From: Patescibacteria group bacterium
Lineage (GTDB): Bacteria; Patescibacteriota; Microgenomatia; Woykebacterales; JBBROZ01
Reading direction: 5' to 3'
Length of the DNA stretch: 46,939 bases
Assembly (NCBI GenBank): GCA_038228785.1
Contig: JBBROZ010000002.1
Coordinates: 1 to 46,939 of the forward strand
The notes beneath the pieces are model-generated. The model had not been told where the DNA came from. It was given only the letters and a program-made list of their open reading frames with translations, and ran no database searches. Of this stretch, positions 1 to 46,939 are shown piece after piece (the stretch's first letter is position 1; the number at the start of each line of letters is the position of its first letter). The position numbers and the translations under genes were made by a program.

Positions 1-115
1 CTAAAAGGTCGATAAAAAAAAAGGAGTAGATCATGTTGCAACGGCTGACCCATTTCATCACCGGGTGCCTCGAGCTCTCCGTGAAATTGCACCCCGCCTT
101 CTACCAACAAAACCA

Positions 116-163
116 CCCGCCGGGGAGTTGAAAAACTTCTTCCCCGGCGGGCTTTACTTTTTA
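116..163 (+). terminator. Rho-independent terminator upstream of clpP
   Basis: 11-bp GC-rich stem CCCGCCGGGGA (116-126) / TCCCCGGCGGG (141-151), followed by T-rich CTTTACTTTTTA. It presumably ends an upstream transcription unit. Confidence 0.65.
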
Positions 164-167
164 TAGG

Positions 168-196
168 TTCCCAAAAACTCCACTTTCTGCTAAAAT
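168..196 (+). promoter_or_regulatory. Candidate clpP promoter
   Basis: TTCCCA (168-173), 17-nt spacer, TAAAAT (191-196). The ATG at 207 lies only 10 nt downstream and there is no purine-rich SD in the gap. Confidence 0.35.
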
Positions 197-206
197 CTCC
201 ACGCTT

Positions 207-836
207 ATGGATCTTGTACCTATGGTTATAAAGCGCGACCCGAGAGGCGAACGTGCTTATGATATTTACTCCCGCCTGCTAGAAGAGCGAATCATCTTCC
301 TAGCTGGGGAAATCACCGATGACGGCAGCAACTCCGTGATCGCTCAACTGTTGCACCTAGACAACGAAGATCCGGCCAAAGATATCTTCATGTACATCAA
401 TTCCCCAGGTGGATCTCTTTCGGCGACCTTCGCGATCTACGACACCATGAAATTCATCAAGCCCAAGATCTCAACGGTTTGTATTGGGATGGCGGCCTCG
501 GGTGCAGCGGTGCTACTAGCCGGCGGAGAAAAGGGTAAACGGCTGGCCTTGCCTAATTCCCGCGTCATGATTCACCAACCCTCGGCAGGATTTCAGGGAC
601 AGGCCACGGATATCAGTATCCAGGCCCAAGAAATCCTCAAAAATAAGCAACTGATGAACGAGATCTTTGCTAAAGAAACCGGTCAGCCGGTCGATAAGAT
701 CGAGCGAGACACTGAGCGAGATTTGTTCATGAGCCCAGCCGAAGCCATCAAATATGGTCTAATTGACAAAATAATCACATCTGATAAGCTCCAGGCCAAG
801 GAAGCGTCCAAGGTCGCTCCGGTCATAACTAAATAA
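207..836 (+). CDS. clpP: ATP-dependent Clp protease proteolytic subunit ClpP
   Basis: 209-aa ORF with ClpP hallmarks by eye: YINSPGG, catalytic Ser context GMAASGAAV, His context VMIHQP, and Asp region ERDTERD. Confidence 0.95.
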
Positions 837-840
837 TTTC

Positions 841-917
841 GGACGGTTAGCTCAGCTGGTTAGAGCGCCACATTGACATTGTGGAGGTCACTGGTTCGAA
901 TCCAGTATCGTCCACCA
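841..917 (+). tRNA. tRNA-Val (anticodon GAC)
   Basis: Hand-folded cloverleaf. Acceptor GGACGGT/ATCGTCC has one G-U pair. D-arm is GCTC-AGCTGGTTA-GAGC. Anticodon stem CCACA/TGTGG carries loop TTGACAT. T-arm is ACTGG-TTCGAAT-CCAGT. Discriminator is A914 and CCA is encoded at 915-917. Confidence 0.9.
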
Positions 918-943
918 TTTTCTTTTGCTACTATTACATCAGG

Positions 944-1144
944 ATGCCTATTAAAACAATCACAGTCTTTCTGCTTCTTCTTAAGATCTACGCCGTCATT
1001 GCCTTCGCCTATTTTCTGATACTTCTTTTCCAAGTTGATAAAGGTCTGAGCTCGCATGGGGGAGTAGATCTGACAGCCGTGGTGGTTCAGGGACTTCTTT
1101 GGCCCAAAGATTTGCTAAGTTACCTGATGGGGACTAGAAGATGA
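944..1144 (+). CDS. Hypothetical small membrane protein (66 aa)
   Basis: Same frame as track ORF 881..1144, but started at ATG 944 so that it clears the tRNA. Hydrophobic helix ITVFLLLLKIYAVIAFAYFLILLF. The stop overlaps the next start (ATGA at 1141). No family recognised. Confidence 0.35.
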   Translation: MPIKTITVFLLLLKIYAVIAFAYFLILLFQVDKGLSSHGGVDLTAVVVQGLLWPKDLLSYLMGTRR

Positions 1145-1341
1145 ACTCCGAAGAAAGACTGCACCACGCCATGACTAGGGGATTTTTGATCGGGATTGCC
1201 GGAGGCGTTGGGTCAGTCATTGGAGCTACGGCCGGTATCGCCATTTTAGTGGCGCTTCTTACGAAAATTGATTTTATTCCCTTCGTCGGAGATTTCGTCC
1301 GGCAAATCACCCTTTACGTCGGTGCCAGAGGCGTCCACTAG
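1141..1341 (+). CDS. Hypothetical small membrane protein (66 aa)
   Basis: Gly/Ala-rich hydrophobic core FLIGIAGGVGSVIGATAGIAILVALL. ATGA coupling to the upstream small ORF. No family recognised. Confidence 0.5.
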   Translation: MNSEERLHHAMTRGFLIGIAGGVGSVIGATAGIAILVALLTKIDFIPFVGDFVRQITLYVGARGVH

Positions 1342-1371
1342 AAATTTAGGGTAAAACAGTGTTTAATTAAC

Positions 1372-1496
1372 TTACCTTATCGATTCGGACTAACCACCCG
1401 CGGAGAGGTAACCTGGCCAGTTTCGGCCGAAGAGCATAAAACAGAGTGGAACCACGATTGACCTCGTCTCTGCGCAAGTCACAACGAGGTTTTATT
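1372..1496 (+). promoter_or_regulatory. T-box leader (tRNA-sensing riboswitch) of thrS
   Basis: The T-box sequence AAACAGAGTGGAACCACG (1439-1456) folds into a canonical antiterminator: helix CAGAG (1442-1446)/CTCTG (1468-1472), 7-nt bulge TGGAACC (1447-1453), and helix ACG/CGT. The competing terminator helix is at 1461-1490. The upstream stem TTACCT (1372-1377)/AGGTAA (1406-1411) contains ACC triplets. Confidence 0.7.
1461..1496 (+). terminator. T-box terminator / SD-sequestering helix
   Basis: ACCTCGT (1461-1467) pairs with ACGAGGT (1484-1490), followed by TTTATT. The 3' arm contains GAGG (1486-1489), the only SD-like element, 7 nt before ATG 1497. Confidence 0.65.
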
Positions 1497-3218
1497 ATGG
1501 AAAAAAACAACTTAGACTCTCTCAGACACTCCACCGCTCATCTCATGGCCGCGGCCATAAATGAGCTCTATCCCGAAGCAAAATTCGGCATTGGTCCGGT
1601 CATCGAAAATGGCTTTTACTATGACGTCGATCTAAAGGACAACCTTACTCCCAAAGACCTGGAACTCCTTGAGAAGAAAATGCGTGAACTTAGAAATCAG
1701 GATCTGGAATTTCTAAGAACTGAGATCCCCGTCGAACAGGCTGAAAAGAACGCTAAAGCTCAAGGGCAACCTTATAAGTTGGAGCTGATCAAAGATCTCG
1801 CCAAAGCGGGTGAGAAAAAGGTCAGCTTCTATCAAACTGGAACTTTCGTCGACCTATGCACCGGCCCCCATATTGCCAGAACTTCCGATATTGGTGCATT
1901 CAAATTGCTGTCCGTCTCGACTGCTTACTGGAAAGGCGATCAGTCTAGGGAGCAGTTGCAACGGATTTACGGCACGGCCTGGGAGACCAAGGAGGAGCTG
2001 GAACAACATCTAGAAAGGCTCGAACGAGCCCTGCAGATCGACCACCGCAAGTTAGGCGTAGATCTAGATCTTTTCCATTTCGAAGAGTATTCCCCGTCCT
2101 CAGCCTATTGGCACCCCAAAGGAATGATCATCTACCGCGAGCTTGAACGCTACGCCAGGGAAATAGAAGGAACTGATTATCAGGAAGTCAAAGCCCCGGA
2201 AATAGTCTCAGCCGAGCTGTTCAAGAAGTCAGGACACACCACCTATTACGACGAGAATATGTTCAAAGTGACCGACGGGAATAAAGAGTACTTCCTAAAA
2301 CCCATGAACTGTCCTCAAACACTCCTTATATTCAAATCTCGCAAGCGCAGTTACCGTGATCTGCCGATGCGGTTAAGCTGCTTCGACAGCCTGCACCGCA
2401 CCGAAAAATCGGGTGTATTTCATGGTCTGACCCGGGTCAAGGAGTTTATCCAAGACGACGGGCATATCATCTGCACCATGGAGCAGGCCGAGGGGGAGTT
2501 TGCCAAACTACTCGACGTGGTCAAAGCGGCCCACGCCACCTTTGGATTCAAGTCGATCTTCAAATTAGCCACCAGACCGGATTCATTCATGGGAGAGAAA
2601 TCGGACTGGGATAAGGCTGAGCAGTCCCTTAAAAAAGCGCTCTCCGGGGCTAAGGTGGGATACGAAGTAAAGGAAGGAGACGCCACTTTCTACGGCCCCA
2701 AGATCGATGTCTATGTCGAGGACGCTTTAGAACGCGAGTGGCAGCTCTCAACACTGCAACTTGACCTCCAGCAGCCCCTAGGACTAGGCGCTAGATACAC
2801 CGACGCGGCGGGAGTGGAACAAACCCCAGTCATGATCCACCGAGCTATCCTAGGCTCCTTGGAGCGCTTTATTGGCATAATCATCGAACATTACGGAGGT
2901 AATTTGCCAACTTGGCTCTCGCCAGTCCAGGCCATGATAATTCCTATTACCGACACCCAAAATACCTACGCCCGCGGAATTTACGATAAGCTGCTCCAGG
3001 CCGGGGTCCGAACTGAGATCGATGTCAGAGGAGAAAAGATGGGCGCCAAGATTCGCGATGCCCAACTGCAAAAAATCCCCTACATGCTGATTGTCGGGGA
3101 CCGGGAAATCGAGGCCAAAGGAGCGGCGGTCAGACTCCGCGACGGCACCGACTTGAAAACTCTCGGTGTAGAAGATATATTGTCCCGTGTTCAAAAGGAG
3201 ATAGACAACCGGGAGTAG
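1497..3218 (+). CDS. thrS: Threonyl-tRNA synthetase (no N-terminal TGS domain)
   Basis: Editing-domain motifs HSTAH and DLCTGPH, a class II catalytic core and a C-terminal anticodon-binding domain. The start was moved from the track's GTG 1446 to ATG 1497 (MEKNN...), because 1446-1496 is the T-box helix. Confidence 0.92.
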   Translation: MEKNNLDSLRHSTAHLMAAAINELYPEAKFGIGPVIENGFYYDVDLKDNLTPKDLELLEKKMRELRNQDLEFLRTEIPVEQAEKNAKAQGQPYKLELIKDLAKAGEKKVSFYQTGTFVDLCTGPHIARTSDIGAFKLLSVSTAYWKGDQSREQLQRIYGTAWETKEELEQHLERLERALQIDHRKLGVDLDLFHFEEYSPSSAYWHPKGMIIYRELERYAREIEGTDYQEVKAPEIVSAELFKKSGHTTYYDENMFKVTDGNKEYFLKPMNCPQTLLIFKSRKRSYRDLPMRLSCFDSLHRTEKSGVFHGLTRVKEFIQDDGHIICTMEQAEGEFAKLLDVVKAAHATFGFKSIFKLATRPDSFMGEKSDWDKAEQSLKKALSGAKVGYEVKEGDATFYGPKIDVYVEDALEREWQLSTLQLDLQQPLGLGARYTDAAGVEQTPVMIHRAILGSLERFIGIIIEHYGGNLPTWLSPVQAMIIPITDTQNTYARGIYDKLLQAGVRTEIDVRGEKMGAKIRDAQLQKIPYMLIVGDREIEAKGAAVRLRDGTDLKTLGVEDILSRVQKEIDNRE

Positions 3219-3230
3219 TCCTGGTATTAT
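3202..3230 (+). promoter_or_regulatory. Candidate infC promoter inside the thrS 3' end
   Basis: TAGACA (3202-3207), 17-nt spacer, TATTAT (3225-3230). The TTG start at 3241 lies 10 nt downstream with no SD. Confidence 0.4.
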
Positions 3231-3240
3231 CCCTAAGAAT

Positions 3241-3750
3241 TTGGCTAAGTTTTATCGCATCAATAACGCTATCACTGCTCCCCAGGTCCGTCTTCTTTCG
3301 GAGGCGGGCGAAGCGCTGGGAGTCGTCCCCACTGCGGAAGCCAAAGCCAAGGCCCAGGAGCTTGGGGTCGATCTAGTTGAGATCGCCGCCGCCGCGGTAC
3401 CACCGGTCGCGAAGCTAATTAACTATAAGAAGCTGCGTTACCAGGAAGATCGCCGCGAAAGAGAAGCCCGTAAGGGTACTCACAAAGTTGAGATGAAAGA
3501 GCTGTGGCTGGGCCCCCTGATGGGCGAGCACGATTTACTAACTAGGACCACCCGCGGGAAAGAATTTTTGGGGGACGGGGACCACGTCAAGTTTACCGTT
3601 CGTTTCTCAGGTCGAGAGATGAACCATAAGGAATTTGGCTACAAGGTCATTACCCAAGTCAAAGGGTTGTTAGCTGACGTCGCCGAAGTTGAGAAAGAAG
3701 CCGTCTTTCTAGGACGTCAACTGTCAATTCAGTTTAAACCGAAGAAGTAG
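3241..3750 (+). CDS. infC: Translation initiation factor IF-3
   Basis: 169 aa. N-domain YRINNAITAPQVRLL, Lys-rich linker and C-domain. The TTG start fits the atypical start codons characteristic of infC. Confidence 0.92.
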   Translation: MAKFYRINNAITAPQVRLLSEAGEALGVVPTAEAKAKAQELGVDLVEIAAAAVPPVAKLINYKKLRYQEDRREREARKGTHKVEMKELWLGPLMGEHDLLTRTTRGKEFLGDGDHVKFTVRFSGREMNHKEFGYKVITQVKGLLADVAEVEKEAVFLGRQLSIQFKPKK

Positions 3751-3800
3751 TTCTTCGCCAGCTCACCGCCTGCATTTGTAAGGATCAAAAGTAAACTATT

Positions 3801-4004
3801 ATGCCAAAATTAAAGACCAACAAATCAGCAGATAAAAGATTCCGCGTCACTGGGACGGGGAAAATTTTGCGTGGTCATCAACTAAACTCGCATCTCAAAA
3901 GCAAGAAAAAGGCCGATCGGATCCGCCGTCACTTGGAACCTGTCCAGCTAGACGGTGGCCAGAAGGCCGAAGTTCAGAGGTTAATGCCATATGGCAAGAA
4001 TTAA
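3801..4004 (+). CDS. rpmI: Ribosomal protein L35
   Basis: 67 aa, MPKLKTNKSADKRFRVTGTGK... It sits in the conserved infC-rpmI-rplT order. Confidence 0.95.
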   Translation: MPKLKTNKSADKRFRVTGTGKILRGHQLNSHLKSKKKADRIRRHLEPVQLDGGQKAEVQRLMPYGKN

Positions 4005-4338
4005 AAAAGGCGTCACTGCCAGACGTCGTCACAAACGAACATTAGACCGAGCCGAGGGTTACCGCGGCGGTAGATCGACGCTTATTAAGACTGCTTCCGA
4101 AGCCGTCCGTCACGCCGGAGCCTATGCTTTCGCCGGACGCAAGGAACGCAAGGGTGATATGAGGCGGATGTGGATTACTAGGATCTCCGCGGCTCTGCTA
4201 CTAGAGGGTGTCAAATACAGCCGTTTTATCGCTGGTATGAAAGCTAACAAGATCGAGCTGGATCGTAAAGTTCTGGCTGATCTGGCTTTTAGTGAGCCGG
4301 AAACTTTCAAAGCCGTCGTCAAAGCCTCCACCAAGTAA
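3991..4338 (+). CDS. rplT: Ribosomal protein L20
   Basis: 115 aa, MARIKKGVTARRRHKR... The start overlaps the rpmI end. Confidence 0.95.
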   Translation: MARIKKGVTARRRHKRTLDRAEGYRGGRSTLIKTASEAVRHAGAYAFAGRKERKGDMRRMWITRISAALLLEGVKYSRFIAGMKANKIELDRKVLADLAFSEPETFKAVVKASTK

Positions 4339-4370
4339 TTTAATTCCCACTAATCTAGGTTAGATCCAAG

Positions 4371-4399
4371 AATCCACCTTCCAGCCAGTGGATTTTTCT
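4371..4399 (+). terminator. Rho-independent terminator after rplT
   Basis: Stem AATCCAC (4371-4377)/GTGGATT (4388-4394), running into a T-run (TTTTTCT). Confidence 0.6.
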
Positions 4400-4410
4400 C
4401 GCCCGAGGTG

Positions 4411-4416
4411 TATAAT
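4411..4416 (+). promoter_or_regulatory. -10 element for the orphan gene 4438..4863
   Basis: Perfect TATAAT at 4411-4416, then AAGGAG (4426-4431) 6 nt before ATG 4438. No convincing -35 was seen. Confidence 0.4.
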
Positions 4417-4437
4417 CCGGCCATAAAGGAGCGGAGA

Positions 4438-4863
4438 ATGAATGAGTCCTTGGTCGCGGAGGCTAGCCGTTTGGTTGAGGTCATAGCGACGGGTGAAAAC
4501 TTAGAGCGAGTACAAGTGGAACGCTGGCTCACCAAGCACCGTCACTCTCCTTGGTGCTGGGTAATTGGCTCCTGCCGACGTCAAGACCGTCGCTGGGAGA
4601 AAGCCAATCAGAATCTGGCCCGAACGAGATTATGTCTGGAAGGCCTCAGGTCAGGACATTACGCCAGTACGATCGAGCTATTTGAGACTCTGGCTTTTGA
4701 TATGAGACGACGGGTGAGGGAGTATGCCGAAGGGGATCTGGAACTAGGACTTCAACCTCATCAGGGCCAAGCCCGTACCATCGAAAACCGGATCAGTCAC
4801 CTTGAACACCTAGTCGGGCAGTTGCGCCGCCAAGAATTACAGTCTGGCAGAACACCCTCGTAA
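4438..4863 (+). CDS. Hypothetical protein (141 aa), orphan cassette between rplT and pheS
   Basis: The track ORF 4408..4863 is trimmed to ATG 4438 (MNESLV...), which has a strong SD. The product is Arg-rich and predicted helical. It is flanked by terminators on both sides. No family recognised. Confidence 0.55.
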   Translation: MNESLVAEASRLVEVIATGENLERVQVERWLTKHRHSPWCWVIGSCRRQDRRWEKANQNLARTRLCLEGLRSGHYASTIELFETLAFDMRRRVREYAEGDLELGLQPHQGQARTIENRISHLEHLVGQLRRQELQSGRTPS

Positions 4864-4918
4864 AGTCCCGCCTTGCCGTTAGGCTAAATGCGAAATGTCC
4901 CATCTACTGCTCGTTTCC

Positions 4919-4980
4919 AGCGGGGTCTAAGAGAAAGATGTCGAGAGACTACGCTTTCTTTTGACCCCGCTTTCCTTTTC
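4919..4980 (+). terminator. Long-hairpin rho-independent terminator
   Basis: AGCGGGGTC (4919-4927)/GACCCCGCT (4963-4971), extended by inner AAGAGAAAG/CTTTCTTTT pairing, then TTCCTTTTC. Confidence 0.6.
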
Positions 4981-5018
4981 TCCACCAGATTGACTATATT
5001 TTTGTTAAACTTAAATCA

Positions 5019-6047
5019 ATGCAGGCTTATCTCATCGACCTCGAAAAAGAAGCCTTGTCCAAGATCGCCGCGGCCAAAACCTCGGCCGAGCTAGACCAGC
5101 TTAGAATAAAATACCTGGGACGTAAGGGTGGATCGCTAACTAAGATCATTTCTGAGCTTCCAGCGATGTCGGTGGCTGAACGCAAAACCGTCGGCCCACT
5201 AGTCAATCAAGTCAAAACCAGTATCGAGAGTGCCCTGAACGATGCTTTGGGATCAACCAACACTTCCGCCGAGCCCCAACTTCCTTTCGACCCGACGGCG
5301 CCCGGTCAAAAATTCCCGCTCGGAAAGTTGCATCCAGTCTCCCAAGCCTACTACGAAATCATCGAAATCTTTAAGGAACTTGGATTCTCTTATGCGCAGG
5401 GCCCGGAAGTAGAGTGGTTTTGGTACGCCTTTGGCGCTTTGAATATGCCCGAAAATCACCCGGCCGCTGACGATATCGAAACTTTTTTCATTGAAGCTAG
5501 GGCTAATCCCAAGTATGGCCGGATGTTACTTCGCCCCCATACCAGCTCGGTGCAAATTCGCACCATGGAGACCAGCCAACCCCCAATTCGGATCGTCGCT
5601 CCGGGGCGGTGTTTCCGCCCCAACTACGACGCCAGCCATATCCCAAGCTTCTTTCAATTTGAAGGGCTGATGGTAGACAAAAACTTATCTATTGGCAACC
5701 TTAAAGCTGTTTTGGAGCATTTTGTAAAACGCTTCTTTGGCCCCGAAATAAAAATAAGACTCCGACCTCATCACTTCAACTTCACTGAACCCAGTTTCGA
5801 GGTCGATATTACTTGTACCGTCTGCGCAGGGGCGGGGTGCGCGCTGTGCTCCAAATCCGGTTGGTTGGAACTTGGCGGATCGGGGATGGTGCATCCCAAG
5901 GTTCTAAAGAACGCTGGCTTAGATCCAGACACTTGGAGCGGGTTTGCCTGGGGGTGGGGAATAGAGAGATGCGTCGCCATTAAATACCAAATCCCAGACG
6001 TTCGGGTCCTTTATGAGAATGACCTCCGTGTTTTGGAGCAATTCTAA
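5019..6047 (+). CDS. pheS: Phenylalanyl-tRNA synthetase alpha subunit
   Basis: 342 aa. Class II motifs in LLRPHTSSVQIR, FRPNYDASH and GFAWGWGIER. The stop overlaps the pheT start (ATG at 6047). Confidence 0.95.
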   Translation: MQAYLIDLEKEALSKIAAAKTSAELDQLRIKYLGRKGGSLTKIISELPAMSVAERKTVGPLVNQVKTSIESALNDALGSTNTSAEPQLPFDPTAPGQKFPLGKLHPVSQAYYEIIEIFKELGFSYAQGPEVEWFWYAFGALNMPENHPAADDIETFFIEARANPKYGRMLLRPHTSSVQIRTMETSQPPIRIVAPGRCFRPNYDASHIPSFFQFEGLMVDKNLSIGNLKAVLEHFVKRFFGPEIKIRLRPHHFNFTEPSFEVDITCTVCAGAGCALCSKSGWLELGGSGMVHPKVLKNAGLDPDTWSGFAWGWGIERCVAIKYQIPDVRVLYENDLRVLEQF

Positions 6048-8389
6048 TGCTGGCCCCACTTTCTTGGATCAGAGAGTATGTTAACCTCCCAACTGTAGAT
6101 AAGTTGGTTGATAGACTAAACCAAACAGGCACCACCGTGGCGGCTGTTACGCCCTATGGTGAGGGATTAGAAAAAATTATCGTTGGAGAGATACTAGAAA
6201 TCTCCCCTCATCCCAATGCCGACAAGCTGCAGCTGACCCGGGTCCAAGTTCCAGGTAAGATTTTATCCGTCGTCTGCGGAGCCAAAAATATCGCCGCCGG
6301 CCAGAAAGTTCCGGTGGCCTTGGTTGGCACTTCTGTCCCCGTCGGCAAGGACGGCTCGCCTCTAAAAATCGAGAAAGTTAAAATACGAAACGTCGAAAGT
6401 GCCGGCATGCTGTGCTCGGCTAAAGAGCTGGGACTAGGAGAAGATCACTCCGGAATTTTAGTCCTGGACCCTAATCTTAAGGTCGGAACGAAATTGACCA
6501 CGGCTCTAAATTTACCGGACACCGTCGTAGAAACTGAAGTCACCACCAATCGCGGCGATGAGCTCAGTATCTATGGACTAGCCCGCGAAATTAGTGCGGT
6601 TACGGGAGCCACGCTTAAACCTCTAACGGCTCCTAAATTGCCGACTAAGATCAACTCTCCTATCAAACTGACCGCTACCATCGCTGACCCGGCTCTTTGC
6701 ACCAGGTACTCAGCCTTAGCCATAAGCGGTCTTAAGCTAGGCCCCAGCCCCGTCTTCATCCAGACCAGACTGCGCTCGGCCGGGATGAGACCGATTAATA
6801 ATCTGGTCGATATTACCAACTATGTTCTTCTGCTAACGGGACAACCGCTGCACGCCTTTGATTACTCCAAGATCGCGGAAGGGCATCTGATCGTCAGGGA
6901 AAGCCAAGCCGGGGAGAGACTGACCACTTTAGATGGCGTCACCAGACAACTCGGGTTCGGAGCCGCCGTAATTGCTGACCAGGGTAAGATCTTGGGCCTG
7001 GCCGGGGTCATGGGGGGAGAACATAGCGGCGTTGGAGAGCTAACTGATACTGTCGTTTTAGAATCGGCAGTTTTTGACCCGGGAGTGATTCGCCAGACAG
7101 CGCTGAAATACAACCTGCCAAGTGAAGCTAGTTTCCGGTTCGTACGCGGAGTAGATCCCACTAGTAGTGTGGTTGCCCTGGAGCTAGCGGTGCAGCTACT
7201 GGCCAAATACGCCGGGGGGCAGGTCGCCTCAGAACTAGTCGACATTTACCCCAAAACGCTGGAACCAGTAAAAGTCGAATTGACCAGCGCCAAAATGGAT
7301 CAGTATCTCGGTTTCAAACACCCACTAAGTCTGGCCGCTAGTCAGCTAGTCAAACTAGGCTTTAAGGTAGTAGCGAGAAGCTCGTCTAAACTAACCGTCC
7401 AGGTTCCATCCTGGCGCATGGGAGATGTATCAGCCGAGGAGGATCTAATCGAAGAAGTGGCCCGACTTTCGGGATACGACAATATCCCCTCCAGTCTTCC
7501 ATCTGGACCATTGATGGAAAGTAGTCCTCATCCAGAAATAGCTTATCTTAGAAGTATCAAAATCCAACTGACTAACCTCGGTCTAACTGAGGTCATGAAC
7601 TTTCCGATGGTTAGTGAAGAAATGACCGGTGGGGAGACGGCTTTGAAGCTGTCCAACACCATATCCAAGGAGTGGGAGTTTCTTAGGACTTCGCTCATTC
7701 CTGGTCTCAGCAAAACGGCGGTCACCAATATCAACTACGGCATCGAACCCCGAATTTTCGAGGTAGGGAAGATCTATCAACCAAAAGATGGGGACTTACC
7801 TTATGAGAAGTCGGTTCTCACACTCATTGGGGAGAACTATAGTCAAGTTAAAGGAATATTTGAAGCTATCTGTACCAACATCGGACTACCGAGTCCCACT
7901 TACGAATCCTGCCAATCGACGTGGCTAGATTCTGCTACTTCCGCTTCAGCTCGAATTGAGAGCGAAGTCGTCGGGATCATAGGAGTAGTTTCGTCCACTT
8001 TAAGAACTATGGCGGGACTGCACCGAGAGATGGTAGTGGGGGAGTTTGACTTGGACCTTCTTCTGGCTAAAATTCCGACCAGCAAGACTTTCAGGTCAAT
8101 TTCCAAATTTCCGGCGGTCACTGAGGATCTTTCGGTGCTAGTGGCTAATACTACTCCAGTCGGTGAGCTAGTCCAGGCTATTAAGCTTTTCACCGAGATA
8201 GCCACGCTCAGTGGGGTCGAGGCGACGGAGATATTTGCTGATGATAAGTTGGGAGCTAACAAGAAGTCAGTTAAGCTAACACTCAAGTTTCAAAGTCCGG
8301 TCAAGACACTGACCAGTGCCGAGGTCAAGGCGGACCGCGATAAGATTGCCAAGTTTCTGAAAGAAAATTTCCAAGCGAAAATAAGGTAA
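6047..8389 (+). CDS. pheT: Phenylalanyl-tRNA synthetase beta subunit
   Basis: 780 aa. It begins MLAPLSWIREYV, has an N-terminal tRNA-binding OB domain (HPNADKL), B3/4 and B5 domains and a C-terminal FDX-ACB domain. It is coupled to pheS. Confidence 0.95.
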   Translation: MLAPLSWIREYVNLPTVDKLVDRLNQTGTTVAAVTPYGEGLEKIIVGEILEISPHPNADKLQLTRVQVPGKILSVVCGAKNIAAGQKVPVALVGTSVPVGKDGSPLKIEKVKIRNVESAGMLCSAKELGLGEDHSGILVLDPNLKVGTKLTTALNLPDTVVETEVTTNRGDELSIYGLAREISAVTGATLKPLTAPKLPTKINSPIKLTATIADPALCTRYSALAISGLKLGPSPVFIQTRLRSAGMRPINNLVDITNYVLLLTGQPLHAFDYSKIAEGHLIVRESQAGERLTTLDGVTRQLGFGAAVIADQGKILGLAGVMGGEHSGVGELTDTVVLESAVFDPGVIRQTALKYNLPSEASFRFVRGVDPTSSVVALELAVQLLAKYAGGQVASELVDIYPKTLEPVKVELTSAKMDQYLGFKHPLSLAASQLVKLGFKVVARSSSKLTVQVPSWRMGDVSAEEDLIEEVARLSGYDNIPSSLPSGPLMESSPHPEIAYLRSIKIQLTNLGLTEVMNFPMVSEEMTGGETALKLSNTISKEWEFLRTSLIPGLSKTAVTNINYGIEPRIFEVGKIYQPKDGDLPYEKSVLTLIGENYSQVKGIFEAICTNIGLPSPTYESCQSTWLDSATSASARIESEVVGIIGVVSSTLRTMAGLHREMVVGEFDLDLLLAKIPTSKTFRSISKFPAVTEDLSVLVANTTPVGELVQAIKLFTEIATLSGVEATEIFADDKLGANKKSVKLTLKFQSPVKTLTSAEVKADRDKIAKFLKENFQAKIR

Positions 8390-8397
8390 AAAGGAAA

Positions 8398-8431
8398 GAC
8401 GGTACTCTCGGCCCACATGGAGAATACCGTC
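8398..8431 (-). terminator. Hairpin terminator between convergent pheT and the 79-aa gene
   Basis: GACGGTACTCTC (8398-8409)/GAGAATACCGTC (8420-8431), 11 of 12 bp paired. A T-rich run follows on the minus strand (TTTCCTTTTTACC), so it most likely serves the minus-strand gene. Confidence 0.5.
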
Positions 8432-8471
8432 TGCTAAGTAGCTGGTGTCTCTATCAAGATCTCACTCCTGC

Positions 8472-8711
8472 TTAGTCGTTGAAGTGCTCAGGAACACGCC
8501 GTTGATAGATCGCTTCGAGTGTCCGGATGTCCGAAAGAAGTTCCTTTCGAAACGCCGGCAGCTGGTGTTCGAGATCGTTCATGAAACGCCGGACCTTTTC
8601 GTTGAGCTCGGACCGAGTGATCTGATTCAGGTCATAGCTGACCAGAATGCTTAGATACTGGCCGACTCGACGTGATCGAAGCGCTTCAGCGTCCTCCGTA
8701 ACCACGGCCAC
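8472..8711 (-). CDS. Hypothetical small protein (79 aa)
   Basis: GTG start preceded by AGGAGAAAGAGG. It has its own terminator downstream. It is preferred over the overlapping plus-strand ORF 8445..8654, which lacks an SD. Confidence 0.5.
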   Translation of the reverse strand: MAVVTEDAEALRSRRVGQYLSILVSYDLNQITRSELNEKVRRFMNDLEHQLPAFRKELLSDIRTLEAIYQRRVPEHFND

Positions 8712-8779
8712 CTCTTTCTCCTTTCTGTGGGCGGGGCCTTAGTGCACACGGTATAACATATTTTAGTTAGGGAAGCAAA

Positions 8780-11347
8780 TTAGGGGTGCTTTTTTTCCTG
8801 ACCTGGAGGCAGGACTGATGGAGCAGGGGAGCCAGCGGCGATATTGATGGTTATCGAAGCCGTGCCTGTAATTCCCTGGGTATCATAGGCTTTAATCGAG
8901 ATCACATGTGGTCCCGGAGGAACAGCTGAGTATTGAAAATTATAAGGTGACGTGGTAGAAGAACCAACTAAATTTGGACCGTCCAGGAAAAAATCGACTT
9001 TAGTGATCGGATAAGGACCAGCGGCATTGGCGGAGACATCGAAAGCTGGCCCCTGGGTTGACCCGTCGGCAGGAGAAGTGATACTGGCTAGTATTTCGGT
9101 CCCAGAAGCCCCACCACGGTAGGCATTGCATTTTTCGGTCGGGGGATCAAACGGGCTCCATTGACCTTTGGTGAAAGCGTCACTGACGTTGACGAAGACT
9201 TGATCGTAGGCTTTTCCAGCGGCCTCATCAGCTGGAGTAGCCAGCTTCTTTTGGTCAGTACACAGACGTAGCGTTTTGACATTGGCGGTGTTAGTGGGGA
9301 CTGTTGATTTGGTGAACCACTCTAATTTGGTCGGGTTTCCGCCCACCGGCTTGGTGCCGTAAACAGCGTCAACAGCGATCTGCACGACGTTGTCGGGACG
9401 GTTAAATGATTCCTGAGGAGCTTTGGTAATCTCGAAAACCTTGAGGAAGATCTTCTTCCAGATCGGCGCCGCTCCGGTAATTCCCGATGATAATCGTCCG
9501 CTGATGGGCGTTCCGTCATTGTTGCCAACCCAGGTCCCGACGACATAGCTTGGGGTGAAACCGATCGTCCAGTTGTCTTTGATGTCATCGGTCGTGCCGG
9601 TCTTGACCGCGATGGTGTGTCCTGGAACCGACAGGGTTTGGACCCCGAAGGCTCCGAAGGTCGGCAACTTAGCGTTACCATCGGCTAGGATATCGCTCAT
9701 GATAAAAGCGTGCCCAGCGTCAAGCACCCGACGACCGGGAGTTGGTTTGAATTCCTCTAACACTTTACCCTTGGGATCGACTACTTTTAGGATCGTCACC
9801 GGATCCACCCGCAAACCACCGTTGGCAAAAGCCGAGTAAGCTGTGACCATATCGATCATCTTGACCTCACCTCCCCCAAGCGTTAGCGATAAGCCGTAAC
9901 GACTGGGATCTTGGAGGGTCGTGATACCCATTTCATGAGCTGTATCAATCATGGACTGGACTCCATTTAGAGCTAGCATCTTAACGGCTGGAACGTTAAG
10001 TGACTGCGCCAAGGCATTGCGCATCAGAATAAGTCCACCGGTGCCATGACCAAAAGTACGATCGTAGTTAAGGGGCGTATAAACTCCATTGGGACATCCT
10101 ACCCCACAGGGAAAATCGGTTTTCTGATCCAAGAAAAGGGTGGCGGCAGTGTAGCCTTTCTTAAGACCAGTCACATAATTAATCGGCTTGATCGAGCTTC
10201 CTGGCTGCCTCTCGGCGGTCGTGACATTGTACTGCCCGTCATAATCTTTGGCGAAATAATCTTTACTGCCAACCATCGCCAAAACCTCGCCAGTTTTTGG
10301 ATTCATAATCATGGCGTCACCGTTACTGTAGCGGTAATTAGAACCTTCCTGGGCCACTTGATCAGTCACAATCTTTTGGGCTGGTTCCTGGAGTTTGTAA
10401 TCAAGTGAAGTCGTGACCTTAAGACCGCCAGACATGACGAGCTTTTCCCCGTAGCGCTTGACCAGCTGTTCCCTGACATATAGTACGAAGTGAGGTGCTT
10501 TGATAAGCCCATTGCCGCTGGCTTGGAATTTGTAGGCTTCTAGATCCGATAAGGCTTTGGTCTGCTGGTCTTTGGTGATGTAACCGTCATCACGCATCCG
10601 TTTCAGTACTTCTTTGGTGCGAATCTTATAAGAATCGGGATGAGCCCCAAACGGGGAGTAGTAGGTCGGCTCTTGAGGTAGACCAGCCAAAATAGCTGAT
10701 TCCACAAGCGACAACTTCGTGACCGCTTTTCCAAAATATTGCTGCGATCCAGCCTCAGCCCCCCACGCGGTCCCACCGTAAGGAATCTCATTGAAATAAA
10801 TTTGTAGGATCTCGTCTTTGGAATATCTCTTCTCAATCTGGACTGATAAGATAAATTCCTTAACTTTCCTAGTTACTGTTCGCTCATTACTAAGCAGGGT
10901 ATTCTTGACTAACTGCTGGGTTAGAGTGGATCCACCAGATAGTGAATGGTCCAAAGCTATTTCTTTAAAAGACCTAGCGATTCCGGCGATATCGAAGCCC
11001 TGGTGGGTATAGAAACTCTTGTCTTCAATGGCAATGGTCGCGTCCTTAAGATACTGGGGGATATCCTTTAGGGAGACTAGAGTTCTATTCTTGTTACCAT
11101 AAATATCGTAAAGCAGTTCGCCGCTGCGATCGAAGATCTGAGTTGATTGCTCGACCTCGCGATTGGTCAATTTGTAAGGTGAGGGCAGGTCCTTACTGAT
11201 AAATGCAAAAGTGACGATAGTAACAGCAGTAAAGCCTAAGAAAAGAATAAACGCCACCGTGGCTACTTTTACCGCCCAAGGACTGCCGCGTCTAGCGCGG
11301 GCCCAGCGGTTAATTCGTTTGGAAGGGATCTTGGGATAAATCTTCAT
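8780..11347 (-). CDS. Class A penicillin-binding protein (transglycosylase/transpeptidase) with C-terminal Ig-like extension
   Basis: 855 aa. N-terminal TM anchor. GT51 motifs EDKSFYTHQGFD, GGSTLTQQ and RKVKE. Transpeptidase motifs SSIK (SxxK), SLN (SxN) and KTGT. An extra ~100-aa beta-rich tail is present. Confidence 0.92.
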   Translation of the reverse strand: MKIYPKIPSKRINRWARARRGSPWAVKVATVAFILFLGFTAVTIVTFAFISKDLPSPYKLTNREVEQSTQIFDRSGELLYDIYGNKNRTLVSLKDIPQYLKDATIAIEDKSFYTHQGFDIAGIARSFKEIALDHSLSGGSTLTQQLVKNTLLSNERTVTRKVKEFILSVQIEKRYSKDEILQIYFNEIPYGGTAWGAEAGSQQYFGKAVTKLSLVESAILAGLPQEPTYYSPFGAHPDSYKIRTKEVLKRMRDDGYITKDQQTKALSDLEAYKFQASGNGLIKAPHFVLYVREQLVKRYGEKLVMSGGLKVTTSLDYKLQEPAQKIVTDQVAQEGSNYRYSNGDAMIMNPKTGEVLAMVGSKDYFAKDYDGQYNVTTAERQPGSSIKPINYVTGLKKGYTAATLFLDQKTDFPCGVGCPNGVYTPLNYDRTFGHGTGGLILMRNALAQSLNVPAVKMLALNGVQSMIDTAHEMGITTLQDPSRYGLSLTLGGGEVKMIDMVTAYSAFANGGLRVDPVTILKVVDPKGKVLEEFKPTPGRRVLDAGHAFIMSDILADGNAKLPTFGAFGVQTLSVPGHTIAVKTGTTDDIKDNWTIGFTPSYVVGTWVGNNDGTPISGRLSSGITGAAPIWKKIFLKVFEITKAPQESFNRPDNVVQIAVDAVYGTKPVGGNPTKLEWFTKSTVPTNTANVKTLRLCTDQKKLATPADEAAGKAYDQVFVNVSDAFTKGQWSPFDPPTEKCNAYRGGASGTEILASITSPADGSTQGPAFDVSANAAGPYPITKVDFFLDGPNLVGSSTTSPYNFQYSAVPPGPHVISIKAYDTQGITGTASITINIAAGSPAPSVLPPGQEKKHP

Positions 11348-11390
11348 CGGATCCTTGTTATTTTACCACCTCAGGAAGTACCATTAAAGT

Positions 11391-12614
11391 ATGGCTAAAT
11401 CTGACCCGATATCCGACTTACTGACGAAGAATGTCAGCCAAATAGTGAATCTCGAGGATCTAAAACGCAAGTTAGCATCTAACCGCAAGCTAGTTATCAA
11501 ACTGGGGCGCGACCCCCGCACTCCCACTCTGACCTTAGGCCACGCCGTGCCACTTCGTAAACTGCGCGATTTCCAAAGGGCGGGTCACCAGATTGTGATC
11601 GTAATTGGGGATTTTACCGCCAGATTGGGTGACCCAGCCGACTCAGATAAGGAGCGCGAAGTCCTGTCCGAAAAACTGATCGCTAGCAATGTAGCCACCA
11701 TCAAGAAAGAGTTTTTTAAAATTCTCGATCCCAAGAAAACCAAGCTTGTCCTTAACTCAAGCTGGCTGGAGAAACTAGATTTTGGCGACGTGATCAAATT
11801 GGCAAGCCACTTCACCGTCCAACAGAACATTGAGAGGGACCTGTTTCAAAAAAGGCTATCGGCCGATAAACCAATCTGGCTGCATGAATTTCTCTACCCC
11901 TTGATGCAAGCATACGACTCCGTGGAACTAAAACCAGACCTGGAAGTGGGTGGGACTGATCAGACCTTTAACCTATTAGCCGGCCGAACTCTTATGAAGG
12001 CCTACGGCCTCAAGCCCCAAGATATTTTGACGACCCCAATGTTAATCGGCACCGACGGACGGGAAATGCACTCAAGCCTGGGTAATACCATCCTGCTAAC
12101 CGACGAACCCTTTGATATGTTTGGTAAAGTCATGGGGCTAAGAGACGAGCTGATCCTTCAATATATGGATTTGACTACCGACATGTCGGCCTCTGAGATC
12201 GAGGGGATCGCTTCACAACTCAAACACGGCACTATCACCGCGATTGACGCCAAAAAAGCTCTCGCCAGAGAGATTGTCAGCTTATACCACAGCGGGGAAG
12301 CGGCCAACGCGGCGCAACAGCAATTTGAAAACGTGATCCAATCCAAAGGATTGCCAGAAGATCGATCCATTCATAAACTAAAAGGGCTGACGATTAACAT
12401 TATTGACCTGCTTGTAGAATCAAACCTGGTTTCATCCAGGTCGGAGGCTAAGCGGCTAATCGAACAAGGTGGGGTGGATAAAGTCCACGTCGAAAAAGGA
12501 GCAATCGTCAATCGTACTACCTTAACTGACCCGATGGTCCAAGTTGGCCCACACTCTTCTCAAGATATAATTATCCAAGTTGGAAAAAGGAAGGCTGTAG
12601 AAATTAAAAAATGA
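11391..12614 (+). CDS. tyrS: Tyrosyl-tRNA synthetase with C-terminal S4-like domain
   Basis: 407 aa. TyrRS-specific YPLMQAYD and GGTDQTFN motifs, and an S4 domain (SRSEAKRLIEQGGV). The signature motifs read TLGH (HIGH) and EMHSS (KMSKS). Confidence 0.88.
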   Translation: MAKSDPISDLLTKNVSQIVNLEDLKRKLASNRKLVIKLGRDPRTPTLTLGHAVPLRKLRDFQRAGHQIVIVIGDFTARLGDPADSDKEREVLSEKLIASNVATIKKEFFKILDPKKTKLVLNSSWLEKLDFGDVIKLASHFTVQQNIERDLFQKRLSADKPIWLHEFLYPLMQAYDSVELKPDLEVGGTDQTFNLLAGRTLMKAYGLKPQDILTTPMLIGTDGREMHSSLGNTILLTDEPFDMFGKVMGLRDELILQYMDLTTDMSASEIEGIASQLKHGTITAIDAKKALAREIVSLYHSGEAANAAQQQFENVIQSKGLPEDRSIHKLKGLTINIIDLLVESNLVSSRSEAKRLIEQGGVDKVHVEKGAIVNRTTLTDPMVQVGPHSSQDIIIQVGKRKAVEIKK

Positions 12615-12709
12615 GAAGTATTAGAAAATATCGCTTAGTTTACGCCGCTATTACCGCCATCGCCTCGCTTGCTCTGATCGCGAGCGGGCTGATCTATTTA
12701 TTCCAGTAA
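12611..12709 (+). CDS. Possible 32-aa membrane micro-protein
   Basis: Hand translation gives MRSIRKYRLVYAAITAIASLALIASGLIYLFQ. Its ATG overlaps the tyrS stop (ATGA). It is below the ORF-track cutoff. Confidence 0.3.
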   Translation: MRSIRKYRLVYAAITAIASLALIASGLIYLFQ

Positions 12710-12718
12710 CGCCCACCT

Positions 12719-14716
12719 ATGAAACCTGATACCAAATTATCCAGCCTGGCTGGTATCGGCCCGGCTTATATAACTAGATTAGCTCGACTAGGAATTGAGA
12801 ACCTAACTGATCTTCTTTACCATTTTCCATTCCGCTACGAAGACCTAAGCGCTGTTCGCCAAATTGCTGAGATTGTCGAGGGCGAGGTGGTGACAGTCCG
12901 GGGACAAGTCTGGGAAATCCAAAACATTAGGACCAGGCATGGGAAGTTTTTGACGAAAGCTTTGGTTAATGATGGTTCGGCTTCGATTACTATCGTTTGG
13001 TTTAACCAACCCTACCTAACCAGGGTCATCAAAGTCGGGGTTACCATCTCTCTAGCTGGTAAAGCAAATATTTACCAAGGCAAACTTAGTCTAACCGCCC
13101 CGGACTTCGAAATAGGTGACCTCCGTACCCACACCGGACGGATTATTCCGATCTACCCTGAAACCCAGGGGCTTAGTAGCAAGTGGTTACGGAGTAAGAT
13201 AACTCCTCTTGCACCAATCTTAACCACGCAGTTAAAAGAGTACCTGCCACCTGGGATCTTGCGCCGTTACCACTTGCTAAGCCTGGAGGAAGCACTAATC
13301 AAAATCCACTCCCCAGGAAGTTTGGATGACATTGACCAGGCTAGACGACGATTCGGATTTGAGGAACTATTTATCCTACATTTAGCCGCCTTAATGCGTA
13401 AGGCTGCCAACGAGGCTAGAGCCGGGGTCAAACTGGCGGTAAGCAACTCCCAAGTCAACGCTTTTATCGCCAGTTTGCCGTTTCGCCTAACCTCCTCGCA
13501 ACAGCGCGCGGCCTGGGAAATCCTATCGGATCTTAAGGGGGGTCGTCCGATGAATCGGCTGCTGCAAGGTGACGTCGGGAGTGGCAAAACAGTGGTGGCA
13601 GCGATCGCCGCCTACGTCACATCTCTAAATAAAATGCAAACTGCGATCATGGCCCCCACAGAAATTCTAGCCCAGCAGCATTTTGAAACTCTCACTACGG
13701 TACTGGCTAAGTTTGGCGTCAGCGTCGGACTACGAACTAGGTCCAAGAAATCCGGTCCCGCGGACGTAACAGTTGGGACCCAAGCCCTAATTGCTACCTC
13801 GGCCGCGTTCGATAATCTCGGTTTGGTGATAATCGACGAACAGCACCGCTTCGGAGTAGCCCAACGTGCGCTACTTAAATCCAAGGGCTCCGCTCCGCAT
13901 CTACTGACTATGACGGCCACGCCTATTCCCAGGACTTTGGCGCTCAGCTTATACGGCGACCTAGATTTATCGACCCTGGATGAACTCCCACCCGGGCGCC
14001 AAATTGTTAAGACCTACCTCACCCCACCCGCCAAAAGAGACAAAGCTTACGACTTCATCCGTAGCAGGGTCAAATTGAGCCAGCAAGTATTCATCGTTAC
14101 CCCGCTGATCGAGCCATCGGAATCTCTTTCCACCTTACGATCGGCGACTCAGGAATTCGAGCGACTAAAAACTGAAGTTTTCCCAGAGCTTCGACTAGGA
14201 CTCCTGCACGGACGACTCACCACCAAAAATAAACAACTGGTCTTGGACCAATTCCGAGATAAAAAGCTAGATATCCTGGTCACAACCCCAGTGGTCGAGG
14301 TCGGAATCGATATCCCGAACGCCACCGTCATGGTCATTGAAGGCTCGGATCACTTCGGACTGGCCCAACTCCACCAGCTAAGAGGACGAGTCGGGCGGGG
14401 AGTGGAGGAGTCGTGGTGCCTGCTTTTTAGCGATAGCTTAGAAGAGGGGGTCAATAAGCGTCTTCAGGCGATGGAAACCCAGCACTTAGGAGCCAAACTG
14501 GCTGAACTTGATTTGGCCTTGCGAGGGCCAGGCGAATTGTACGGAATCAGGCAATCCGGCATCCCCGAACTCAAGATTGCCAAACTGACGGACACCGCTT
14601 TAATAACGGAAACTAGACGGGCGGCCGAAGATTATCTGGCTAGCCAACCCCGCCTACCTAGCGGGCTGACCCAGCGCTTGGAGAAGCTGTTGGAAACGCC
14701 GACCTCACCTGATTAA
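12719..14716 (+). CDS. recG: ATP-dependent DNA helicase RecG
   Basis: 665 aa. N-terminal wedge/OB domain and helicase motifs GDVGSGKT, DEQHRFG, TATPIPRT and QLRGRVGRG. Confidence 0.93.
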   Translation: MKPDTKLSSLAGIGPAYITRLARLGIENLTDLLYHFPFRYEDLSAVRQIAEIVEGEVVTVRGQVWEIQNIRTRHGKFLTKALVNDGSASITIVWFNQPYLTRVIKVGVTISLAGKANIYQGKLSLTAPDFEIGDLRTHTGRIIPIYPETQGLSSKWLRSKITPLAPILTTQLKEYLPPGILRRYHLLSLEEALIKIHSPGSLDDIDQARRRFGFEELFILHLAALMRKAANEARAGVKLAVSNSQVNAFIASLPFRLTSSQQRAAWEILSDLKGGRPMNRLLQGDVGSGKTVVAAIAAYVTSLNKMQTAIMAPTEILAQQHFETLTTVLAKFGVSVGLRTRSKKSGPADVTVGTQALIATSAAFDNLGLVIIDEQHRFGVAQRALLKSKGSAPHLLTMTATPIPRTLALSLYGDLDLSTLDELPPGRQIVKTYLTPPAKRDKAYDFIRSRVKLSQQVFIVTPLIEPSESLSTLRSATQEFERLKTEVFPELRLGLLHGRLTTKNKQLVLDQFRDKKLDILVTTPVVEVGIDIPNATVMVIEGSDHFGLAQLHQLRGRVGRGVEESWCLLFSDSLEEGVNKRLQAMETQHLGAKLAELDLALRGPGELYGIRQSGIPELKIAKLTDTALITETRRAAEDYLASQPRLPSGLTQRLEKLLETPTSPD

Positions 14717-14722
14717 AAACGG

Positions 14723-14751
14723 TTGACAGCCTGGAATCTCCAGGGTAGAAT
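14723..14751 (+). promoter_or_regulatory. Consensus sigma-70-type promoter of rpmF (leaderless geometry)
   Basis: TTGACA (14723-14728), exact 17-nt spacer, TAGAAT (14746-14751). The ATG at 14760 is 8 nt downstream with no SD. Confidence 0.6.
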
Positions 14752-14759
14752 GCCCTGGT

Positions 14760-15005
14760 ATGACACCACTTCCTAAAAGACGACACTCAACCGCTAGGTC
14801 CGGCAAAAGACGGGCCTCGATCAAATTATCATCCCCCAGCTTCTCCAAATGCCCTAATTGTGGGAAAATGAAATTACCACACACCGTTTGTCCGGAGTGC
14901 GGAGTGTATTCGGGACGCGTGGTCGTAGCCCCTAAAGTAAAGACAATCGTTAAAAAATTAAATTCGCCGGAGTCTAGCGAAACCGAAGCTAATCCAGCTG
15001 GCTAA
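14760..15005 (+). CDS. rpmF: Ribosomal protein L32 (zinc-ribbon form, extended C-terminus)
   Basis: 81 aa. MTPLPKRRHSTARSGKRR, plus CPNCG...CPECG (a CxxC pair). Confidence 0.9.
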   Translation: MTPLPKRRHSTARSGKRRASIKLSSPSFSKCPNCGKMKLPHTVCPECGVYSGRVVVAPKVKTIVKKLNSPESSETEANPAG

Positions 15006-15047
15006 AAAGGGAGCTGGCGAAGAACGAGGTTCTTCAGAACACTAACA

Positions 15048-15509
15048 ATGAATAAAGAAGAGTTCGATCCGAGACATGCCGCCAGAGTTGTCGCCCTACA
15101 GACTCTATTTGAGTGGAGCTTCAACTCTTCCGACACCGACGCCATTATCGAGCGAGACATTATGGAACTAGAAGTTCCGTCGATTGATCGTGAACTTACC
15201 CGCTTTTTGGTTAGGGGGGTCACCGACAACCTTGACACCATCGACAGTATTATTACGACCTCAGCCCCGGAATGGCCCCTGAACCAAATCGCCAAGATTG
15301 ATTTAGCGGTCCTTAGAATTGCCATCTTCGAGCTTTACATCGCTAGAAGCGTCCCACCCAAAGTGGCCATTGATGAGGCTATCGAGCTGGGCAAGCAATT
15401 TGGCGGAGAAAATTCCGGTAAATTCATCAACGGCGTCTTGGGAACAGTTGTCAAAACTCTAATGCCCGGATCCACCAAAGAGAAGAAATCTAAGAAAGGA
15501 TCATCTTGA
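15048..15509 (+). CDS. nusB: Transcription antitermination factor NusB
   Basis: 153 aa. [24 protein letters not shown] and KFINGVLG motifs typical of NusB. Confidence 0.9.
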
Positions 15510-15751
15510 ACGAAGTTGCTCAAAAAATAACCGCCATCATCAGCACTCACCTGGGTGTGGAGCCCACGGAGGTCAAAGAAGGTTCTTACTTGCAAGACGA
15601 TCTAAACGCCGACCAGCTCTCCCTTGCCGATCTGGCGGTGAGCCTGGAGGAGGAATTCAAAATAAAAATTCCTTCCGAGGATTTACTGAAATTTAATACC
15701 GTTGGGGATATCATTACCTACATATCCGAACACTTAAACGAGTTAGCATGA
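15506..15751 (+). CDS. acpP: Acyl carrier protein homologue lacking the phosphopantetheine-attachment Ser (DQL instead of DSL)
   Basis: 81 aa. It aligns without gaps to E. coli ACP from LGV to LEEEF. The position of Ser36 (GADSLD) is Gln (NADQLS). It sits in the conserved rpmF...acpP-rnc neighbourhood. Confidence 0.85.
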
Positions 15752-16446
15752 AACTAGACCAACTCGAACAAAAATTAGACCTCCACTTTAACGACCAGTC
15801 ACTACTTCAGACGGCTTTCATCCATCGCAGTTATCTAAATGAGAAAGCTGATTTTGAGTTGCCTAGTAACGAACGGCTGGAATTTCTAGGTGACGCGGTC
15901 TTGCAGTTAGTGGTCTCGGAGCATCTTTTTAAGGAATTTCCAAACGAGCCTGAAGGGGAGCTAACCAATTACCGGGCCTCGATCGTTAACGCCAAAACCT
16001 TATCCCTGGTTTCAGGTGAGCTAGGACTAGGCGAATACTTACTGCTCTCGAAAGGCGAAGAGGCCTCAGGCGGACGTAATCGCCCGTATTTACTGGCCAA
16101 TACCTTCGAAGCACTACTAGGAGTAATCTACTTGGACCTGGGATTAGAGGCGGCTAGGAAATTTGTGCACGCCCAGATCATTCCGCAGTTATCAAACATT
16201 ATCGAGCAGGAGCTTTATAAAGATTTCAAATCTAAACTCCAAGAACTGGCCCAGGAAAAACTCAGCCTGACTCCAATCTACAAAGTAGTCAGTGAACATG
16301 GCCCGGATCATGCCAAGCATTTTACGGTCGGGGTTTATCTAGGTGACAAAGAAGTCGGACGGGGAAGTGGCAATAGCAAGCAAGTCGCCGAGCAGGAATC
16401 CGCCAAGGCCGCGCTGGAGAGTGACATGGGGGGAATAAAAGCTTGA
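15748..16446 (+). CDS. rnc: Ribonuclease III
   Basis: 232 aa. Signature ERLEFLGDAVL, NTFEALLGVIY and a C-terminal dsRBD. Confidence 0.95.
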   Translation: MKLDQLEQKLDLHFNDQSLLQTAFIHRSYLNEKADFELPSNERLEFLGDAVLQLVVSEHLFKEFPNEPEGELTNYRASIVNAKTLSLVSGELGLGEYLLLSKGEEASGGRNRPYLLANTFEALLGVIYLDLGLEAARKFVHAQIIPQLSNIIEQELYKDFKSKLQELAQEKLSLTPIYKVVSEHGPDHAKHFTVGVYLGDKEVGRGSGNSKQVAEQESAKAALESDMGGIKA

Positions 16447-16471
16447 CCCGGAGTAATTTTGAGGTTAAACT
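16443..16471 (+). promoter_or_regulatory. Candidate rpsP promoter overlapping the rnc stop
   Basis: TTGACC (16443-16448), 17-nt spacer, TAAACT (16466-16471). The ATG at 16482 is 10 nt downstream with no SD. Confidence 0.5.
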
Positions 16472-16481
16472 AGCAACCTAA

Positions 16482-17087
16482 ATGGTTAAGATCAGATTAT
16501 CTCGAATCGGGGCCAAGGGCCAACCTTACTACCGCGTGGTAGTTGTTGACGAACGAAAAAAGCGCGATGGTCGTTTCCTAGAAATAATTGGAACTTATAA
16601 CCCAAGAACCGAGCCATCCAGTTTCGAGATCGACAAAGAGAGACTTTCTTACTGGAGAGGTGTCGGTGCCCAAGCCACTGAGCCGATATTAGTCTTACTA
16701 GGCGAAGGCAAGCCCAAGCGCCATCAGGAGAAAAACAAACAAGTCGAGCCGGTCCCAGTTACCCCCGCTCCGACAGCGACCGCTGAGGCGACCCCAACTG
16801 AGGGGGCTTCTGAAGTTGCAGTTGATGCCCCTGAGACCACCCCCGAGGCCTCACCCGAGTTAGCTAAGACTCTCGATGCTTCCCGGGACAGCTCCCCGGA
16901 AACTACTTCCGAGGTTGTCCAGGAAACCATTGAAGCTAAAGAAACCCACACTGAACAAGCCGCTTTGCAAAACGAGCCGACCACGCAAGATGAAACTGCC
17001 TCCAGCGCTGAGGTCGCCGAAGAAGTAGCCTCTGACTCCGAATCAACTAAACCCTCCGAACAAGCTAGCCCAGAACCCACGGCCTAA
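16482..17087 (+). CDS. rpsP: Ribosomal protein S16 with ~120-aa acidic Pro/Thr/Glu/Ala-rich C-terminal tail
   Basis: The first ~80 aa are S16 (MVKIRLSRIGAKGQPYYRVVVVDERKKRDGRFLE..GTYNP). The remainder is a low-complexity acidic tail. Confidence 0.9.
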   Translation: MVKIRLSRIGAKGQPYYRVVVVDERKKRDGRFLEIIGTYNPRTEPSSFEIDKERLSYWRGVGAQATEPILVLLGEGKPKRHQEKNKQVEPVPVTPAPTATAEATPTEGASEVAVDAPETTPEASPELAKTLDASRDSSPETTSEVVQETIEAKETHTEQAALQNEPTTQDETASSAEVAEEVASDSESTKPSEQASPEPTA

Positions 17088-17088
17088 T

Positions 17089-17331
17089 ATGAAAGATCTT
17101 CTAGAAAAAGTCGTTACCGGCTTTGTCGACCACCCCAAGGAAGTTAAGGTCATTGAAGCCCCATCTGAGGATGGTGGAACGACCTATCAGTTGAGCGTTC
17201 ACGCTGAAGACATGGGTAAAGTTATCGGTAAATCAGGTAAGATTGCCAAAGCCCTACGGCTCATGTTACGCATCCCCGCCATCAAAGAAGGCAAAAGAGT
17301 CAACTTAGAAATCCTCGAATCCCAAAAATAA
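17089..17331 (+). CDS. KH-domain RNA-binding protein (YlqC-like)
   Basis: 80 aa. GxxG loop in VIGKSGKIAKALR. It occupies the conserved position between rpsP and trmD. Confidence 0.85.
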   Translation: MKDLLEKVVTGFVDHPKEVKVIEAPSEDGGTTYQLSVHAEDMGKVIGKSGKIAKALRLMLRIPAIKEGKRVNLEILESQK

Positions 17332-17997
17332 ATGAAAATCACCATTTTATCCCTTTTCCCCGACAGCTTTAGCGGGTTTCTTAGTGGTTCGATGATTGGC
17401 CGAGCCCAGAAAAAAGGCTTGGCCCAGATTGAGAATGTAAACTTGAGGGATTTCGCTACTGATTCCTACGGCAGTATCGACGATAAACCCTACGGTGGGG
17501 GAGCTGGGATGGTGTTAAGAGTTGATATCTTGGTAGCGGCCTTAAAGAAATATCAAACCCCAGTCTCTAAAACTATCTTGCTAACCCCGCAAGGCCACCC
17601 GCTAACCCAAGCTAAGGTGCGAGAGTTAGCCCAGTCGGAACACTTAGTTCTCATCGCCGGGCACTACGAAGGCTTCGACGAGCGCATCAGGGATTATGTT
17701 GATCTTGAGATCTCGATCGGGGATTATGTCTTAACGGGTGGGGAGTTACCAGCCGCCGTCGTAACGGACGCCGTGGTAAGACTCCTACCAGGAGTATTGG
17801 GCAATGACGACTCGCCAATTTACGAATCCTTTAGCGATGGACTATTGGAACACCCCCATTACACCAGGCCGGCAGAATTTGAGGGTAAGAAAGTTCCTGA
17901 AATCCTGATATCTGGAAATCACGCCGAAATCGCCAAGTGGCGAACGGAGCAGTCGAAGTTGCGAACTGCTTCCAGGCGACCTGATCTCATAAAATAA
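17332..17997 (+). CDS. trmD: tRNA (guanine37-N1)-methyltransferase
   Basis: 221 aa. ITILSLFP, YGGGAGMVL, GHYEGFDERI and IGDYVLTGGELPA. Confidence 0.95.
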   Translation: MKITILSLFPDSFSGFLSGSMIGRAQKKGLAQIENVNLRDFATDSYGSIDDKPYGGGAGMVLRVDILVAALKKYQTPVSKTILLTPQGHPLTQAKVRELAQSEHLVLIAGHYEGFDERIRDYVDLEISIGDYVLTGGELPAAVVTDAVVRLLPGVLGNDDSPIYESFSDGLLEHPHYTRPAEFEGKKVPEILISGNHAEIAKWRTEQSKLRTASRRPDLIK

Positions 17998-18000
17998 TTT

Positions 18001-18708
18001 TTATTGTCCGGAAAATGGATCACTGCGACCCGATACTGACGGAGTCGTCGAAGCGGGGGCCGCGTAGATGGTTCTTTTTTGCAAATCAACCAACAGCTTT
18101 TCTTGCAAGGCGTTACGTTCGGGAAGAGAGTCTTCTAAATTAGCCGAGATATTGGCCAAAGGTTCGTAGTAACCTGTGATAGTGAGATCGGCTGATAATT
18201 TTTTGTCCTCACTGACATTGATGCTGATCGACTTCACCACCATCACCCGTCGGGCCGTCTCGATGCTGGTCAGGAAACCTTTGATATTAGCGAAGCCGCC
18301 TTTTATGATCACCTGGAAATTTAACGAGTTCTTTTCGCCTTTGGCAGCTGAAGTCACAAGTTGAGCGGTATCGACACTAGCCCCTGCTTTACCGGCAATC
18401 AAACTAAATTCGCCCAAAAACCCAGCTACATCCTTGTCGGATGGGATTGCGCCCGTCGTATTGACCAGCTCGCTAGTCAGCTTGGCCTGGTCCAGACCCT
18501 GCAAGGCTTTAGACTTAGTGTCCAGCGACTGCGATTTAACTCCGTCGGCGTCGGCTTGAGATTTGATCGTAACGATATCATTAATATTTGGCAACAGTAG
18601 AGTGAGAGCTATACCTAGTCCTATCACGGAAGCCCCGATGGGTAGGGCGTAGGGCAGGTAGGGCTGGTAGCGCGCTGGGATGCGGGCTTGCCAATCAGTT
18701 AGATTCAC
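18001..18708 (-). CDS. pilO: T4P alignment protein, PilO-like
   Basis: 235 aa. It has a single N-terminal TM helix, then a coiled coil and an alpha/beta C-domain. It lies immediately after pilN, with overlap. The call rests on architecture and synteny. Confidence 0.7.
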   Translation of the reverse strand: MNLTDWQARIPARYQPYLPYALPIGASVIGLGIALTLLLPNINDIVTIKSQADADGVKSQSLDTKSKALQGLDQAKLTSELVNTTGAIPSDKDVAGFLGEFSLIAGKAGASVDTAQLVTSAAKGEKNSLNFQVIIKGGFANIKGFLTSIETARRVMVVKSISINVSEDKKLSADLTITGYYEPLANISANLEDSLPERNALQEKLLVDLQKRTIYAAPASTTPSVSGRSDPFSGQ

Positions 18709-19265
18709 GGGGCCCCCTTCCTGGTCATAGATAAGGAGAAGCGGTAATCACCCTGCTTACCTCCACCGGCCACCGATATAATCTCGACATTACTGAATTT
18801 AGCGCCGCCTTTTTGGGGATCTTTTAAGACGTTAACAAAATCTCCAAAATTAGCCGGGGAAGAAGCTAATCCGGCCAAGGCTAATTTTCCGGCTGAATCA
18901 AATGACAGCGAGGTCAGAGTAACCCCATTCGGGGTAAAAGCGGCGATATCATCCAAAAGAGTTGAGAATTTGGGGTAATTGGCCAAAACTGACTGCAGAC
19001 GAATCAGTTTATTGTTGACGGTGCGATCTAGAATCTCCACTGATTTAAGACCAGTGATAGCTTTGCTGGAGGCATCGATTTTAGTTTGAAAAGCGGTGTC
19101 CTGGCTACGAAAGTAAGCGGCTCCAGCGTAACTTCCCAGCGTTAGAATGATAATAACGAGTAGAATCCCGGCCGAAGAAAGGGCTAGGACTTGTTTGCGC
19201 TGTTTGGTTCGTTCTTCTTCTCGGCCCTCTTCGGGCAGAAGATTTATTCCTGGGCTACTGGGCAA
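18705..19265 (-). CDS. pilN: T4P alignment protein PilN
   Basis: 186 aa. Conserved N-terminal INLLP motif, one TM helix, and a TTG start with a GAGGTG SD. Confidence 0.75.
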   Translation of the reverse strand: MPSSPGINLLPEEGREEERTKQRKQVLALSSAGILLVIIILTLGSYAGAAYFRSQDTAFQTKIDASSKAITGLKSVEILDRTVNNKLIRLQSVLANYPKFSTLLDDIAAFTPNGVTLTSLSFDSAGKLALAGLASSPANFGDFVNVLKDPQKGGAKFSNVEIISVAGGGKQGDYRFSLSMTRKGAP

Positions 19266-19327
19266 GAGGCACCTCGCTTTGTTCTTCCTTTAGGTTACCA
19301 GAGAGGGAGTAGTCGGGCAAGCCCTCG

Positions 19328-20371
19328 CTAGTTCGCAGAGAAATCTTTCTGGGCTAATCCAACGGCGATTGCGTAGAAGGCCCCGTCATCTTTGAATTCT
19401 GTTCCTAAGGCCGGGTTAAATGATAAGTCCTGCCAGGGATCGCCCAGCTGTCCTTCTAGACCCGTCAGCTCGGCCAGGTAGGGGATAAGGCCCGGCATTT
19501 TAGCACTTCCACCAGTCACCACCACTCTTTTGATGCTATCTTCAACGTGCTTGCCAGACCAAAAAGCAATGGCTCGCTTGACCTCGTTGCCAACCACATC
19601 AAAAATCGGTTTGATGGCGGAGGCGATCTTTCCTTCCAACTGCGTCGCGTCTAGACCGTAACTACGCTTGTATTCCTCAGCTTGGGAGGTCTCAAACCCC
19701 AGGTCTTGGGCAATGGCCCTGGTAAAAGCCAGCCCACCCGTGGCGATGGAGCGGGTAAAGACGATTTTTTTACTGCTGATCACTGATAGTTCGGTCGTCG
19801 AGGCGCCAATCTCTAGCATGAGAGTAGTCGGAGCGAATTGACTAGTTTCAAGTAAGGCCCTCGACGAAGCCGTGATCTCAGTTTCTAGGGCGTGTGGCTT
19901 AAGACCGGCCAAGTTTAGGATCTTAAGGTAACGGTTGATCAATACGTTAGGCGCTGCCACCAGTAACACTTCCATCTTTTTATCGGTTTGCCCGGCCTCG
20001 GGGCGTGTTAGAACCTGATAGTCGAGCTTGACGTCGCTCAAGGGGATCGGAATGTACTGCTCGGCTTCGTATTTGATTGCCGACTGGAGCTCGGAATCCG
20101 TCAGGGCGGACATCTCAATGACGCGGGTGAAGATTTGGGATTCAGGTAAGGAGGCCACGACGAAAGAGGTTGAGATCTTTGCTTCGCGGACCAGATTGCG
20201 AATCGACTCCGCCAGGGAGTGTTGATCAGCCTCTGATTCCGATAGAGCCCCGCGACTGGGAGTCGGGGCCATCCCAAGAGCCGTTAGTTCGTGTTTCCCA
20301 GATATTGGTTTAATTTCTGCAATTTTGATGAGCGTGGAGCCAATATCGAGGCCAAAGGTTGGGACAGACAT
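19328..20371 (-). CDS. pilM: T4P assembly ATPase-fold protein PilM
   Basis: Actin-like motifs FGLDIGSTLIKIAEI, LEIGASTTELSV and VVVTGGSAKMPGL. The start was moved to ATG 20371 (MSVPTFGLDIG), which removes the overlap with the upstream gene. Confidence 0.9.
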   Translation of the reverse strand: MSVPTFGLDIGSTLIKIAEIKPISGKHELTALGMAPTPSRGALSESEADQHSLAESIRNLVREAKISTSFVVASLPESQIFTRVIEMSALTDSELQSAIKYEAEQYIPIPLSDVKLDYQVLTRPEAGQTDKKMEVLLVAAPNVLINRYLKILNLAGLKPHALETEITASSRALLETSQFAPTTLMLEIGASTTELSVISSKKIVFTRSIATGGLAFTRAIAQDLGFETSQAEEYKRSYGLDATQLEGKIASAIKPIFDVVGNEVKRAIAFWSGKHVEDSIKRVVVTGGSAKMPGLIPYLAELTGLEGQLGDPWQDLSFNPALGTEFKDDGAFYAIAVGLAQKDFSAN

Positions 20372-20411
20372 ATAGGCTAATTGTAACCTGGTGGCAGGTT
20401 GGTGGCAACCA

Positions 20412-22262
20412 TCATGGGGCAAGCTCGATCCATCTTAAACGCAAACTTCCAGCCAACAGGTTGGCTAAGGCCGCGTTGCCGAAAATGGCCGTAGATAGGA
20501 TGAATTTATCGGCTGGGGTCGTCGAATTGGTAGATTTACCAAGGTCCCGATTGAGATCGTAGCCACCCATCGCCCAAGATGATCCATTAACGGTCAATTG
20601 ATTATTACCCGGCCCTCCGTTGTGATCGTCAAACTTGCCTTGTGAAAAGTACAGCCCGGCCATATTCTTGACCCCGCCGTCGACTAAAACATCACCACTA
20701 ACTACAAAAACGTAAGCCGAGGTAGGTTTCATGGCAAAATCGTAATAAACGGACAAATTGCCGTCAAAGAAGATAACCGCCGACACATCGGACGTAGCCA
20801 CACCTGCCGGCAAGGTGCCGCTGTCGATAGTGAAGTTGGAAGTAACTTTGTAGTATCCGGACCCGCTCCCGGGAAGCTTCCCACCGGGTAGAGCAAGGGA
20901 GGTGGCATAATATTTGGAACGCCAATCAGTATAAAGCTGGCTAGCCGCCAAGCCGAGCGGATAGTAGCTAAGTAACCAGTTTTTGGCGCTGGTAAGATTA
21001 CTGATTGATCCGGCCGAGCTGACTAGGTAGTCGGCGGTGGAGATAGAGGAGGGAGCGATATTGCCAACCGAGTGGATATCGCCGCCCTGAGTCTGAAACC
21101 AGGCCGAATTCAGGCACTGATCTCTGGAGCTAGTGTTGCCAGCGACATCCTGTATCTGGAAACGAAATTTCTTATTACATCCGGAGAAATCACTATTACA
21201 AAAATCGATATTGGGAGTCGACATGGTCGTGGAAACGGCCCCAGACCCGGACGGGTTTTGGGTGGTAGCTAGAAATTCGTCGGCAATCCAGGGGGAATTG
21301 CATTTGGTAACGTCGCTATGATGTCCCCAGGTAGTTCCCCCGTCTAACGAATACTGATACTGCCCAGTCGGAGTGGCTAACCCCGATAAACTATCATCAA
21401 CTGTAATATTGAAGCTAAAGGTATGGTCATTACCCCCATCGATTTGTTGAAAGTTGCGCCAATTGGCCGGACCCTGAGTGTCAAGCTTAAAATTAATATT
21501 TCTGGGCGCCTCTGCGACCCCGTCATTATTGGTTGCGAAATAGCTTAGGCTGTGACTACCATTGCTAGAAACTACGAAACCAACCTCAGGGGATAGCGGC
21601 TGTTCGGATAGTACAGCCCCGTCAAAGTTGACCGTTCCCGGCCCATCAATCCCTAGTTTAGGGAAGTATGATCCGGTAATAAGCGGGGAATAGCTAAGCT
21701 GCAAGCGCACCCAATTGCCCTGAGTCCCAGTCAGTGATGGGCTAGCCGAAGTATCTAAAAGCAACTTGACCCCATTTCCCAAAACGGAAGAGTATTTAAC
21801 CCAGACCGATAAGGTGTAGTTATGTCCGCTCGTCAGCAGGATTCCATTTTGGGTCTGCCAGTCTTTGTAACCTACATTGCTAGAGACTATCTTAACTGAG
21901 TTAGTGTCGAATTTGGCTGTCTGGAAGTCCTGAGAAAAAGTGGCCGAACCGGAGACCACCCAGCCGGTGACCGCGCCCGCTTCAAAGGATGGGTTGGGTA
22001 GGACGTTAACACCACTAGTAAAACTCTGGACGGTTTGGGCTCCATCTAGATTGTAAGTAATTGACTGGACCCCTGATTCCAGGTCGTCTGAGGCAATATC
22101 GACTGCTACGGTCGAGGTATACCAACCGTTATTGCCCAGGTTGCCGGTCAGAGTAGTGGTCGTAATGGGTGGGGTGCCGTCAGCTGCTCTGACGTTAAAC
22201 GAGGCGATTAGAAAAGCTACAGTTATGGGGAAAATTAAGAGTACTCGGGCAGTCCAGCGCAT
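20412..22262 (-). CDS. Secreted multidomain protein (616 aa): Ig-like modules, CBM-like beta-sandwich, conserved C-terminal domain
   Basis: Sec signal peptide (…FNVRA/ADG). Ig-like modules with NGWYTSTVAV...LDG and SLSG...YSLDGGTTWG motifs. A CBM4/9-like NPSFEAGAVTGW segment. The C-terminal 231 aa are homologous to the C-terminus of the 639-aa protein. Confidence 0.8.
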   Translation of the reverse strand: MRWTARVLLIFPITVAFLIASFNVRAADGTPPITTTTLTGNLGNNGWYTSTVAVDIASDDLESGVQSITYNLDGAQTVQSFTSGVNVLPNPSFEAGAVTGWVVSGSATFSQDFQTAKFDTNSVKIVSSNVGYKDWQTQNGILLTSGHNYTLSVWVKYSSVLGNGVKLLLDTSASPSLTGTQGNWVRLQLSYSPLITGSYFPKLGIDGPGTVNFDGAVLSEQPLSPEVGFVVSSNGSHSLSYFATNNDGVAEAPRNINFKLDTQGPANWRNFQQIDGGNDHTFSFNITVDDSLSGLATPTGQYQYSLDGGTTWGHHSDVTKCNSPWIADEFLATTQNPSGSGAVSTTMSTPNIDFCNSDFSGCNKKFRFQIQDVAGNTSSRDQCLNSAWFQTQGGDIHSVGNIAPSSISTADYLVSSAGSISNLTSAKNWLLSYYPLGLAASQLYTDWRSKYYATSLALPGGKLPGSGSGYYKVTSNFTIDSGTLPAGVATSDVSAVIFFDGNLSVYYDFAMKPTSAYVFVVSGDVLVDGGVKNMAGLYFSQGKFDDHNGGPGNNQLTVNGSSWAMGGYDLNRDLGKSTNSTTPADKFILSTAIFGNAALANLLAGSLRLRWIELAP

Positions 22263-22276
22263 AAATTAATCATACC

Positions 22277-22450
22277 TTACTTGACTGGTAGACCGGAGGC
22301 ACTGGCAGTATGGCTAGACGTGCAAGTAATAGTTTTGGGAACGGAAGTTATTTTACTAAGCTGATCGTAGGCCACCGAGTAACCGATTAATCCGGCGGTG
22401 AGACCTACCAGGAATAGGACGATAAAGCTGAGCGATCGTTCAAGAAGCAT
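22277..22450 (-). CDS. Possible 57-aa membrane micro-protein in the T4P operon
   Basis: Hand translation gives MLLERSLSFIVLFLVGLTAGLIGYSVAYDQLSKITSVPKTITCTSSHTASASGLPVK. It fills the only gap in the operon. It has one TM helix and no clear SD. Confidence 0.3.
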   Translation of the reverse strand: MLLERSLSFIVLFLVGLTAGLIGYSVAYDQLSKITSVPKTITCTSSHTASASGLPVK

Positions 22451-22456
22451 GAGGTG

Positions 22457-23296
22457 TCATTTGCTTAAGGGGTTGGTACTACCGTTAAACAAGACGTAAT
22501 CAAATATAGCGGGTAGGGAAGGGATCGCTCTGGTCACCTGAACTACTCTGGTCGCGGTATTGCCGGCGACTCCTCGGGAGGTGATGACATAACTTTGAGA
22601 TGGCAGCCCTGAGCCGGTAACGTTGATCGTGGTCTTATTGTAGAGGGGCCGCAGGCGCAGGGAAACGGCGTTGTCTGAGCTGGCGACGCTGACGGTCAGT
22701 TTATTGTGATATTTGGCGTCATCCGAAGTTGCCAAGTTAGTCACGGGACTGTCGCTGGCGCCAGTCGGCGTAAAATTATTACTGCGCGGATCAGCATTGA
22801 CGGCGTATTTACTAAGCGTGAAAACCCCGGCGCTGTTTTTGACCTCAGTCAGCTCCAGTGAAGCCCTTGATCCACCGGTATTCTCGGTAGTATCAGCCGT
22901 CGAGACCCAGTAGACATTGAGGGTCCCACTAAATCCTGACAGGTTGATTTGCACCGAATTATCCTGGACCACGGTTTGGGTGAAGGTTGGGGATTTGGCG
23001 ACGGTATACGAATAGGTGGTCAAATTATCGGTCGGGAACTTGGCCGCTGGAGCGCTATAAGTCCCGCTAGCCGTGATAGTCGCTAGATTTTGGCGCAGGG
23101 CTTCCTCAACTCCAGCCTCGGCGGCTGCGAAGGCCCGACTACTCTGATCGGAATTAGTCGAACTTTGTAAATCTTTGATCGTCCTAGTCGATAACGAAAG
23201 CCCGATCGTTAATCCGACTAGTAGTAAGATGAACACAAATACGGCCGTTTGGCCTGACTCTTTGATGGACATTAGTTTTATTTTACTACTTGGCAT
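22457..23296 (-). CDS. PilX-like pilus assembly protein (non-canonical minor pilin)
   Basis: 279 aa. Hydrophobic N-terminus GQTAVFVFILLLVGLTIGL followed by AFAAAEAGVEEAL, typical of PilX N-terminal domains. There is no Glu at +5. Confidence 0.65.
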   Translation of the reverse strand: MPSSKIKLMSIKESGQTAVFVFILLLVGLTIGLSLSTRTIKDLQSSTNSDQSSRAFAAAEAGVEEALRQNLATITASGTYSAPAAKFPTDNLTTYSYTVAKSPTFTQTVVQDNSVQINLSGFSGTLNVYWVSTADTTENTGGSRASLELTEVKNSAGVFTLSKYAVNADPRSNNFTPTGASDSPVTNLATSDDAKYHNKLTVSVASSDNAVSLRLRPLYNKTTINVTGSGLPSQSYVITSRGVAGNTATRVVQVTRAIPSLPAIFDYVLFNGSTNPLSK

Positions 23297-23825
23297 AACT
23301 TCTTATCTCCACTAGTTGACTAAAGGTTTGATTGCCGATGTACTCCGAATGAAGGGCTGAACCGGTGGTCTTAAGGACCATCACCACTCGAACTGTGGTC
23401 GGGGCGCTCCCAGTGGGTGGAGTAACGTCAAAGTAACTCTCGCCCACGGCCGGGTTGTTACAACTAGAACTAACTACTATTTTGCTAGTATTTACCTGGT
23501 TGGCATCTTTGGTCAGATTGCCGCAGTTGAAAGCGTAAACGCTGGTCGTTCCTCCCGAAGTGACCGAGATCGAGCCGACTTTCCCACTTCCCGTAATAAT
23601 ATCGGCGACTCTAAGAGCCCGCACCGTCGTTTCCATCATGTACTGACCATTCCCACGAATGTCGTTGGCCACGGTAGCTTTAACATTGGAGTTGATGATC
23701 TGGACAAATAAGGCCGAGATGAGCGTTAGCAAAATCCCGGTCACGGCGATAACGGCCGTCAGCTCAATCAGTGTAAACCCAGACTGGGATTTGAGCGGCC
23801 GAAGTAAGTTTTTCACGGGGCCCAC
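23286..23825 (-). CDS. Prepilin-type minor pilin
   Basis: 179 aa. Class III signal with cleavage/methylation motif G/FTLIELTAVIAV (Phe+1, Glu+5). Confidence 0.8.
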   Translation of the reverse strand: MGPVKNLLRPLKSQSGFTLIELTAVIAVTGILLTLISALFVQIINSNVKATVANDIRGNGQYMMETTVRALRVADIITGSGKVGSISVTSGGTTSVYAFNCGNLTKDANQVNTSKIVVSSSCNNPAVGESYFDVTPPTGSAPTTVRVVMVLKTTGSALHSEYIGNQTFSQLVEIRSYAK

Positions 23826-24262
23826 TTGGTCAGATAGCTAACCAGCTGAACGACTTCGTTTTTGCCTTTGTCGATCCATTTGACCTGAACGTCGACTTGG
23901 ACCCGGTCATTATTGGTAGTGGGGGAGCTGGCGTTGGTAAACCTGATCTCTCTAGTGTAAACCGAGGTAATTCCCGTGTCAGTTGAGGTAACCAGCGTAT
24001 TGTTGGTTCCGATATGCCAAACACTGGCGTTGACGTAGGTCGGATAGAAACTCGCCCAGCTATTCTTATCCCTAGTCAACCTGGCCACTTCTAACCCCTC
24101 CTCAGCATACCTGGTAGCAGTGGTGCGGGATTTAGCAGCGGTCGATGAGGCGATGGCCGAAACCACCATCCCTACGATCGCCGAGACGATGACCGAAGCT
24201 AGGCCAATGGCCACTACCGATTCCACTAAAGTTGACCCGCGCTGGCTCCTAAGTAAGCTCAT
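23813..24262 (-). CDS. Prepilin-type minor pilin (Ser at +1)
   Basis: 149 aa. QRG/STLVESVVAIGLASVIV with Glu+5. Confidence 0.75.
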   Translation of the reverse strand: MSLLRSQRGSTLVESVVAIGLASVIVSAIVGMVVSAIASSTAAKSRTTATRYAEEGLEVARLTRDKNSWASFYPTYVNASVWHIGTNNTLVTSTDTGITSVYTREIRFTNASSPTTNNDRVQVDVQVKWIDKGKNEVVQLVSYLTKWAP

Positions 24263-24795
24263 TCGATCCTCCCGGTCGCTTGGAAAATCTGGACATTTTG
24301 TGTTCCGGTCCCTGTGACATTGATCGCGACCGCCCCATCCCCTGCGGGAGCGACCTCGGCGGGGGGCGTGGTCCCAACGGCGGAGCTGTCAAAAAACTTG
24401 ACTAACGATTTGTTCTCAGTAAAGACGATGAATTTGACGCTTGGTGTAGTGGTGACGCTAACCCCAACTGGGTAGTTGTTGGTATTAAGAATAGTCGGAT
24501 TGGCGAAGGACCCCGGCTGTCCGTCAGCGACCTTCTCGATGCGAACGAACTGGTAAGAATTGGAGTTGATCACAACTCCGTAGTAAGCGGCCGGTAACCC
24601 AGCTGAATTTAGTTTACTAACCAAAGCCTGCTCCTGGGCATTACGAAGCGCTCCTTTAATCTCGAGTCCCACGTTCCTAGTGTTCTCACGGCCATTAACA
24701 CCGCGTAGTCCCAGGAAAGCAATTCCCGCCAAAATGCCGATGATCGATATCGCCACGATTAGTTCAATTAAGGTGTAGCCTTTTGACGAGCTCAT
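24259..24795 (-). CDS. Prepilin-type minor pilin (Tyr at +1)
   Basis: 178 aa. SKG/YTLIELIVAISIIGILAGIA with Glu+5. Confidence 0.8.
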   Translation of the reverse strand: MSSSKGYTLIELIVAISIIGILAGIAFLGLRGVNGRENTRNVGLEIKGALRNAQEQALVSKLNSAGLPAAYYGVVINSNSYQFVRIEKVADGQPGSFANPTILNTNNYPVGVSVTTTPSVKFIVFTENKSLVKFFDSSAVGTTPPAEVAPAGDGAVAINVTGTGTQNVQIFQATGRIE

Positions 24796-26711
24796 GGAAC
24801 GATTTCACTCCAGTTGTACAACGATTCACCGATGAGCGGGGCGAACTTGGTAATGTCGTTATTATATTGAAAAGCTTCTGAGGGCAGGGCTGTGTTGGAG
24901 TTGACCCGGCCCAGGTTGATCCCGCCGTACGCCGCCACTCCACCTGAATCAGTCAGTTGGGTACTGCCAGACCCGTCCGAATAGCTCCCAGTGGATATGT
25001 AGTAACCATCGGCCTGAGAAACAGAGGAGGCGACATTGACATTACCCGAGACGATCCAGATGATGAAACCTCCACCTCCGACAGCAACCTTATCGCCCAC
25101 GGTCAGATTGACCGGGGTTCCGTCTAGAGCGTTAATGAAAACGACCAGTAATTTGCCCCCATTTACATTGATCGGAGTATTGAAAGTCACCGTATTACCT
25201 GAGATCGGGCGGATCGCTAAGACGACCGGATCAGTCCCGCTCGCCTGTAGATCACCTGAGGTGATCGAGTTGGCGTTAAGGGTAGTGACGACCTTGTCTT
25301 TGAGCCGGCTCCAGAAGTAATCGTGATCATAGCGGGTGATTTTCGATACGTAATTGGTCACTTTCCAACTCCTAATATTGATCTTGCCCGCCGATAAGCT
25401 AATATCGCCAGCCGAGGAGACGACCCCGTATTGACTTGGGTTGAAGTAAGGATAAGCAGCCGGATAGTTAGCGTCGGCCAAACCGGTAATTGATCCGACT
25501 GAATAAACCGAGGCCCCACCAGCAGTAATGAAGCGGGGCGCACAGTTATTGGAAACGGCGGTACGGACAGTACCACAGTTACTGGTCTCGGTACCGTTGT
25601 ATGGATTAACACAATTCCAAGTTGTATCAGCACAGGGACAGGCTTGGCTATTACAAGCTTGAGTAGTGCCATCTGAGCAAGACTGGGTCCCTCCGCCACA
25701 ACCAACTGAGCAAGCGCCACAAGTGACGGAGCAGGCCTGGGTATTACAAGCTCGACTAGAGCCATCTGAACAAGACTTGATACCTCCGCCGCAACTAGCT
25801 GAGCACGCTCCACAAGTAGCAGGGGCGCAGGCCTGGCTATTACAAGCTTGAGTAGTGCCATCTGAACAAGACTTGATACCTCCGCCGCAACTAGCTGAGC
25901 ACGCTCCACAAGTGACGGAGGGGCAGGCTTGGGTATTGCACGCCGCCCCGCTAGAACTACATACCCCACTTCCACATGACTTGGAACAGGTGCCGCAAGT
26001 GACCACAGGAATAGGACAGGACGCTGTATCAGTAATACAGCCGTTATCTCCTCCACAATTATTACAAGACCCACAAGCGTCCTGTTTTCCAGACCAACAT
26101 TTCACACCGGTGTTTTGGCCACTAGCGTCAGTTTGACAAATAACTAGACAGCCAGCTCCCGTAGCAGCGCACCTAGTCCCAGCTACACAATCCCCGCCGC
26201 ACGACCCCGTGGATGCTACACATGAACCTCCAGAACAAGTAGTATTGGGACCGCAATTTTTTTCTGTGTGGGCCACTAAAACTGGAGCGTTACACGCCGT
26301 TCCCGCAGAATTACAAAACGGCTGATAGTTAGCTACCGTACATGCGCCAGAACAAAAGTCGGCTCCTCCAGGACAACCGACATCAGCATTAGGTGTGCAT
26401 ACTTGAGACGGAGCTCCACAGGATGTGGTCGCACAATTGGAGGTGTCATAACAGGTTCCATCGGAAAATAAAGTGCCGTCCGATTGACAAGCAAAAACCT
26501 CAGTCCCAGTACAGCACGAGCTGATAGTACAAGTGTGTTTCTCGGTCGTCCCAGGGGTACAAGCTACGGCGCTGCTAACCGGCAGGGAGGTACCGTTGAT
26601 GATGACCCGACCTGATAAAACTAAAACCAGCAAGATGAAAATTGGAAGAAAAACTGCTAAGAAGTACGTTCCAAAAGAAGGGAGAAAACGCGCAAGTTGC
26701 CGGGAGATCAT
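24792..26711 (-). CDS. Membrane-anchored cysteine-rich repeat protein (639 aa) with TSP1-like 6-Cys repeats and conserved C-terminal domain
   Basis: N-terminal TM helix. A ~340-aa ectodomain with roughly 55 Cys (hand count), including four tandem repeats TCGxCSxxCGxGxxSCSDGxxxACNxQAC. The C-terminal 247 aa are Cys-free and homologous to the C-terminus of the 616-aa protein. Confidence 0.85.
   Translation of the reverse strand: MISRQLARFLPSFGTYFLAVFLPIFILLVLVLSGRVIINGTSLPVSSAVACTPGTTEKHTCTISSCCTGTEVFACQSDGTLFSDGTCYDTSNCATTSCGAPSQVCTPNADVGCPGGADFCSGACTVANYQPFCNSAGTACNAPVLVAHTEKNCGPNTTCSGGSCVASTGSCGGDCVAGTRCAATGAGCLVICQTDASGQNTGVKCWSGKQDACGSCNNCGGDNGCITDTASCPIPVVTCGTCSKSCGSGVCSSSGAACNTQACPSVTCGACSASCGGGIKSCSDGTTQACNSQACAPATCGACSASCGGGIKSCSDGSSRACNTQACSVTCGACSVGCGGGTQSCSDGTTQACNSQACPCADTTWNCVNPYNGTETSNCGTVRTAVSNNCAPRFITAGGASVYSVGSITGLADANYPAAYPYFNPSQYGVVSSAGDISLSAGKINIRSWKVTNYVSKITRYDHDYFWSRLKDKVVTTLNANSITSGDLQASGTDPVVLAIRPISGNTVTFNTPINVNGGKLLVVFINALDGTPVNLTVGDKVAVGGGGFIIWIVSGNVNVASSVSQADGYYISTGSYSDGSGSTQLTDSGGVAAYGGINLGRVNSNTALPSEAFQYNNDITKFAPLIGESLYNWSEIVP
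25641..26010. repeat. Tandem 93-96 bp coding repeats (about 4 units)
   Basis: Units start at 25641, 25734, 25830 and 25926 (the last is degenerate). Units 2 and 3 share an identical run CATCTGAACAAGACTTGATACCTCCGCCGCAACTAGCTGAGCACGCTCCACAAGT. Units 1 and 3 share GGCTATTACAAGCTTGAGTAGTGCCATCTGA. Confidence 0.85.
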
Positions 26712-27223
26712 TTATTGAATATACCGATGTCCCTAACGACGTAATCCGAGAGACCGGTTCCCACTATCGGCGGCGAGACTTGAGCACGGATAAACGATCC
26801 TACTTTGAAATCCTTAAAGGTGATCGTTCTGGAATCAAGATGTGTCGCGTCATACATAATCGCGCCCTTTTTTAGCTTTACAACTAACAGATAGGTCCGG
26901 TCTTTGACCGTCAGCGTAGAGTCATTCGGATCAATCGCTATTATCGTACCCGCGAGAGTCCCACGCCAATCGTAGAAAATACGATTGGATAATGTTTCTA
27001 TAGATAACGGACTAATTTTTTGTAGCTCCGCTTTAGAGACATAACCTTGAGATGATTGATAAATGAGAGCTGAGGCAAAACCAACCGCCGTAAATACAAG
27101 TGCAGTTAGTACCATCAAAACGGGCTTGCTGGTTAAAGCTGAGAATCGACCGTAAGCGCTAGCGTAAACCTTAGTTGTAGTAGGCGAGGCCGGAAAGTTC
27201 GAAGTTTGAGCAGTCTCTGGCAC
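26708..27223 (-). CDS. Membrane-anchored hypothetical protein, first gene of the T4P minor-pilin operon
   Basis: 171 aa. GTG start with a GGAGGG SD. TM helix PVLMVLTALVFTAVGFASALIY and a beta-rich C-terminal domain. The stop overlaps the next gene. Confidence 0.7.
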   Translation of the reverse strand: MPETAQTSNFPASPTTTKVYASAYGRFSALTSKPVLMVLTALVFTAVGFASALIYQSSQGYVSKAELQKISPLSIETLSNRIFYDWRGTLAGTIIAIDPNDSTLTVKDRTYLLVVKLKKGAIMYDATHLDSRTITFKDFKVGSFIRAQVSPPIVGTGLSDYVVRDIGIFNK

Positions 27224-27252
27224 GTAACCCTCCAGATTTGTTTATCTATTAA

Positions 27253-27281
27253 AATTTAACATACTAGCAGCTTACGAGCAA
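27253..27281 (-). promoter_or_regulatory. Weak candidate promoter of the T4P minor-pilin operon
   Basis: Minus strand: TTGCTC (27281-27276), 17-nt spacer, TAAATT (27258-27253), upstream of the GGAGGG SD and GTG 27223. Confidence 0.3.
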
Positions 27282-27304
27282 GGAGTGATGGGTCCAAAAG
27301 ATAA

Positions 27305-27339
27305 GGGGTCGGGAGACAAAATTGTCATCTCCCGACCCC
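27305..27339 (-). terminator. Rho-independent terminator after gene 27345..27929
   Basis: Perfect 12-bp stem GGGGTCGGGAGA (27305-27316)/TCTCCCGACCCC (27328-27339). On the minus strand it is followed by CTTATCTTTTGG. Confidence 0.65.
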
Positions 27340-27344
27340 GAAGG

Positions 27345-27929
27345 TTAACGTGGCTGAACTGAGAATCTGATACTAAGGTTACGGTTTACGACTAGGGGGG
27401 TAGCAGAGGCACAGTTGGGAGTACCGTTGTACCACCAGTTACCAAACTTGGCCGTTTCGCTTCCCCGAGAGGCAATCCCCATCAGGTATGTTCCCGCTGG
27501 AACACCTTGGATGAGGTACGTTCCGTCGGTTGACTGCACCGTCGTTCCCGCTGTCGGGAAAGGCTGGCCAGTCTGCGCCAAGCTAGTGCAAAGATCCGGA
27601 GTCATCGCGTACAAATACACCGTGTATGACGTGACCGGCGCGCCCGTCGTGGCGTAAGTGGCATTACCGCTGACCGAGTACTTTGCCGCTACCGGCGGGA
27701 CCGTCGGTGCCGGGGTCGGAGCAACCGTTGGAACCGCTGTTGGAGTCTCCGTTGGCACGACTGTCGGAGCCACGGTAGGTGTGATAGTCGTCGTAGCTGA
27801 AGCGGTGTTGGTCGGAGGACTGGTGCGAGTTGCTGTTGCGACCGAAGTCGGAGAAGCCACGCTAGCTGGACTGCTGCAGGCCATACCTACAAGCAGAGAC
27901 AGGGATGCGGCGAACCAATGAGCGCGCAT
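27345..27929 (-). CDS. Secreted/lipoprotein-like protein with Thr/Pro/Ala-rich linker and beta-sandwich domain
   Basis: Start moved to ATG 27929 (MRAHWFAASLSLLVGMAC...), which has a GAGGAAAGG SD. Long TPTVAPT-type linker. The C-terminal segment TDGTYLIQGVPAGTYLM resembles carboxypeptidase-regulatory-like folds (unverified). Confidence 0.7.
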   Translation of the reverse strand: MRAHWFAASLSLLVGMACSSPASVASPTSVATATRTSPPTNTASATTTITPTVAPTVVPTETPTAVPTVAPTPAPTVPPVAAKYSVSGNATYATTGAPVTSYTVYLYAMTPDLCTSLAQTGQPFPTAGTTVQSTDGTYLIQGVPAGTYLMGIASRGSETAKFGNWWYNGTPNCASATPLVVNRNLSIRFSVQPR

Positions 27930-28079
27930 CTGATCTACCTTTCCTCGCCCGTAGGCGTTCTGGTACCCTAATTTTTGAGCACCAATTTTATCCCATAGTT
28001 TACAGTAGGCCTCTAAAATTGTCAAGATAAAGGGAAACGGAGTGCTCCAGTTTTGGAAACACTCCGTGCGAGATCGCGA

Positions 28080-29195
28080 TTACTTAGGCATCCACTTAGT
28101 AGCCCATGCGGCCAGCGGGGGATAAGCAGCGGTTTGTGCCGTTCCGATTGGGAAATACCAACTGGCACAGACCTCAGCGGCATTTTCGAGAGTCTGGCCA
28201 CGGTCTCCCCACTGGGAGTAACCCTGCGGATATTGCGCCTTAAAAGCATCCCAGGCGACTGTGAACTCAGCGGCTTCTTGGGATCTCTCCCAACCACTAA
28301 AGACACCTGTACTTCCCATATCCAGTGAGACCCGGTGCTGATGAGCGTGACAGGTTTCGTGAGCGGTGGCGTGCACTTGGCCTTCCAGAATGGGCGTGTT
28401 AAGGACCCAAACCGTGTTGCGAGGCCAGTAAACATTGGGCCAGTAGGTACCTTGTCCCAGGTAACAGCCCCCCAACGGAGGTGCGCACAGTTCTGGCCTA
28501 GGGTCGTACGGGAGCAAACACAGCTGAGCCGGGAGTGGGAGGGTGGACATCATCCAACCCATCGCCGCGGGCCAATTGCGACACCCGGCTTCAGCGACTG
28601 GTGTCGGCGGAGGTGGGTTGGTTCCGTCCGGATTCAAGACTGTCACCAACCAAAATACCCCGTAATCCTCCATCCAGGTCGAGCCTTCCACTAGGGGACG
28701 CAGGTACAGCTTGTAGTACCCAGGCGTTTGCGGCGCTTGGATGGTGAACTGGAACCAGGCCACCTGTCCCGGACCCACGTACGGGGCCGGCTGGACGGCG
28801 ATACGGTTGTAGCGCGGCCACCCGGTAGCGGGCGAACCGTTCGTTCCGTCTCCACCCAGTGGAGTCGGTTGATCTTGTCCCGGACTAGGGTTCCAAGTTC
28901 CGAGATACGCCACTTCGCCCATCCGACCCAGTACCCAACCCCGCGAGCCGGAGTTGTAGTAGGCCACGACCGATGTCGCCTTGTCCCCTGGACACAGTGT
29001 CGGATAACCCGACTGACCGTACCACGAGGCGTGGAAACCAGGAATTCCACCAGGGGGATTCGCCGGAGCGGGGATACCAGGACCGACTGAACTGACGCAG
29101 GCTGCAGCTGAAACCTTTTGGGCGGACGGGCCGACCAGAAGGCTTGTCCCGACGAGGATGGCTACGGCAATGAAGCGCAAAAATATTGCCAGCAC
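28080..29195 (-). CDS. Secreted protein with Ig-like (NBR1/CARDB-like) module and HExxH metallopeptidase-like motif
   Basis: Start set to GTG 29195 (VLAIFLRFIAVAILVG..., a signal peptide) behind the AGAGAGAGGTG SD. Module GQVAWFQFTIQAPQTPGYYKLYLRPLVEGSTWM. Motif HATAHETCHAHQH. GC-rich. Confidence 0.75.
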   Translation of the reverse strand: MLAIFLRFIAVAILVGTSLLVGPSAQKVSAAACVSSVGPGIPAPANPPGGIPGFHASWYGQSGYPTLCPGDKATSVVAYYNSGSRGWVLGRMGEVAYLGTWNPSPGQDQPTPLGGDGTNGSPATGWPRYNRIAVQPAPYVGPGQVAWFQFTIQAPQTPGYYKLYLRPLVEGSTWMEDYGVFWLVTVLNPDGTNPPPPTPVAEAGCRNWPAAMGWMMSTLPLPAQLCLLPYDPRPELCAPPLGGCYLGQGTYWPNVYWPRNTVWVLNTPILEGQVHATAHETCHAHQHRVSLDMGSTGVFSGWERSQEAAEFTVAWDAFKAQYPQGYSQWGDRGQTLENAAEVCASWYFPIGTAQTAAYPPLAAWATKWMPK

Positions 29196-29237
29196 GTCAC
29201 ACCTCTCTCTTTCTTTGTGCGATTTGGATTTGGTTGG

Positions 29238-29265
29238 ATTATAGCTCTCCAAGCCGGATTTGCAA
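29238..29265 (-). promoter_or_regulatory. Candidate promoter of gene 28080..29195
   Basis: Minus strand: TTGCAA (29265-29260), 16-nt spacer, perfect TATAAT (29243-29238), ~40 nt upstream of GTG 29195. Confidence 0.5.
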
Positions 29266-29304
29266 ATAAGCAACCGCCAGGCTCAGTACTGATAAAATAA
29301 AGTT

Positions 29305-30432
29305 GTGACCAAAACGATGAAAATATTACCGCTAGTTCTATTGGCACTGGGAGTTTCATTCTTCCTGGCTCACACTATTCAGATCCAAAAAGCGGCCACC
29401 GATCTGACAGGTTACCGCCTCTGCGCTGGACAAACAAATCAGTATGAGTGCTTAGAGTCTTATTTTCTAAAGCTCCTGCGCACTTCCGACCCCAAGACTA
29501 CTCTAGGCACACTCGCTAAAGCCGACGGCGAGGACTCCAATATCCTAAGGATCTGCCATCCGCTAGTGCACCGGATCGGGCGCGAATCCTATAACATCAT
29601 CGGAAATGCAGTGGCAGCCTTCGGGGTGGGCGACGAAACCTGCGCTAATGGCTACTATCACGGGGTACTAGAGGGCTATTTGTCCAAATCTCCCAAGCTG
29701 GAGGATGCGGTGGTAAATGTTTGTAAGAGTAACGAAGATGTCTCCGGGTACATTTACTTCCAGTGTATTCACGGGCTGGGACATGGGCTAATGTTTAAGA
29801 CCGGCGATGATATCACCCAATCACTCAAATACTGTGATCTCTTGAAATCAACTTACGACCAGCAGAGTTGTTACGGCGGGGTCTTTATGCAAAATATCGT
29901 TAACGACTTCCCGTATAGTACGGGACATGGTAAACCCGTGGTTAAAGCCAGTGACCCCCTATATCCCTGCGATGATGACGCCGTGGTGGGGGATAGATAT
30001 AAATCAGGCTGTTATTTCCTTGTGACTAGCCAAATCATCAAGTTGACCTATCCGGATTGGAGCAAGATGGCCGGGTGGTGCGACAAGGTTCCTACCACCT
30101 ACCGCTACCTGTGCTACCAGTCGATGGGACGAGATGTATCGGGAGCGACCCTACGTGACCCAGTTAAGGGCTACGCCGCCTGTCAGACCAGTGCCCCAGC
30201 GCACCTAGGGGACTGCGTCCAAGGCTTCGCTAAGGATTTACTGGAGTACGATTCCAAAAATCCCACCGCCAAAGTTTTCTGCGATCTGGTCGACAGTAAG
30301 TACAAACCGCAGTGTTTCGCCGCCTTGGGACAGATGATCGGCTCGATCTACACCAAGACGGAGGAGAGAAACAAAGCTTGCCAGGCGCTGACGAAAGATT
30401 ATTTAAATAATTGTTTGGGAATAATTAATTAA
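29305..30432 (+). CDS. Secreted Cys-pair repeat protein (375 aa)
   Basis: Signal peptide MKILPLVLLALGVSFFLAHT (alternative ATG start at 29317). About 8 helical repeats, each with two Cys (for example CIHGLGHGLMF...C, CYGGVFMQ...C and CFAALGQMIG...C). About 18 Cys in total. Confidence 0.75.
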   Translation: MTKTMKILPLVLLALGVSFFLAHTIQIQKAATDLTGYRLCAGQTNQYECLESYFLKLLRTSDPKTTLGTLAKADGEDSNILRICHPLVHRIGRESYNIIGNAVAAFGVGDETCANGYYHGVLEGYLSKSPKLEDAVVNVCKSNEDVSGYIYFQCIHGLGHGLMFKTGDDITQSLKYCDLLKSTYDQQSCYGGVFMQNIVNDFPYSTGHGKPVVKASDPLYPCDDDAVVGDRYKSGCYFLVTSQIIKLTYPDWSKMAGWCDKVPTTYRYLCYQSMGRDVSGATLRDPVKGYAACQTSAPAHLGDCVQGFAKDLLEYDSKNPTAKVFCDLVDSKYKPQCFAALGQMIGSIYTKTEERNKACQALTKDYLNNCLGIIN

Positions 30433-30655
30433 GACTAGCTCTAACTTCTTTTAACTCTGTAACCATATCCTGCTCTGATAAGTCTCCTGATTTCCAAGAC
30501 AAAATTATTGCTAGAGCTTCATTTGAGGAATCATCTATACCCTTAGCCATTAGCCCAAGTTCATATAGGTCATCAAAATCGGTAGCATCCCATCTACCTG
30601 CCTGGTAAACCTTAAAAAATTTATCCAAGTATTGTGCCAGTGGTGATTGTTCCAT
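30425..30655 (-). CDS. Small acidic cytoplasmic protein (76 aa), paralogue of 30659..30937
   Basis: Shares LxQxxDKFxxKVxxGxW near the N-terminus and WKxGxxxxxxxxxxxxxxR near the C-terminus with the adjacent gene. AT-rich. No signal peptide. Confidence 0.6.
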   Translation of the reverse strand: MEQSPLAQYLDKFFKVYQAGRWDATDFDDLYELGLMAKGIDDSSNEALAIILSWKSGDLSEQDMVTELKEVRASLN

Positions 30656-30658
30656 TAA

Positions 30659-30937
30659 TTAGTCTGATAACTCCGCGATCTGACTTCTGACCATTCGAAC
30701 TGTTTCCAAAAACTTTTCCTTAGTAATAACTCCTTCTTTCCAAGCTACGCGACTGTAATTAATCTGATTGAAGATCTCCTCAAGCGGATCGCCCAATATG
30801 CCAGAACTCAGAACCATATCGTTATCACCATAAAGGTGAGCAACTCTAAAAGCATCATCGTAACCCCAAATGCCAGATTCAACTTTGTTTATGAATTTAT
30901 CAATTTGACTAAGGAGACCTGATTTCGTTATCTTCAT
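30659..30937 (-). CDS. Small acidic cytoplasmic protein (92 aa), paralogue of 30425..30655
   Basis: See the paralogue entry. A minus-strand TAAGAT (30950-30945) lies 7 nt upstream of the ATG. Confidence 0.6.
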   Translation of the reverse strand: MKITKSGLLSQIDKFINKVESGIWGYDDAFRVAHLYGDNDMVLSSGILGDPLEEIFNQINYSRVAWKEGVITKEKFLETVRMVRSQIAELSD

Positions 30938-30988
30938 TGGGCGTATCTTACTACTATATATTTGAAAAGTAAAAATCAGGAAAAAGAA

Positions 30989-31018
30989 AAACGCCTCAAA
31001 TTTTCATTTAAGGCGTTT
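30989..31018 (-). terminator. Rho-independent terminator after gene 31017..31469
   Basis: Stem AAACGCCT (30989-30996)/AGGCGTTT (31011-31018) overlapping the stop codon. On the minus strand it is followed by TTTTTCTTTTTCC. Confidence 0.6.
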
Positions 31019-31469
31019 AGATGCGAATCGAAGCAAGGACCTGTTCGTATTCCGCAACTACATCGTGGGTCTGATTCGGAGCGTGCTTTTTGAGGGCCTC
31101 ACCAAAATCTTTAAGAGCTTTAATTGCCTGCTCCCTGAACTCACTATAGGAAACTACGGATACTGTTTTGTTCTCTTCCAAACCGTTGTAAACGAAGGTG
31201 GCTTTGAGCTGCTCTTCGTCACGATTTAAGTCGACACGCACATTCGCTTCCTCTCCGGGGAACCGAGTTGAGCCGACCTTGTCAAGTTCGCTCAGTCTCA
31301 TAGACAACCCTCTCATTTCGCTGAAAAGAAAGGGCCCACTCTTATAACTCTTGTCGTCGATGACGAATTCGAGATATCCCTGAATATTTTCGGGATACAG
31401 CTCTTTTTTGGTCCTAAGATCCTCTGGGTGGGTGTAGATACTGCTGAATGTAATTTCGACTTTAGACAC
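31017..31469 (-). CDS. Small acidic cytoplasmic protein (150 aa), candidate immunity protein
   Basis: Lies immediately downstream (61 nt) of the 724-aa secreted protein, in the same transcription unit. No signal peptide. AT-rich relative to its neighbour. Confidence 0.65.
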   Translation of the reverse strand: MSKVEITFSSIYTHPEDLRTKKELYPENIQGYLEFVIDDKSYKSGPFLFSEMRGLSMRLSELDKVGSTRFPGEEANVRVDLNRDEEQLKATFVYNGLEENKTVSVVSYSEFREQAIKALKDFGEALKKHAPNQTHDVVAEYEQVLASIRI

Positions 31470-31530
31470 TTTTCCTCCTAGGGCTGGATGGCAGTAATGA
31501 TACCACCAACCAGCCCCTTACTCAAATCAT

Positions 31531-33705
31531 CTACTCGAGTGGAAAGGAGGTAATGATGGACTTACCATCCTTTCCAATCACTGTCCTTATGACCCGGCCT
31601 CCGAAAGAGTATTCAAATGCGGGGTCTCCTCTTGGCGTGATGGCCTTCTGACCATACCTAACGCTGTCGTTGATCAGTTGCTTCAGCTGACCATCTGACA
31701 TCGGGCCGAAGGCTCTCCAGAAGTTACTCTCACCCGTGTCAAGAACGTGACGTCGGAAGATGTGGATCCACCCTTCGCCTTGCAACTTGCTGTTGACTAC
31801 CTCACTCCAACCGCCCTTAAGGACATATTCCTGCCCGTCTCGGACGACTGAGAAAAGAACTCGGTCACGAACAACAGTGCGAAGTACCCGAACTGTTTCA
31901 ACTACCTTGGGTACGTTTTTTAGGTACATAACCGGGGCCAGCACGAAATTGAGAACGGCGTAACGATTGTTCTCGTCGTCATTGCCCCAAGCGAGATTGA
32001 CCCCAGAGAATGCAGATACGATCAGGTTGAGGTCGTCGTTTGACCTCAAGAAAGCCTGTATCGGATCGATGGCGTTACCAAAGACTTCGTCATCAAGCTG
32101 TGAGTTACCAGTACTGACTGGGGTTTGCACTCCAGATTGCTGACTCGAACCTAACACGTTTACTTGAACCAAGATGTCGGGCCCGGCCATCCAACTTCGC
32201 CACTCGGAGACAATCCGGAAACTTTCCTGGTAGATTCCAGGCAAGTCCGGAGCCTGGAGGATGAAACTAAACGTCACCTGTTGCCCAGAAACCACGCCGT
32301 TTGGCAGATAGGTCACCCTATTGATGCTAGGCCACGTGGAATCCTCGAAAAGACCAATGTGGTCTCGCGGACCCCAAGTTCCAAGAAGGATGTCGTGATC
32401 CCAGCTCGGTCCTCCTGTGTTAACCATAGTTGCAGTAGCGGTAAAACGCTGTCCGGAGGAAACCGACTTTGGATAGGTCAGAGACGAAAGCTGGTAGCTC
32501 CAGTTACTCTGAACCTGAGGAATTCCAGATTGCTTGCTGCTGACTTGTGCGGTCACGGTCACAAGTGGGCCACTCATCCATGCTCGCCATTCTGCGACGA
32601 GGAGGAAGGTCTGCGAGTAGGTGCCCGGAATACTCGGCGCTTTGATCTGGAAACTAATGTTGACTGATTGGCCATAGCCGATGTTGCCAGGCAAGAGAAC
32701 CGCCCGGTTGTCACGGATCCAGCCATTTGTAGCGAACGGGCTGGCCATGTCCCGGGGACTGTAGGTCCCGAGGAGAACGTCATGGTCCCAGACTTGCCCG
32801 CAGTTCGTGAGTAGGGCGCTAAACGTCCCCGTCTCACTTGGACCAAGTTGATTGGGATAGGTCACACTGCTCACCTGGTAACAATAGCCCTGCGACTGGG
32901 GTGGATGCTGACCACCTGGCGGCGGAGCTGGTGTCGGGGCCGGCGGGGCCGGATTAGGTGTCGGAGCCGGCGGCGGGGACGGGGGAGGTGGTGTCGGCTT
33001 GGGCGCTACCGGCCGCGGGTCTTCGAGCGTGAACCAACCCGTGCCGCCACCCCATTCTTCTTCGGAGAGATCCCACCAGATGCGACCATCACTTCCGCGC
33101 TGGGGGCCGCCTTTGATCTTGACGACCAAACCTGAAGAGAGGCTGTTCTGGAACGACCCGTCTGGACCGCGAAAGACCTGCACTGCTCTTGGCAAACGGA
33201 AGTAACTGCCGACTTGCGGAGTCGAGGTGGTCGGCAGACTGTTGCGATCTAGCTTCGGAGGAGGGGGATATGTGACTGTGAAGTAACCCTTACGAGATGC
33301 TCCACCGAGGTCAAAGACTTCGTGCCAACCACCACCGTAGTCCTGGTAAACCGCGAACAGAGTGTACTGACCGGGGTCGCGAGCGACGATCTGACACTGC
33401 ATTCCTTGGCTAAGGCCAGACCCAAGGCTGTAATCCGATACGAACCCACAGTCTTGGATATCCTGCTCCCAACCACCGGGGCCCCGTCCGCCGATTCCCC
33501 AAAGCTTGGCGGAGAAGGTACTACCGGTCGTGTTGACCAGCGTTACCTGGGCTGAGACGATCTCGCCTGGCATGGGATTTGCTTTGTCGACGGTCACTGG
33601 ACCAGCGATGTAAACCCGACCAGCCGCGCTAACTTGAGTCGCATTCGACGCGACCGAGACCGCGAGAACGAGGATCGCCAGGCAGATTGCGAGGCCGCGT
33701 CTCAT
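31531..33705 (-). CDS. Secreted multidomain protein (724 aa) with toxin-like C-terminal domain
   Basis: Signal peptide, CARDB-like module, SH3b-like segment, Pro-rich linker (PPPPSPPPAPTPNPAPPAPTPAPPP), and two tandem ~120-aa Ig-like modules (…FQIKAPSIPGTYSQTFLLVAEWRAWM / …FILQAPDLPGIYQESFRIVSEWRSWM). Then comes a ~150-aa C-terminus with WIHIFRRHV...IITSFP. Confidence 0.85.
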   Translation of the reverse strand: MRRGLAICLAILVLAVSVASNATQVSAAGRVYIAGPVTVDKANPMPGEIVSAQVTLVNTTGSTFSAKLWGIGGRGPGGWEQDIQDCGFVSDYSLGSGLSQGMQCQIVARDPGQYTLFAVYQDYGGGWHEVFDLGGASRKGYFTVTYPPPPKLDRNSLPTTSTPQVGSYFRLPRAVQVFRGPDGSFQNSLSSGLVVKIKGGPQRGSDGRIWWDLSEEEWGGGTGWFTLEDPRPVAPKPTPPPPSPPPAPTPNPAPPAPTPAPPPGGQHPPQSQGYCYQVSSVTYPNQLGPSETGTFSALLTNCGQVWDHDVLLGTYSPRDMASPFATNGWIRDNRAVLLPGNIGYGQSVNISFQIKAPSIPGTYSQTFLLVAEWRAWMSGPLVTVTAQVSSKQSGIPQVQSNWSYQLSSLTYPKSVSSGQRFTATATMVNTGGPSWDHDILLGTWGPRDHIGLFEDSTWPSINRVTYLPNGVVSGQQVTFSFILQAPDLPGIYQESFRIVSEWRSWMAGPDILVQVNVLGSSQQSGVQTPVSTGNSQLDDEVFGNAIDPIQAFLRSNDDLNLIVSAFSGVNLAWGNDDENNRYAVLNFVLAPVMYLKNVPKVVETVRVLRTVVRDRVLFSVVRDGQEYVLKGGWSEVVNSKLQGEGWIHIFRRHVLDTGESNFWRAFGPMSDGQLKQLINDSVRYGQKAITPRGDPAFEYSFGGRVIRTVIGKDGKSIITSFPLE

Positions 33706-33841
33706 GACCTGCTCCTTTCCCTTGGCGGGAAAATTTTGCGCGAAACTGGAAAAATGAAAATAGCACTCCCAACTGGCCGGCTGAAAAAGCCTGAGTTGTT
33801 AAAGTGCTACGAGGTACTTAACAAGTTATTAAATTGGAAGA

Positions 33842-33870
33842 ATCCTAACAAATAATCAGGGAACTGTCAA
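33842..33870 (-). promoter_or_regulatory. Candidate promoter of the 724-aa gene
   Basis: Minus strand: TTGACA (33870-33865), 17-nt spacer, TAGGAT (33847-33842). This implies a ~130-nt leader ending in an AAGGGAAAGGAG SD. Confidence 0.45.
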
Positions 33871-33951
33871 ACCTATAGCTCTTTTTGGACTTTCTAAAAG
33901 TAATCATTCGCCAGCTCATCTACTGCAATTTGCCTGCGTCAAATTGTCAAG

Positions 33952-33980
33952 TTGACCACCCAAAACTATAAGCATAGAAT
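33952..33980 (+). promoter_or_regulatory. Candidate promoter of the M16 peptidase gene (leaderless geometry)
   Basis: TTGACC (33952-33957), 17-nt spacer, TAGAAT (33975-33980). ATG 33988 is 7 nt downstream with no SD. Confidence 0.55.
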
Positions 33981-33987
33981 CAAGCCA

Positions 33988-35241
33988 ATGTTAAAAATCA
34001 CCAAATTACCCTCGGGATTAAAAATAGCTACTTATAAAATAGATCGGAAGGCTGCGGCAATTTCCTTCAGTTTTAAAGGTGGGAATCGTAACGAAACCCC
34101 AACAGAATTAGGAACAGCTCATTTCCTAGAGCACATACTTCTTAAAGGAAGTAAAAAATACCCATCTCCAAAGTTAGTTAAAGAATCAGTTCAATCACTC
34201 GGAGGAAATATCGGAGGTGTTACCGATAATGAGCAAACAGTTTTCCATAGTCGAATTCTTCTTGAAAATATTGACCAACCGCTTGATACCTTAACGGATA
34301 TCATCCAATTTCCACTCCTGGACCCGGTCATAATAGAACGTGAGAAAGAGATAATAAAGGAAGAGTATAATCGCTACAACAATAACTTCGAGAGACGAGC
34401 CTTTCAGTTTGGGTCTGAACTGTTGTGGCGAGGGCATCCTCTAGGCAAACCGATTGATATTTGGGCGTTGGATAACTTAGTCAATATTACTCCCCACTCA
34501 ATTAAAGAATTTATGAGTAAGCACTATATATTTGATAATTGTGTAGTCATGATAGTTGGTAATGTGGATCATGAGGAATGGGTTGAAAAAGTGTCTAACA
34601 AATTTGACTCAATAAGTAATAAAGGTGCCGAGATCAGTCCAGTTCTAAAAAAACTACCGGGAATTCAATTTAAAGGCGAGGTCAGGGATACCAAGCAAGT
34701 TAACCTAAATGTAAGCTTCTATGCTCCTGGATTTCAAAACGAAGACCGGTTCGCTGTAAGGATTGCCAACTCTATTTGGGATTTAAGGATTATAAATAAC
34801 CTGCGCTATGAACATGGATTATCTTATTCCCCAGGTACTAGTTTTAATCCGTACCAAGAATTAGGCGCCTGGCGGGTATCTGGTGAGTTTAAATCTGGAT
34901 CGCTCAAAGAATCGACGGGAGAGATACTTAAGGAAGCCAAATTATTGTCTTCCAGTATTCCAACTGAGCAAGAGTTAGTATCGGCTAAGGCTCGAGTAAA
35001 AAGTGGTTTGGTCTTTTCTAGCGAAAGTGTTTTATCTATCCGAGATAATTACGCCGAAAAAATACTTCTGGATATTAAACCTTTAGAGATGGAAGAAGTA
35101 ATAAATCATTACGAGAAAGTATCCGTCGAGGATGTTAAACGGGTAGCGAAAATATATCTAACTGATGATTTCAAGGTATCCGCAGTCGGACCCGTAGCTG
35201 ACATTAACGAATTAGAGAAACTTTACGGAAAATCTAGCTAA
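33988..35241 (+). CDS. M16 (pitrilysin/insulinase) family zinc peptidase
   Basis: Inverted zinc motif HxxEH in TAHFLEHILLKGS. The start is set to ATG 33988 (MLKITKLPSGLKI) based on the promoter geometry. AT-rich. Confidence 0.85.
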   Translation: MLKITKLPSGLKIATYKIDRKAAAISFSFKGGNRNETPTELGTAHFLEHILLKGSKKYPSPKLVKESVQSLGGNIGGVTDNEQTVFHSRILLENIDQPLDTLTDIIQFPLLDPVIIEREKEIIKEEYNRYNNNFERRAFQFGSELLWRGHPLGKPIDIWALDNLVNITPHSIKEFMSKHYIFDNCVVMIVGNVDHEEWVEKVSNKFDSISNKGAEISPVLKKLPGIQFKGEVRDTKQVNLNVSFYAPGFQNEDRFAVRIANSIWDLRIINNLRYEHGLSYSPGTSFNPYQELGAWRVSGEFKSGSLKESTGEILKEAKLLSSSIPTEQELVSAKARVKSGLVFSSESVLSIRDNYAEKILLDIKPLEMEEVINHYEKVSVEDVKRVAKIYLTDDFKVSAVGPVADINELEKLYGKSS

Positions 35242-36154
35242 ATAGATGTAGGGTCAGAAACCACCTAAACAAAGAATCGCCCATAAACATCGTCGCTAGC
35301 ACCCCGGTCACTAGAAACGGCGCTAGGGGAATGAGCTGACGCATCTGCTTCTTACGACTAAGCACTAAACCGATCCCGACAACCGCCCCGAAGGCAAACC
35401 CGATGTACATCGCGGTCACGAGATGCGGCCAAGGAATCACCAGTCCCAAGAAGATCGCTAACTTGATATCCCCACCACCCATGGCCCGTTCGTTACTTAG
35501 ATACACGATCGCGTAGAAAATCCCGGCTAGGACTAGTCCGGCGAGAGCCCCGTACAAAATCGGCGATGCTATCTCCATAGTGTGGGTCTGGATAAATTTG
35601 GGGTCGGCGAGAAGTTGGGGACCAAACTGCAGCCGAGCCGTTAAATCACGAAAAGCTTTGACCGATAGACCGATTTTTAGGGCGCCCAGTATCACGGCTA
35701 TGACAATCGCCGGTAAAACTACCTTATCCGGAATCTCCATAAACTTGAGATCGTAGACGAGAAGTATCACTAGGAAAGTAATGAAAATGAGCTGAGAGGC
35801 GAGAGCGATGCTGTCGACTAGCCCGAGCGTCAGATTGTCGAGCCCAAAGTATTGGAAGAATGTGGCCGCGAACAGTAGTCCCGTCCCCAGCTCCACCAAG
35901 GGGTACTGAATGGAAATCGGCTCATGACAATAGCGACATCTCCCACCCAAAATCACAAAGCTGACCAGAGGGATATTATCGAGTATCGAAAGCTGATGCT
36001 TACAATTGGGACACATGCTCCGGGCGCGCCGGAAAGGCAACTGGTTACGCAGCCGATACACCAGCGCATTAATGGTCGAGCCGATAGCGGTTCCAAAGAT
36101 AAAGACAATAATCAGTATTAAAAAATTCATAAAGTAATCTAGCCGAAGTCCCAA
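35234..36154 (-). CDS. pilD: Prepilin peptidase / N-methyltransferase PilD (A24 family)
   Basis: CPNCKH...CRYCHE zinc motif, catalytic Asp contexts MEIPDKV and GGGDIKL, and multiple TM helices. The start is either TTG 36154 or ATG 36130 (MNFLILII). Confidence 0.9.
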   Translation of the reverse strand: MGLRLDYFMNFLILIIVFIFGTAIGSTINALVYRLRNQLPFRRARSMCPNCKHQLSILDNIPLVSFVILGGRCRYCHEPISIQYPLVELGTGLLFAATFFQYFGLDNLTLGLVDSIALASQLIFITFLVILLVYDLKFMEIPDKVVLPAIVIAVILGALKIGLSVKAFRDLTARLQFGPQLLADPKFIQTHTMEIASPILYGALAGLVLAGIFYAIVYLSNERAMGGGDIKLAIFLGLVIPWPHLVTAMYIGFAFGAVVGIGLVLSRKKQMRQLIPLAPFLVTGVLATMFMGDSLFRWFLTLHLFS

Positions 36155-36184
36155 TACTTTTGGATCGCCTGCTACTAAAAAGAT

Positions 36185-36204
36185 GAGGGGGCCGAAGCCC
36201 CCTC
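36185..36204 (-). terminator. Terminator/attenuator after the major pilin gene
   Basis: GAGGGGGC (36185-36192)/GCCCCCTC (36197-36204) with a 4-nt loop (CGAA on the plus strand). On the minus strand it is followed by ATCTTTTTAG. Confidence 0.65.
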
Positions 36205-36211
36205 AAGGTCC

Positions 36212-36721
36212 CTACGGGGCGACGGTGGGTTCAGTCGTTTGCAGTCCAGCTGAGCCTTTAGCGTCGATGAAGTAGACCCCACCGTTCGAGGTGGGATTCT
36301 CCATGATCGCCCAGAGCACGTAACTACTTCCCGTGTTGGAGGTAGCGTTACTTAGGTACTTGTACAAACAAGCTTGAGCCGCCGCGGCAGTACTGATTTT
36401 ACAGTTACTAGCAGCATTTTGCGGATCGGTCAGGACTTTGGGCATGTACGATTTGGAGACTAACTCTCCAGCCGTCGTATAGATCCCAGCTCCAGCACCG
36501 GCGGTTGAATCACCAGTTCCAGCACTACCTGGGTAAACCTGAAGATCGGCGTAATACCTCTCCATAGCCGTACGGTAAGTCGAGATGTCAGATTTTCTCT
36601 GAGCATCACGAGCCGATTTCTGGACTCCGGTTAGGGAGACCAAGGCAACTGAGGCGAGAATACCAATCACCGCGATCACAACCATAAGTTCGATTAGGGT
36701 GAAACCTTTGTTTCGTTTCAT
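36212..36721 (-). CDS. pilA: Major type IV pilin
   Basis: Track ORF trimmed to ATG 36721, behind the AAGGGGGGTGAG SD. Sequence MKRNKG/FTLIELMVVIAVIGILASVAL (Phe+1, Glu+5). C-terminal Cys pair NCKISTAAAAQAC. Confidence 0.9.
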   Translation of the reverse strand: MKRNKGFTLIELMVVIAVIGILASVALVSLTGVQKSARDAQRKSDISTYRTAMERYYADLQVYPGSAGTGDSTAGAGAGIYTTAGELVSKSYMPKVLTDPQNAASNCKISTAAAAQACLYKYLSNATSNTGSSYVLWAIMENPTSNGGVYFIDAKGSAGLQTTEPTVAP

Positions 36722-36791
36722 ATTCTCACCCCCCTTCAGATGGATTTGACTGATAAATTTTGAATTCGAGGTCATGTAGTTTGGCAGCCCT

Positions 36792-38003
36792 CTATTTAAT
36801 AACGTTAACGAGGTTAAACATTGGAAGCAGGATCGCCAGGGCCAACCCAGCAACACCTATTCCCATCACGATAATCATAATCGGCTCAAGAGCTGTGGTC
36901 AAATTCTTGATACGTTGATCGCTCTCCTGCTCGAAGTAAACGGCCAGCTTGGTCAATACATCATCAAGATGTCCAGTCTCTTCACCAATCGCGACCATCT
37001 GCCCGATAATTGGTGGGAAACTTTTGTTAGCTTGCAAGGGCCCAGATAGCCTGGCACCTTTTTCCACCTGAACTGCCGCCGCTTCCAATCCGTCGGCGTA
37101 AACGTTTTTCCCGACCGTATCCCTGGTAATTCGCAAACCTTCCAGGATCGGGATTCCTGATCCCACCAAGGCTCCAAAAGTCCGCACCAAGATAGCGAAA
37201 GTGACCATTTTATTTAATGGACCGAAGACGGGCAGTCGGTAACCCAAATCACTTAAAAACTTGCCACCCTTGGGGGTAGCGCGAAATCTTTTGAAAGCGA
37301 TATAGGCCCCAATCGCAACTATCGGCATGAAAATGATAGTCGCCTGCACCACGTTACTGATAAAAATAAGGATCAAAGTTGGAAGAGGTAAATCGGCGCC
37401 TAGGGAGTTGTAGACCTCGGAGATACGGGGGATCACTAGCACCATCATGGCCAGTCCAATTAGCACCATCGCCCCCGAAACTATCGCCGGATAAAGTAGA
37501 GCGCCTTTGATCTTGCCCTTGAATTCTCGTTCCTGCTCCATCTGCTCGGCTAAGCGGTTTAGGATTTTGTCCATGGATCCCGAAGCTTCACCGGCTCTAA
37601 GTAAGGCAATATAAATGTTAGGGAAAACGTCCGGGTACTTGGCCAGGGCGCTACTCAGCTGTGTTCCAGACTCAACCTCGCGCAGGGCGCTAGCTAACAC
37701 GGCTTTGAGCTTGGGATTAGTGACCTGTTTTTGCATGATACTTAGAGAGTCGGTCAGGGGTAATCCAGCCGCAATCATAGTGGCTAGTTGTCTCGTGAAA
37801 CTGGCTTTATCACCAATCGATACTCCTTGGAAACGCTCGAAGGTCCCCTGAAAAGAGAGTGCGTTATTGAATAGCTCAATTTTGATCGGAACGAGATGCT
37901 TATCTTTTAGAAGTGACGAAACCTGATTCTCGTCGGAAGCCTCGGCGTTGCCATTAACGATCCGTCCCGATTCGTCTTTGGCCTGGTATGAATACTTAGC
38001 CAC
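36792..38003 (-). CDS. pilC: T4P platform protein PilC (GspF family)
   Basis: 403 aa. Two GspF-type repeats and three TM segments. The start overlaps the pilT stop. Confidence 0.92.
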   Translation of the reverse strand: MAKYSYQAKDESGRIVNGNAEASDENQVSSLLKDKHLVPIKIELFNNALSFQGTFERFQGVSIGDKASFTRQLATMIAAGLPLTDSLSIMQKQVTNPKLKAVLASALREVESGTQLSSALAKYPDVFPNIYIALLRAGEASGSMDKILNRLAEQMEQEREFKGKIKGALLYPAIVSGAMVLIGLAMMVLVIPRISEVYNSLGADLPLPTLILIFISNVVQATIIFMPIVAIGAYIAFKRFRATPKGGKFLSDLGYRLPVFGPLNKMVTFAILVRTFGALVGSGIPILEGLRITRDTVGKNVYADGLEAAAVQVEKGARLSGPLQANKSFPPIIGQMVAIGEETGHLDDVLTKLAVYFEQESDQRIKNLTTALEPIMIIVMGIGVAGLALAILLPMFNLVNVIK

Positions 38004-39069
38004 GGCCAGCCCCCTTGACCAAACGGTTCAGCTCTTCGGTTCTAATGGTGTGAGACAAGGCCATTTCGTAACTGATAGTTCCAGCTTTGACCAACGTGGC
38101 CAGCGAGGACTCAAGTAGGATCATCCCCTGAGCGGCTGAGGTTTGGATCACGTTGTCGATCAGGTGAGTCTTACCGTCTCTAATCAGTGAGCGAATGGCC
38201 CCGTTGGCCATCAGGATCTCGACCGCCGGAACCCGTCCACCTGAGATCGCCGGGATCAAGCGTTGACTGACGATTCCTTCTAGGATCGAGGCCAATTGCT
38301 GGCGGACTTGGGCCTGCTGGTGTTCGGGGAAGACATCGATGATCCGGTCGATGGTTTGGGAGGCAGAATTGGTGTGTAAAGTGGCAAATACTAAGTGCCC
38401 GGTCTCGGCAATGGTCAAAGCGGCGCTGATGGTCTCGTAATCACGCATTTCCCCAATCAAGACGACATCAGGGTCTTCACGAAGTGCACTTCTTAGGGCG
38501 ATTTCCCAGGAATGAGTGTCTAAATGCAATTCTCGTTGAGCGATCAAAGCCCTTTTGACCGGATAGACGTATTCAATCGGATCTTCGATAGTTAGGATGT
38601 GGTTACTTCTGGTTTCATTGATCTGATTGATGAGCGCCGCTAAGGTGGTTGATTTACCCTGGCCAGTCGGGCCGGTCACCAGGATCAGTCCTTGGGGCAT
38701 CTCAGCGAAACGGGAGATGATCGGCGGGAGTTTGAGCTCTTCGATGGTCCGTATTTTGACTGGGATGAGACGCAGGGCCGCCGCCAGGTAACCTTTTTCG
38801 TAGAAAGCATTGACCCGGAACCGAGCGACTTCACCCAAGGCAAATGAGAAATCGACCTCTTTGTTGGTGAGAAGCAGATCTTTTTGCTCGGGGGAAGTCA
38901 TCTCGAAAACCAGGGCCTCAACCCTAGCGCTAGTCAAAACGTCTTCACCCGAGATCGGACGAAGTTCCCCGTCAATTCTGACCACTGGTAGGGCCCCCAC
39001 AGTCAGATGCAAATCCGAGGCATCGTGGGAAATAGTGTATTCAAGGTATTTTTGGATCTCTAGTGGCAT
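37996..39069 (-). CDS. pilT: T4P retraction ATPase PilT
   Basis: 357 aa. Walker A GPTGQGKSTT, ILTIEDPIE, LIGEMRD, GHLVFATLHT and the PilT-type AIRSLIRDGKTHLI. Confidence 0.92.
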   Translation of the reverse strand: MPLEIQKYLEYTISHDASDLHLTVGALPVVRIDGELRPISGEDVLTSARVEALVFEMTSPEQKDLLLTNKEVDFSFALGEVARFRVNAFYEKGYLAAALRLIPVKIRTIEELKLPPIISRFAEMPQGLILVTGPTGQGKSTTLAALINQINETRSNHILTIEDPIEYVYPVKRALIAQRELHLDTHSWEIALRSALREDPDVVLIGEMRDYETISAALTIAETGHLVFATLHTNSASQTIDRIIDVFPEHQQAQVRQQLASILEGIVSQRLIPAISGGRVPAVEILMANGAIRSLIRDGKTHLIDNVIQTSAAQGMILLESSLATLVKAGTISYEMALSHTIRTEELNRLVKGAGRG

Positions 39070-39143
39070 ATTACTTTACGAAACCTCTGGTTGAGTAAAG
39101 CAAGGAGTCAAATAAAGATTTATCAAAATATAAATTTGACATG

Positions 39144-40931
39144 TTACTCCTCCGCGACTCTTAGTACTTCTTCAATAGTGGTGATTCCTTCGATTGATTT
39201 TAGGAAACCGTCCTGGACCATCGTGACCATCCCGCCTTCAATGGCAGCTTTTTCAATGTCACTAGCCGAAGCGCGCTCCAAGATCAATCGTCCAATTTTT
39301 TCGCTGACTTGCAAAACTTCATAGATTCCGACCCGTCCCTCGTAGCCAGAGTCGCCGCACTGCTCACAACCCTTGCCTTTGAATAATTTGATTTTGTCGC
39401 TACCCTCAGTGTAGAGCTTACCCAGCTGGTCCTTTATTTGCTTAACAACCGGTGGGGGAGCATCGTATTCCTCCTTGCAGTGCTTACAAAGTGTGCGCAC
39501 GACCCGTTGAGCCATCACCGCGTTCATCGATGAGGCCATCAAAAATGTCTCGGCTCCAAGGTCCATCAGTCTGGGGAGTGATCCGGCGGCGTTATTGGTG
39601 TGGATCGTTGAGAAAACCAAATGTCCCGTCAGCGCCGCTTGGATCGCTAGTTCAGTTGTTTCCTTATCTCTGATCTCACCGACCATGATGATATTGGGAT
39701 CTTGACGTAGAAAACTTCGTAAACCTGAGGCGAAGGTAAGTCCCGCTTGTGGGTTGATCTGGACTTGGTTGATACCTGGCATAGCGTACTCGACCGGGTC
39801 TTCCAGGGTCACGATATTGACCTTGGGAGTGTTGATCTTACTGAGGATCGAATAAAGAGTGGTAGTTTTACCTGATCCGGTCGGCCCGGAAATCAGCACA
39901 ATGCCGTGGGGGCGGGTAATCTCGGTCTCGGTTATCTTAAGGGCGTTACCGCGCAGTCCTAGATCTAATAAGGTGGGGACACCACCGGATTTTCGAAGTA
40001 ACCTCATGACCACTTTCTCTCCGTGGGTTGTCGGTAAGGTACTGACCCGTAAATCCACCTCTTGGGCCCCAAGCTTAAAGGTAAAACGGCCATCTTGGGG
40101 CAGTCGACGCTCGTCAATTTTCAGATCGGAGAGAATTTTGATACGGCTAATGATACTGTCATGAACTTTTTTGGGTAGGACCAAACGCTCTTGTAAGATG
40201 CCGTCGATCCGGTAGCGCACCCTAGTCTTATCGTCTTGCGGCTCGATATGCACATCACTGGCCCTAGATTTGAGCGCATATTCCAAGATAGTACTGACGA
40301 TCTTGGCAACCGGAGCTTCTCTAATGATATCTTCGACCTTGCTAAGATCTTTGATCGTCTCGATGGCTTCAACTGTTCCCGTCGAAGCCGTGTCTTTGAG
40401 AGCCTCGCTGACCTCGGTCGTGAGGGACTGGGCGTATTGGCTTTCAATGGCGGATGAAATGTCCTGGGAACTGGCAATATAGGGATCGATCTTGGCCCCG
40501 GACTTGCGCTCCAAAAACTCGATCACCTGCAAATCCAAGGGATCAACCATGGCCACAGATAGTGAATTCTTGGGCTTATCGAATAAGAAAGGGACCAAAA
40601 CGTAGCGCCTGGCGACTGCTTCCGGGATCATTCCCAAAACTTCGGAATTTATCTGTTTACCGGTCAGATCGATAAAGGGGATCCCGAGCAGTTGAGATCG
40701 GGCCTGCATGACATCGTCCGGCGTCGAATATTTGTGTTCGATCAGAATATCTTCAACCGCACGTCCGGTATTGATGGCTTCTAGTTTGACTAAGGAATAT
40801 TGATCGGCAGTGAGTTTGCCCTGATCTTTCAGGACATCTTCGACACCTTTTTGGGCAACTTCAGGCAAGTAGGTTCCCTCAGATAATTTTCGGTACATCT
40901 GCATTATCCGTTGGTGACTACCTAGTGTCAA
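39144..40931 (-). CDS. pilB: T4P extension ATPase PilB
   Basis: 595 aa. N-terminal T2SSE_N-like domain, Walker A GPTGSGKTTT, tetracysteine CKHC...CEQC and GHLVFSTIHT. Start is TTG 40931, or ATG 40904/40898. Confidence 0.92.
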   Translation of the reverse strand: MTLGSHQRIMQMYRKLSEGTYLPEVAQKGVEDVLKDQGKLTADQYSLVKLEAINTGRAVEDILIEHKYSTPDDVMQARSQLLGIPFIDLTGKQINSEVLGMIPEAVARRYVLVPFLFDKPKNSLSVAMVDPLDLQVIEFLERKSGAKIDPYIASSQDISSAIESQYAQSLTTEVSEALKDTASTGTVEAIETIKDLSKVEDIIREAPVAKIVSTILEYALKSRASDVHIEPQDDKTRVRYRIDGILQERLVLPKKVHDSIISRIKILSDLKIDERRLPQDGRFTFKLGAQEVDLRVSTLPTTHGEKVVMRLLRKSGGVPTLLDLGLRGNALKITETEITRPHGIVLISGPTGSGKTTTLYSILSKINTPKVNIVTLEDPVEYAMPGINQVQINPQAGLTFASGLRSFLRQDPNIIMVGEIRDKETTELAIQAALTGHLVFSTIHTNNAAGSLPRLMDLGAETFLMASSMNAVMAQRVVRTLCKHCKEEYDAPPPVVKQIKDQLGKLYTEGSDKIKLFKGKGCEQCGDSGYEGRVGIYEVLQVSEKIGRLILERASASDIEKAAIEGGMVTMVQDGFLKSIEGITTIEEVLRVAEE

Positions 40932-40947
40932 ATACTATAATAAGTGG

Positions 40948-41673
40948 GTGAGTACTTTTTTAATTATCGGCTCCTCACCTCAAGATAGACTAGACCAGGC
41001 CTACAAAAAAATTGGCGGCCACTCGAGTGGGGTGGACCTAATCACTCTTGAGGGGATCAGTAAGATCGAGGAAGTTCGGGCTCTAAGCGCAAGTTTATCC
41101 AGGAAACCATACCAGTCCAAAAAAGTTTCGGTGATCCTCCAGAGCGCCGAACTATTAGGCCTGGAGGCGCAAAACGCCCTCCTTAAAACCTTGGAGGAGC
41201 CGCCCGGTCAGACCGATCTTTACCTACTGACCGGATCACCAAACGATCTTTTGCCGACGGTGCGATCCAGATGCCTGGTGGTCGACCTTGGACCAACTTC
41301 TTCCCAGGTCAGCGAAGCTGAACTAAGAGCCGTCTGGAGACAATACACCTCATATGAGCTGGGACAACTCTTTGATATCGCCGCGGAATCCTCACCCGTA
41401 ATCTGGGCCGAGCTTGTTAGACAATTGCTTATTTTTAGCCTAGGTGGGGAGAAGCTTTTGATCAAATCTTCTCCAGACAACCATATAAGCTCCTTTATTA
41501 GTACCCCCGACCTGGAAAGAGCGGTCAACCCCCTTAGCGAAGACTCGTTAAAAGCCTTTCTGTCCCAAGCCCAGCAAGCCTCTCTAGATATCAAAAGTAA
41601 CGTCAACCACCGTTTGGTCATGGAAAACCTCTTCCTGGCTCTTCCCAGGCCGGAATTAGCGGTCATAAAATAG
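40948..41673 (+). CDS. holB: DNA polymerase III delta' subunit (short form)
   Basis: 241 aa. AQNALLKTLEEPP and TVRSRC motifs. GTG start 6 nt after TATAAT (40936-40941). Confidence 0.8.
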   Translation: MSTFLIIGSSPQDRLDQAYKKIGGHSSGVDLITLEGISKIEEVRALSASLSRKPYQSKKVSVILQSAELLGLEAQNALLKTLEEPPGQTDLYLLTGSPNDLLPTVRSRCLVVDLGPTSSQVSEAELRAVWRQYTSYELGQLFDIAAESSPVIWAELVRQLLIFSLGGEKLLIKSSPDNHISSFISTPDLERAVNPLSEDSLKAFLSQAQQASLDIKSNVNHRLVMENLFLALPRPELAVIK

Positions 41674-41728
41674 CCCAATTTTTAGCCCGCTACAGCAGTC
41701 CAAAAGTCCTGTCCAAACCTATTTTTCC

Positions 41729-41757
41729 TTGAACCAGTTCCCAGGGTCGGGTACAAT
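41729..41757 (+). promoter_or_regulatory. Candidate gyrB promoter
   Basis: TTGAAC (41729-41734), 17-nt spacer, TACAAT (41752-41757). The ~43-nt leader contains hairpin GGAGTCC-TTAA-GGACGCC and a GGAG SD before TTG 41807. Confidence 0.5.
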
Positions 41758-41800
41758 TAATAAGGAGTCCTTAAGGACGCCGTTTTTATTAATGGAGTAA

Positions 41801-43743
<1,943 letters not shown>

Positions 43744-43744
<1 letters not shown>

Positions 43745-43884
43745 TGTTAACTAAATTGCTGTACTTACTAGTCTTAATAGTCCTGTCCCTTGGCGTTTTT
43801 CAGCTGTTTTATAACGGCCGAGTGAGCCTGGGACCAACCGGACTATGCTTTGACTTAACCAATATTTTCTATCAGTGTAGGTAA
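43744..43884 (+). CDS. Possible 46-aa membrane micro-protein between gyrB and gyrA
   Basis: Hand translation gives [46 protein letters not shown]. The ATG overlaps the gyrB stop (TAATG) and the ORF ends 5 nt before the gyrA ATG. Confidence 0.3.
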
Positions 43885-43889
43885 AGATT

Positions 43890-46505
43890 ATGGCCGAAGA
43901 TTTAAACGACAACTCCAATATCGACCCAACCCAGGAAAGCACCCGGCCTGTTAACCCGGATATTGCCCGCATGGCTATCGGTACGGTTACCCCGAGTGAG
44001 ATCACGACCGAAATGCAAAAGTCGTACCTTGATTACGCCATGTCGGTTATCGTCTCTAGGGCCTTACCAGATGTCAGAGACGGTTTAAAGCCGGTCCACC
44101 GCCGCATTCTTTACTCGATGCATGAGTTGGGCCTACATCACTCTTCAACTTACAAAAAGTCGGCTCGCATCGTTGGAGAAGTCATGGGTAAGTACCACCC
44201 CCACGGAGATATGGCGATCTATGACTCGCTAGTTAGGATGGCCCAGCAATTCAACATGCGCTACCCCTTAGTTGACGGACAGGGCAACTTCGGTTCGGTC
44301 GACGGCGACTCTCCCGCGGCCATGCGTTATACCGAAGCTAAACTCCAAAAAATAACTGATGAGCTCTTACAAGACATCGACAAAGAGACTGTCGCTTGGG
44401 CCGATAATTTCGATGGGACGCTTAAGCAACCAACCGTTCTGCCCGCCAAACTTCCCAACCTGCTACTGATGGGCTCGGCCGGGATTGCCGTTGGAATGGC
44501 CACTAATATCCCGCCTCACAATCTAGGTGAGATCGTCGACGCGATCACTACCCTGATCGATAAACCCGAAGCCACGACTGAGGATCTGATGAATCACGTC
44601 AAAGGCCCTGATTTCCCAACCGGCGGGGCTATTTTTGATGTCAGTGAGATTACTGCCGCGTATGCCACCGGCAAGGGTCGGATCGTCATGCGCGCCAAAG
44701 CCGACATCGAAGAGGCCCGGGGAGACCGCATGGATATCATTATTACCGAGCTTCCTTATCAGGTAAACAAAGCGACTTTGGTAGCTAGGATAGCTGAGCT
44801 GGTCAAAGAAAAGAAGGTTGAGGGAATCTCTGATCTGCGCGATGAGTCCGACCGACGTGGCATGCGCGTGGTCGTGGAACTCAAACGTGACGCCAAGCCC
44901 AAGCAAGTCCTAAATACGCTCTACAAACATACCTCGATGCAGCTAGCCTTCAACGTTAACACCGTCGCCTTAGTCGACGGCGCTCCCCAAACCTTGACCT
45001 TAAAAGCTATCTTGGAATCATATATCAAGCATCGACGCGAGATTGTCACCAAACGAACCGAGTTCGACCTAAGAGCCGCCAAAGCTAGAGCCCATATCCT
45101 AGAGGGTCTTAAGATTGCCCTCGATCACCTAGACGCCGTCATCAAAACCATCCGTGAGAGTAAATCTGCCGATGATGCTAAGAAAAACCTGATAACCCAG
45201 TTTAATCTCTCCGATTTGCAGGCCCAAGCGATCTTGGATATGCAACTACGTCGCCTGGCCGCTTTGGAGCGGCAAAAAATCGAGGACGAATACAAAGAGA
45301 TCCTCAAAGTCATTGCTTATTTAGAAGGCCTGTTGGCCGATATCGCTAAGATCCTAGGAGTCATCAAAGGTGAGCTTCAAGAACTCAAAGACAAATACGG
45401 AGATGAGCGACGGACCAGAGTCTACAAACAAAAAATTGGCGAATTTTCCGAAGAAGATCTGATCGCCGAGGAACCAGTGATCGTAACTATCACTAGGGGT
45501 GGGTATATCAAGCGTAGCGGGGCTGACGCCTTTAGAACTCAGGGCAGAGGAGGTAAAGGTGTGACTGGAATGACCTTAAAAGACGAGGACGCTATTGCCC
45601 AGATCTTCCAGGCTAGTACCCATGATAACTTACTCTTTTTCACTAACCGAGGCCGGGTCTTCCAGCTCAAAGTCCACGAACTCCCTGAGGGCTCAAGACA
45701 AGCCAAAGGCCAGGCCGTGATCAATCTCATTAATATCGAGCAAGACGAGGTCATCACCTCGACACTCACTTACTCTGGAAAAACCAAGCCGACCGGACAA
45801 TTCCTATTCATGGCCACCCACAAAGGAGTCGTTAAGAAAACTCCGTTGGAAGCCTACGCCGCGATCAGAAGAAATGGGATTATCGCTATTAACCTTCAGG
45901 CCGGCGACTCACTAGGTTGGGTTAGGATGACCGGAGGGTCGGATCAATTGATCTTAGTGACGAAAAATGGCATGAGTATCAAATTCAAAGAAACTGACGT
46001 TCGTCCAACCGGGCGAGATACCTCGGGAGTGGTCGGAATCAAGATGAAGCCAGACGACGCCGTTGTTGGAGCCGACCTGGCTTATGACAATGTCTCGTTT
46101 ATCGTCGTATTAGAAAAGGGATTTGGAAAAAGAACCAGTGTCGGATCGTGGCCGATCCAGGGTCGAGGCGGACAGGGAGTCAAAGCCGCTGAGGTAACTG
46201 CTCGAACAGGTAAAATCATGGCCGCTCGGGCTGTTCCAAATGAGAAGGAAGATTTGATCATCACTGCCAATTCCGGACAAGTAATTAAACTGCCGATCAG
46301 TGATGTGCCAGCTTTAGGAAGGCAAACCCAAGGAGTTATTTTGATGCGTTTCTCCCAATCTGGGGACTACGTCACAAGCGCCGCCACATTACTTCCTGAG
46401 GACAAGGTGGCGGAAGAATTACCGGCTCTAAGCAAGAGAAAATCTGAACCCGCCGTAAGTAAGAGCCCAGATAAAAAAATAGCCCCGTCCGAAGACGGGG
46501 CCTGA
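43890..46505 (+). CDS. gyrA: DNA gyrase subunit A
   Basis: 871 aa. DGLKPVHRR, active-site AAMRYTE, and a C-terminal beta-pinwheel with a GyrA-box-like QGRGGKG. Confidence 0.97.
46482..46501 (-). terminator. Terminator of the convergent 61-aa gene, embedded in the gyrA 3' coding end
   Basis: GCCCCGTC (46482-46489)/GACGGGGC (46494-46501) with a 4-nt loop (CGAA on the plus strand). On the minus strand it is followed by TATTTTTTTATC. Confidence 0.55.
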
Positions 46506-46512
46506 GGGCAAT

Positions 46513-46698
46513 TTACTGACTGACCTGACCTTTCTCACCTTCCATTTCGCTGCCATCCTCATTTAGACCGTTTTGTCCATTTTGGCCGGGGCGATTTTGC
46601 CCGGGGATGTCGGAGTTGTGTTGGCCGCCGAATTGCTCAGGCTGACCTTGAACTCCCCCTGGTTGTGGGGCTTGTCGATTTTTTTCTTGATCTTGCAT
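46513..46698 (-). CDS. Small Gln/Gly/Asn-rich low-complexity protein (61 aa)
   Basis: Strong SD GGAAGGAGGTG 6 nt upstream of the ATG, and a dedicated terminator. No hydrophobic core. Confidence 0.55.
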   Translation of the reverse strand: MQDQEKNRQAPQPGGVQGQPEQFGGQHNSDIPGQNRPGQNGQNGLNEDGSEMEGEKGQVSQ

Positions 46699-46786
46699 TT
46701 GTCTTCACCTCCTTCCAAATAAAAAACAGGCTTACGCCCGTTTGGTTATATTTTACTGCTTAAAGAGGTCTATCCCAACAAGGGAG

Positions 46787-46939
46787 CTACCCCTTGACCG
46801 CCGGCAAAAGCGACGTGACTGCCAGATAAAGCTGTGGGGTCAGGATGAAAACTATCACGACGAGTAGTAAAACAGCCACTAATTTGTCGTACCAATTAAG
46901 ACCCTCCTCCCCCCTTAACTCCCGACCCTGAAACCAAGC
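46787..46939 (-). CDS. Possible 3' end of a gene continuing beyond the window (C-terminal TM helix)
   Basis: The open frame from the window edge ends at TAG (46789-46787). Hand translation gives ...NWYDKLVAVLLLVVIVFILTPQLYLAVTSLLPAVKG. A hairpin AAACAGGC/GCCCGTTT with a minus-strand T-run lies downstream (about 46724-46747). Confidence 0.3.
   Translation of the reverse strand, partial: AWFQGRELRGEEGLNWYDKLVAVLLLVVIVFILTPQLYLAVTSLLPAVKG

Follow-up and report, generated by a model that had tools for sequence, protein, structure and literature searches.

Introduction

PilY1/PilC of Pseudomonas, Myxococcus and Neisseria, an adhesin associated with the tip of type IVa pili, is a large non-pilin protein whose gene follows pilX within the minor-pilin operon and which combines a conserved C-terminal domain, a beta-propeller (Neisseria_PilC, PF05567), with a variable and often adhesive N-terminal part. 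Some PilY1/PilC homologues of Neisseria are also encoded apart from the pilin genes. Beta-solenoid proteins have been linked to type IV pili as well. The tapirins of Caldicellulosiruptor (e.g. Calkro_0844; 4wa0, 6n2b) are such proteins (bioRxiv 10.1101/359786), and the competence tip pilin ComZ of Thermus thermophilus was proposed to act as pilus cap and receptor (PMC6561018). The candidate pilus adhesins of Saccharibacteria are large accessory proteins that are encoded at the pilus locus and carry non-canonical signal peptides; PilX1 and PilX2 of Nanosynbacter lyticus TM7x, large pilus-locus accessory proteins of Patescibacteria with such signal peptides and extra C-terminal domains, were proposed to be pilus adhesins (PMC11623550).

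Here, a stretch of 46,939 nucleotides from a Patescibacteria group bacterium (the window) was analyzed, in which a minor-pilin operon encodes two large proteins, termed A and B. Their position at the pilin genes and their layout of a conserved C-terminal domain (CTD) behind different N-terminal parts resemble PilY1/PilC.

Results and discussion

Organization of the operon and of proteins A and B

The following features of the window are all located on the minus strand:

18001..20422 (-), pilM, pilN and pilO, directly downstream of gene A (PilM_2 E = 8.5e-55, PilN E = 6e-7, PilO E = 3.2e-7)
20412..22262 (-), gene A, open reading frame of 616 aa
20415..21110 (-), CTD of A, predicted beta-solenoid, aa 385-616 (leave-out HMM, AlphaFold2, Foldseek)
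22457..23296 (-), PilX-like minor pilin-like protein of 279 aa, directly upstream of A (PilX_N E = 7.7e-4, which does not reach the cut-off of Pfam)
23286..24795 (-), three minor prepilin genes of 178, 149 and 179 aa (Pfam N_methyl E = 1e-8, 1.7e-3 and 2.6e-6; G[FY]TLIEL motifs)
24792..26711 (-), gene B, open reading frame of 639 aa
24795..25547 (-), CTD of B, predicted beta-solenoid, aa 389-639 (HMMs; family HMM envelope 389-639)
25634..25937 (-), 96-nt tandem repeat in the N-terminal part of B (Tandem Repeats Finder and translation)
26708..27223 (-), open reading frame for a single-pass membrane protein of 171 aa, with a 4-nt overlap between its stop and the start of B
35234..40931 (-), core type IV pilus genes pilB, pilT, pilC, major pilin and pilD (T2SSE with MshEN, T2SSE, T2SSF, N_methyl, and Peptidase_A24 with A24_N_bact)

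The core pilus genes and the minor-pilin operon are ~8 kb apart. Protein A starts with a Sec signal peptide (aa 1-26, ...VRA/ADG), which is followed by an Ig-like OmpL47-type module (aa ~28-85), a CBM_4_9 module (aa 86-~225), two more beta-sandwich modules (aa ~226-384) and the CTD. The Ig-like and CBM-like modules that had been read from the sequence in the initial annotation were recovered as an Ig-like barrel of the OmpL47 type (aa 48-87, E = 9.5e-7), a Pfam match to CBM_4_9 at aa 86-159 (E = 5.9e-6) and beta-sandwiches in the AlphaFold model of full-length A, which consists of all-beta modules with a pLDDT of 80-95. Protein B has an N-terminal hydrophobic segment (aa ~14-33) and a Cys-rich region (aa ~50-388) in front of its CTD. 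The repeat array proposed earlier for this region corresponds to the 96-nt tandem repeat, present in 3.2 copies with 82% matches and translated into Cys-rich units of 32 aa (…CGACSASCGGGIKSCSDGTTQACNSQAC…); searches of Pfam and NCBIfam found no family in B. The B-like proteins of two related loci (L102, L103) carry ordinary Sec signal peptides.

A and B were also considered as type IV pilins. This was rejected, as neither protein has an N_methyl match or a G[FY]T[LI]IE prepilin motif, and the Sec signal of A ends with VRA/AD. A and B are Sec-secreted and probably act as accessory proteins of a type IV pilus system that has no secretin.

A and B share a C-terminal domain

Based on motifs aligned by eye, a C-terminal domain common to A and B along its whole length had been proposed, behind unrelated N-terminal parts. 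BLASTP of the full proteins aligned A 502-616 with B 535-639 (32% identity, E = 8e-8), while no match between the N-terminal parts was significant (E >= 3). In a Smith-Waterman alignment, the last 231 aa of A and the last 247 aa of B reached a score of 132, compared to 41.8 +/- 7.2 for 1000 shuffles (z = 12.5). For the N-terminal half of the domain alone, z was only 2.3, with the score being reached by 30 of the 1000 shuffles, and therefore the by-eye motifs in this half are not significant alone. Likeness along the whole domain was instead established with a leave-out HMM, which was built from 44 family members with every A-like and B-like sequence excluded. This HMM matched A at 385-616 (model positions 3-246, E = 4e-41) and B at 394-639 (model positions 6-246, E = 1e-46), and an HMM made from A-like members only matched B at 399-639 (E = 4e-17). 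At the sequence level, the homology of the two CTDs is significant and spans the full length of the domain. The proposal of a common C-terminal domain behind unrelated N-terminal parts was confirmed. The domain limits given previously changed by a few residues to 20415-21110 for A and 24795-25547 for B. The extreme C-termini, RWIELAP in A and NWSEIVP in B, both fit W-x-E-[VIL]-x-P. Since A-like and B-like proteins form separate deep clades, their pairing is not the result of a recent duplication.

The domain belongs to a large family

When 1.84 billion representatives were searched with a profile of both segments, 1279 proteins were detected at E <= 1e-3, and many of these span profile positions 2-271. 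As judged from this sequence search, the CTD founds a large unnamed family with no fewer than 1279 clusters. The domain ends at most 12 aa from the C-terminus in 146 of the 150 best matches, and the parts preceding it vary in length between 13 and 1213 aa. The motifs WxQxxGGD, RDL, N..PAE and WxEVAP-COOH show strong conservation among proteins that differ widely; the C-terminal W and the E are each conserved in 63 of 64 members. The polar residues R190, N197 and E231 are nearly invariant, and D13 and Q8 are conserved as well. Two proteins, P0123 and P0153, consist of a signal peptide and the solenoid alone, and therefore the domain has a function of its own.

Initially, the domain was not recognised as a named family. 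Pfam and NCBIfam indeed contained no family matching it in A or B, lenient thresholds included, but the domain does not appear to be an orphan fold, and the family is probably a remote relative of the ice-binding-like (DUF3494) and DUF7305 beta-solenoids. Matches to Pfam DUF7305 below threshold were obtained for 18 of 64 members (best E = 5.6e-6), with P0152 reaching 25.7 bits (gathering cut-off 27 bits). P0152 was also the only member with a weak match to Ice_binding (PF11999; 18.9 bits, gathering cut-off 28.7 bits). A and B themselves matched neither DUF7305 nor Ice_binding in Pfam at E <= 10, and a search of the sequences of solved structures returned no match to the domain. None of the database names of the family members encountered was informative (hypothetical, uncharacterized, or named for another domain).

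The domain is predicted to be a beta-solenoid

AlphaFold2 modeled the CTD of A from a 64-sequence alignment with a pLDDT of 91.2 and a pTM of 0.86 as a beta-solenoid of stacked short strands with a 15-residue helix at domain residues 58-72. In Foldseek searches of the PDB the nine best matches were all ice-binding proteins, although the matches were weak (E = 8e-3 to 0.18, TM 0.23-0.43; best match 6eio, E = 8e-3, TM 0.43), and the best match in BFVD was a DUF3494 protein (E = 2.7e-4). As modeled, the CTD is probably a right-handed beta-solenoid of 232-251 aa of the ice-binding-protein-like (DUF3494/DUF7305) fold class. The helix of the model may correspond to the long helix that flanks the solenoid in DUF3494 (PF11999) and DUF7305 (PF23981). 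In contrast, all sequence matches of the family remain below the gathering scores, and two motifs, WxQxxGGD and WxEVAP-COOH, as well as the strictly C-terminal place are particular to the CTD family.

Foldseek also listed ComZ (6qvi, E = 0.5-1.2) and tapirins (4wa0 and 6n2b, E = 0.34-2.5, TM ~0.2). Taken together these matches are weak (E = 0.3-2.5, TM 0.2-0.34) and may reflect just generic solenoid geometry. Association of a beta-solenoid with a minor-pilin complex would be common to ComZ and the CTD proteins of the window, but the solenoid of ComZ is inserted into a pilin fold with an N-terminal pilin helix, whereas the N-termini of A and B are of the Sec type and a pilin domain is absent from both. 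The tapirin helix comprises 11-14 turns and ~350 aa, compared to ~235-250 aa for the CTD, and it binds cellulose itself, while A carries a separate CBM; no sequence similarity between tapirins and the CTD was detected in the search of solved structures. PilX1 and PilX2 of TM7x differ from A and B by pilin-like 'lollipop' N-termini and by a C-terminal beta-jelly-roll and beta-propeller in place of the CTD solenoid. Finally, A and B were rejected as PilY1/PilC homologues: a match to Neisseria_PilC at E <= 10 was not obtained, no propeller was present among the Foldseek matches, and the two C-terminal domains are unrelated in sequence and fold.

N-terminal modules of the family

Family members usually consist of a Sec signal peptide, variable modules (CBM, VWA, fn3, Ig-like, Cys-rich repeats) that are sometimes absent, and the CTD. 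Pfam identified VWA, which adds to the likeness with PilY1/PilC, and CBM_4_9, fn3, Hint, DUF11, PPC and Big_2. The idea that the N-terminal modules are exchangeable agrees with this variability across the family, but not with the A-like clade, in which N-terminal part and solenoid are conserved to the same degree (68/62, 60/56 and 40/37% identity for N-terminal part/solenoid of A-like orthologues) and the N-terminus therefore does not behave as freely exchangeable. The partners VWA, CBM_4_9, fn3, DUF11, Big_2 and PPC are modules of the binding type.

An N-terminal hydrophobic signal-like segment was present in 94 of 116 gene models with a Met start and at least 250 aa, and no C-terminal anchor was found in any of the 116. 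Because such anchors are absent, the solenoid is the only shared element that might retain the proteins at the cell.

Genomic link to type IV pili

Five operons of the window type were compared, with the order [B-like]-pilin-pilin-pilin-PilX-like-[A-like]-PilM-PilN-PilO. An A-like gene is missing in L103 and a B-like gene in L021, and at least one of the two is kept in all five. The PilX-like protein is retained in position and sequence in L021, L101-L103 and L107, and the place of A between the PilX-like gene and pilM, which corresponds to that of PilY1 after pilX in classical operons, is conserved in L021, L101 and L102. Another clade, represented by P0033, is encoded in L107 and L108 directly at the 3' end of the PilX-like gene. 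Hence three separate clades (A-like, B-like and P0033-like) are located inside or against minor-pilin operons.

According to the initial annotation, the docking idea would be refuted by a domain found mainly away from pilus loci, and this is largely the case in the sample. Only one of eight members sampled regardless of similarity to A or B was adjacent to pilus genes, and none of the six fully flanked loci of one further clade contained any. Pilus genes were absent from L001-L003, L008, L012, L014, L104 and L109, where flanks of at least 5 kb on both sides were covered (9-10 kb for seven of them), and from the shorter flanks of L019, L020, L105, L110 and L111. The domain is enriched beside pilus genes, with a linkage far above chance, yet it is mostly encoded elsewhere and is not pilus-specific, which is a further difference from PilY1/PilC. 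A pilus role of A and B stays plausible, given the three clades directly beside PilX-like or minor-pilin genes and the retention of at least one of the two genes in all five window-type operons.

Possible function of the solenoid

A and B probably represent modular adhesins that are associated with the pilus. By analogy with PilY1, docking of the shared domain onto the minor-pilin tip complex is plausible. We tentatively favor a model in which the solenoid would be a common attachment 'foot' on an extracellular structure and A and B alternative pilus-borne adhesins. The conserved solenoid would fix the secreted proteins to this structure of the cell, and for the A-like, B-like and P0033-like clades the receptor of the foot might be the priming complex of minor pilins and PilX-like protein at the tip of the pilus. 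A would then present its glycan-binding CBM_4_9 module and B its Cys-rich repeats, both in a putative adhesive role. Members encoded elsewhere could use the same foot, attached either to the pilus or to a different component of the envelope.

It is also conceivable, if somewhat unlikely, that the solenoid itself is the ligand-binding end of a tapirin- or ice-binding-like adhesin that targets a polysaccharide or host-cell surface and does not dock onto the pilus. The N-terminal modules would then be spacers or auxiliary binders, and A and B adhesins, surface-bound or secreted, that are expressed together with the pilus. The minimal proteins of signal peptide and solenoid are consistent with this, as are the location of the majority of members away from pilus genes, the A-like N-terminus being no more variable than the solenoid, and the best fold matches, ice-binding proteins and tapirin C-terminal domains, in which a solenoid face binds (bioRxiv 10.1101/359786). 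However, strong motif conservation together with a fixed extreme C-terminal place is more typical of one common partner, and the recognised binding modules (CBM_4_9, VWA) are located in the N-terminal parts.

A constant C-terminal place behind variable cargo would equally resemble a sorting or anchoring domain, and the solenoid could be a general anchor to the cell envelope (cell wall, S-layer or a small membrane partner) without specific relation to pili, its location in pilus operons reflecting co-regulation of surface proteins. In favor of this, most loci lack pilus genes, and small membrane ORFs comparable to that of 171 aa precede CTD genes at many loci, a single-pass one overlapping the gene start as in the case of B. 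However, no common family was detectable when these upstream proteins were compared, overlaps of 4 nt are common in compact genomes, and the three clades against PilX-like or minor-pilin genes, with at least one member kept in every window-type operon, are hard to explain without a link to the pilus; we regard such an anchor as distinctly unlikely. Very improbable is a catalytic solenoid that would act, e.g., as a glycan lyase or hydrolase like many beta-helix enzymes and phage tailspikes, with CBM, fn3, PPC and Ig-like domains as the accessory modules usual for secreted enzymes. The order of a CBM and a conserved C-terminal domain is typical of enzymes and the conserved polar residues listed above are in line with this reading, but the top Foldseek matches are non-enzymatic ice-binding proteins, pectate-lyase-like enzymes and tailspikes appeared at E > 3 only, and no enzyme family was found via Pfam, NCBIfam or the sequence search of solved structures.

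The attachment model could be extended to a Patescibacteria-wide 'universal handle' that plugs diverse secreted binding modules onto the tip complex of the type IV pilus, although we consider this extension unlikely. If true, the solenoid would correspond in function to the C-terminal domain of PilY1, though built on an unrelated fold, and the dispersed paralogues would provide each cell with a repertoire of swappable pilus-tip adhesins for host or substrate recognition.

For the 171-aa membrane protein encoded upstream of B, a homologue precedes the B-like gene in L102 (E = 6e-12).

Two proteins of the minor-pilin operon share a C-terminal domain

A and B, proteins of 616 and 639 aa, are encoded in one minus-strand operon of the window with the order 171-aa membrane protein, B, three prepilins (178, 149 and 179 aa), a PilX_N-like protein (279 aa), A, PilM, PilN and PilO. 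Within the window we saw no secretin gene. The relevant features are:

20412-22262, minus strand, ORF of gene A (616 aa)
20415-21110, within gene A, C-terminal beta-solenoid domain of A
24792-26711, minus strand, ORF of gene B (639 aa)
24795-25547, within gene B, C-terminal beta-solenoid domain of B
26708-27223, minus strand, single-pass membrane protein (171 aa), 4-nt overlap with the start of B
35234-40931, core pilus genes pilB, pilT, pilC, major pilin and pilD

The initial annotation had proposed, from motifs matched by eye, that A and B carry a common C-terminal domain behind unrelated N-terminal parts. Both proposals were borne out. When the whole proteins were compared by BLASTP, the sole significant alignment joined residues 502-616 of A and 535-639 of B (32% identity, E = 8e-8), and no significant match was obtained between the N-terminal parts. 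In Smith-Waterman comparisons the last 231 residues of A and the last 247 residues of B scored 132 against a background of 41.8 +/- 7.2 in 1000 shuffles (z = 12.5). The first half of the domain on its own gave z = 2.3, a score reached by 30 of 1000 shuffles; the motifs noted by eye in this half are unconvincing alone and therefore needed independent support. This was supplied by relatives of the domain, identified by profile search and analyzed with HMMs. A profile of 44 family members lacking any A-like or B-like sequence (leave-out HMM) covered A 385-616 (E = 4e-41) and B 394-639 (E = 1e-46) over the whole model, while an HMM of A-like sequences only detected B (E = 4e-17) and one of B-like sequences only detected A (E = 2e-14). 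Homology over the whole domain is thus established through the relatives.

A chance or compositional effect as the source of this similarity was ruled out by the shuffles and the leave-out HMM, and recent duplication was rejected because the domains of A and B fall into separate deep clades of the family tree. Neither protein is a pilin, as an N_methyl match and a prepilin motif are missing, nor a PilY1 homologue, as there is no propeller.

A starts with a classical Sec signal peptide ending in VRA/ADG and B with a hydrophobic segment; the B-like proteins of two other loci (L102 and L103) have ordinary Sec signals. The N-terminal modules were found as described in the initial annotation, with an OmpL47-type Ig-like and a CBM_4_9 module in A and a Cys-rich repeat array in B. 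The full-length AlphaFold model of A contains further beta-sandwich modules (per-domain pLDDT 80-95), and its pTM of 0.43 is expected for a beads-on-a-string layout. The Cys-rich region of B includes a 96-nt tandem repeat (window 25634-25937, 3.2 copies, 82% matches) encoding 32-aa Cys-rich units (…CGACSASCGGGIKSCSDGTTQACNSQAC…). Nothing was detected in these units by Pfam; their CSxSCGGG core is reminiscent of thrombospondin type-1 repeats. The N-terminal part of B-like proteins elsewhere varies widely in length (about 220-410 aa).

The domain is predicted to be an ice-binding-like beta-solenoid

An AlphaFold2 model of the A solenoid, based on a 64-sequence alignment (mean pLDDT 91.2, pTM 0.86), consists of short stacked strands and a 15-residue helix. 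Foldseek searches of the PDB with this model gave no match at E < 1e-3. The nine best matches were all DUF3494-type ice-binding proteins (top 6eio, E = 8e-3, TM 0.43), followed by Caldicellulosiruptor tapirin C-terminal domains (4wa0, 6n2b) and the Thermus beta-solenoid pilin ComZ (6qvi); among predicted viral structures the best match was a DUF3494 protein (E = 2.7e-4). Weak matches to Pfam DUF7305 were obtained for 18 of 64 members (best 5.6e-6) and to Ice_binding for one member, all below the gathering score. For A and B themselves no Pfam match was found in the solenoid even at E <= 10, and a sequence search of solved structures yielded no relative. Judging from the model, the solenoid is probably a diverged offshoot of the ice-binding-like beta-solenoids, a fold class already known. 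The earlier view that the domain is not a named family holds as far as the name is concerned, but its fold class, as indicated by Foldseek and the weak Pfam matches, is a known one. A literature search retrieved no paper on DUF7305 / PF23981 or on this solenoid domain.

A large family with a strictly C-terminal solenoid

A word-indexed homologue search with the 231-aa domain of A gave no match, and with family alignments just 5 and 7 proteins were obtained. The family was revealed by an exhaustive search without word index, in which a two-segment (A + B) profile was run against 1.84 billion representative proteins. It matched 1279 proteins at E <= 1e-3, 281 at E <= 1e-10 and 5 at E <= 1e-30, with many of the 1279 spanning profile positions 2-271. 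The family comprises at least 1279 clusters at 50% identity. A scan of viral contigs gave no match.

Among the best 150 of the 1279 matches, the solenoid ends at most 12 residues from the C-terminus in 146, and the sequence ahead of it is 13 to 1213 residues long; the N-terminal architecture of A, with or without the CBM insert, occurs in about 24 of these 150 and that of B in only 2. In the 64-sequence alignment the domain starts with AWFQTxGGDVHS, followed by an invariant-like W and YxYF, continues with the solenoid-type repeats VxFVxGxLxI, FLAFIVSGNIxVDPxV, GIYxADG and QLxVxGSxVAxGGxxLxRDL, and ends with N..TPAExFxYxPD and, at the extreme C-terminus, WxEVAP. An N-terminal hydrophobic signal-like segment is present in 94 of 116 gene models with a Met start and at least 250 aa. 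The N-termini are modular: in 75 members Pfam found VWA (4), CBM_4_9 (4), fn3 (3), Hint (2) and DUF11 (2), and Big_2 and PPC occur in individual proteins. Some members (P0123, P0153) consist of a signal peptide and the solenoid and nothing else.

All source names seen are uninformative ('hypothetical protein', 'Uncharacterized protein' and one 'PPC domain-containing protein', which refers to a different domain). Where an organism is named, it belongs to the Microgenomates group, Collierbacteria or Pacebacteria/Paceibacterota. These named relatives, together with a pilus gene set that lacks a secretin within the window, are the basis for placing the window in Patescibacteria. The record labels of loci L001-L013 and L104 look unreliable: contigs labeled 'uncultured Pseudomonadales' contain this family, whose named sources are otherwise Microgenomates and Collierbacteria. 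One protein clustering with member P0084 is labeled Bathyarchaeia, yet its contig encodes the bacterial L11-L1-L10-L7/L12-NusG-SecE cluster.

Solenoid genes are enriched at, yet not confined to, pilus loci

Three groups of loci were surveyed. The first (L021, L101, L102 and L103), found via similarity to A or B, retains the operon architecture. Both genes occur in L101 (B-like 543 aa, A-like 615 aa) and in L102 (475 and 638 aa), whereas L103 has only a B-like gene (553 aa) and L021 only an A-like gene (36-40% identity); at least one of the two is kept in all five operons, the window included. A metagenome scan with full-length A-like proteins was captured by the N-terminal motifs GNLGNNGWY and NPSFE; it returned 80 loci, among which L021 alone has the solenoid. 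The second group, 14 loci of another clade from species-representative genomes (L001-L014), showed no pilus gene or prepilin motif in any locus; six of them had flanks of about 9 kb on the upstream and 10 kb on the downstream side, with housekeeping genes as neighbors. The third group was sampled irrespective of similarity to A or B and comprised six members on long contigs (P0031, P0033, P0050, P0067, P0084 and P0146) and two from the homologue search (P0123 and P0153). No nearby pilus gene was found for seven of these eight. The eighth, the P0033 gene, is convergent with the PilX-like gene at the end of a large pilus cluster, and 4 nt separate its end from the 3' end of that gene.

In a neighbor-joining tree the A-like, B-like and P0033-like domains form three separate deep clades amid unlinked clades. 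Survey and tree together indicate that the solenoid-pilus association is strongly enriched yet not exclusive; by a rough, uncomputed estimate a random gene would have pilus neighbors in only a few per cent of cases. The association with type IV pilus minor-pilin genes, which the initial annotation proposed to test, stands for three clades, in which the position is conserved, but most family members by count, and most of those sampled, lie outside pilus loci.

At L019, L020 and L105/L106 solenoid genes adjoin a prolyl-tRNA synthetase gene, with S21, YbeY and DnaX near; this non-pilus neighborhood is conserved across two or more distinct clades (P0123/P0153-type and P0031). Locus L110 contains two large solenoid-family genes within 14 kb (5402-9532 and 10824-14207; 1376 and 1127 aa) and no pilus gene, indicating that the family is multi-copy within genomes independently of pili.

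Possible function of the solenoid

The family proteins appear to be secreted and have no other anchor; the solenoid is their sole common element and bears strongly conserved motifs. Taken at their simplest, these features suggest that the solenoid may be an attachment module shared by the family and fitted to a conserved partner. In the clades embedded in the operon, the minor-pilin/PilX-like complex would be the obvious candidate for this partner, and A and B would then be alternative, putative pilus-borne adhesins. Limited to these clades, the docking idea of the initial annotation is the reading that we favor, though tentatively. In the B-like clade the N-terminus is far more variable (35-41% vs 47-75% identity); in the A-like clade its conservation equals that of the solenoid, which, together with the solenoid-only proteins P0123 and P0153, counts against docking. 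The solenoid might instead itself provide the ligand-binding face, as it does in tapirins and ice-binding proteins, which are also its nearest structural matches; we regard this as somewhat less likely. A general envelope anchor unrelated to pili, favored by the unlinked majority but at odds with the three pilus-adjoining clades, seems improbable, and an enzymatic role for such a solenoid more improbable still.

PilY1 is one precedent: it occupies the corresponding place in its operon and follows a like logic, but it folds differently. Others are ComZ, a pilus-tip solenoid binding its neighbor pilin PilA2 (PMC6561018), and the tapirins, beta-helix proteins whose genes adjoin the pilus locus (bioRxiv 10.1101/359786). 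Neither the fold class nor the combination, in accessory proteins of pilus loci, of a conserved C-terminal domain with variable N-terminal modules is new. What has not been described before is a large unnamed solenoid family, apparently centered on Patescibacteria, with the diagnostic C-terminal end WxEVAP, and the recurrent placement of its genes in minor-pilin operons. We know of essentially no pilus-borne adhesins of Patescibacteria outside Saccharibacteria. Cultivated Patescibacteria live attached to other microbes. Their best-supported attachment organelles are type IV pili, and in Saccharibacteria PilX1 and PilX2 have been put forward as pilus adhesins (PMC11623550).

The family combines one conserved C-terminal solenoid with highly varied binding modules, and three of its clades lie within minor-pilin operons or next to them. 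Should the solenoid prove to be a pilus or surface attachment element, the family would offer direct access to host and substrate specificity in Patescibacteria and represent another, structurally unrelated way of doing what PilY1 does. If it is not, a family definition, a probable fold assignment to ice-binding-like solenoids and the corrected view that the solenoid is not pilus-specific would still be gained. Demonstrated docking on a pilus tip would sharply raise the present, moderate level of interest.

Neighbors of solenoid genes

A small single-pass membrane protein ORF (150-330 aa) very often precedes the solenoid gene with a start overlap of about 4 nt (window 26708-27223, L001, L002, L003, L008, L014, L021, L102, L107, L110 and L111). 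It may be a partner or reflect mere compact-genome packing. The upstream small membrane or large proteins were rejected as a conserved partner family, as no homology was detectable across clades. In L021, which has no B-like gene, the small ORF is a membrane-anchored rhodanese-like protein located between the PilX-like and A-like genes; L101 and L103 instead encode a membrane-anchored Tricorn_N-like beta-propeller. L103, which has no A-like gene, encodes a longer PilX-like protein (12685-13764; 359 aa vs 279-304) and a sortase near the pilus cluster.

The stretch that separates the minor-pilin operon of the window from its core pilus genes encodes several probable secreted proteins (27345-33705), none of which contains the solenoid domain. 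Those of 226 and 724 aa have Pro/Thr-rich linkers, and the latter (31531-33705) an N_BRCA1_IG Ig-like domain (E = 8e-13). Ribosomal protein S16 of the window (16482-17087, 201 aa) extends at its C-terminus into a Thr-, Pro-, Glu- and Ala-rich tail of about 110 aa.

Follow-up and report, generated by a model that had tools for sequence, protein, structure and literature searches.

The locus described here raises the question of what an extremely cysteine-rich protein, with repeats reminiscent of the thrombospondin type 1 repeat (TSR), is doing in the pilus operon of a bacterium. The TSR is an adhesion module whose most familiar examples come from animals and malaria parasites. The window, i.e., the whole stretch of 46,939 nucleotides that was analysed, probably originates from an ultra-small CPR bacterium, and no relevant paper was found in the literature on TSRs in CPR, Patescibacteria or pili. 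The gene concerned was identified in the ORF listing at 24792..26711 (stop codon at 24792-24794) on the minus strand, on which all features given below are also located, and encodes a secreted or membrane-anchored non-pilin of 639 aa. The best explanation, to which a probability of about 0.55 is assigned, is a Sec-exported protein accessory to a type IV pilus that lacks a secretin, with a TSR-derived head and a docking or adhesin role like that of PilY1.

The protein contains 56 cysteines, every one of them within residues 51-390, and its last 249 residues are cysteine-free. These counts agree closely with the sequence-only reading, which had estimated about 55 cysteines and a cysteine-free C-terminal part of 247 aa, and the interval that it had delimited as cysteine-rich, 25536-26564, maps exactly onto residues 50-392. 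The cysteine content of residues 51-390 reaches 16.5%, compared with 0.61% (80 of 13,114 residues) in the 35 other ORFs of the window, an enrichment with a binomial P of about 1e-60. The contrast between the N-terminal and C-terminal parts of the protein itself gave a value of 7e-15 in Fisher's test. Pfam and NCBIfam scans of the 639-aa protein revealed no N_methyl/prepilin, PilY1 or other family match, and scans of the repeat region, a single module, the N-terminal cysteine-rich half and the C-terminal domain against the same collections gave nothing relevant. Six direct homologues of the protein were found.

The N-terminus comprises a hydrophobic helix at residues 14-33 (26613..26672), helical in the AF2 model, which may act as a Sec signal or a signal-anchor; signal peptides of the typical AxA kind are seen in the distant relatives P0004-P0006. 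A prepilin or minor pilin was considered and rejected. There is no N_methyl (PF07963) match and the G-F/M-T-L-x-E motif of a prepilin leader is missing, whereas the four genes downstream do match. The helix is followed by the N-terminal cysteine-rich half, defined by cysteine positions as residues 51-235 (26007..26561), with 28 cysteines in an irregular pattern. This half has zero sequence matches in Pfam or the PDB, and its pLDDT in the full-length AF2 model is below 50. The relative P0003 has sub-units in common with it, arranged in a different order.

The genomic context points to a type IV pilus. The first gene of the unit encodes a 171-aa membrane protein (26708..27223) with no Pfam match. 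Upstream of it, a terminator-like hairpin with a 15-bp stem (27305..27339) ends the preceding gene, and this is therefore the likely start of the transcription unit. The cysteine-rich gene and its neighbours have 4-nt overlaps, and the four genes that come after it (22457..24795) are pilin-like, identified by Pfam as three N_methyl prepilins and one PilX_N-like gene; the gene overlaps along the unit are 4, 4, 13 and 11 nt. Farther along, a paralogue of 616 aa (20412..22262), also secreted, combines a carbohydrate-binding CBM_4_9 head with the same C-terminal domain, the two proteins being related over the last 115 aa (BLASTP E=9e-8). Pfam matches also identified PilM, PilN and PilO at 18001..20422, as well as PilB, PilT, PilC, a pilin and the PilD prepilin peptidase at 35234..40931. 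The description of the gene as one of a pilus operon, co-transcribed with minor pilins, is thus upheld by start/stop overlaps of 4-13 nt and by the upstream terminator-like hairpin. No secretin or PilQ-like gene was detected within the window, either in the ORF list or with Pfam. CPR pili are reported to lack PilQ (bioRxiv 10.1101/335083), and the minor-pilin loci of Saccharibacteria encode large non-canonical proteins with a role in host binding (PMC11623550).

The C-terminal domain (residues 393-639; 24795..25535), delimited by profile and AF2, is a cysteine-free beta-solenoid ending in W-x-E-[IV]-x-P. It defines an unnamed family, established here and labelled CPR 'PWWQ...W-x-E-V-A-P'. A profile of about 250 aa (A3), whose seed includes the query and its operon paralogue, was searched against representative clusters at 50% identity and recovered 3,847 clusters at E<=1e-3, of which 658 reach E<=1e-30; the domain is C-terminal in all of them. 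The N-terminal heads vary among members and include TSR, cysteine-rich, CBM and Ig-like types. The family is found mostly in Microgenomates/Woesebacteria, and the named members are Woesebacteria or Microgenomates. No Pfam family (including PF11999) was assigned to the domain, and the profile gave zero PDB sequence matches. The AF2 model has a pLDDT above 90 for residues ~460-620 and shows a right-handed beta-solenoid with a flanking helix. The best Foldseek matches were DUF3494 ice-binding proteins (4nu2 and 7bwy), with an E of about 9e-4, a probability of ~1.0 and a modest target TM of 0.46-0.50; 4wa0, a tapirin adhesin domain from Caldicellulosiruptor, matched weakly (probability 0.2). These ice-binding and adhesin-type solenoids are the sole structural relatives found. 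They differ from the query in the lack of any sequence-level match, and nothing suggests that the query binds ice. Tapirins are solenoid adhesins encoded beside a type IV pilus locus.

These structural relatives are also compatible with another interpretation, the one that survives best among the alternatives, as a possible but rather unlikely one. The protein could belong to no pilus and be a general adhesin, secreted or at the cell surface, or a protein associated with the wall; the solenoid itself would bind or anchor, and the position in the operon would reflect co-regulation only. About two thirds of the genome loci of the family have no pilus gene within 6 kb, and non-pilus settings include a dcw cluster (P0169) and unrelated genes (P0160). 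The best Foldseek matches and the weak 4wa0 match are of the type expected for such an adhesin, and the N-terminus is Sec-type and not prepilin. Against it stand the tight 4-nt overlaps, within a single unit that has pilin-like genes on one side, the second family member within the same operon, and the conservation of the position in two further loci. The synteny is the same in L001 and in L017, the locus of the distant module-bearing relative P0006, at only 26-27% identity; pilin or PilM genes are also present near L003, L005 and L010. An accessory protein of the pilus remains the preferred reading.

Between the irregular half and the solenoid lies the module array. The four tandem modules announced from the sequence, with the sequences quoted for them, are indeed present; they measure 29-32 aa and contain six cysteines each. 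Module 1 covers residues 236-266, with a start at about 236-238 (25914..26006), and is a shortened variant with CGSGVC. Module 2 covers residues 267-298 (25818..25913; TCGACSASCGGGIKSCSDGTTQACNSQAC), module 3 residues 299-329 (25725..25817), and module 4 residues 330-360 (25632..25724), the last being alignable with the C-type modules of P0003, P0005 and P0006. All four carry the CSxxCGxG core turn and a C-terminal CxxxxC cap. The family alignment revealed a degenerate fifth module of the W type at residues 361-392 (25536..25631; DTTWNCVNPYNGTETSNCGTVRTAVSNNC). It keeps W365, C367, G373, C379, G380 and R383, all in columns that do not vary in this alignment, and lines up with the W-type module of the distant relatives P0004-P0006 (segment ending ...CNTQAC). 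In the DNA, the array forms a tandem repeat with a unit of 96 nt, 3.2 copies and 82% matches. The DNA of copies 2 and 3, corresponding to modules 2 and 3, is nearly identical. Every copy is distinct nonetheless, so the array is not an assembly duplicate, and the differences are found mostly at synonymous or conservative sites.

A relationship with TSRs had been proposed together with an hmmscan search using TSP_1 (PF00090) as a check. This check failed, since neither the whole protein nor the repeats alone matched the model at E<=10; the TSP1_spondin, TSP1_ADAMTS and TSP1_CCN models did not match either version of the query at the same threshold. A phmmer search of the repeat region against the PDB gave noise only, and a double-module profile gave no match at the database-scale threshold of a word-indexed search. 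The resemblance is supported despite the TSP_1 result by three kinds of evidence: profile matches in the PDB, TSP_1-positive relatives at the homologous position, and the relative P0156. When a profile of the four query modules was compared with the PDB, all eight matches were TSR proteins, with thrombospondin-1 (TSP-1) at E=0.005. This query-only profile matches in two ordered pieces, CSxxCGGGxxxxS and then xxCNxQxCP, both of which align to TSR3 of TSP-1. With a module profile of the family, 27 of the 29 PDB matches were TSR proteins (best E=2.6e-4), and CCN3 (6RK1, E=3.8e-4) was among the best.

An independent profile was derived from the modules of seven relatives that match Pfam TSP-family models. 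On the query it scored 0.4 bits for module 1, 12.6 for module 2, 17.6 for module 3 and 8.0 for module 4, while the maximum among 2000 composition-matched shuffles was 6.7 bits. Five relatives (P0013, P0017, P0080, P0090 and P0126) exceed the TSP_1 gathering cutoff at the homologous position, with 22.2-26.3 against 21.6 bits. P0156 has a precomputed PF00090 match and P0174 a PF19028 match, and the TSR of P0156 matches human TSP-1 at E=1.5e-20. Judged by these sequence comparisons, the TSR resemblance of the modules is very probably real and homologous; homology with accepted TSRs is reached transitively, from the query modules through the TSP_1-positive relatives to TSP-1.

TSRs are defined by a 'CWR layer' in which Trp and Arg stack (bioRxiv 10.1101/779553). 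The claim that the repeats lack the WSxW layer and are compressed proved correct for the four modules, in which cysteines take the place of both the Trp and its Arg partner. The WxxW/RxR layers are absent from modules 1-4, the one remaining W being in the fifth module only; cysteine occupies the last-W position in modules 1-4 and the first-R position in modules 2-4. In each module, two of the six cysteines are found at W/R positions and not at the C3/C4 positions of TSRs. Across the family, positions -3/+4 covary: in counts made without phylogeny correction, they are C/C in 10 of 11 C-type modules and in none of 18 others, and W/R in all seven long modules. The presence of a Cys/Cys pair where long TSRs have Trp/Arg implies a disulfide that replaces the W-R layer. 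In this way a graded series can be traced from the canonical TSR of P0156, through a 32-aa W/R form above the Pfam cutoff and a 28-aa W form, to the C/C form, all in the same place with respect to the C-terminal domain that these proteins share.

The comparison with the TSR (PF00090 and its sisters PF19028, PF19030 and PF19035) thus combines clear similarities and differences. The CSxxCGGG turn, the terminal C-N-x-Q-x-C(P), the six cysteines per module, the three short strands per module (predicted here) and the tandem arrangement in an extracellular adhesive protein are shared, and relatives of the query within its family are bona fide TSRs. Unlike TSRs, the query modules are about 30 and not about 50 aa long, with the middle loop xCxxPxPxxGGxxCxG deleted. 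They lack WxxW and RxR, the cysteines at the last-W and first-R positions implying that a disulfide stands in for the pi-cation layer, and they fall short of all Pfam TSP models. The host is a bacterium, probably of the CPR, and the eukaryotic C-mannosylation and O-fucosylation machinery is not expected. The closest precedent for shortening is the TSP1 domain of CCN3 (PDB 6RK1; PF19035), a naturally short TSR whose CWR layers are incomplete, with one W layer only and an altered disulfide pattern. CCN3 differs in having three R layers and at least 44 aa, whereas the query modules have no R layer and about 30 aa.

These differences leave room for convergence, in which CSxxCGxG and CNxxxC would have arisen independently in a repeat rich in Cys, Gly and Ser whose fold is unrelated to the TSR. 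Such an origin is unlikely. It would account for the lack of a Pfam TSP_1 match, for modules of ~30 aa without W and R layers compared with TSRs of ~50 aa, and for matching segments that are short, with PDB E-values of only 1e-2 to 1e-4. Structure prediction, which had also been suggested as a check, gave a mixed answer. An AF2 model of a double module reached a pLDDT of 81 and showed three short strands per module of ~30 aa; most of the cysteine-rich region in the full-length model fell below 50, and Foldseek of the double-module model against the PDB retrieved no TSR and nothing with E<1, a result also in keeping with convergence. Against an independent origin are the graded series from canonical TSR to C/C form within one family and at the same position, the shuffle control, which excludes composition as the cause, and the matches of the query profile in the PDB, which are exclusively TSR proteins. 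Descent from TSRs is accordingly favoured by the sequence comparisons.

The cysteines might also bind metal, in the manner of a zinc ribbon or a metallothionein, making the ectodomain metal-binding or redox-active. Metallothionein-like binding was rejected and is retained only as a very improbable rival. A CxxC motif (CGAC) is found in every module, no Dsb or VKOR gene is present within the window, and many CPR bacteria inhabit anoxic groundwater, where disulfides would be harder to form. Conversely, the protein is exported, as indicated by its hydrophobic N-terminal helix and by the signal peptides of relatives; the cysteine number is even, with 56 in total and six per module; and four cysteine positions per module coincide with disulfide-forming cysteines of TSRs. 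An MdbA-like oxidoreductase and VKOR have moreover been reported as enriched in CPR bacteria (bioRxiv 10.1101/335083). Finally, a pseudogene, mis-assembly or non-coding repeat is effectively refuted, because, although the region is a tandem repeat in the DNA and the exact 639-aa product is absent from a collection of 15 billion proteins that contains other proteins of the same contig, the 1,920-nt frame runs through without a break, full-length homologues share conserved cysteine columns and the C-terminal domain, and the repeat copies have diverged. The absence from the collection is explained most simply by a different choice of start codon; PilB of the same contig is missing too.

The evidence is thus best read as pointing to a PilY1-like non-pilin pilus adhesin built in two parts, a constant C-terminal beta-solenoid of ~250 aa and a lineage-variable N-terminal head. 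The head would here be an extremely disulfide-rich rod ending in four tandem mini-TSRs and one degenerate module. The modules very probably descend from genuine TSRs present in other family members, having retained the CSxxCGGG turn and the terminal C-N-x-Q-x-C, lost about 20 residues from the middle, and swapped the stacking pair of Trp (strand A) and Arg (strand B) for a pair of cysteines. Three disulfides are predicted per ~30-aa module: b-e, c-f and, between the two substituted cysteines, a-d. Docking to the cell surface or to the complex of minor pilins would be the task of the C-terminal domain, and the TSR-like array, rigid and protease-resistant in this model, would offer an adhesive surface for a glycan or protein of a host cell. 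The rigid stalk or ligand-mimicking surface suggested from the sequence is speculative. The CBM-headed paralogue of the same operon would supply a second specificity.

PilY1 docks in this manner in the type IVa pili of Gram-negative bacteria. Like PilY1/PilC, the query is a large non-pilin with a Sec-type N-terminus, a gene inside a minor-pilin operon, a conserved C-terminal domain and a variable N-terminal part. Membership of the PilY1 family was rejected, given that there is no PF05567 (Neisseria_PilC) match and that the AF2/Foldseek model of the C-terminal domain is a beta-solenoid and not a beta-propeller. In addition, the gene is found before the pilin genes and not after them, and the association with pilins is here putative. 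Similarities are also found with PilX1 and PilX2 of the Saccharibacteria strain TM7x (PMC11623550), large proteins without a PilD-type leader encoded at CPR type IV pilus loci, whose accessory domains have been proposed or shown to mediate host binding. They differ from the query in having a pilin-like lollipop with a jelly-roll or beta-propeller and in belonging to another phylum, and no sequence relationship with them was found.

CPR bacteria, or Patescibacteria, are thought to account for a considerable part of bacterial diversity and to spend their lives attached to other cells. In their recognition of hosts, suspicion falls mainly on type IV pili (10.1101/335083; PMC11623550). The swappable extracellular heads and the frequent location in minor-pilin operons make the members of this family concrete adhesin candidates. 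The 639-aa protein is a good candidate for a host-attachment factor, because it is a secreted protein of a pilus locus that carries mini-TSRs ahead of a conserved C-terminal domain. The family itself is very large and unannotated, with at least 3,800 clusters at 50% identity and a defining domain without a Pfam family. Genuine TSRs are documented by it in CPR-type bacteria, as is an evolutionary series in which Trp-Arg stacking gives way to a predicted disulfide in a domain of half the size. These findings are relevant to protein-fold evolution, to the origin and spread of TSRs and to the search for compact disulfide-stabilised scaffolds.

A broader and more tentative proposal, possible but doubtful at present, is that TSRs radiated within the CPR on a previously unrecognised family of pilus-associated host-recognition proteins. 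Their Trp-Arg ladder would have been shortened step by step and finally replaced by a disulfide, giving rise to a 'mini-TSR' of ~30 aa, a new structural class with which ultra-small episymbionts may grip their hosts at the pilus tip. If this is true, the use of mini-TSRs would parallel that of the apicomplexan TSRs in TRAP and CSP, and the transfer of the TSR between domains of life would become a question.

The Cys-rich protein is encoded by an ORF at 24792-26711 on the reverse strand and comprises 639 amino acids. All of its 56 cysteines lie within residues 51-390, and the last 249 residues are Cys-free. The stretch described in the sequence-only reading spans residues 50-392. Cys makes up 16.5% of residues 51-390, compared with 0.61% in the 35 other ORFs of the window (binomial P ~1e-60). 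Both the extreme Cys richness and the four tandem modules quoted in that reading have been confirmed, with matching sequences. The modules start at residues 238, 267, 299 and 330, and their DNA forms a 96-nt tandem repeat (3.2 copies, 82% matches). Copies 2 and 3 hardly differ in DNA sequence, and more divergence is seen in copies 1 and 4, a pattern that rules out an assembly artefact; the array is a real tandem duplication. In the family alignment, residues 361-392 correspond to a degenerate copy of a W-type module, which carries Trp in the place of the first Cys of the query modules. The sub-units of the N-terminal Cys-rich half (26007-26561, reverse strand) stand in the opposite order in the relative P0003, residues 51-93 resembling P0003 residues 194-236 and residues ~105-175 resembling ~118-185, and this reversal indicates that modules have been shuffled in the head. 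A collection of 15 billion proteins does not contain the exact 639-aa product but has four other proteins from this NCBI contig; the deposited call for this gene probably has another start, or the gene is uncalled.

Neither the whole protein nor its pieces matched any Pfam or NCBIfam family, and the hmmscan with TSP_1 (PF00090) proposed from the sequence alone failed as stated, no TSP_1-clan model matching at E<=10. The proposed resemblance to thrombospondin type 1 repeats (TSRs) was supported by profile matches in the PDB, TSP_1-positive relatives, a shuffle control and covariation, the support being counted as five independent lines. Against the complete set of PDB sequences, a profile made from 11 family modules gave 29 matches, 27 of them TSR proteins, including thrombospondin-1 (E=2.6e-4), CCN3, ADAMTS-5/13, CSP, TRAP and F-spondin. 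With a profile of the four query modules only, all eight matches were TSR proteins (thrombospondin-1 at E=0.005), aligned in two ordered pieces, CSasCGgGikScS to CSVTCGGGVQKRS and tqACNtQACp to NQICNKQDCP, which flank a deleted middle. Five relatives pass the Pfam TSP_1 gathering score at the module directly before the C-terminal domain. One relative, P0156, has a full-length TSR (E=1.5e-20 to human thrombospondin-1), for which all 39 PDB matches were TSR proteins. An independent profile drew only on modules from seven relatives that match Pfam TSP-family models (six TSP_1, one TSP1_spondin), and against it the scores of query modules 2, 3 and 4 were 12.6, 17.6 and 8.0 bits. Composition alone does not explain these matches, since the best of 2000 shuffles of the Cys-rich region reached 6.7 bits (mean -5.3). 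Judged from these comparisons, the query modules very probably derive from TSRs.

Covariation was followed in 29 distinct modules from 21 proteins, at the pair of positions three before the CS cysteine (-3) and four after CGxG (+4), which we take to be the last Trp and first Arg of the TSR layer arrangement. The pair is C/C in 10 of 11 C-type modules, the exception being the shortened module 1 of the query with its partner Cys at +2, and none of the 18 other modules has Cys at +4. It is W/R in all seven long modules (32-42 aa) and W/(N or D) in nine 28-aa W-type modules (Fisher P = 5e-7 for the covariation, uncorrected for kinship among modules). Stacking of W and R by pi-cation interaction builds the "CWR layers" by which the TSR fold is defined, and there are natural TSRs that have lost W layers or in which W and R are substituted together (10.1101/779553). 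Read most simply, the query modules would be mini-TSRs in which a disulfide replaces the W-R layer and the middle loop is deleted; their disulfide map is a putative one. No gene for an extracytoplasmic oxidase, which such a Cys density would require, was found in the 46.9-kb window; enrichment of MdbA-like oxidoreductases and VKOR has been reported for CPR bacteria (10.1101/335083).

An AF2 model of the full-length query (34 sequences) was confident only for the C-terminal domain, with pLDDT >90 at residues ~460-620 and <50 in the Cys-rich region. The nearest Foldseek matches of this domain are DUF3494 ice-binding beta-solenoids (E 9e-4, prob 1.0, target TM 0.46-0.50), and the Caldicellulosiruptor adhesin domain 4wa0 and Thermus pilin ComZ are faintly echoed. 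No sequence-level relative of the domain was found in Pfam, which has no family for it, or in the PDB. A double-module model from a dedicated 13-row alignment reached pLDDT 81 with three short strands per module, and Foldseek returned nothing significant for it, and no TSR.

Among 5.8 billion clusters, only six proteins match the full-length query, and each of them conserves its last ~250 residues. The distant relatives P0004-P0006 (26-27% identity) have Trp at the first-Cys position of the query modules, and their modules contain CNTQAC. A profile of the C-terminal domain matched 3,847 representative clusters at E<=1e-3 and 658 at E<=1e-30 (1.84 billion representatives), in every case as the C-terminal part of the protein, with N-terminal regions of varying length ahead of it. 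In 154 retrieved sequences these regions have a median of 5.5% Cys (>=8% in 32), and the C-terminal 250 aa are nearly Cys-free. The heads include TSR-like modules, other Cys-rich units, CBM, Ig-like and fn3-like domains. In one relative, P0013, a TSR and the C-terminal domain are joined to an N-terminal pretoxin-HINT/intein-like domain (PF07591, E=4e-11); cargo of HINT domains is usually released by self-cleavage. Named members belong to Candidatus Woesebacteria and Microgenomates, and the reference-genome loci to Patescibacteria and a few Chloroflexota. Partial matches to the C-terminal domain occur in Chloroflexota and Pelolinea MAGs (loci L011, L013, L015); therefore, the family is not strictly confined to Patescibacteria, or these contigs are mis-binned. 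Four MAGs labelled "uncultured Gammaproteobacteria" (loci L003, L006, L008 and L009; CAZOUV01, CAZOVJ01, CAZSXP01 and CAYMZX01) carry the Patescibacteria-type family, L003 additionally with pilin and PilM genes resembling those of the window, and their labels look wrong. Precomputed Pfam annotation places PF00090 on P0156 and PF19028 on P0174, both bacterial relatives, so bacterial TSRs are not unknown to databases. No literature linking TSRs with CPR, Patescibacteria or pili was found, and within the reach of these searches the C/C-substituted 30-aa module is undescribed.

The window, an NCBI contig of 46.9 kb in its full length with only singleton proteins, carries housekeeping genes (ClpP, ThrRS, IF3, PheST, PBP1A, TyrRS, RecG, NusB, RNase III, S16, TrmD, GyrBA) and a type IV pilus system with PilB, PilT, PilC, pilin and PilD at 35.2-40.9 kb. 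On the same strand as this cluster, a pilus unit encodes, in order, a 171-aa protein, the Cys-rich protein, three N_methyl prepilins and a PilX_N-like protein, these six genes overlapping by 4, 4, 4, 13 and 11 nt. After a gap of 194 nt follow a 616-aa secreted paralogue (20412-22262, reverse strand) with a CBM_4_9 carbohydrate-binding head and the C-terminal beta-solenoid domain of the query (E=9e-8), and then PilM, PilN and PilO. Just 5' of the 171-aa gene, and directly 3' of a gene (27345-28025, reverse strand) for a Thr/Pro-rich protein of 226 aa that weakly matches CarboxypepD_reg, is a strong terminator-like hairpin (27305-27339, reverse strand; 15-bp stem, 9 GC pairs), which probably delimits the pilin-operon transcription unit. 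The overlaps and the hairpin make co-transcription with the pilin-like genes, as the sequence-only reading had it, a well-supported inference. No secretin was found in the window, and secretin-less pili have been described for CPR bacteria (10.1101/335083). A divergent gene near the unit (29305-30432, forward strand) encodes a second Cys-rich, apparently exported protein of 375 aa with a signal-peptide-like N-terminal hydrophobic stretch, 18 Cys (4.8%) and no Pfam family.

The exported N-terminus, the conserved-tail, variable-head architecture of the family, the position in a translationally coupled minor-pilin unit, the CBM-headed second member in the operon and the gene arrangement conserved in locus L001 (P0001) and in L017, the locus of the distant, module-bearing P0006, suggest by analogy a PilY1-like role. 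The syntenic L001 is without the CBM_4_9 paralogue. Directly before the family member, an unannotated pair of ORFs (~560 and ~90 aa) is found at the pilus locus of P0006 (L017 5982-7996) and at the non-pilus locus of P0160 (L020 4989-6991), and the three genes may form a conserved cassette. Substantial weight is kept by the alternative that the protein is a general surface adhesin merely co-regulated with the pilus. A role confined strictly to the pilus is weakened by three observations: P0169 is part of the dcw cluster, P0160 stands among unrelated genes, and pilus genes occur within 6 kb at only about a third of reference-genome loci. Identity as a prepilin or as PilY1 itself was rejected, the query having no N_methyl or PF05567 match.

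That the protein is a pilus-associated adhesin is, taken singly, slightly short of an even chance; the main reading, in which TSR-derived modules belong to a pilus-associated adhesin, is given a probability of about 0.55. In Saccharibacteria, minor-pilin loci contain large non-canonical proteins tied to host binding (PMC11623550). In the pilus-adhesin reading, the protein would dock through its C-terminal solenoid to the pilus or cell surface and would present its Cys-rich TSR-like array as a rigid adhesive head.
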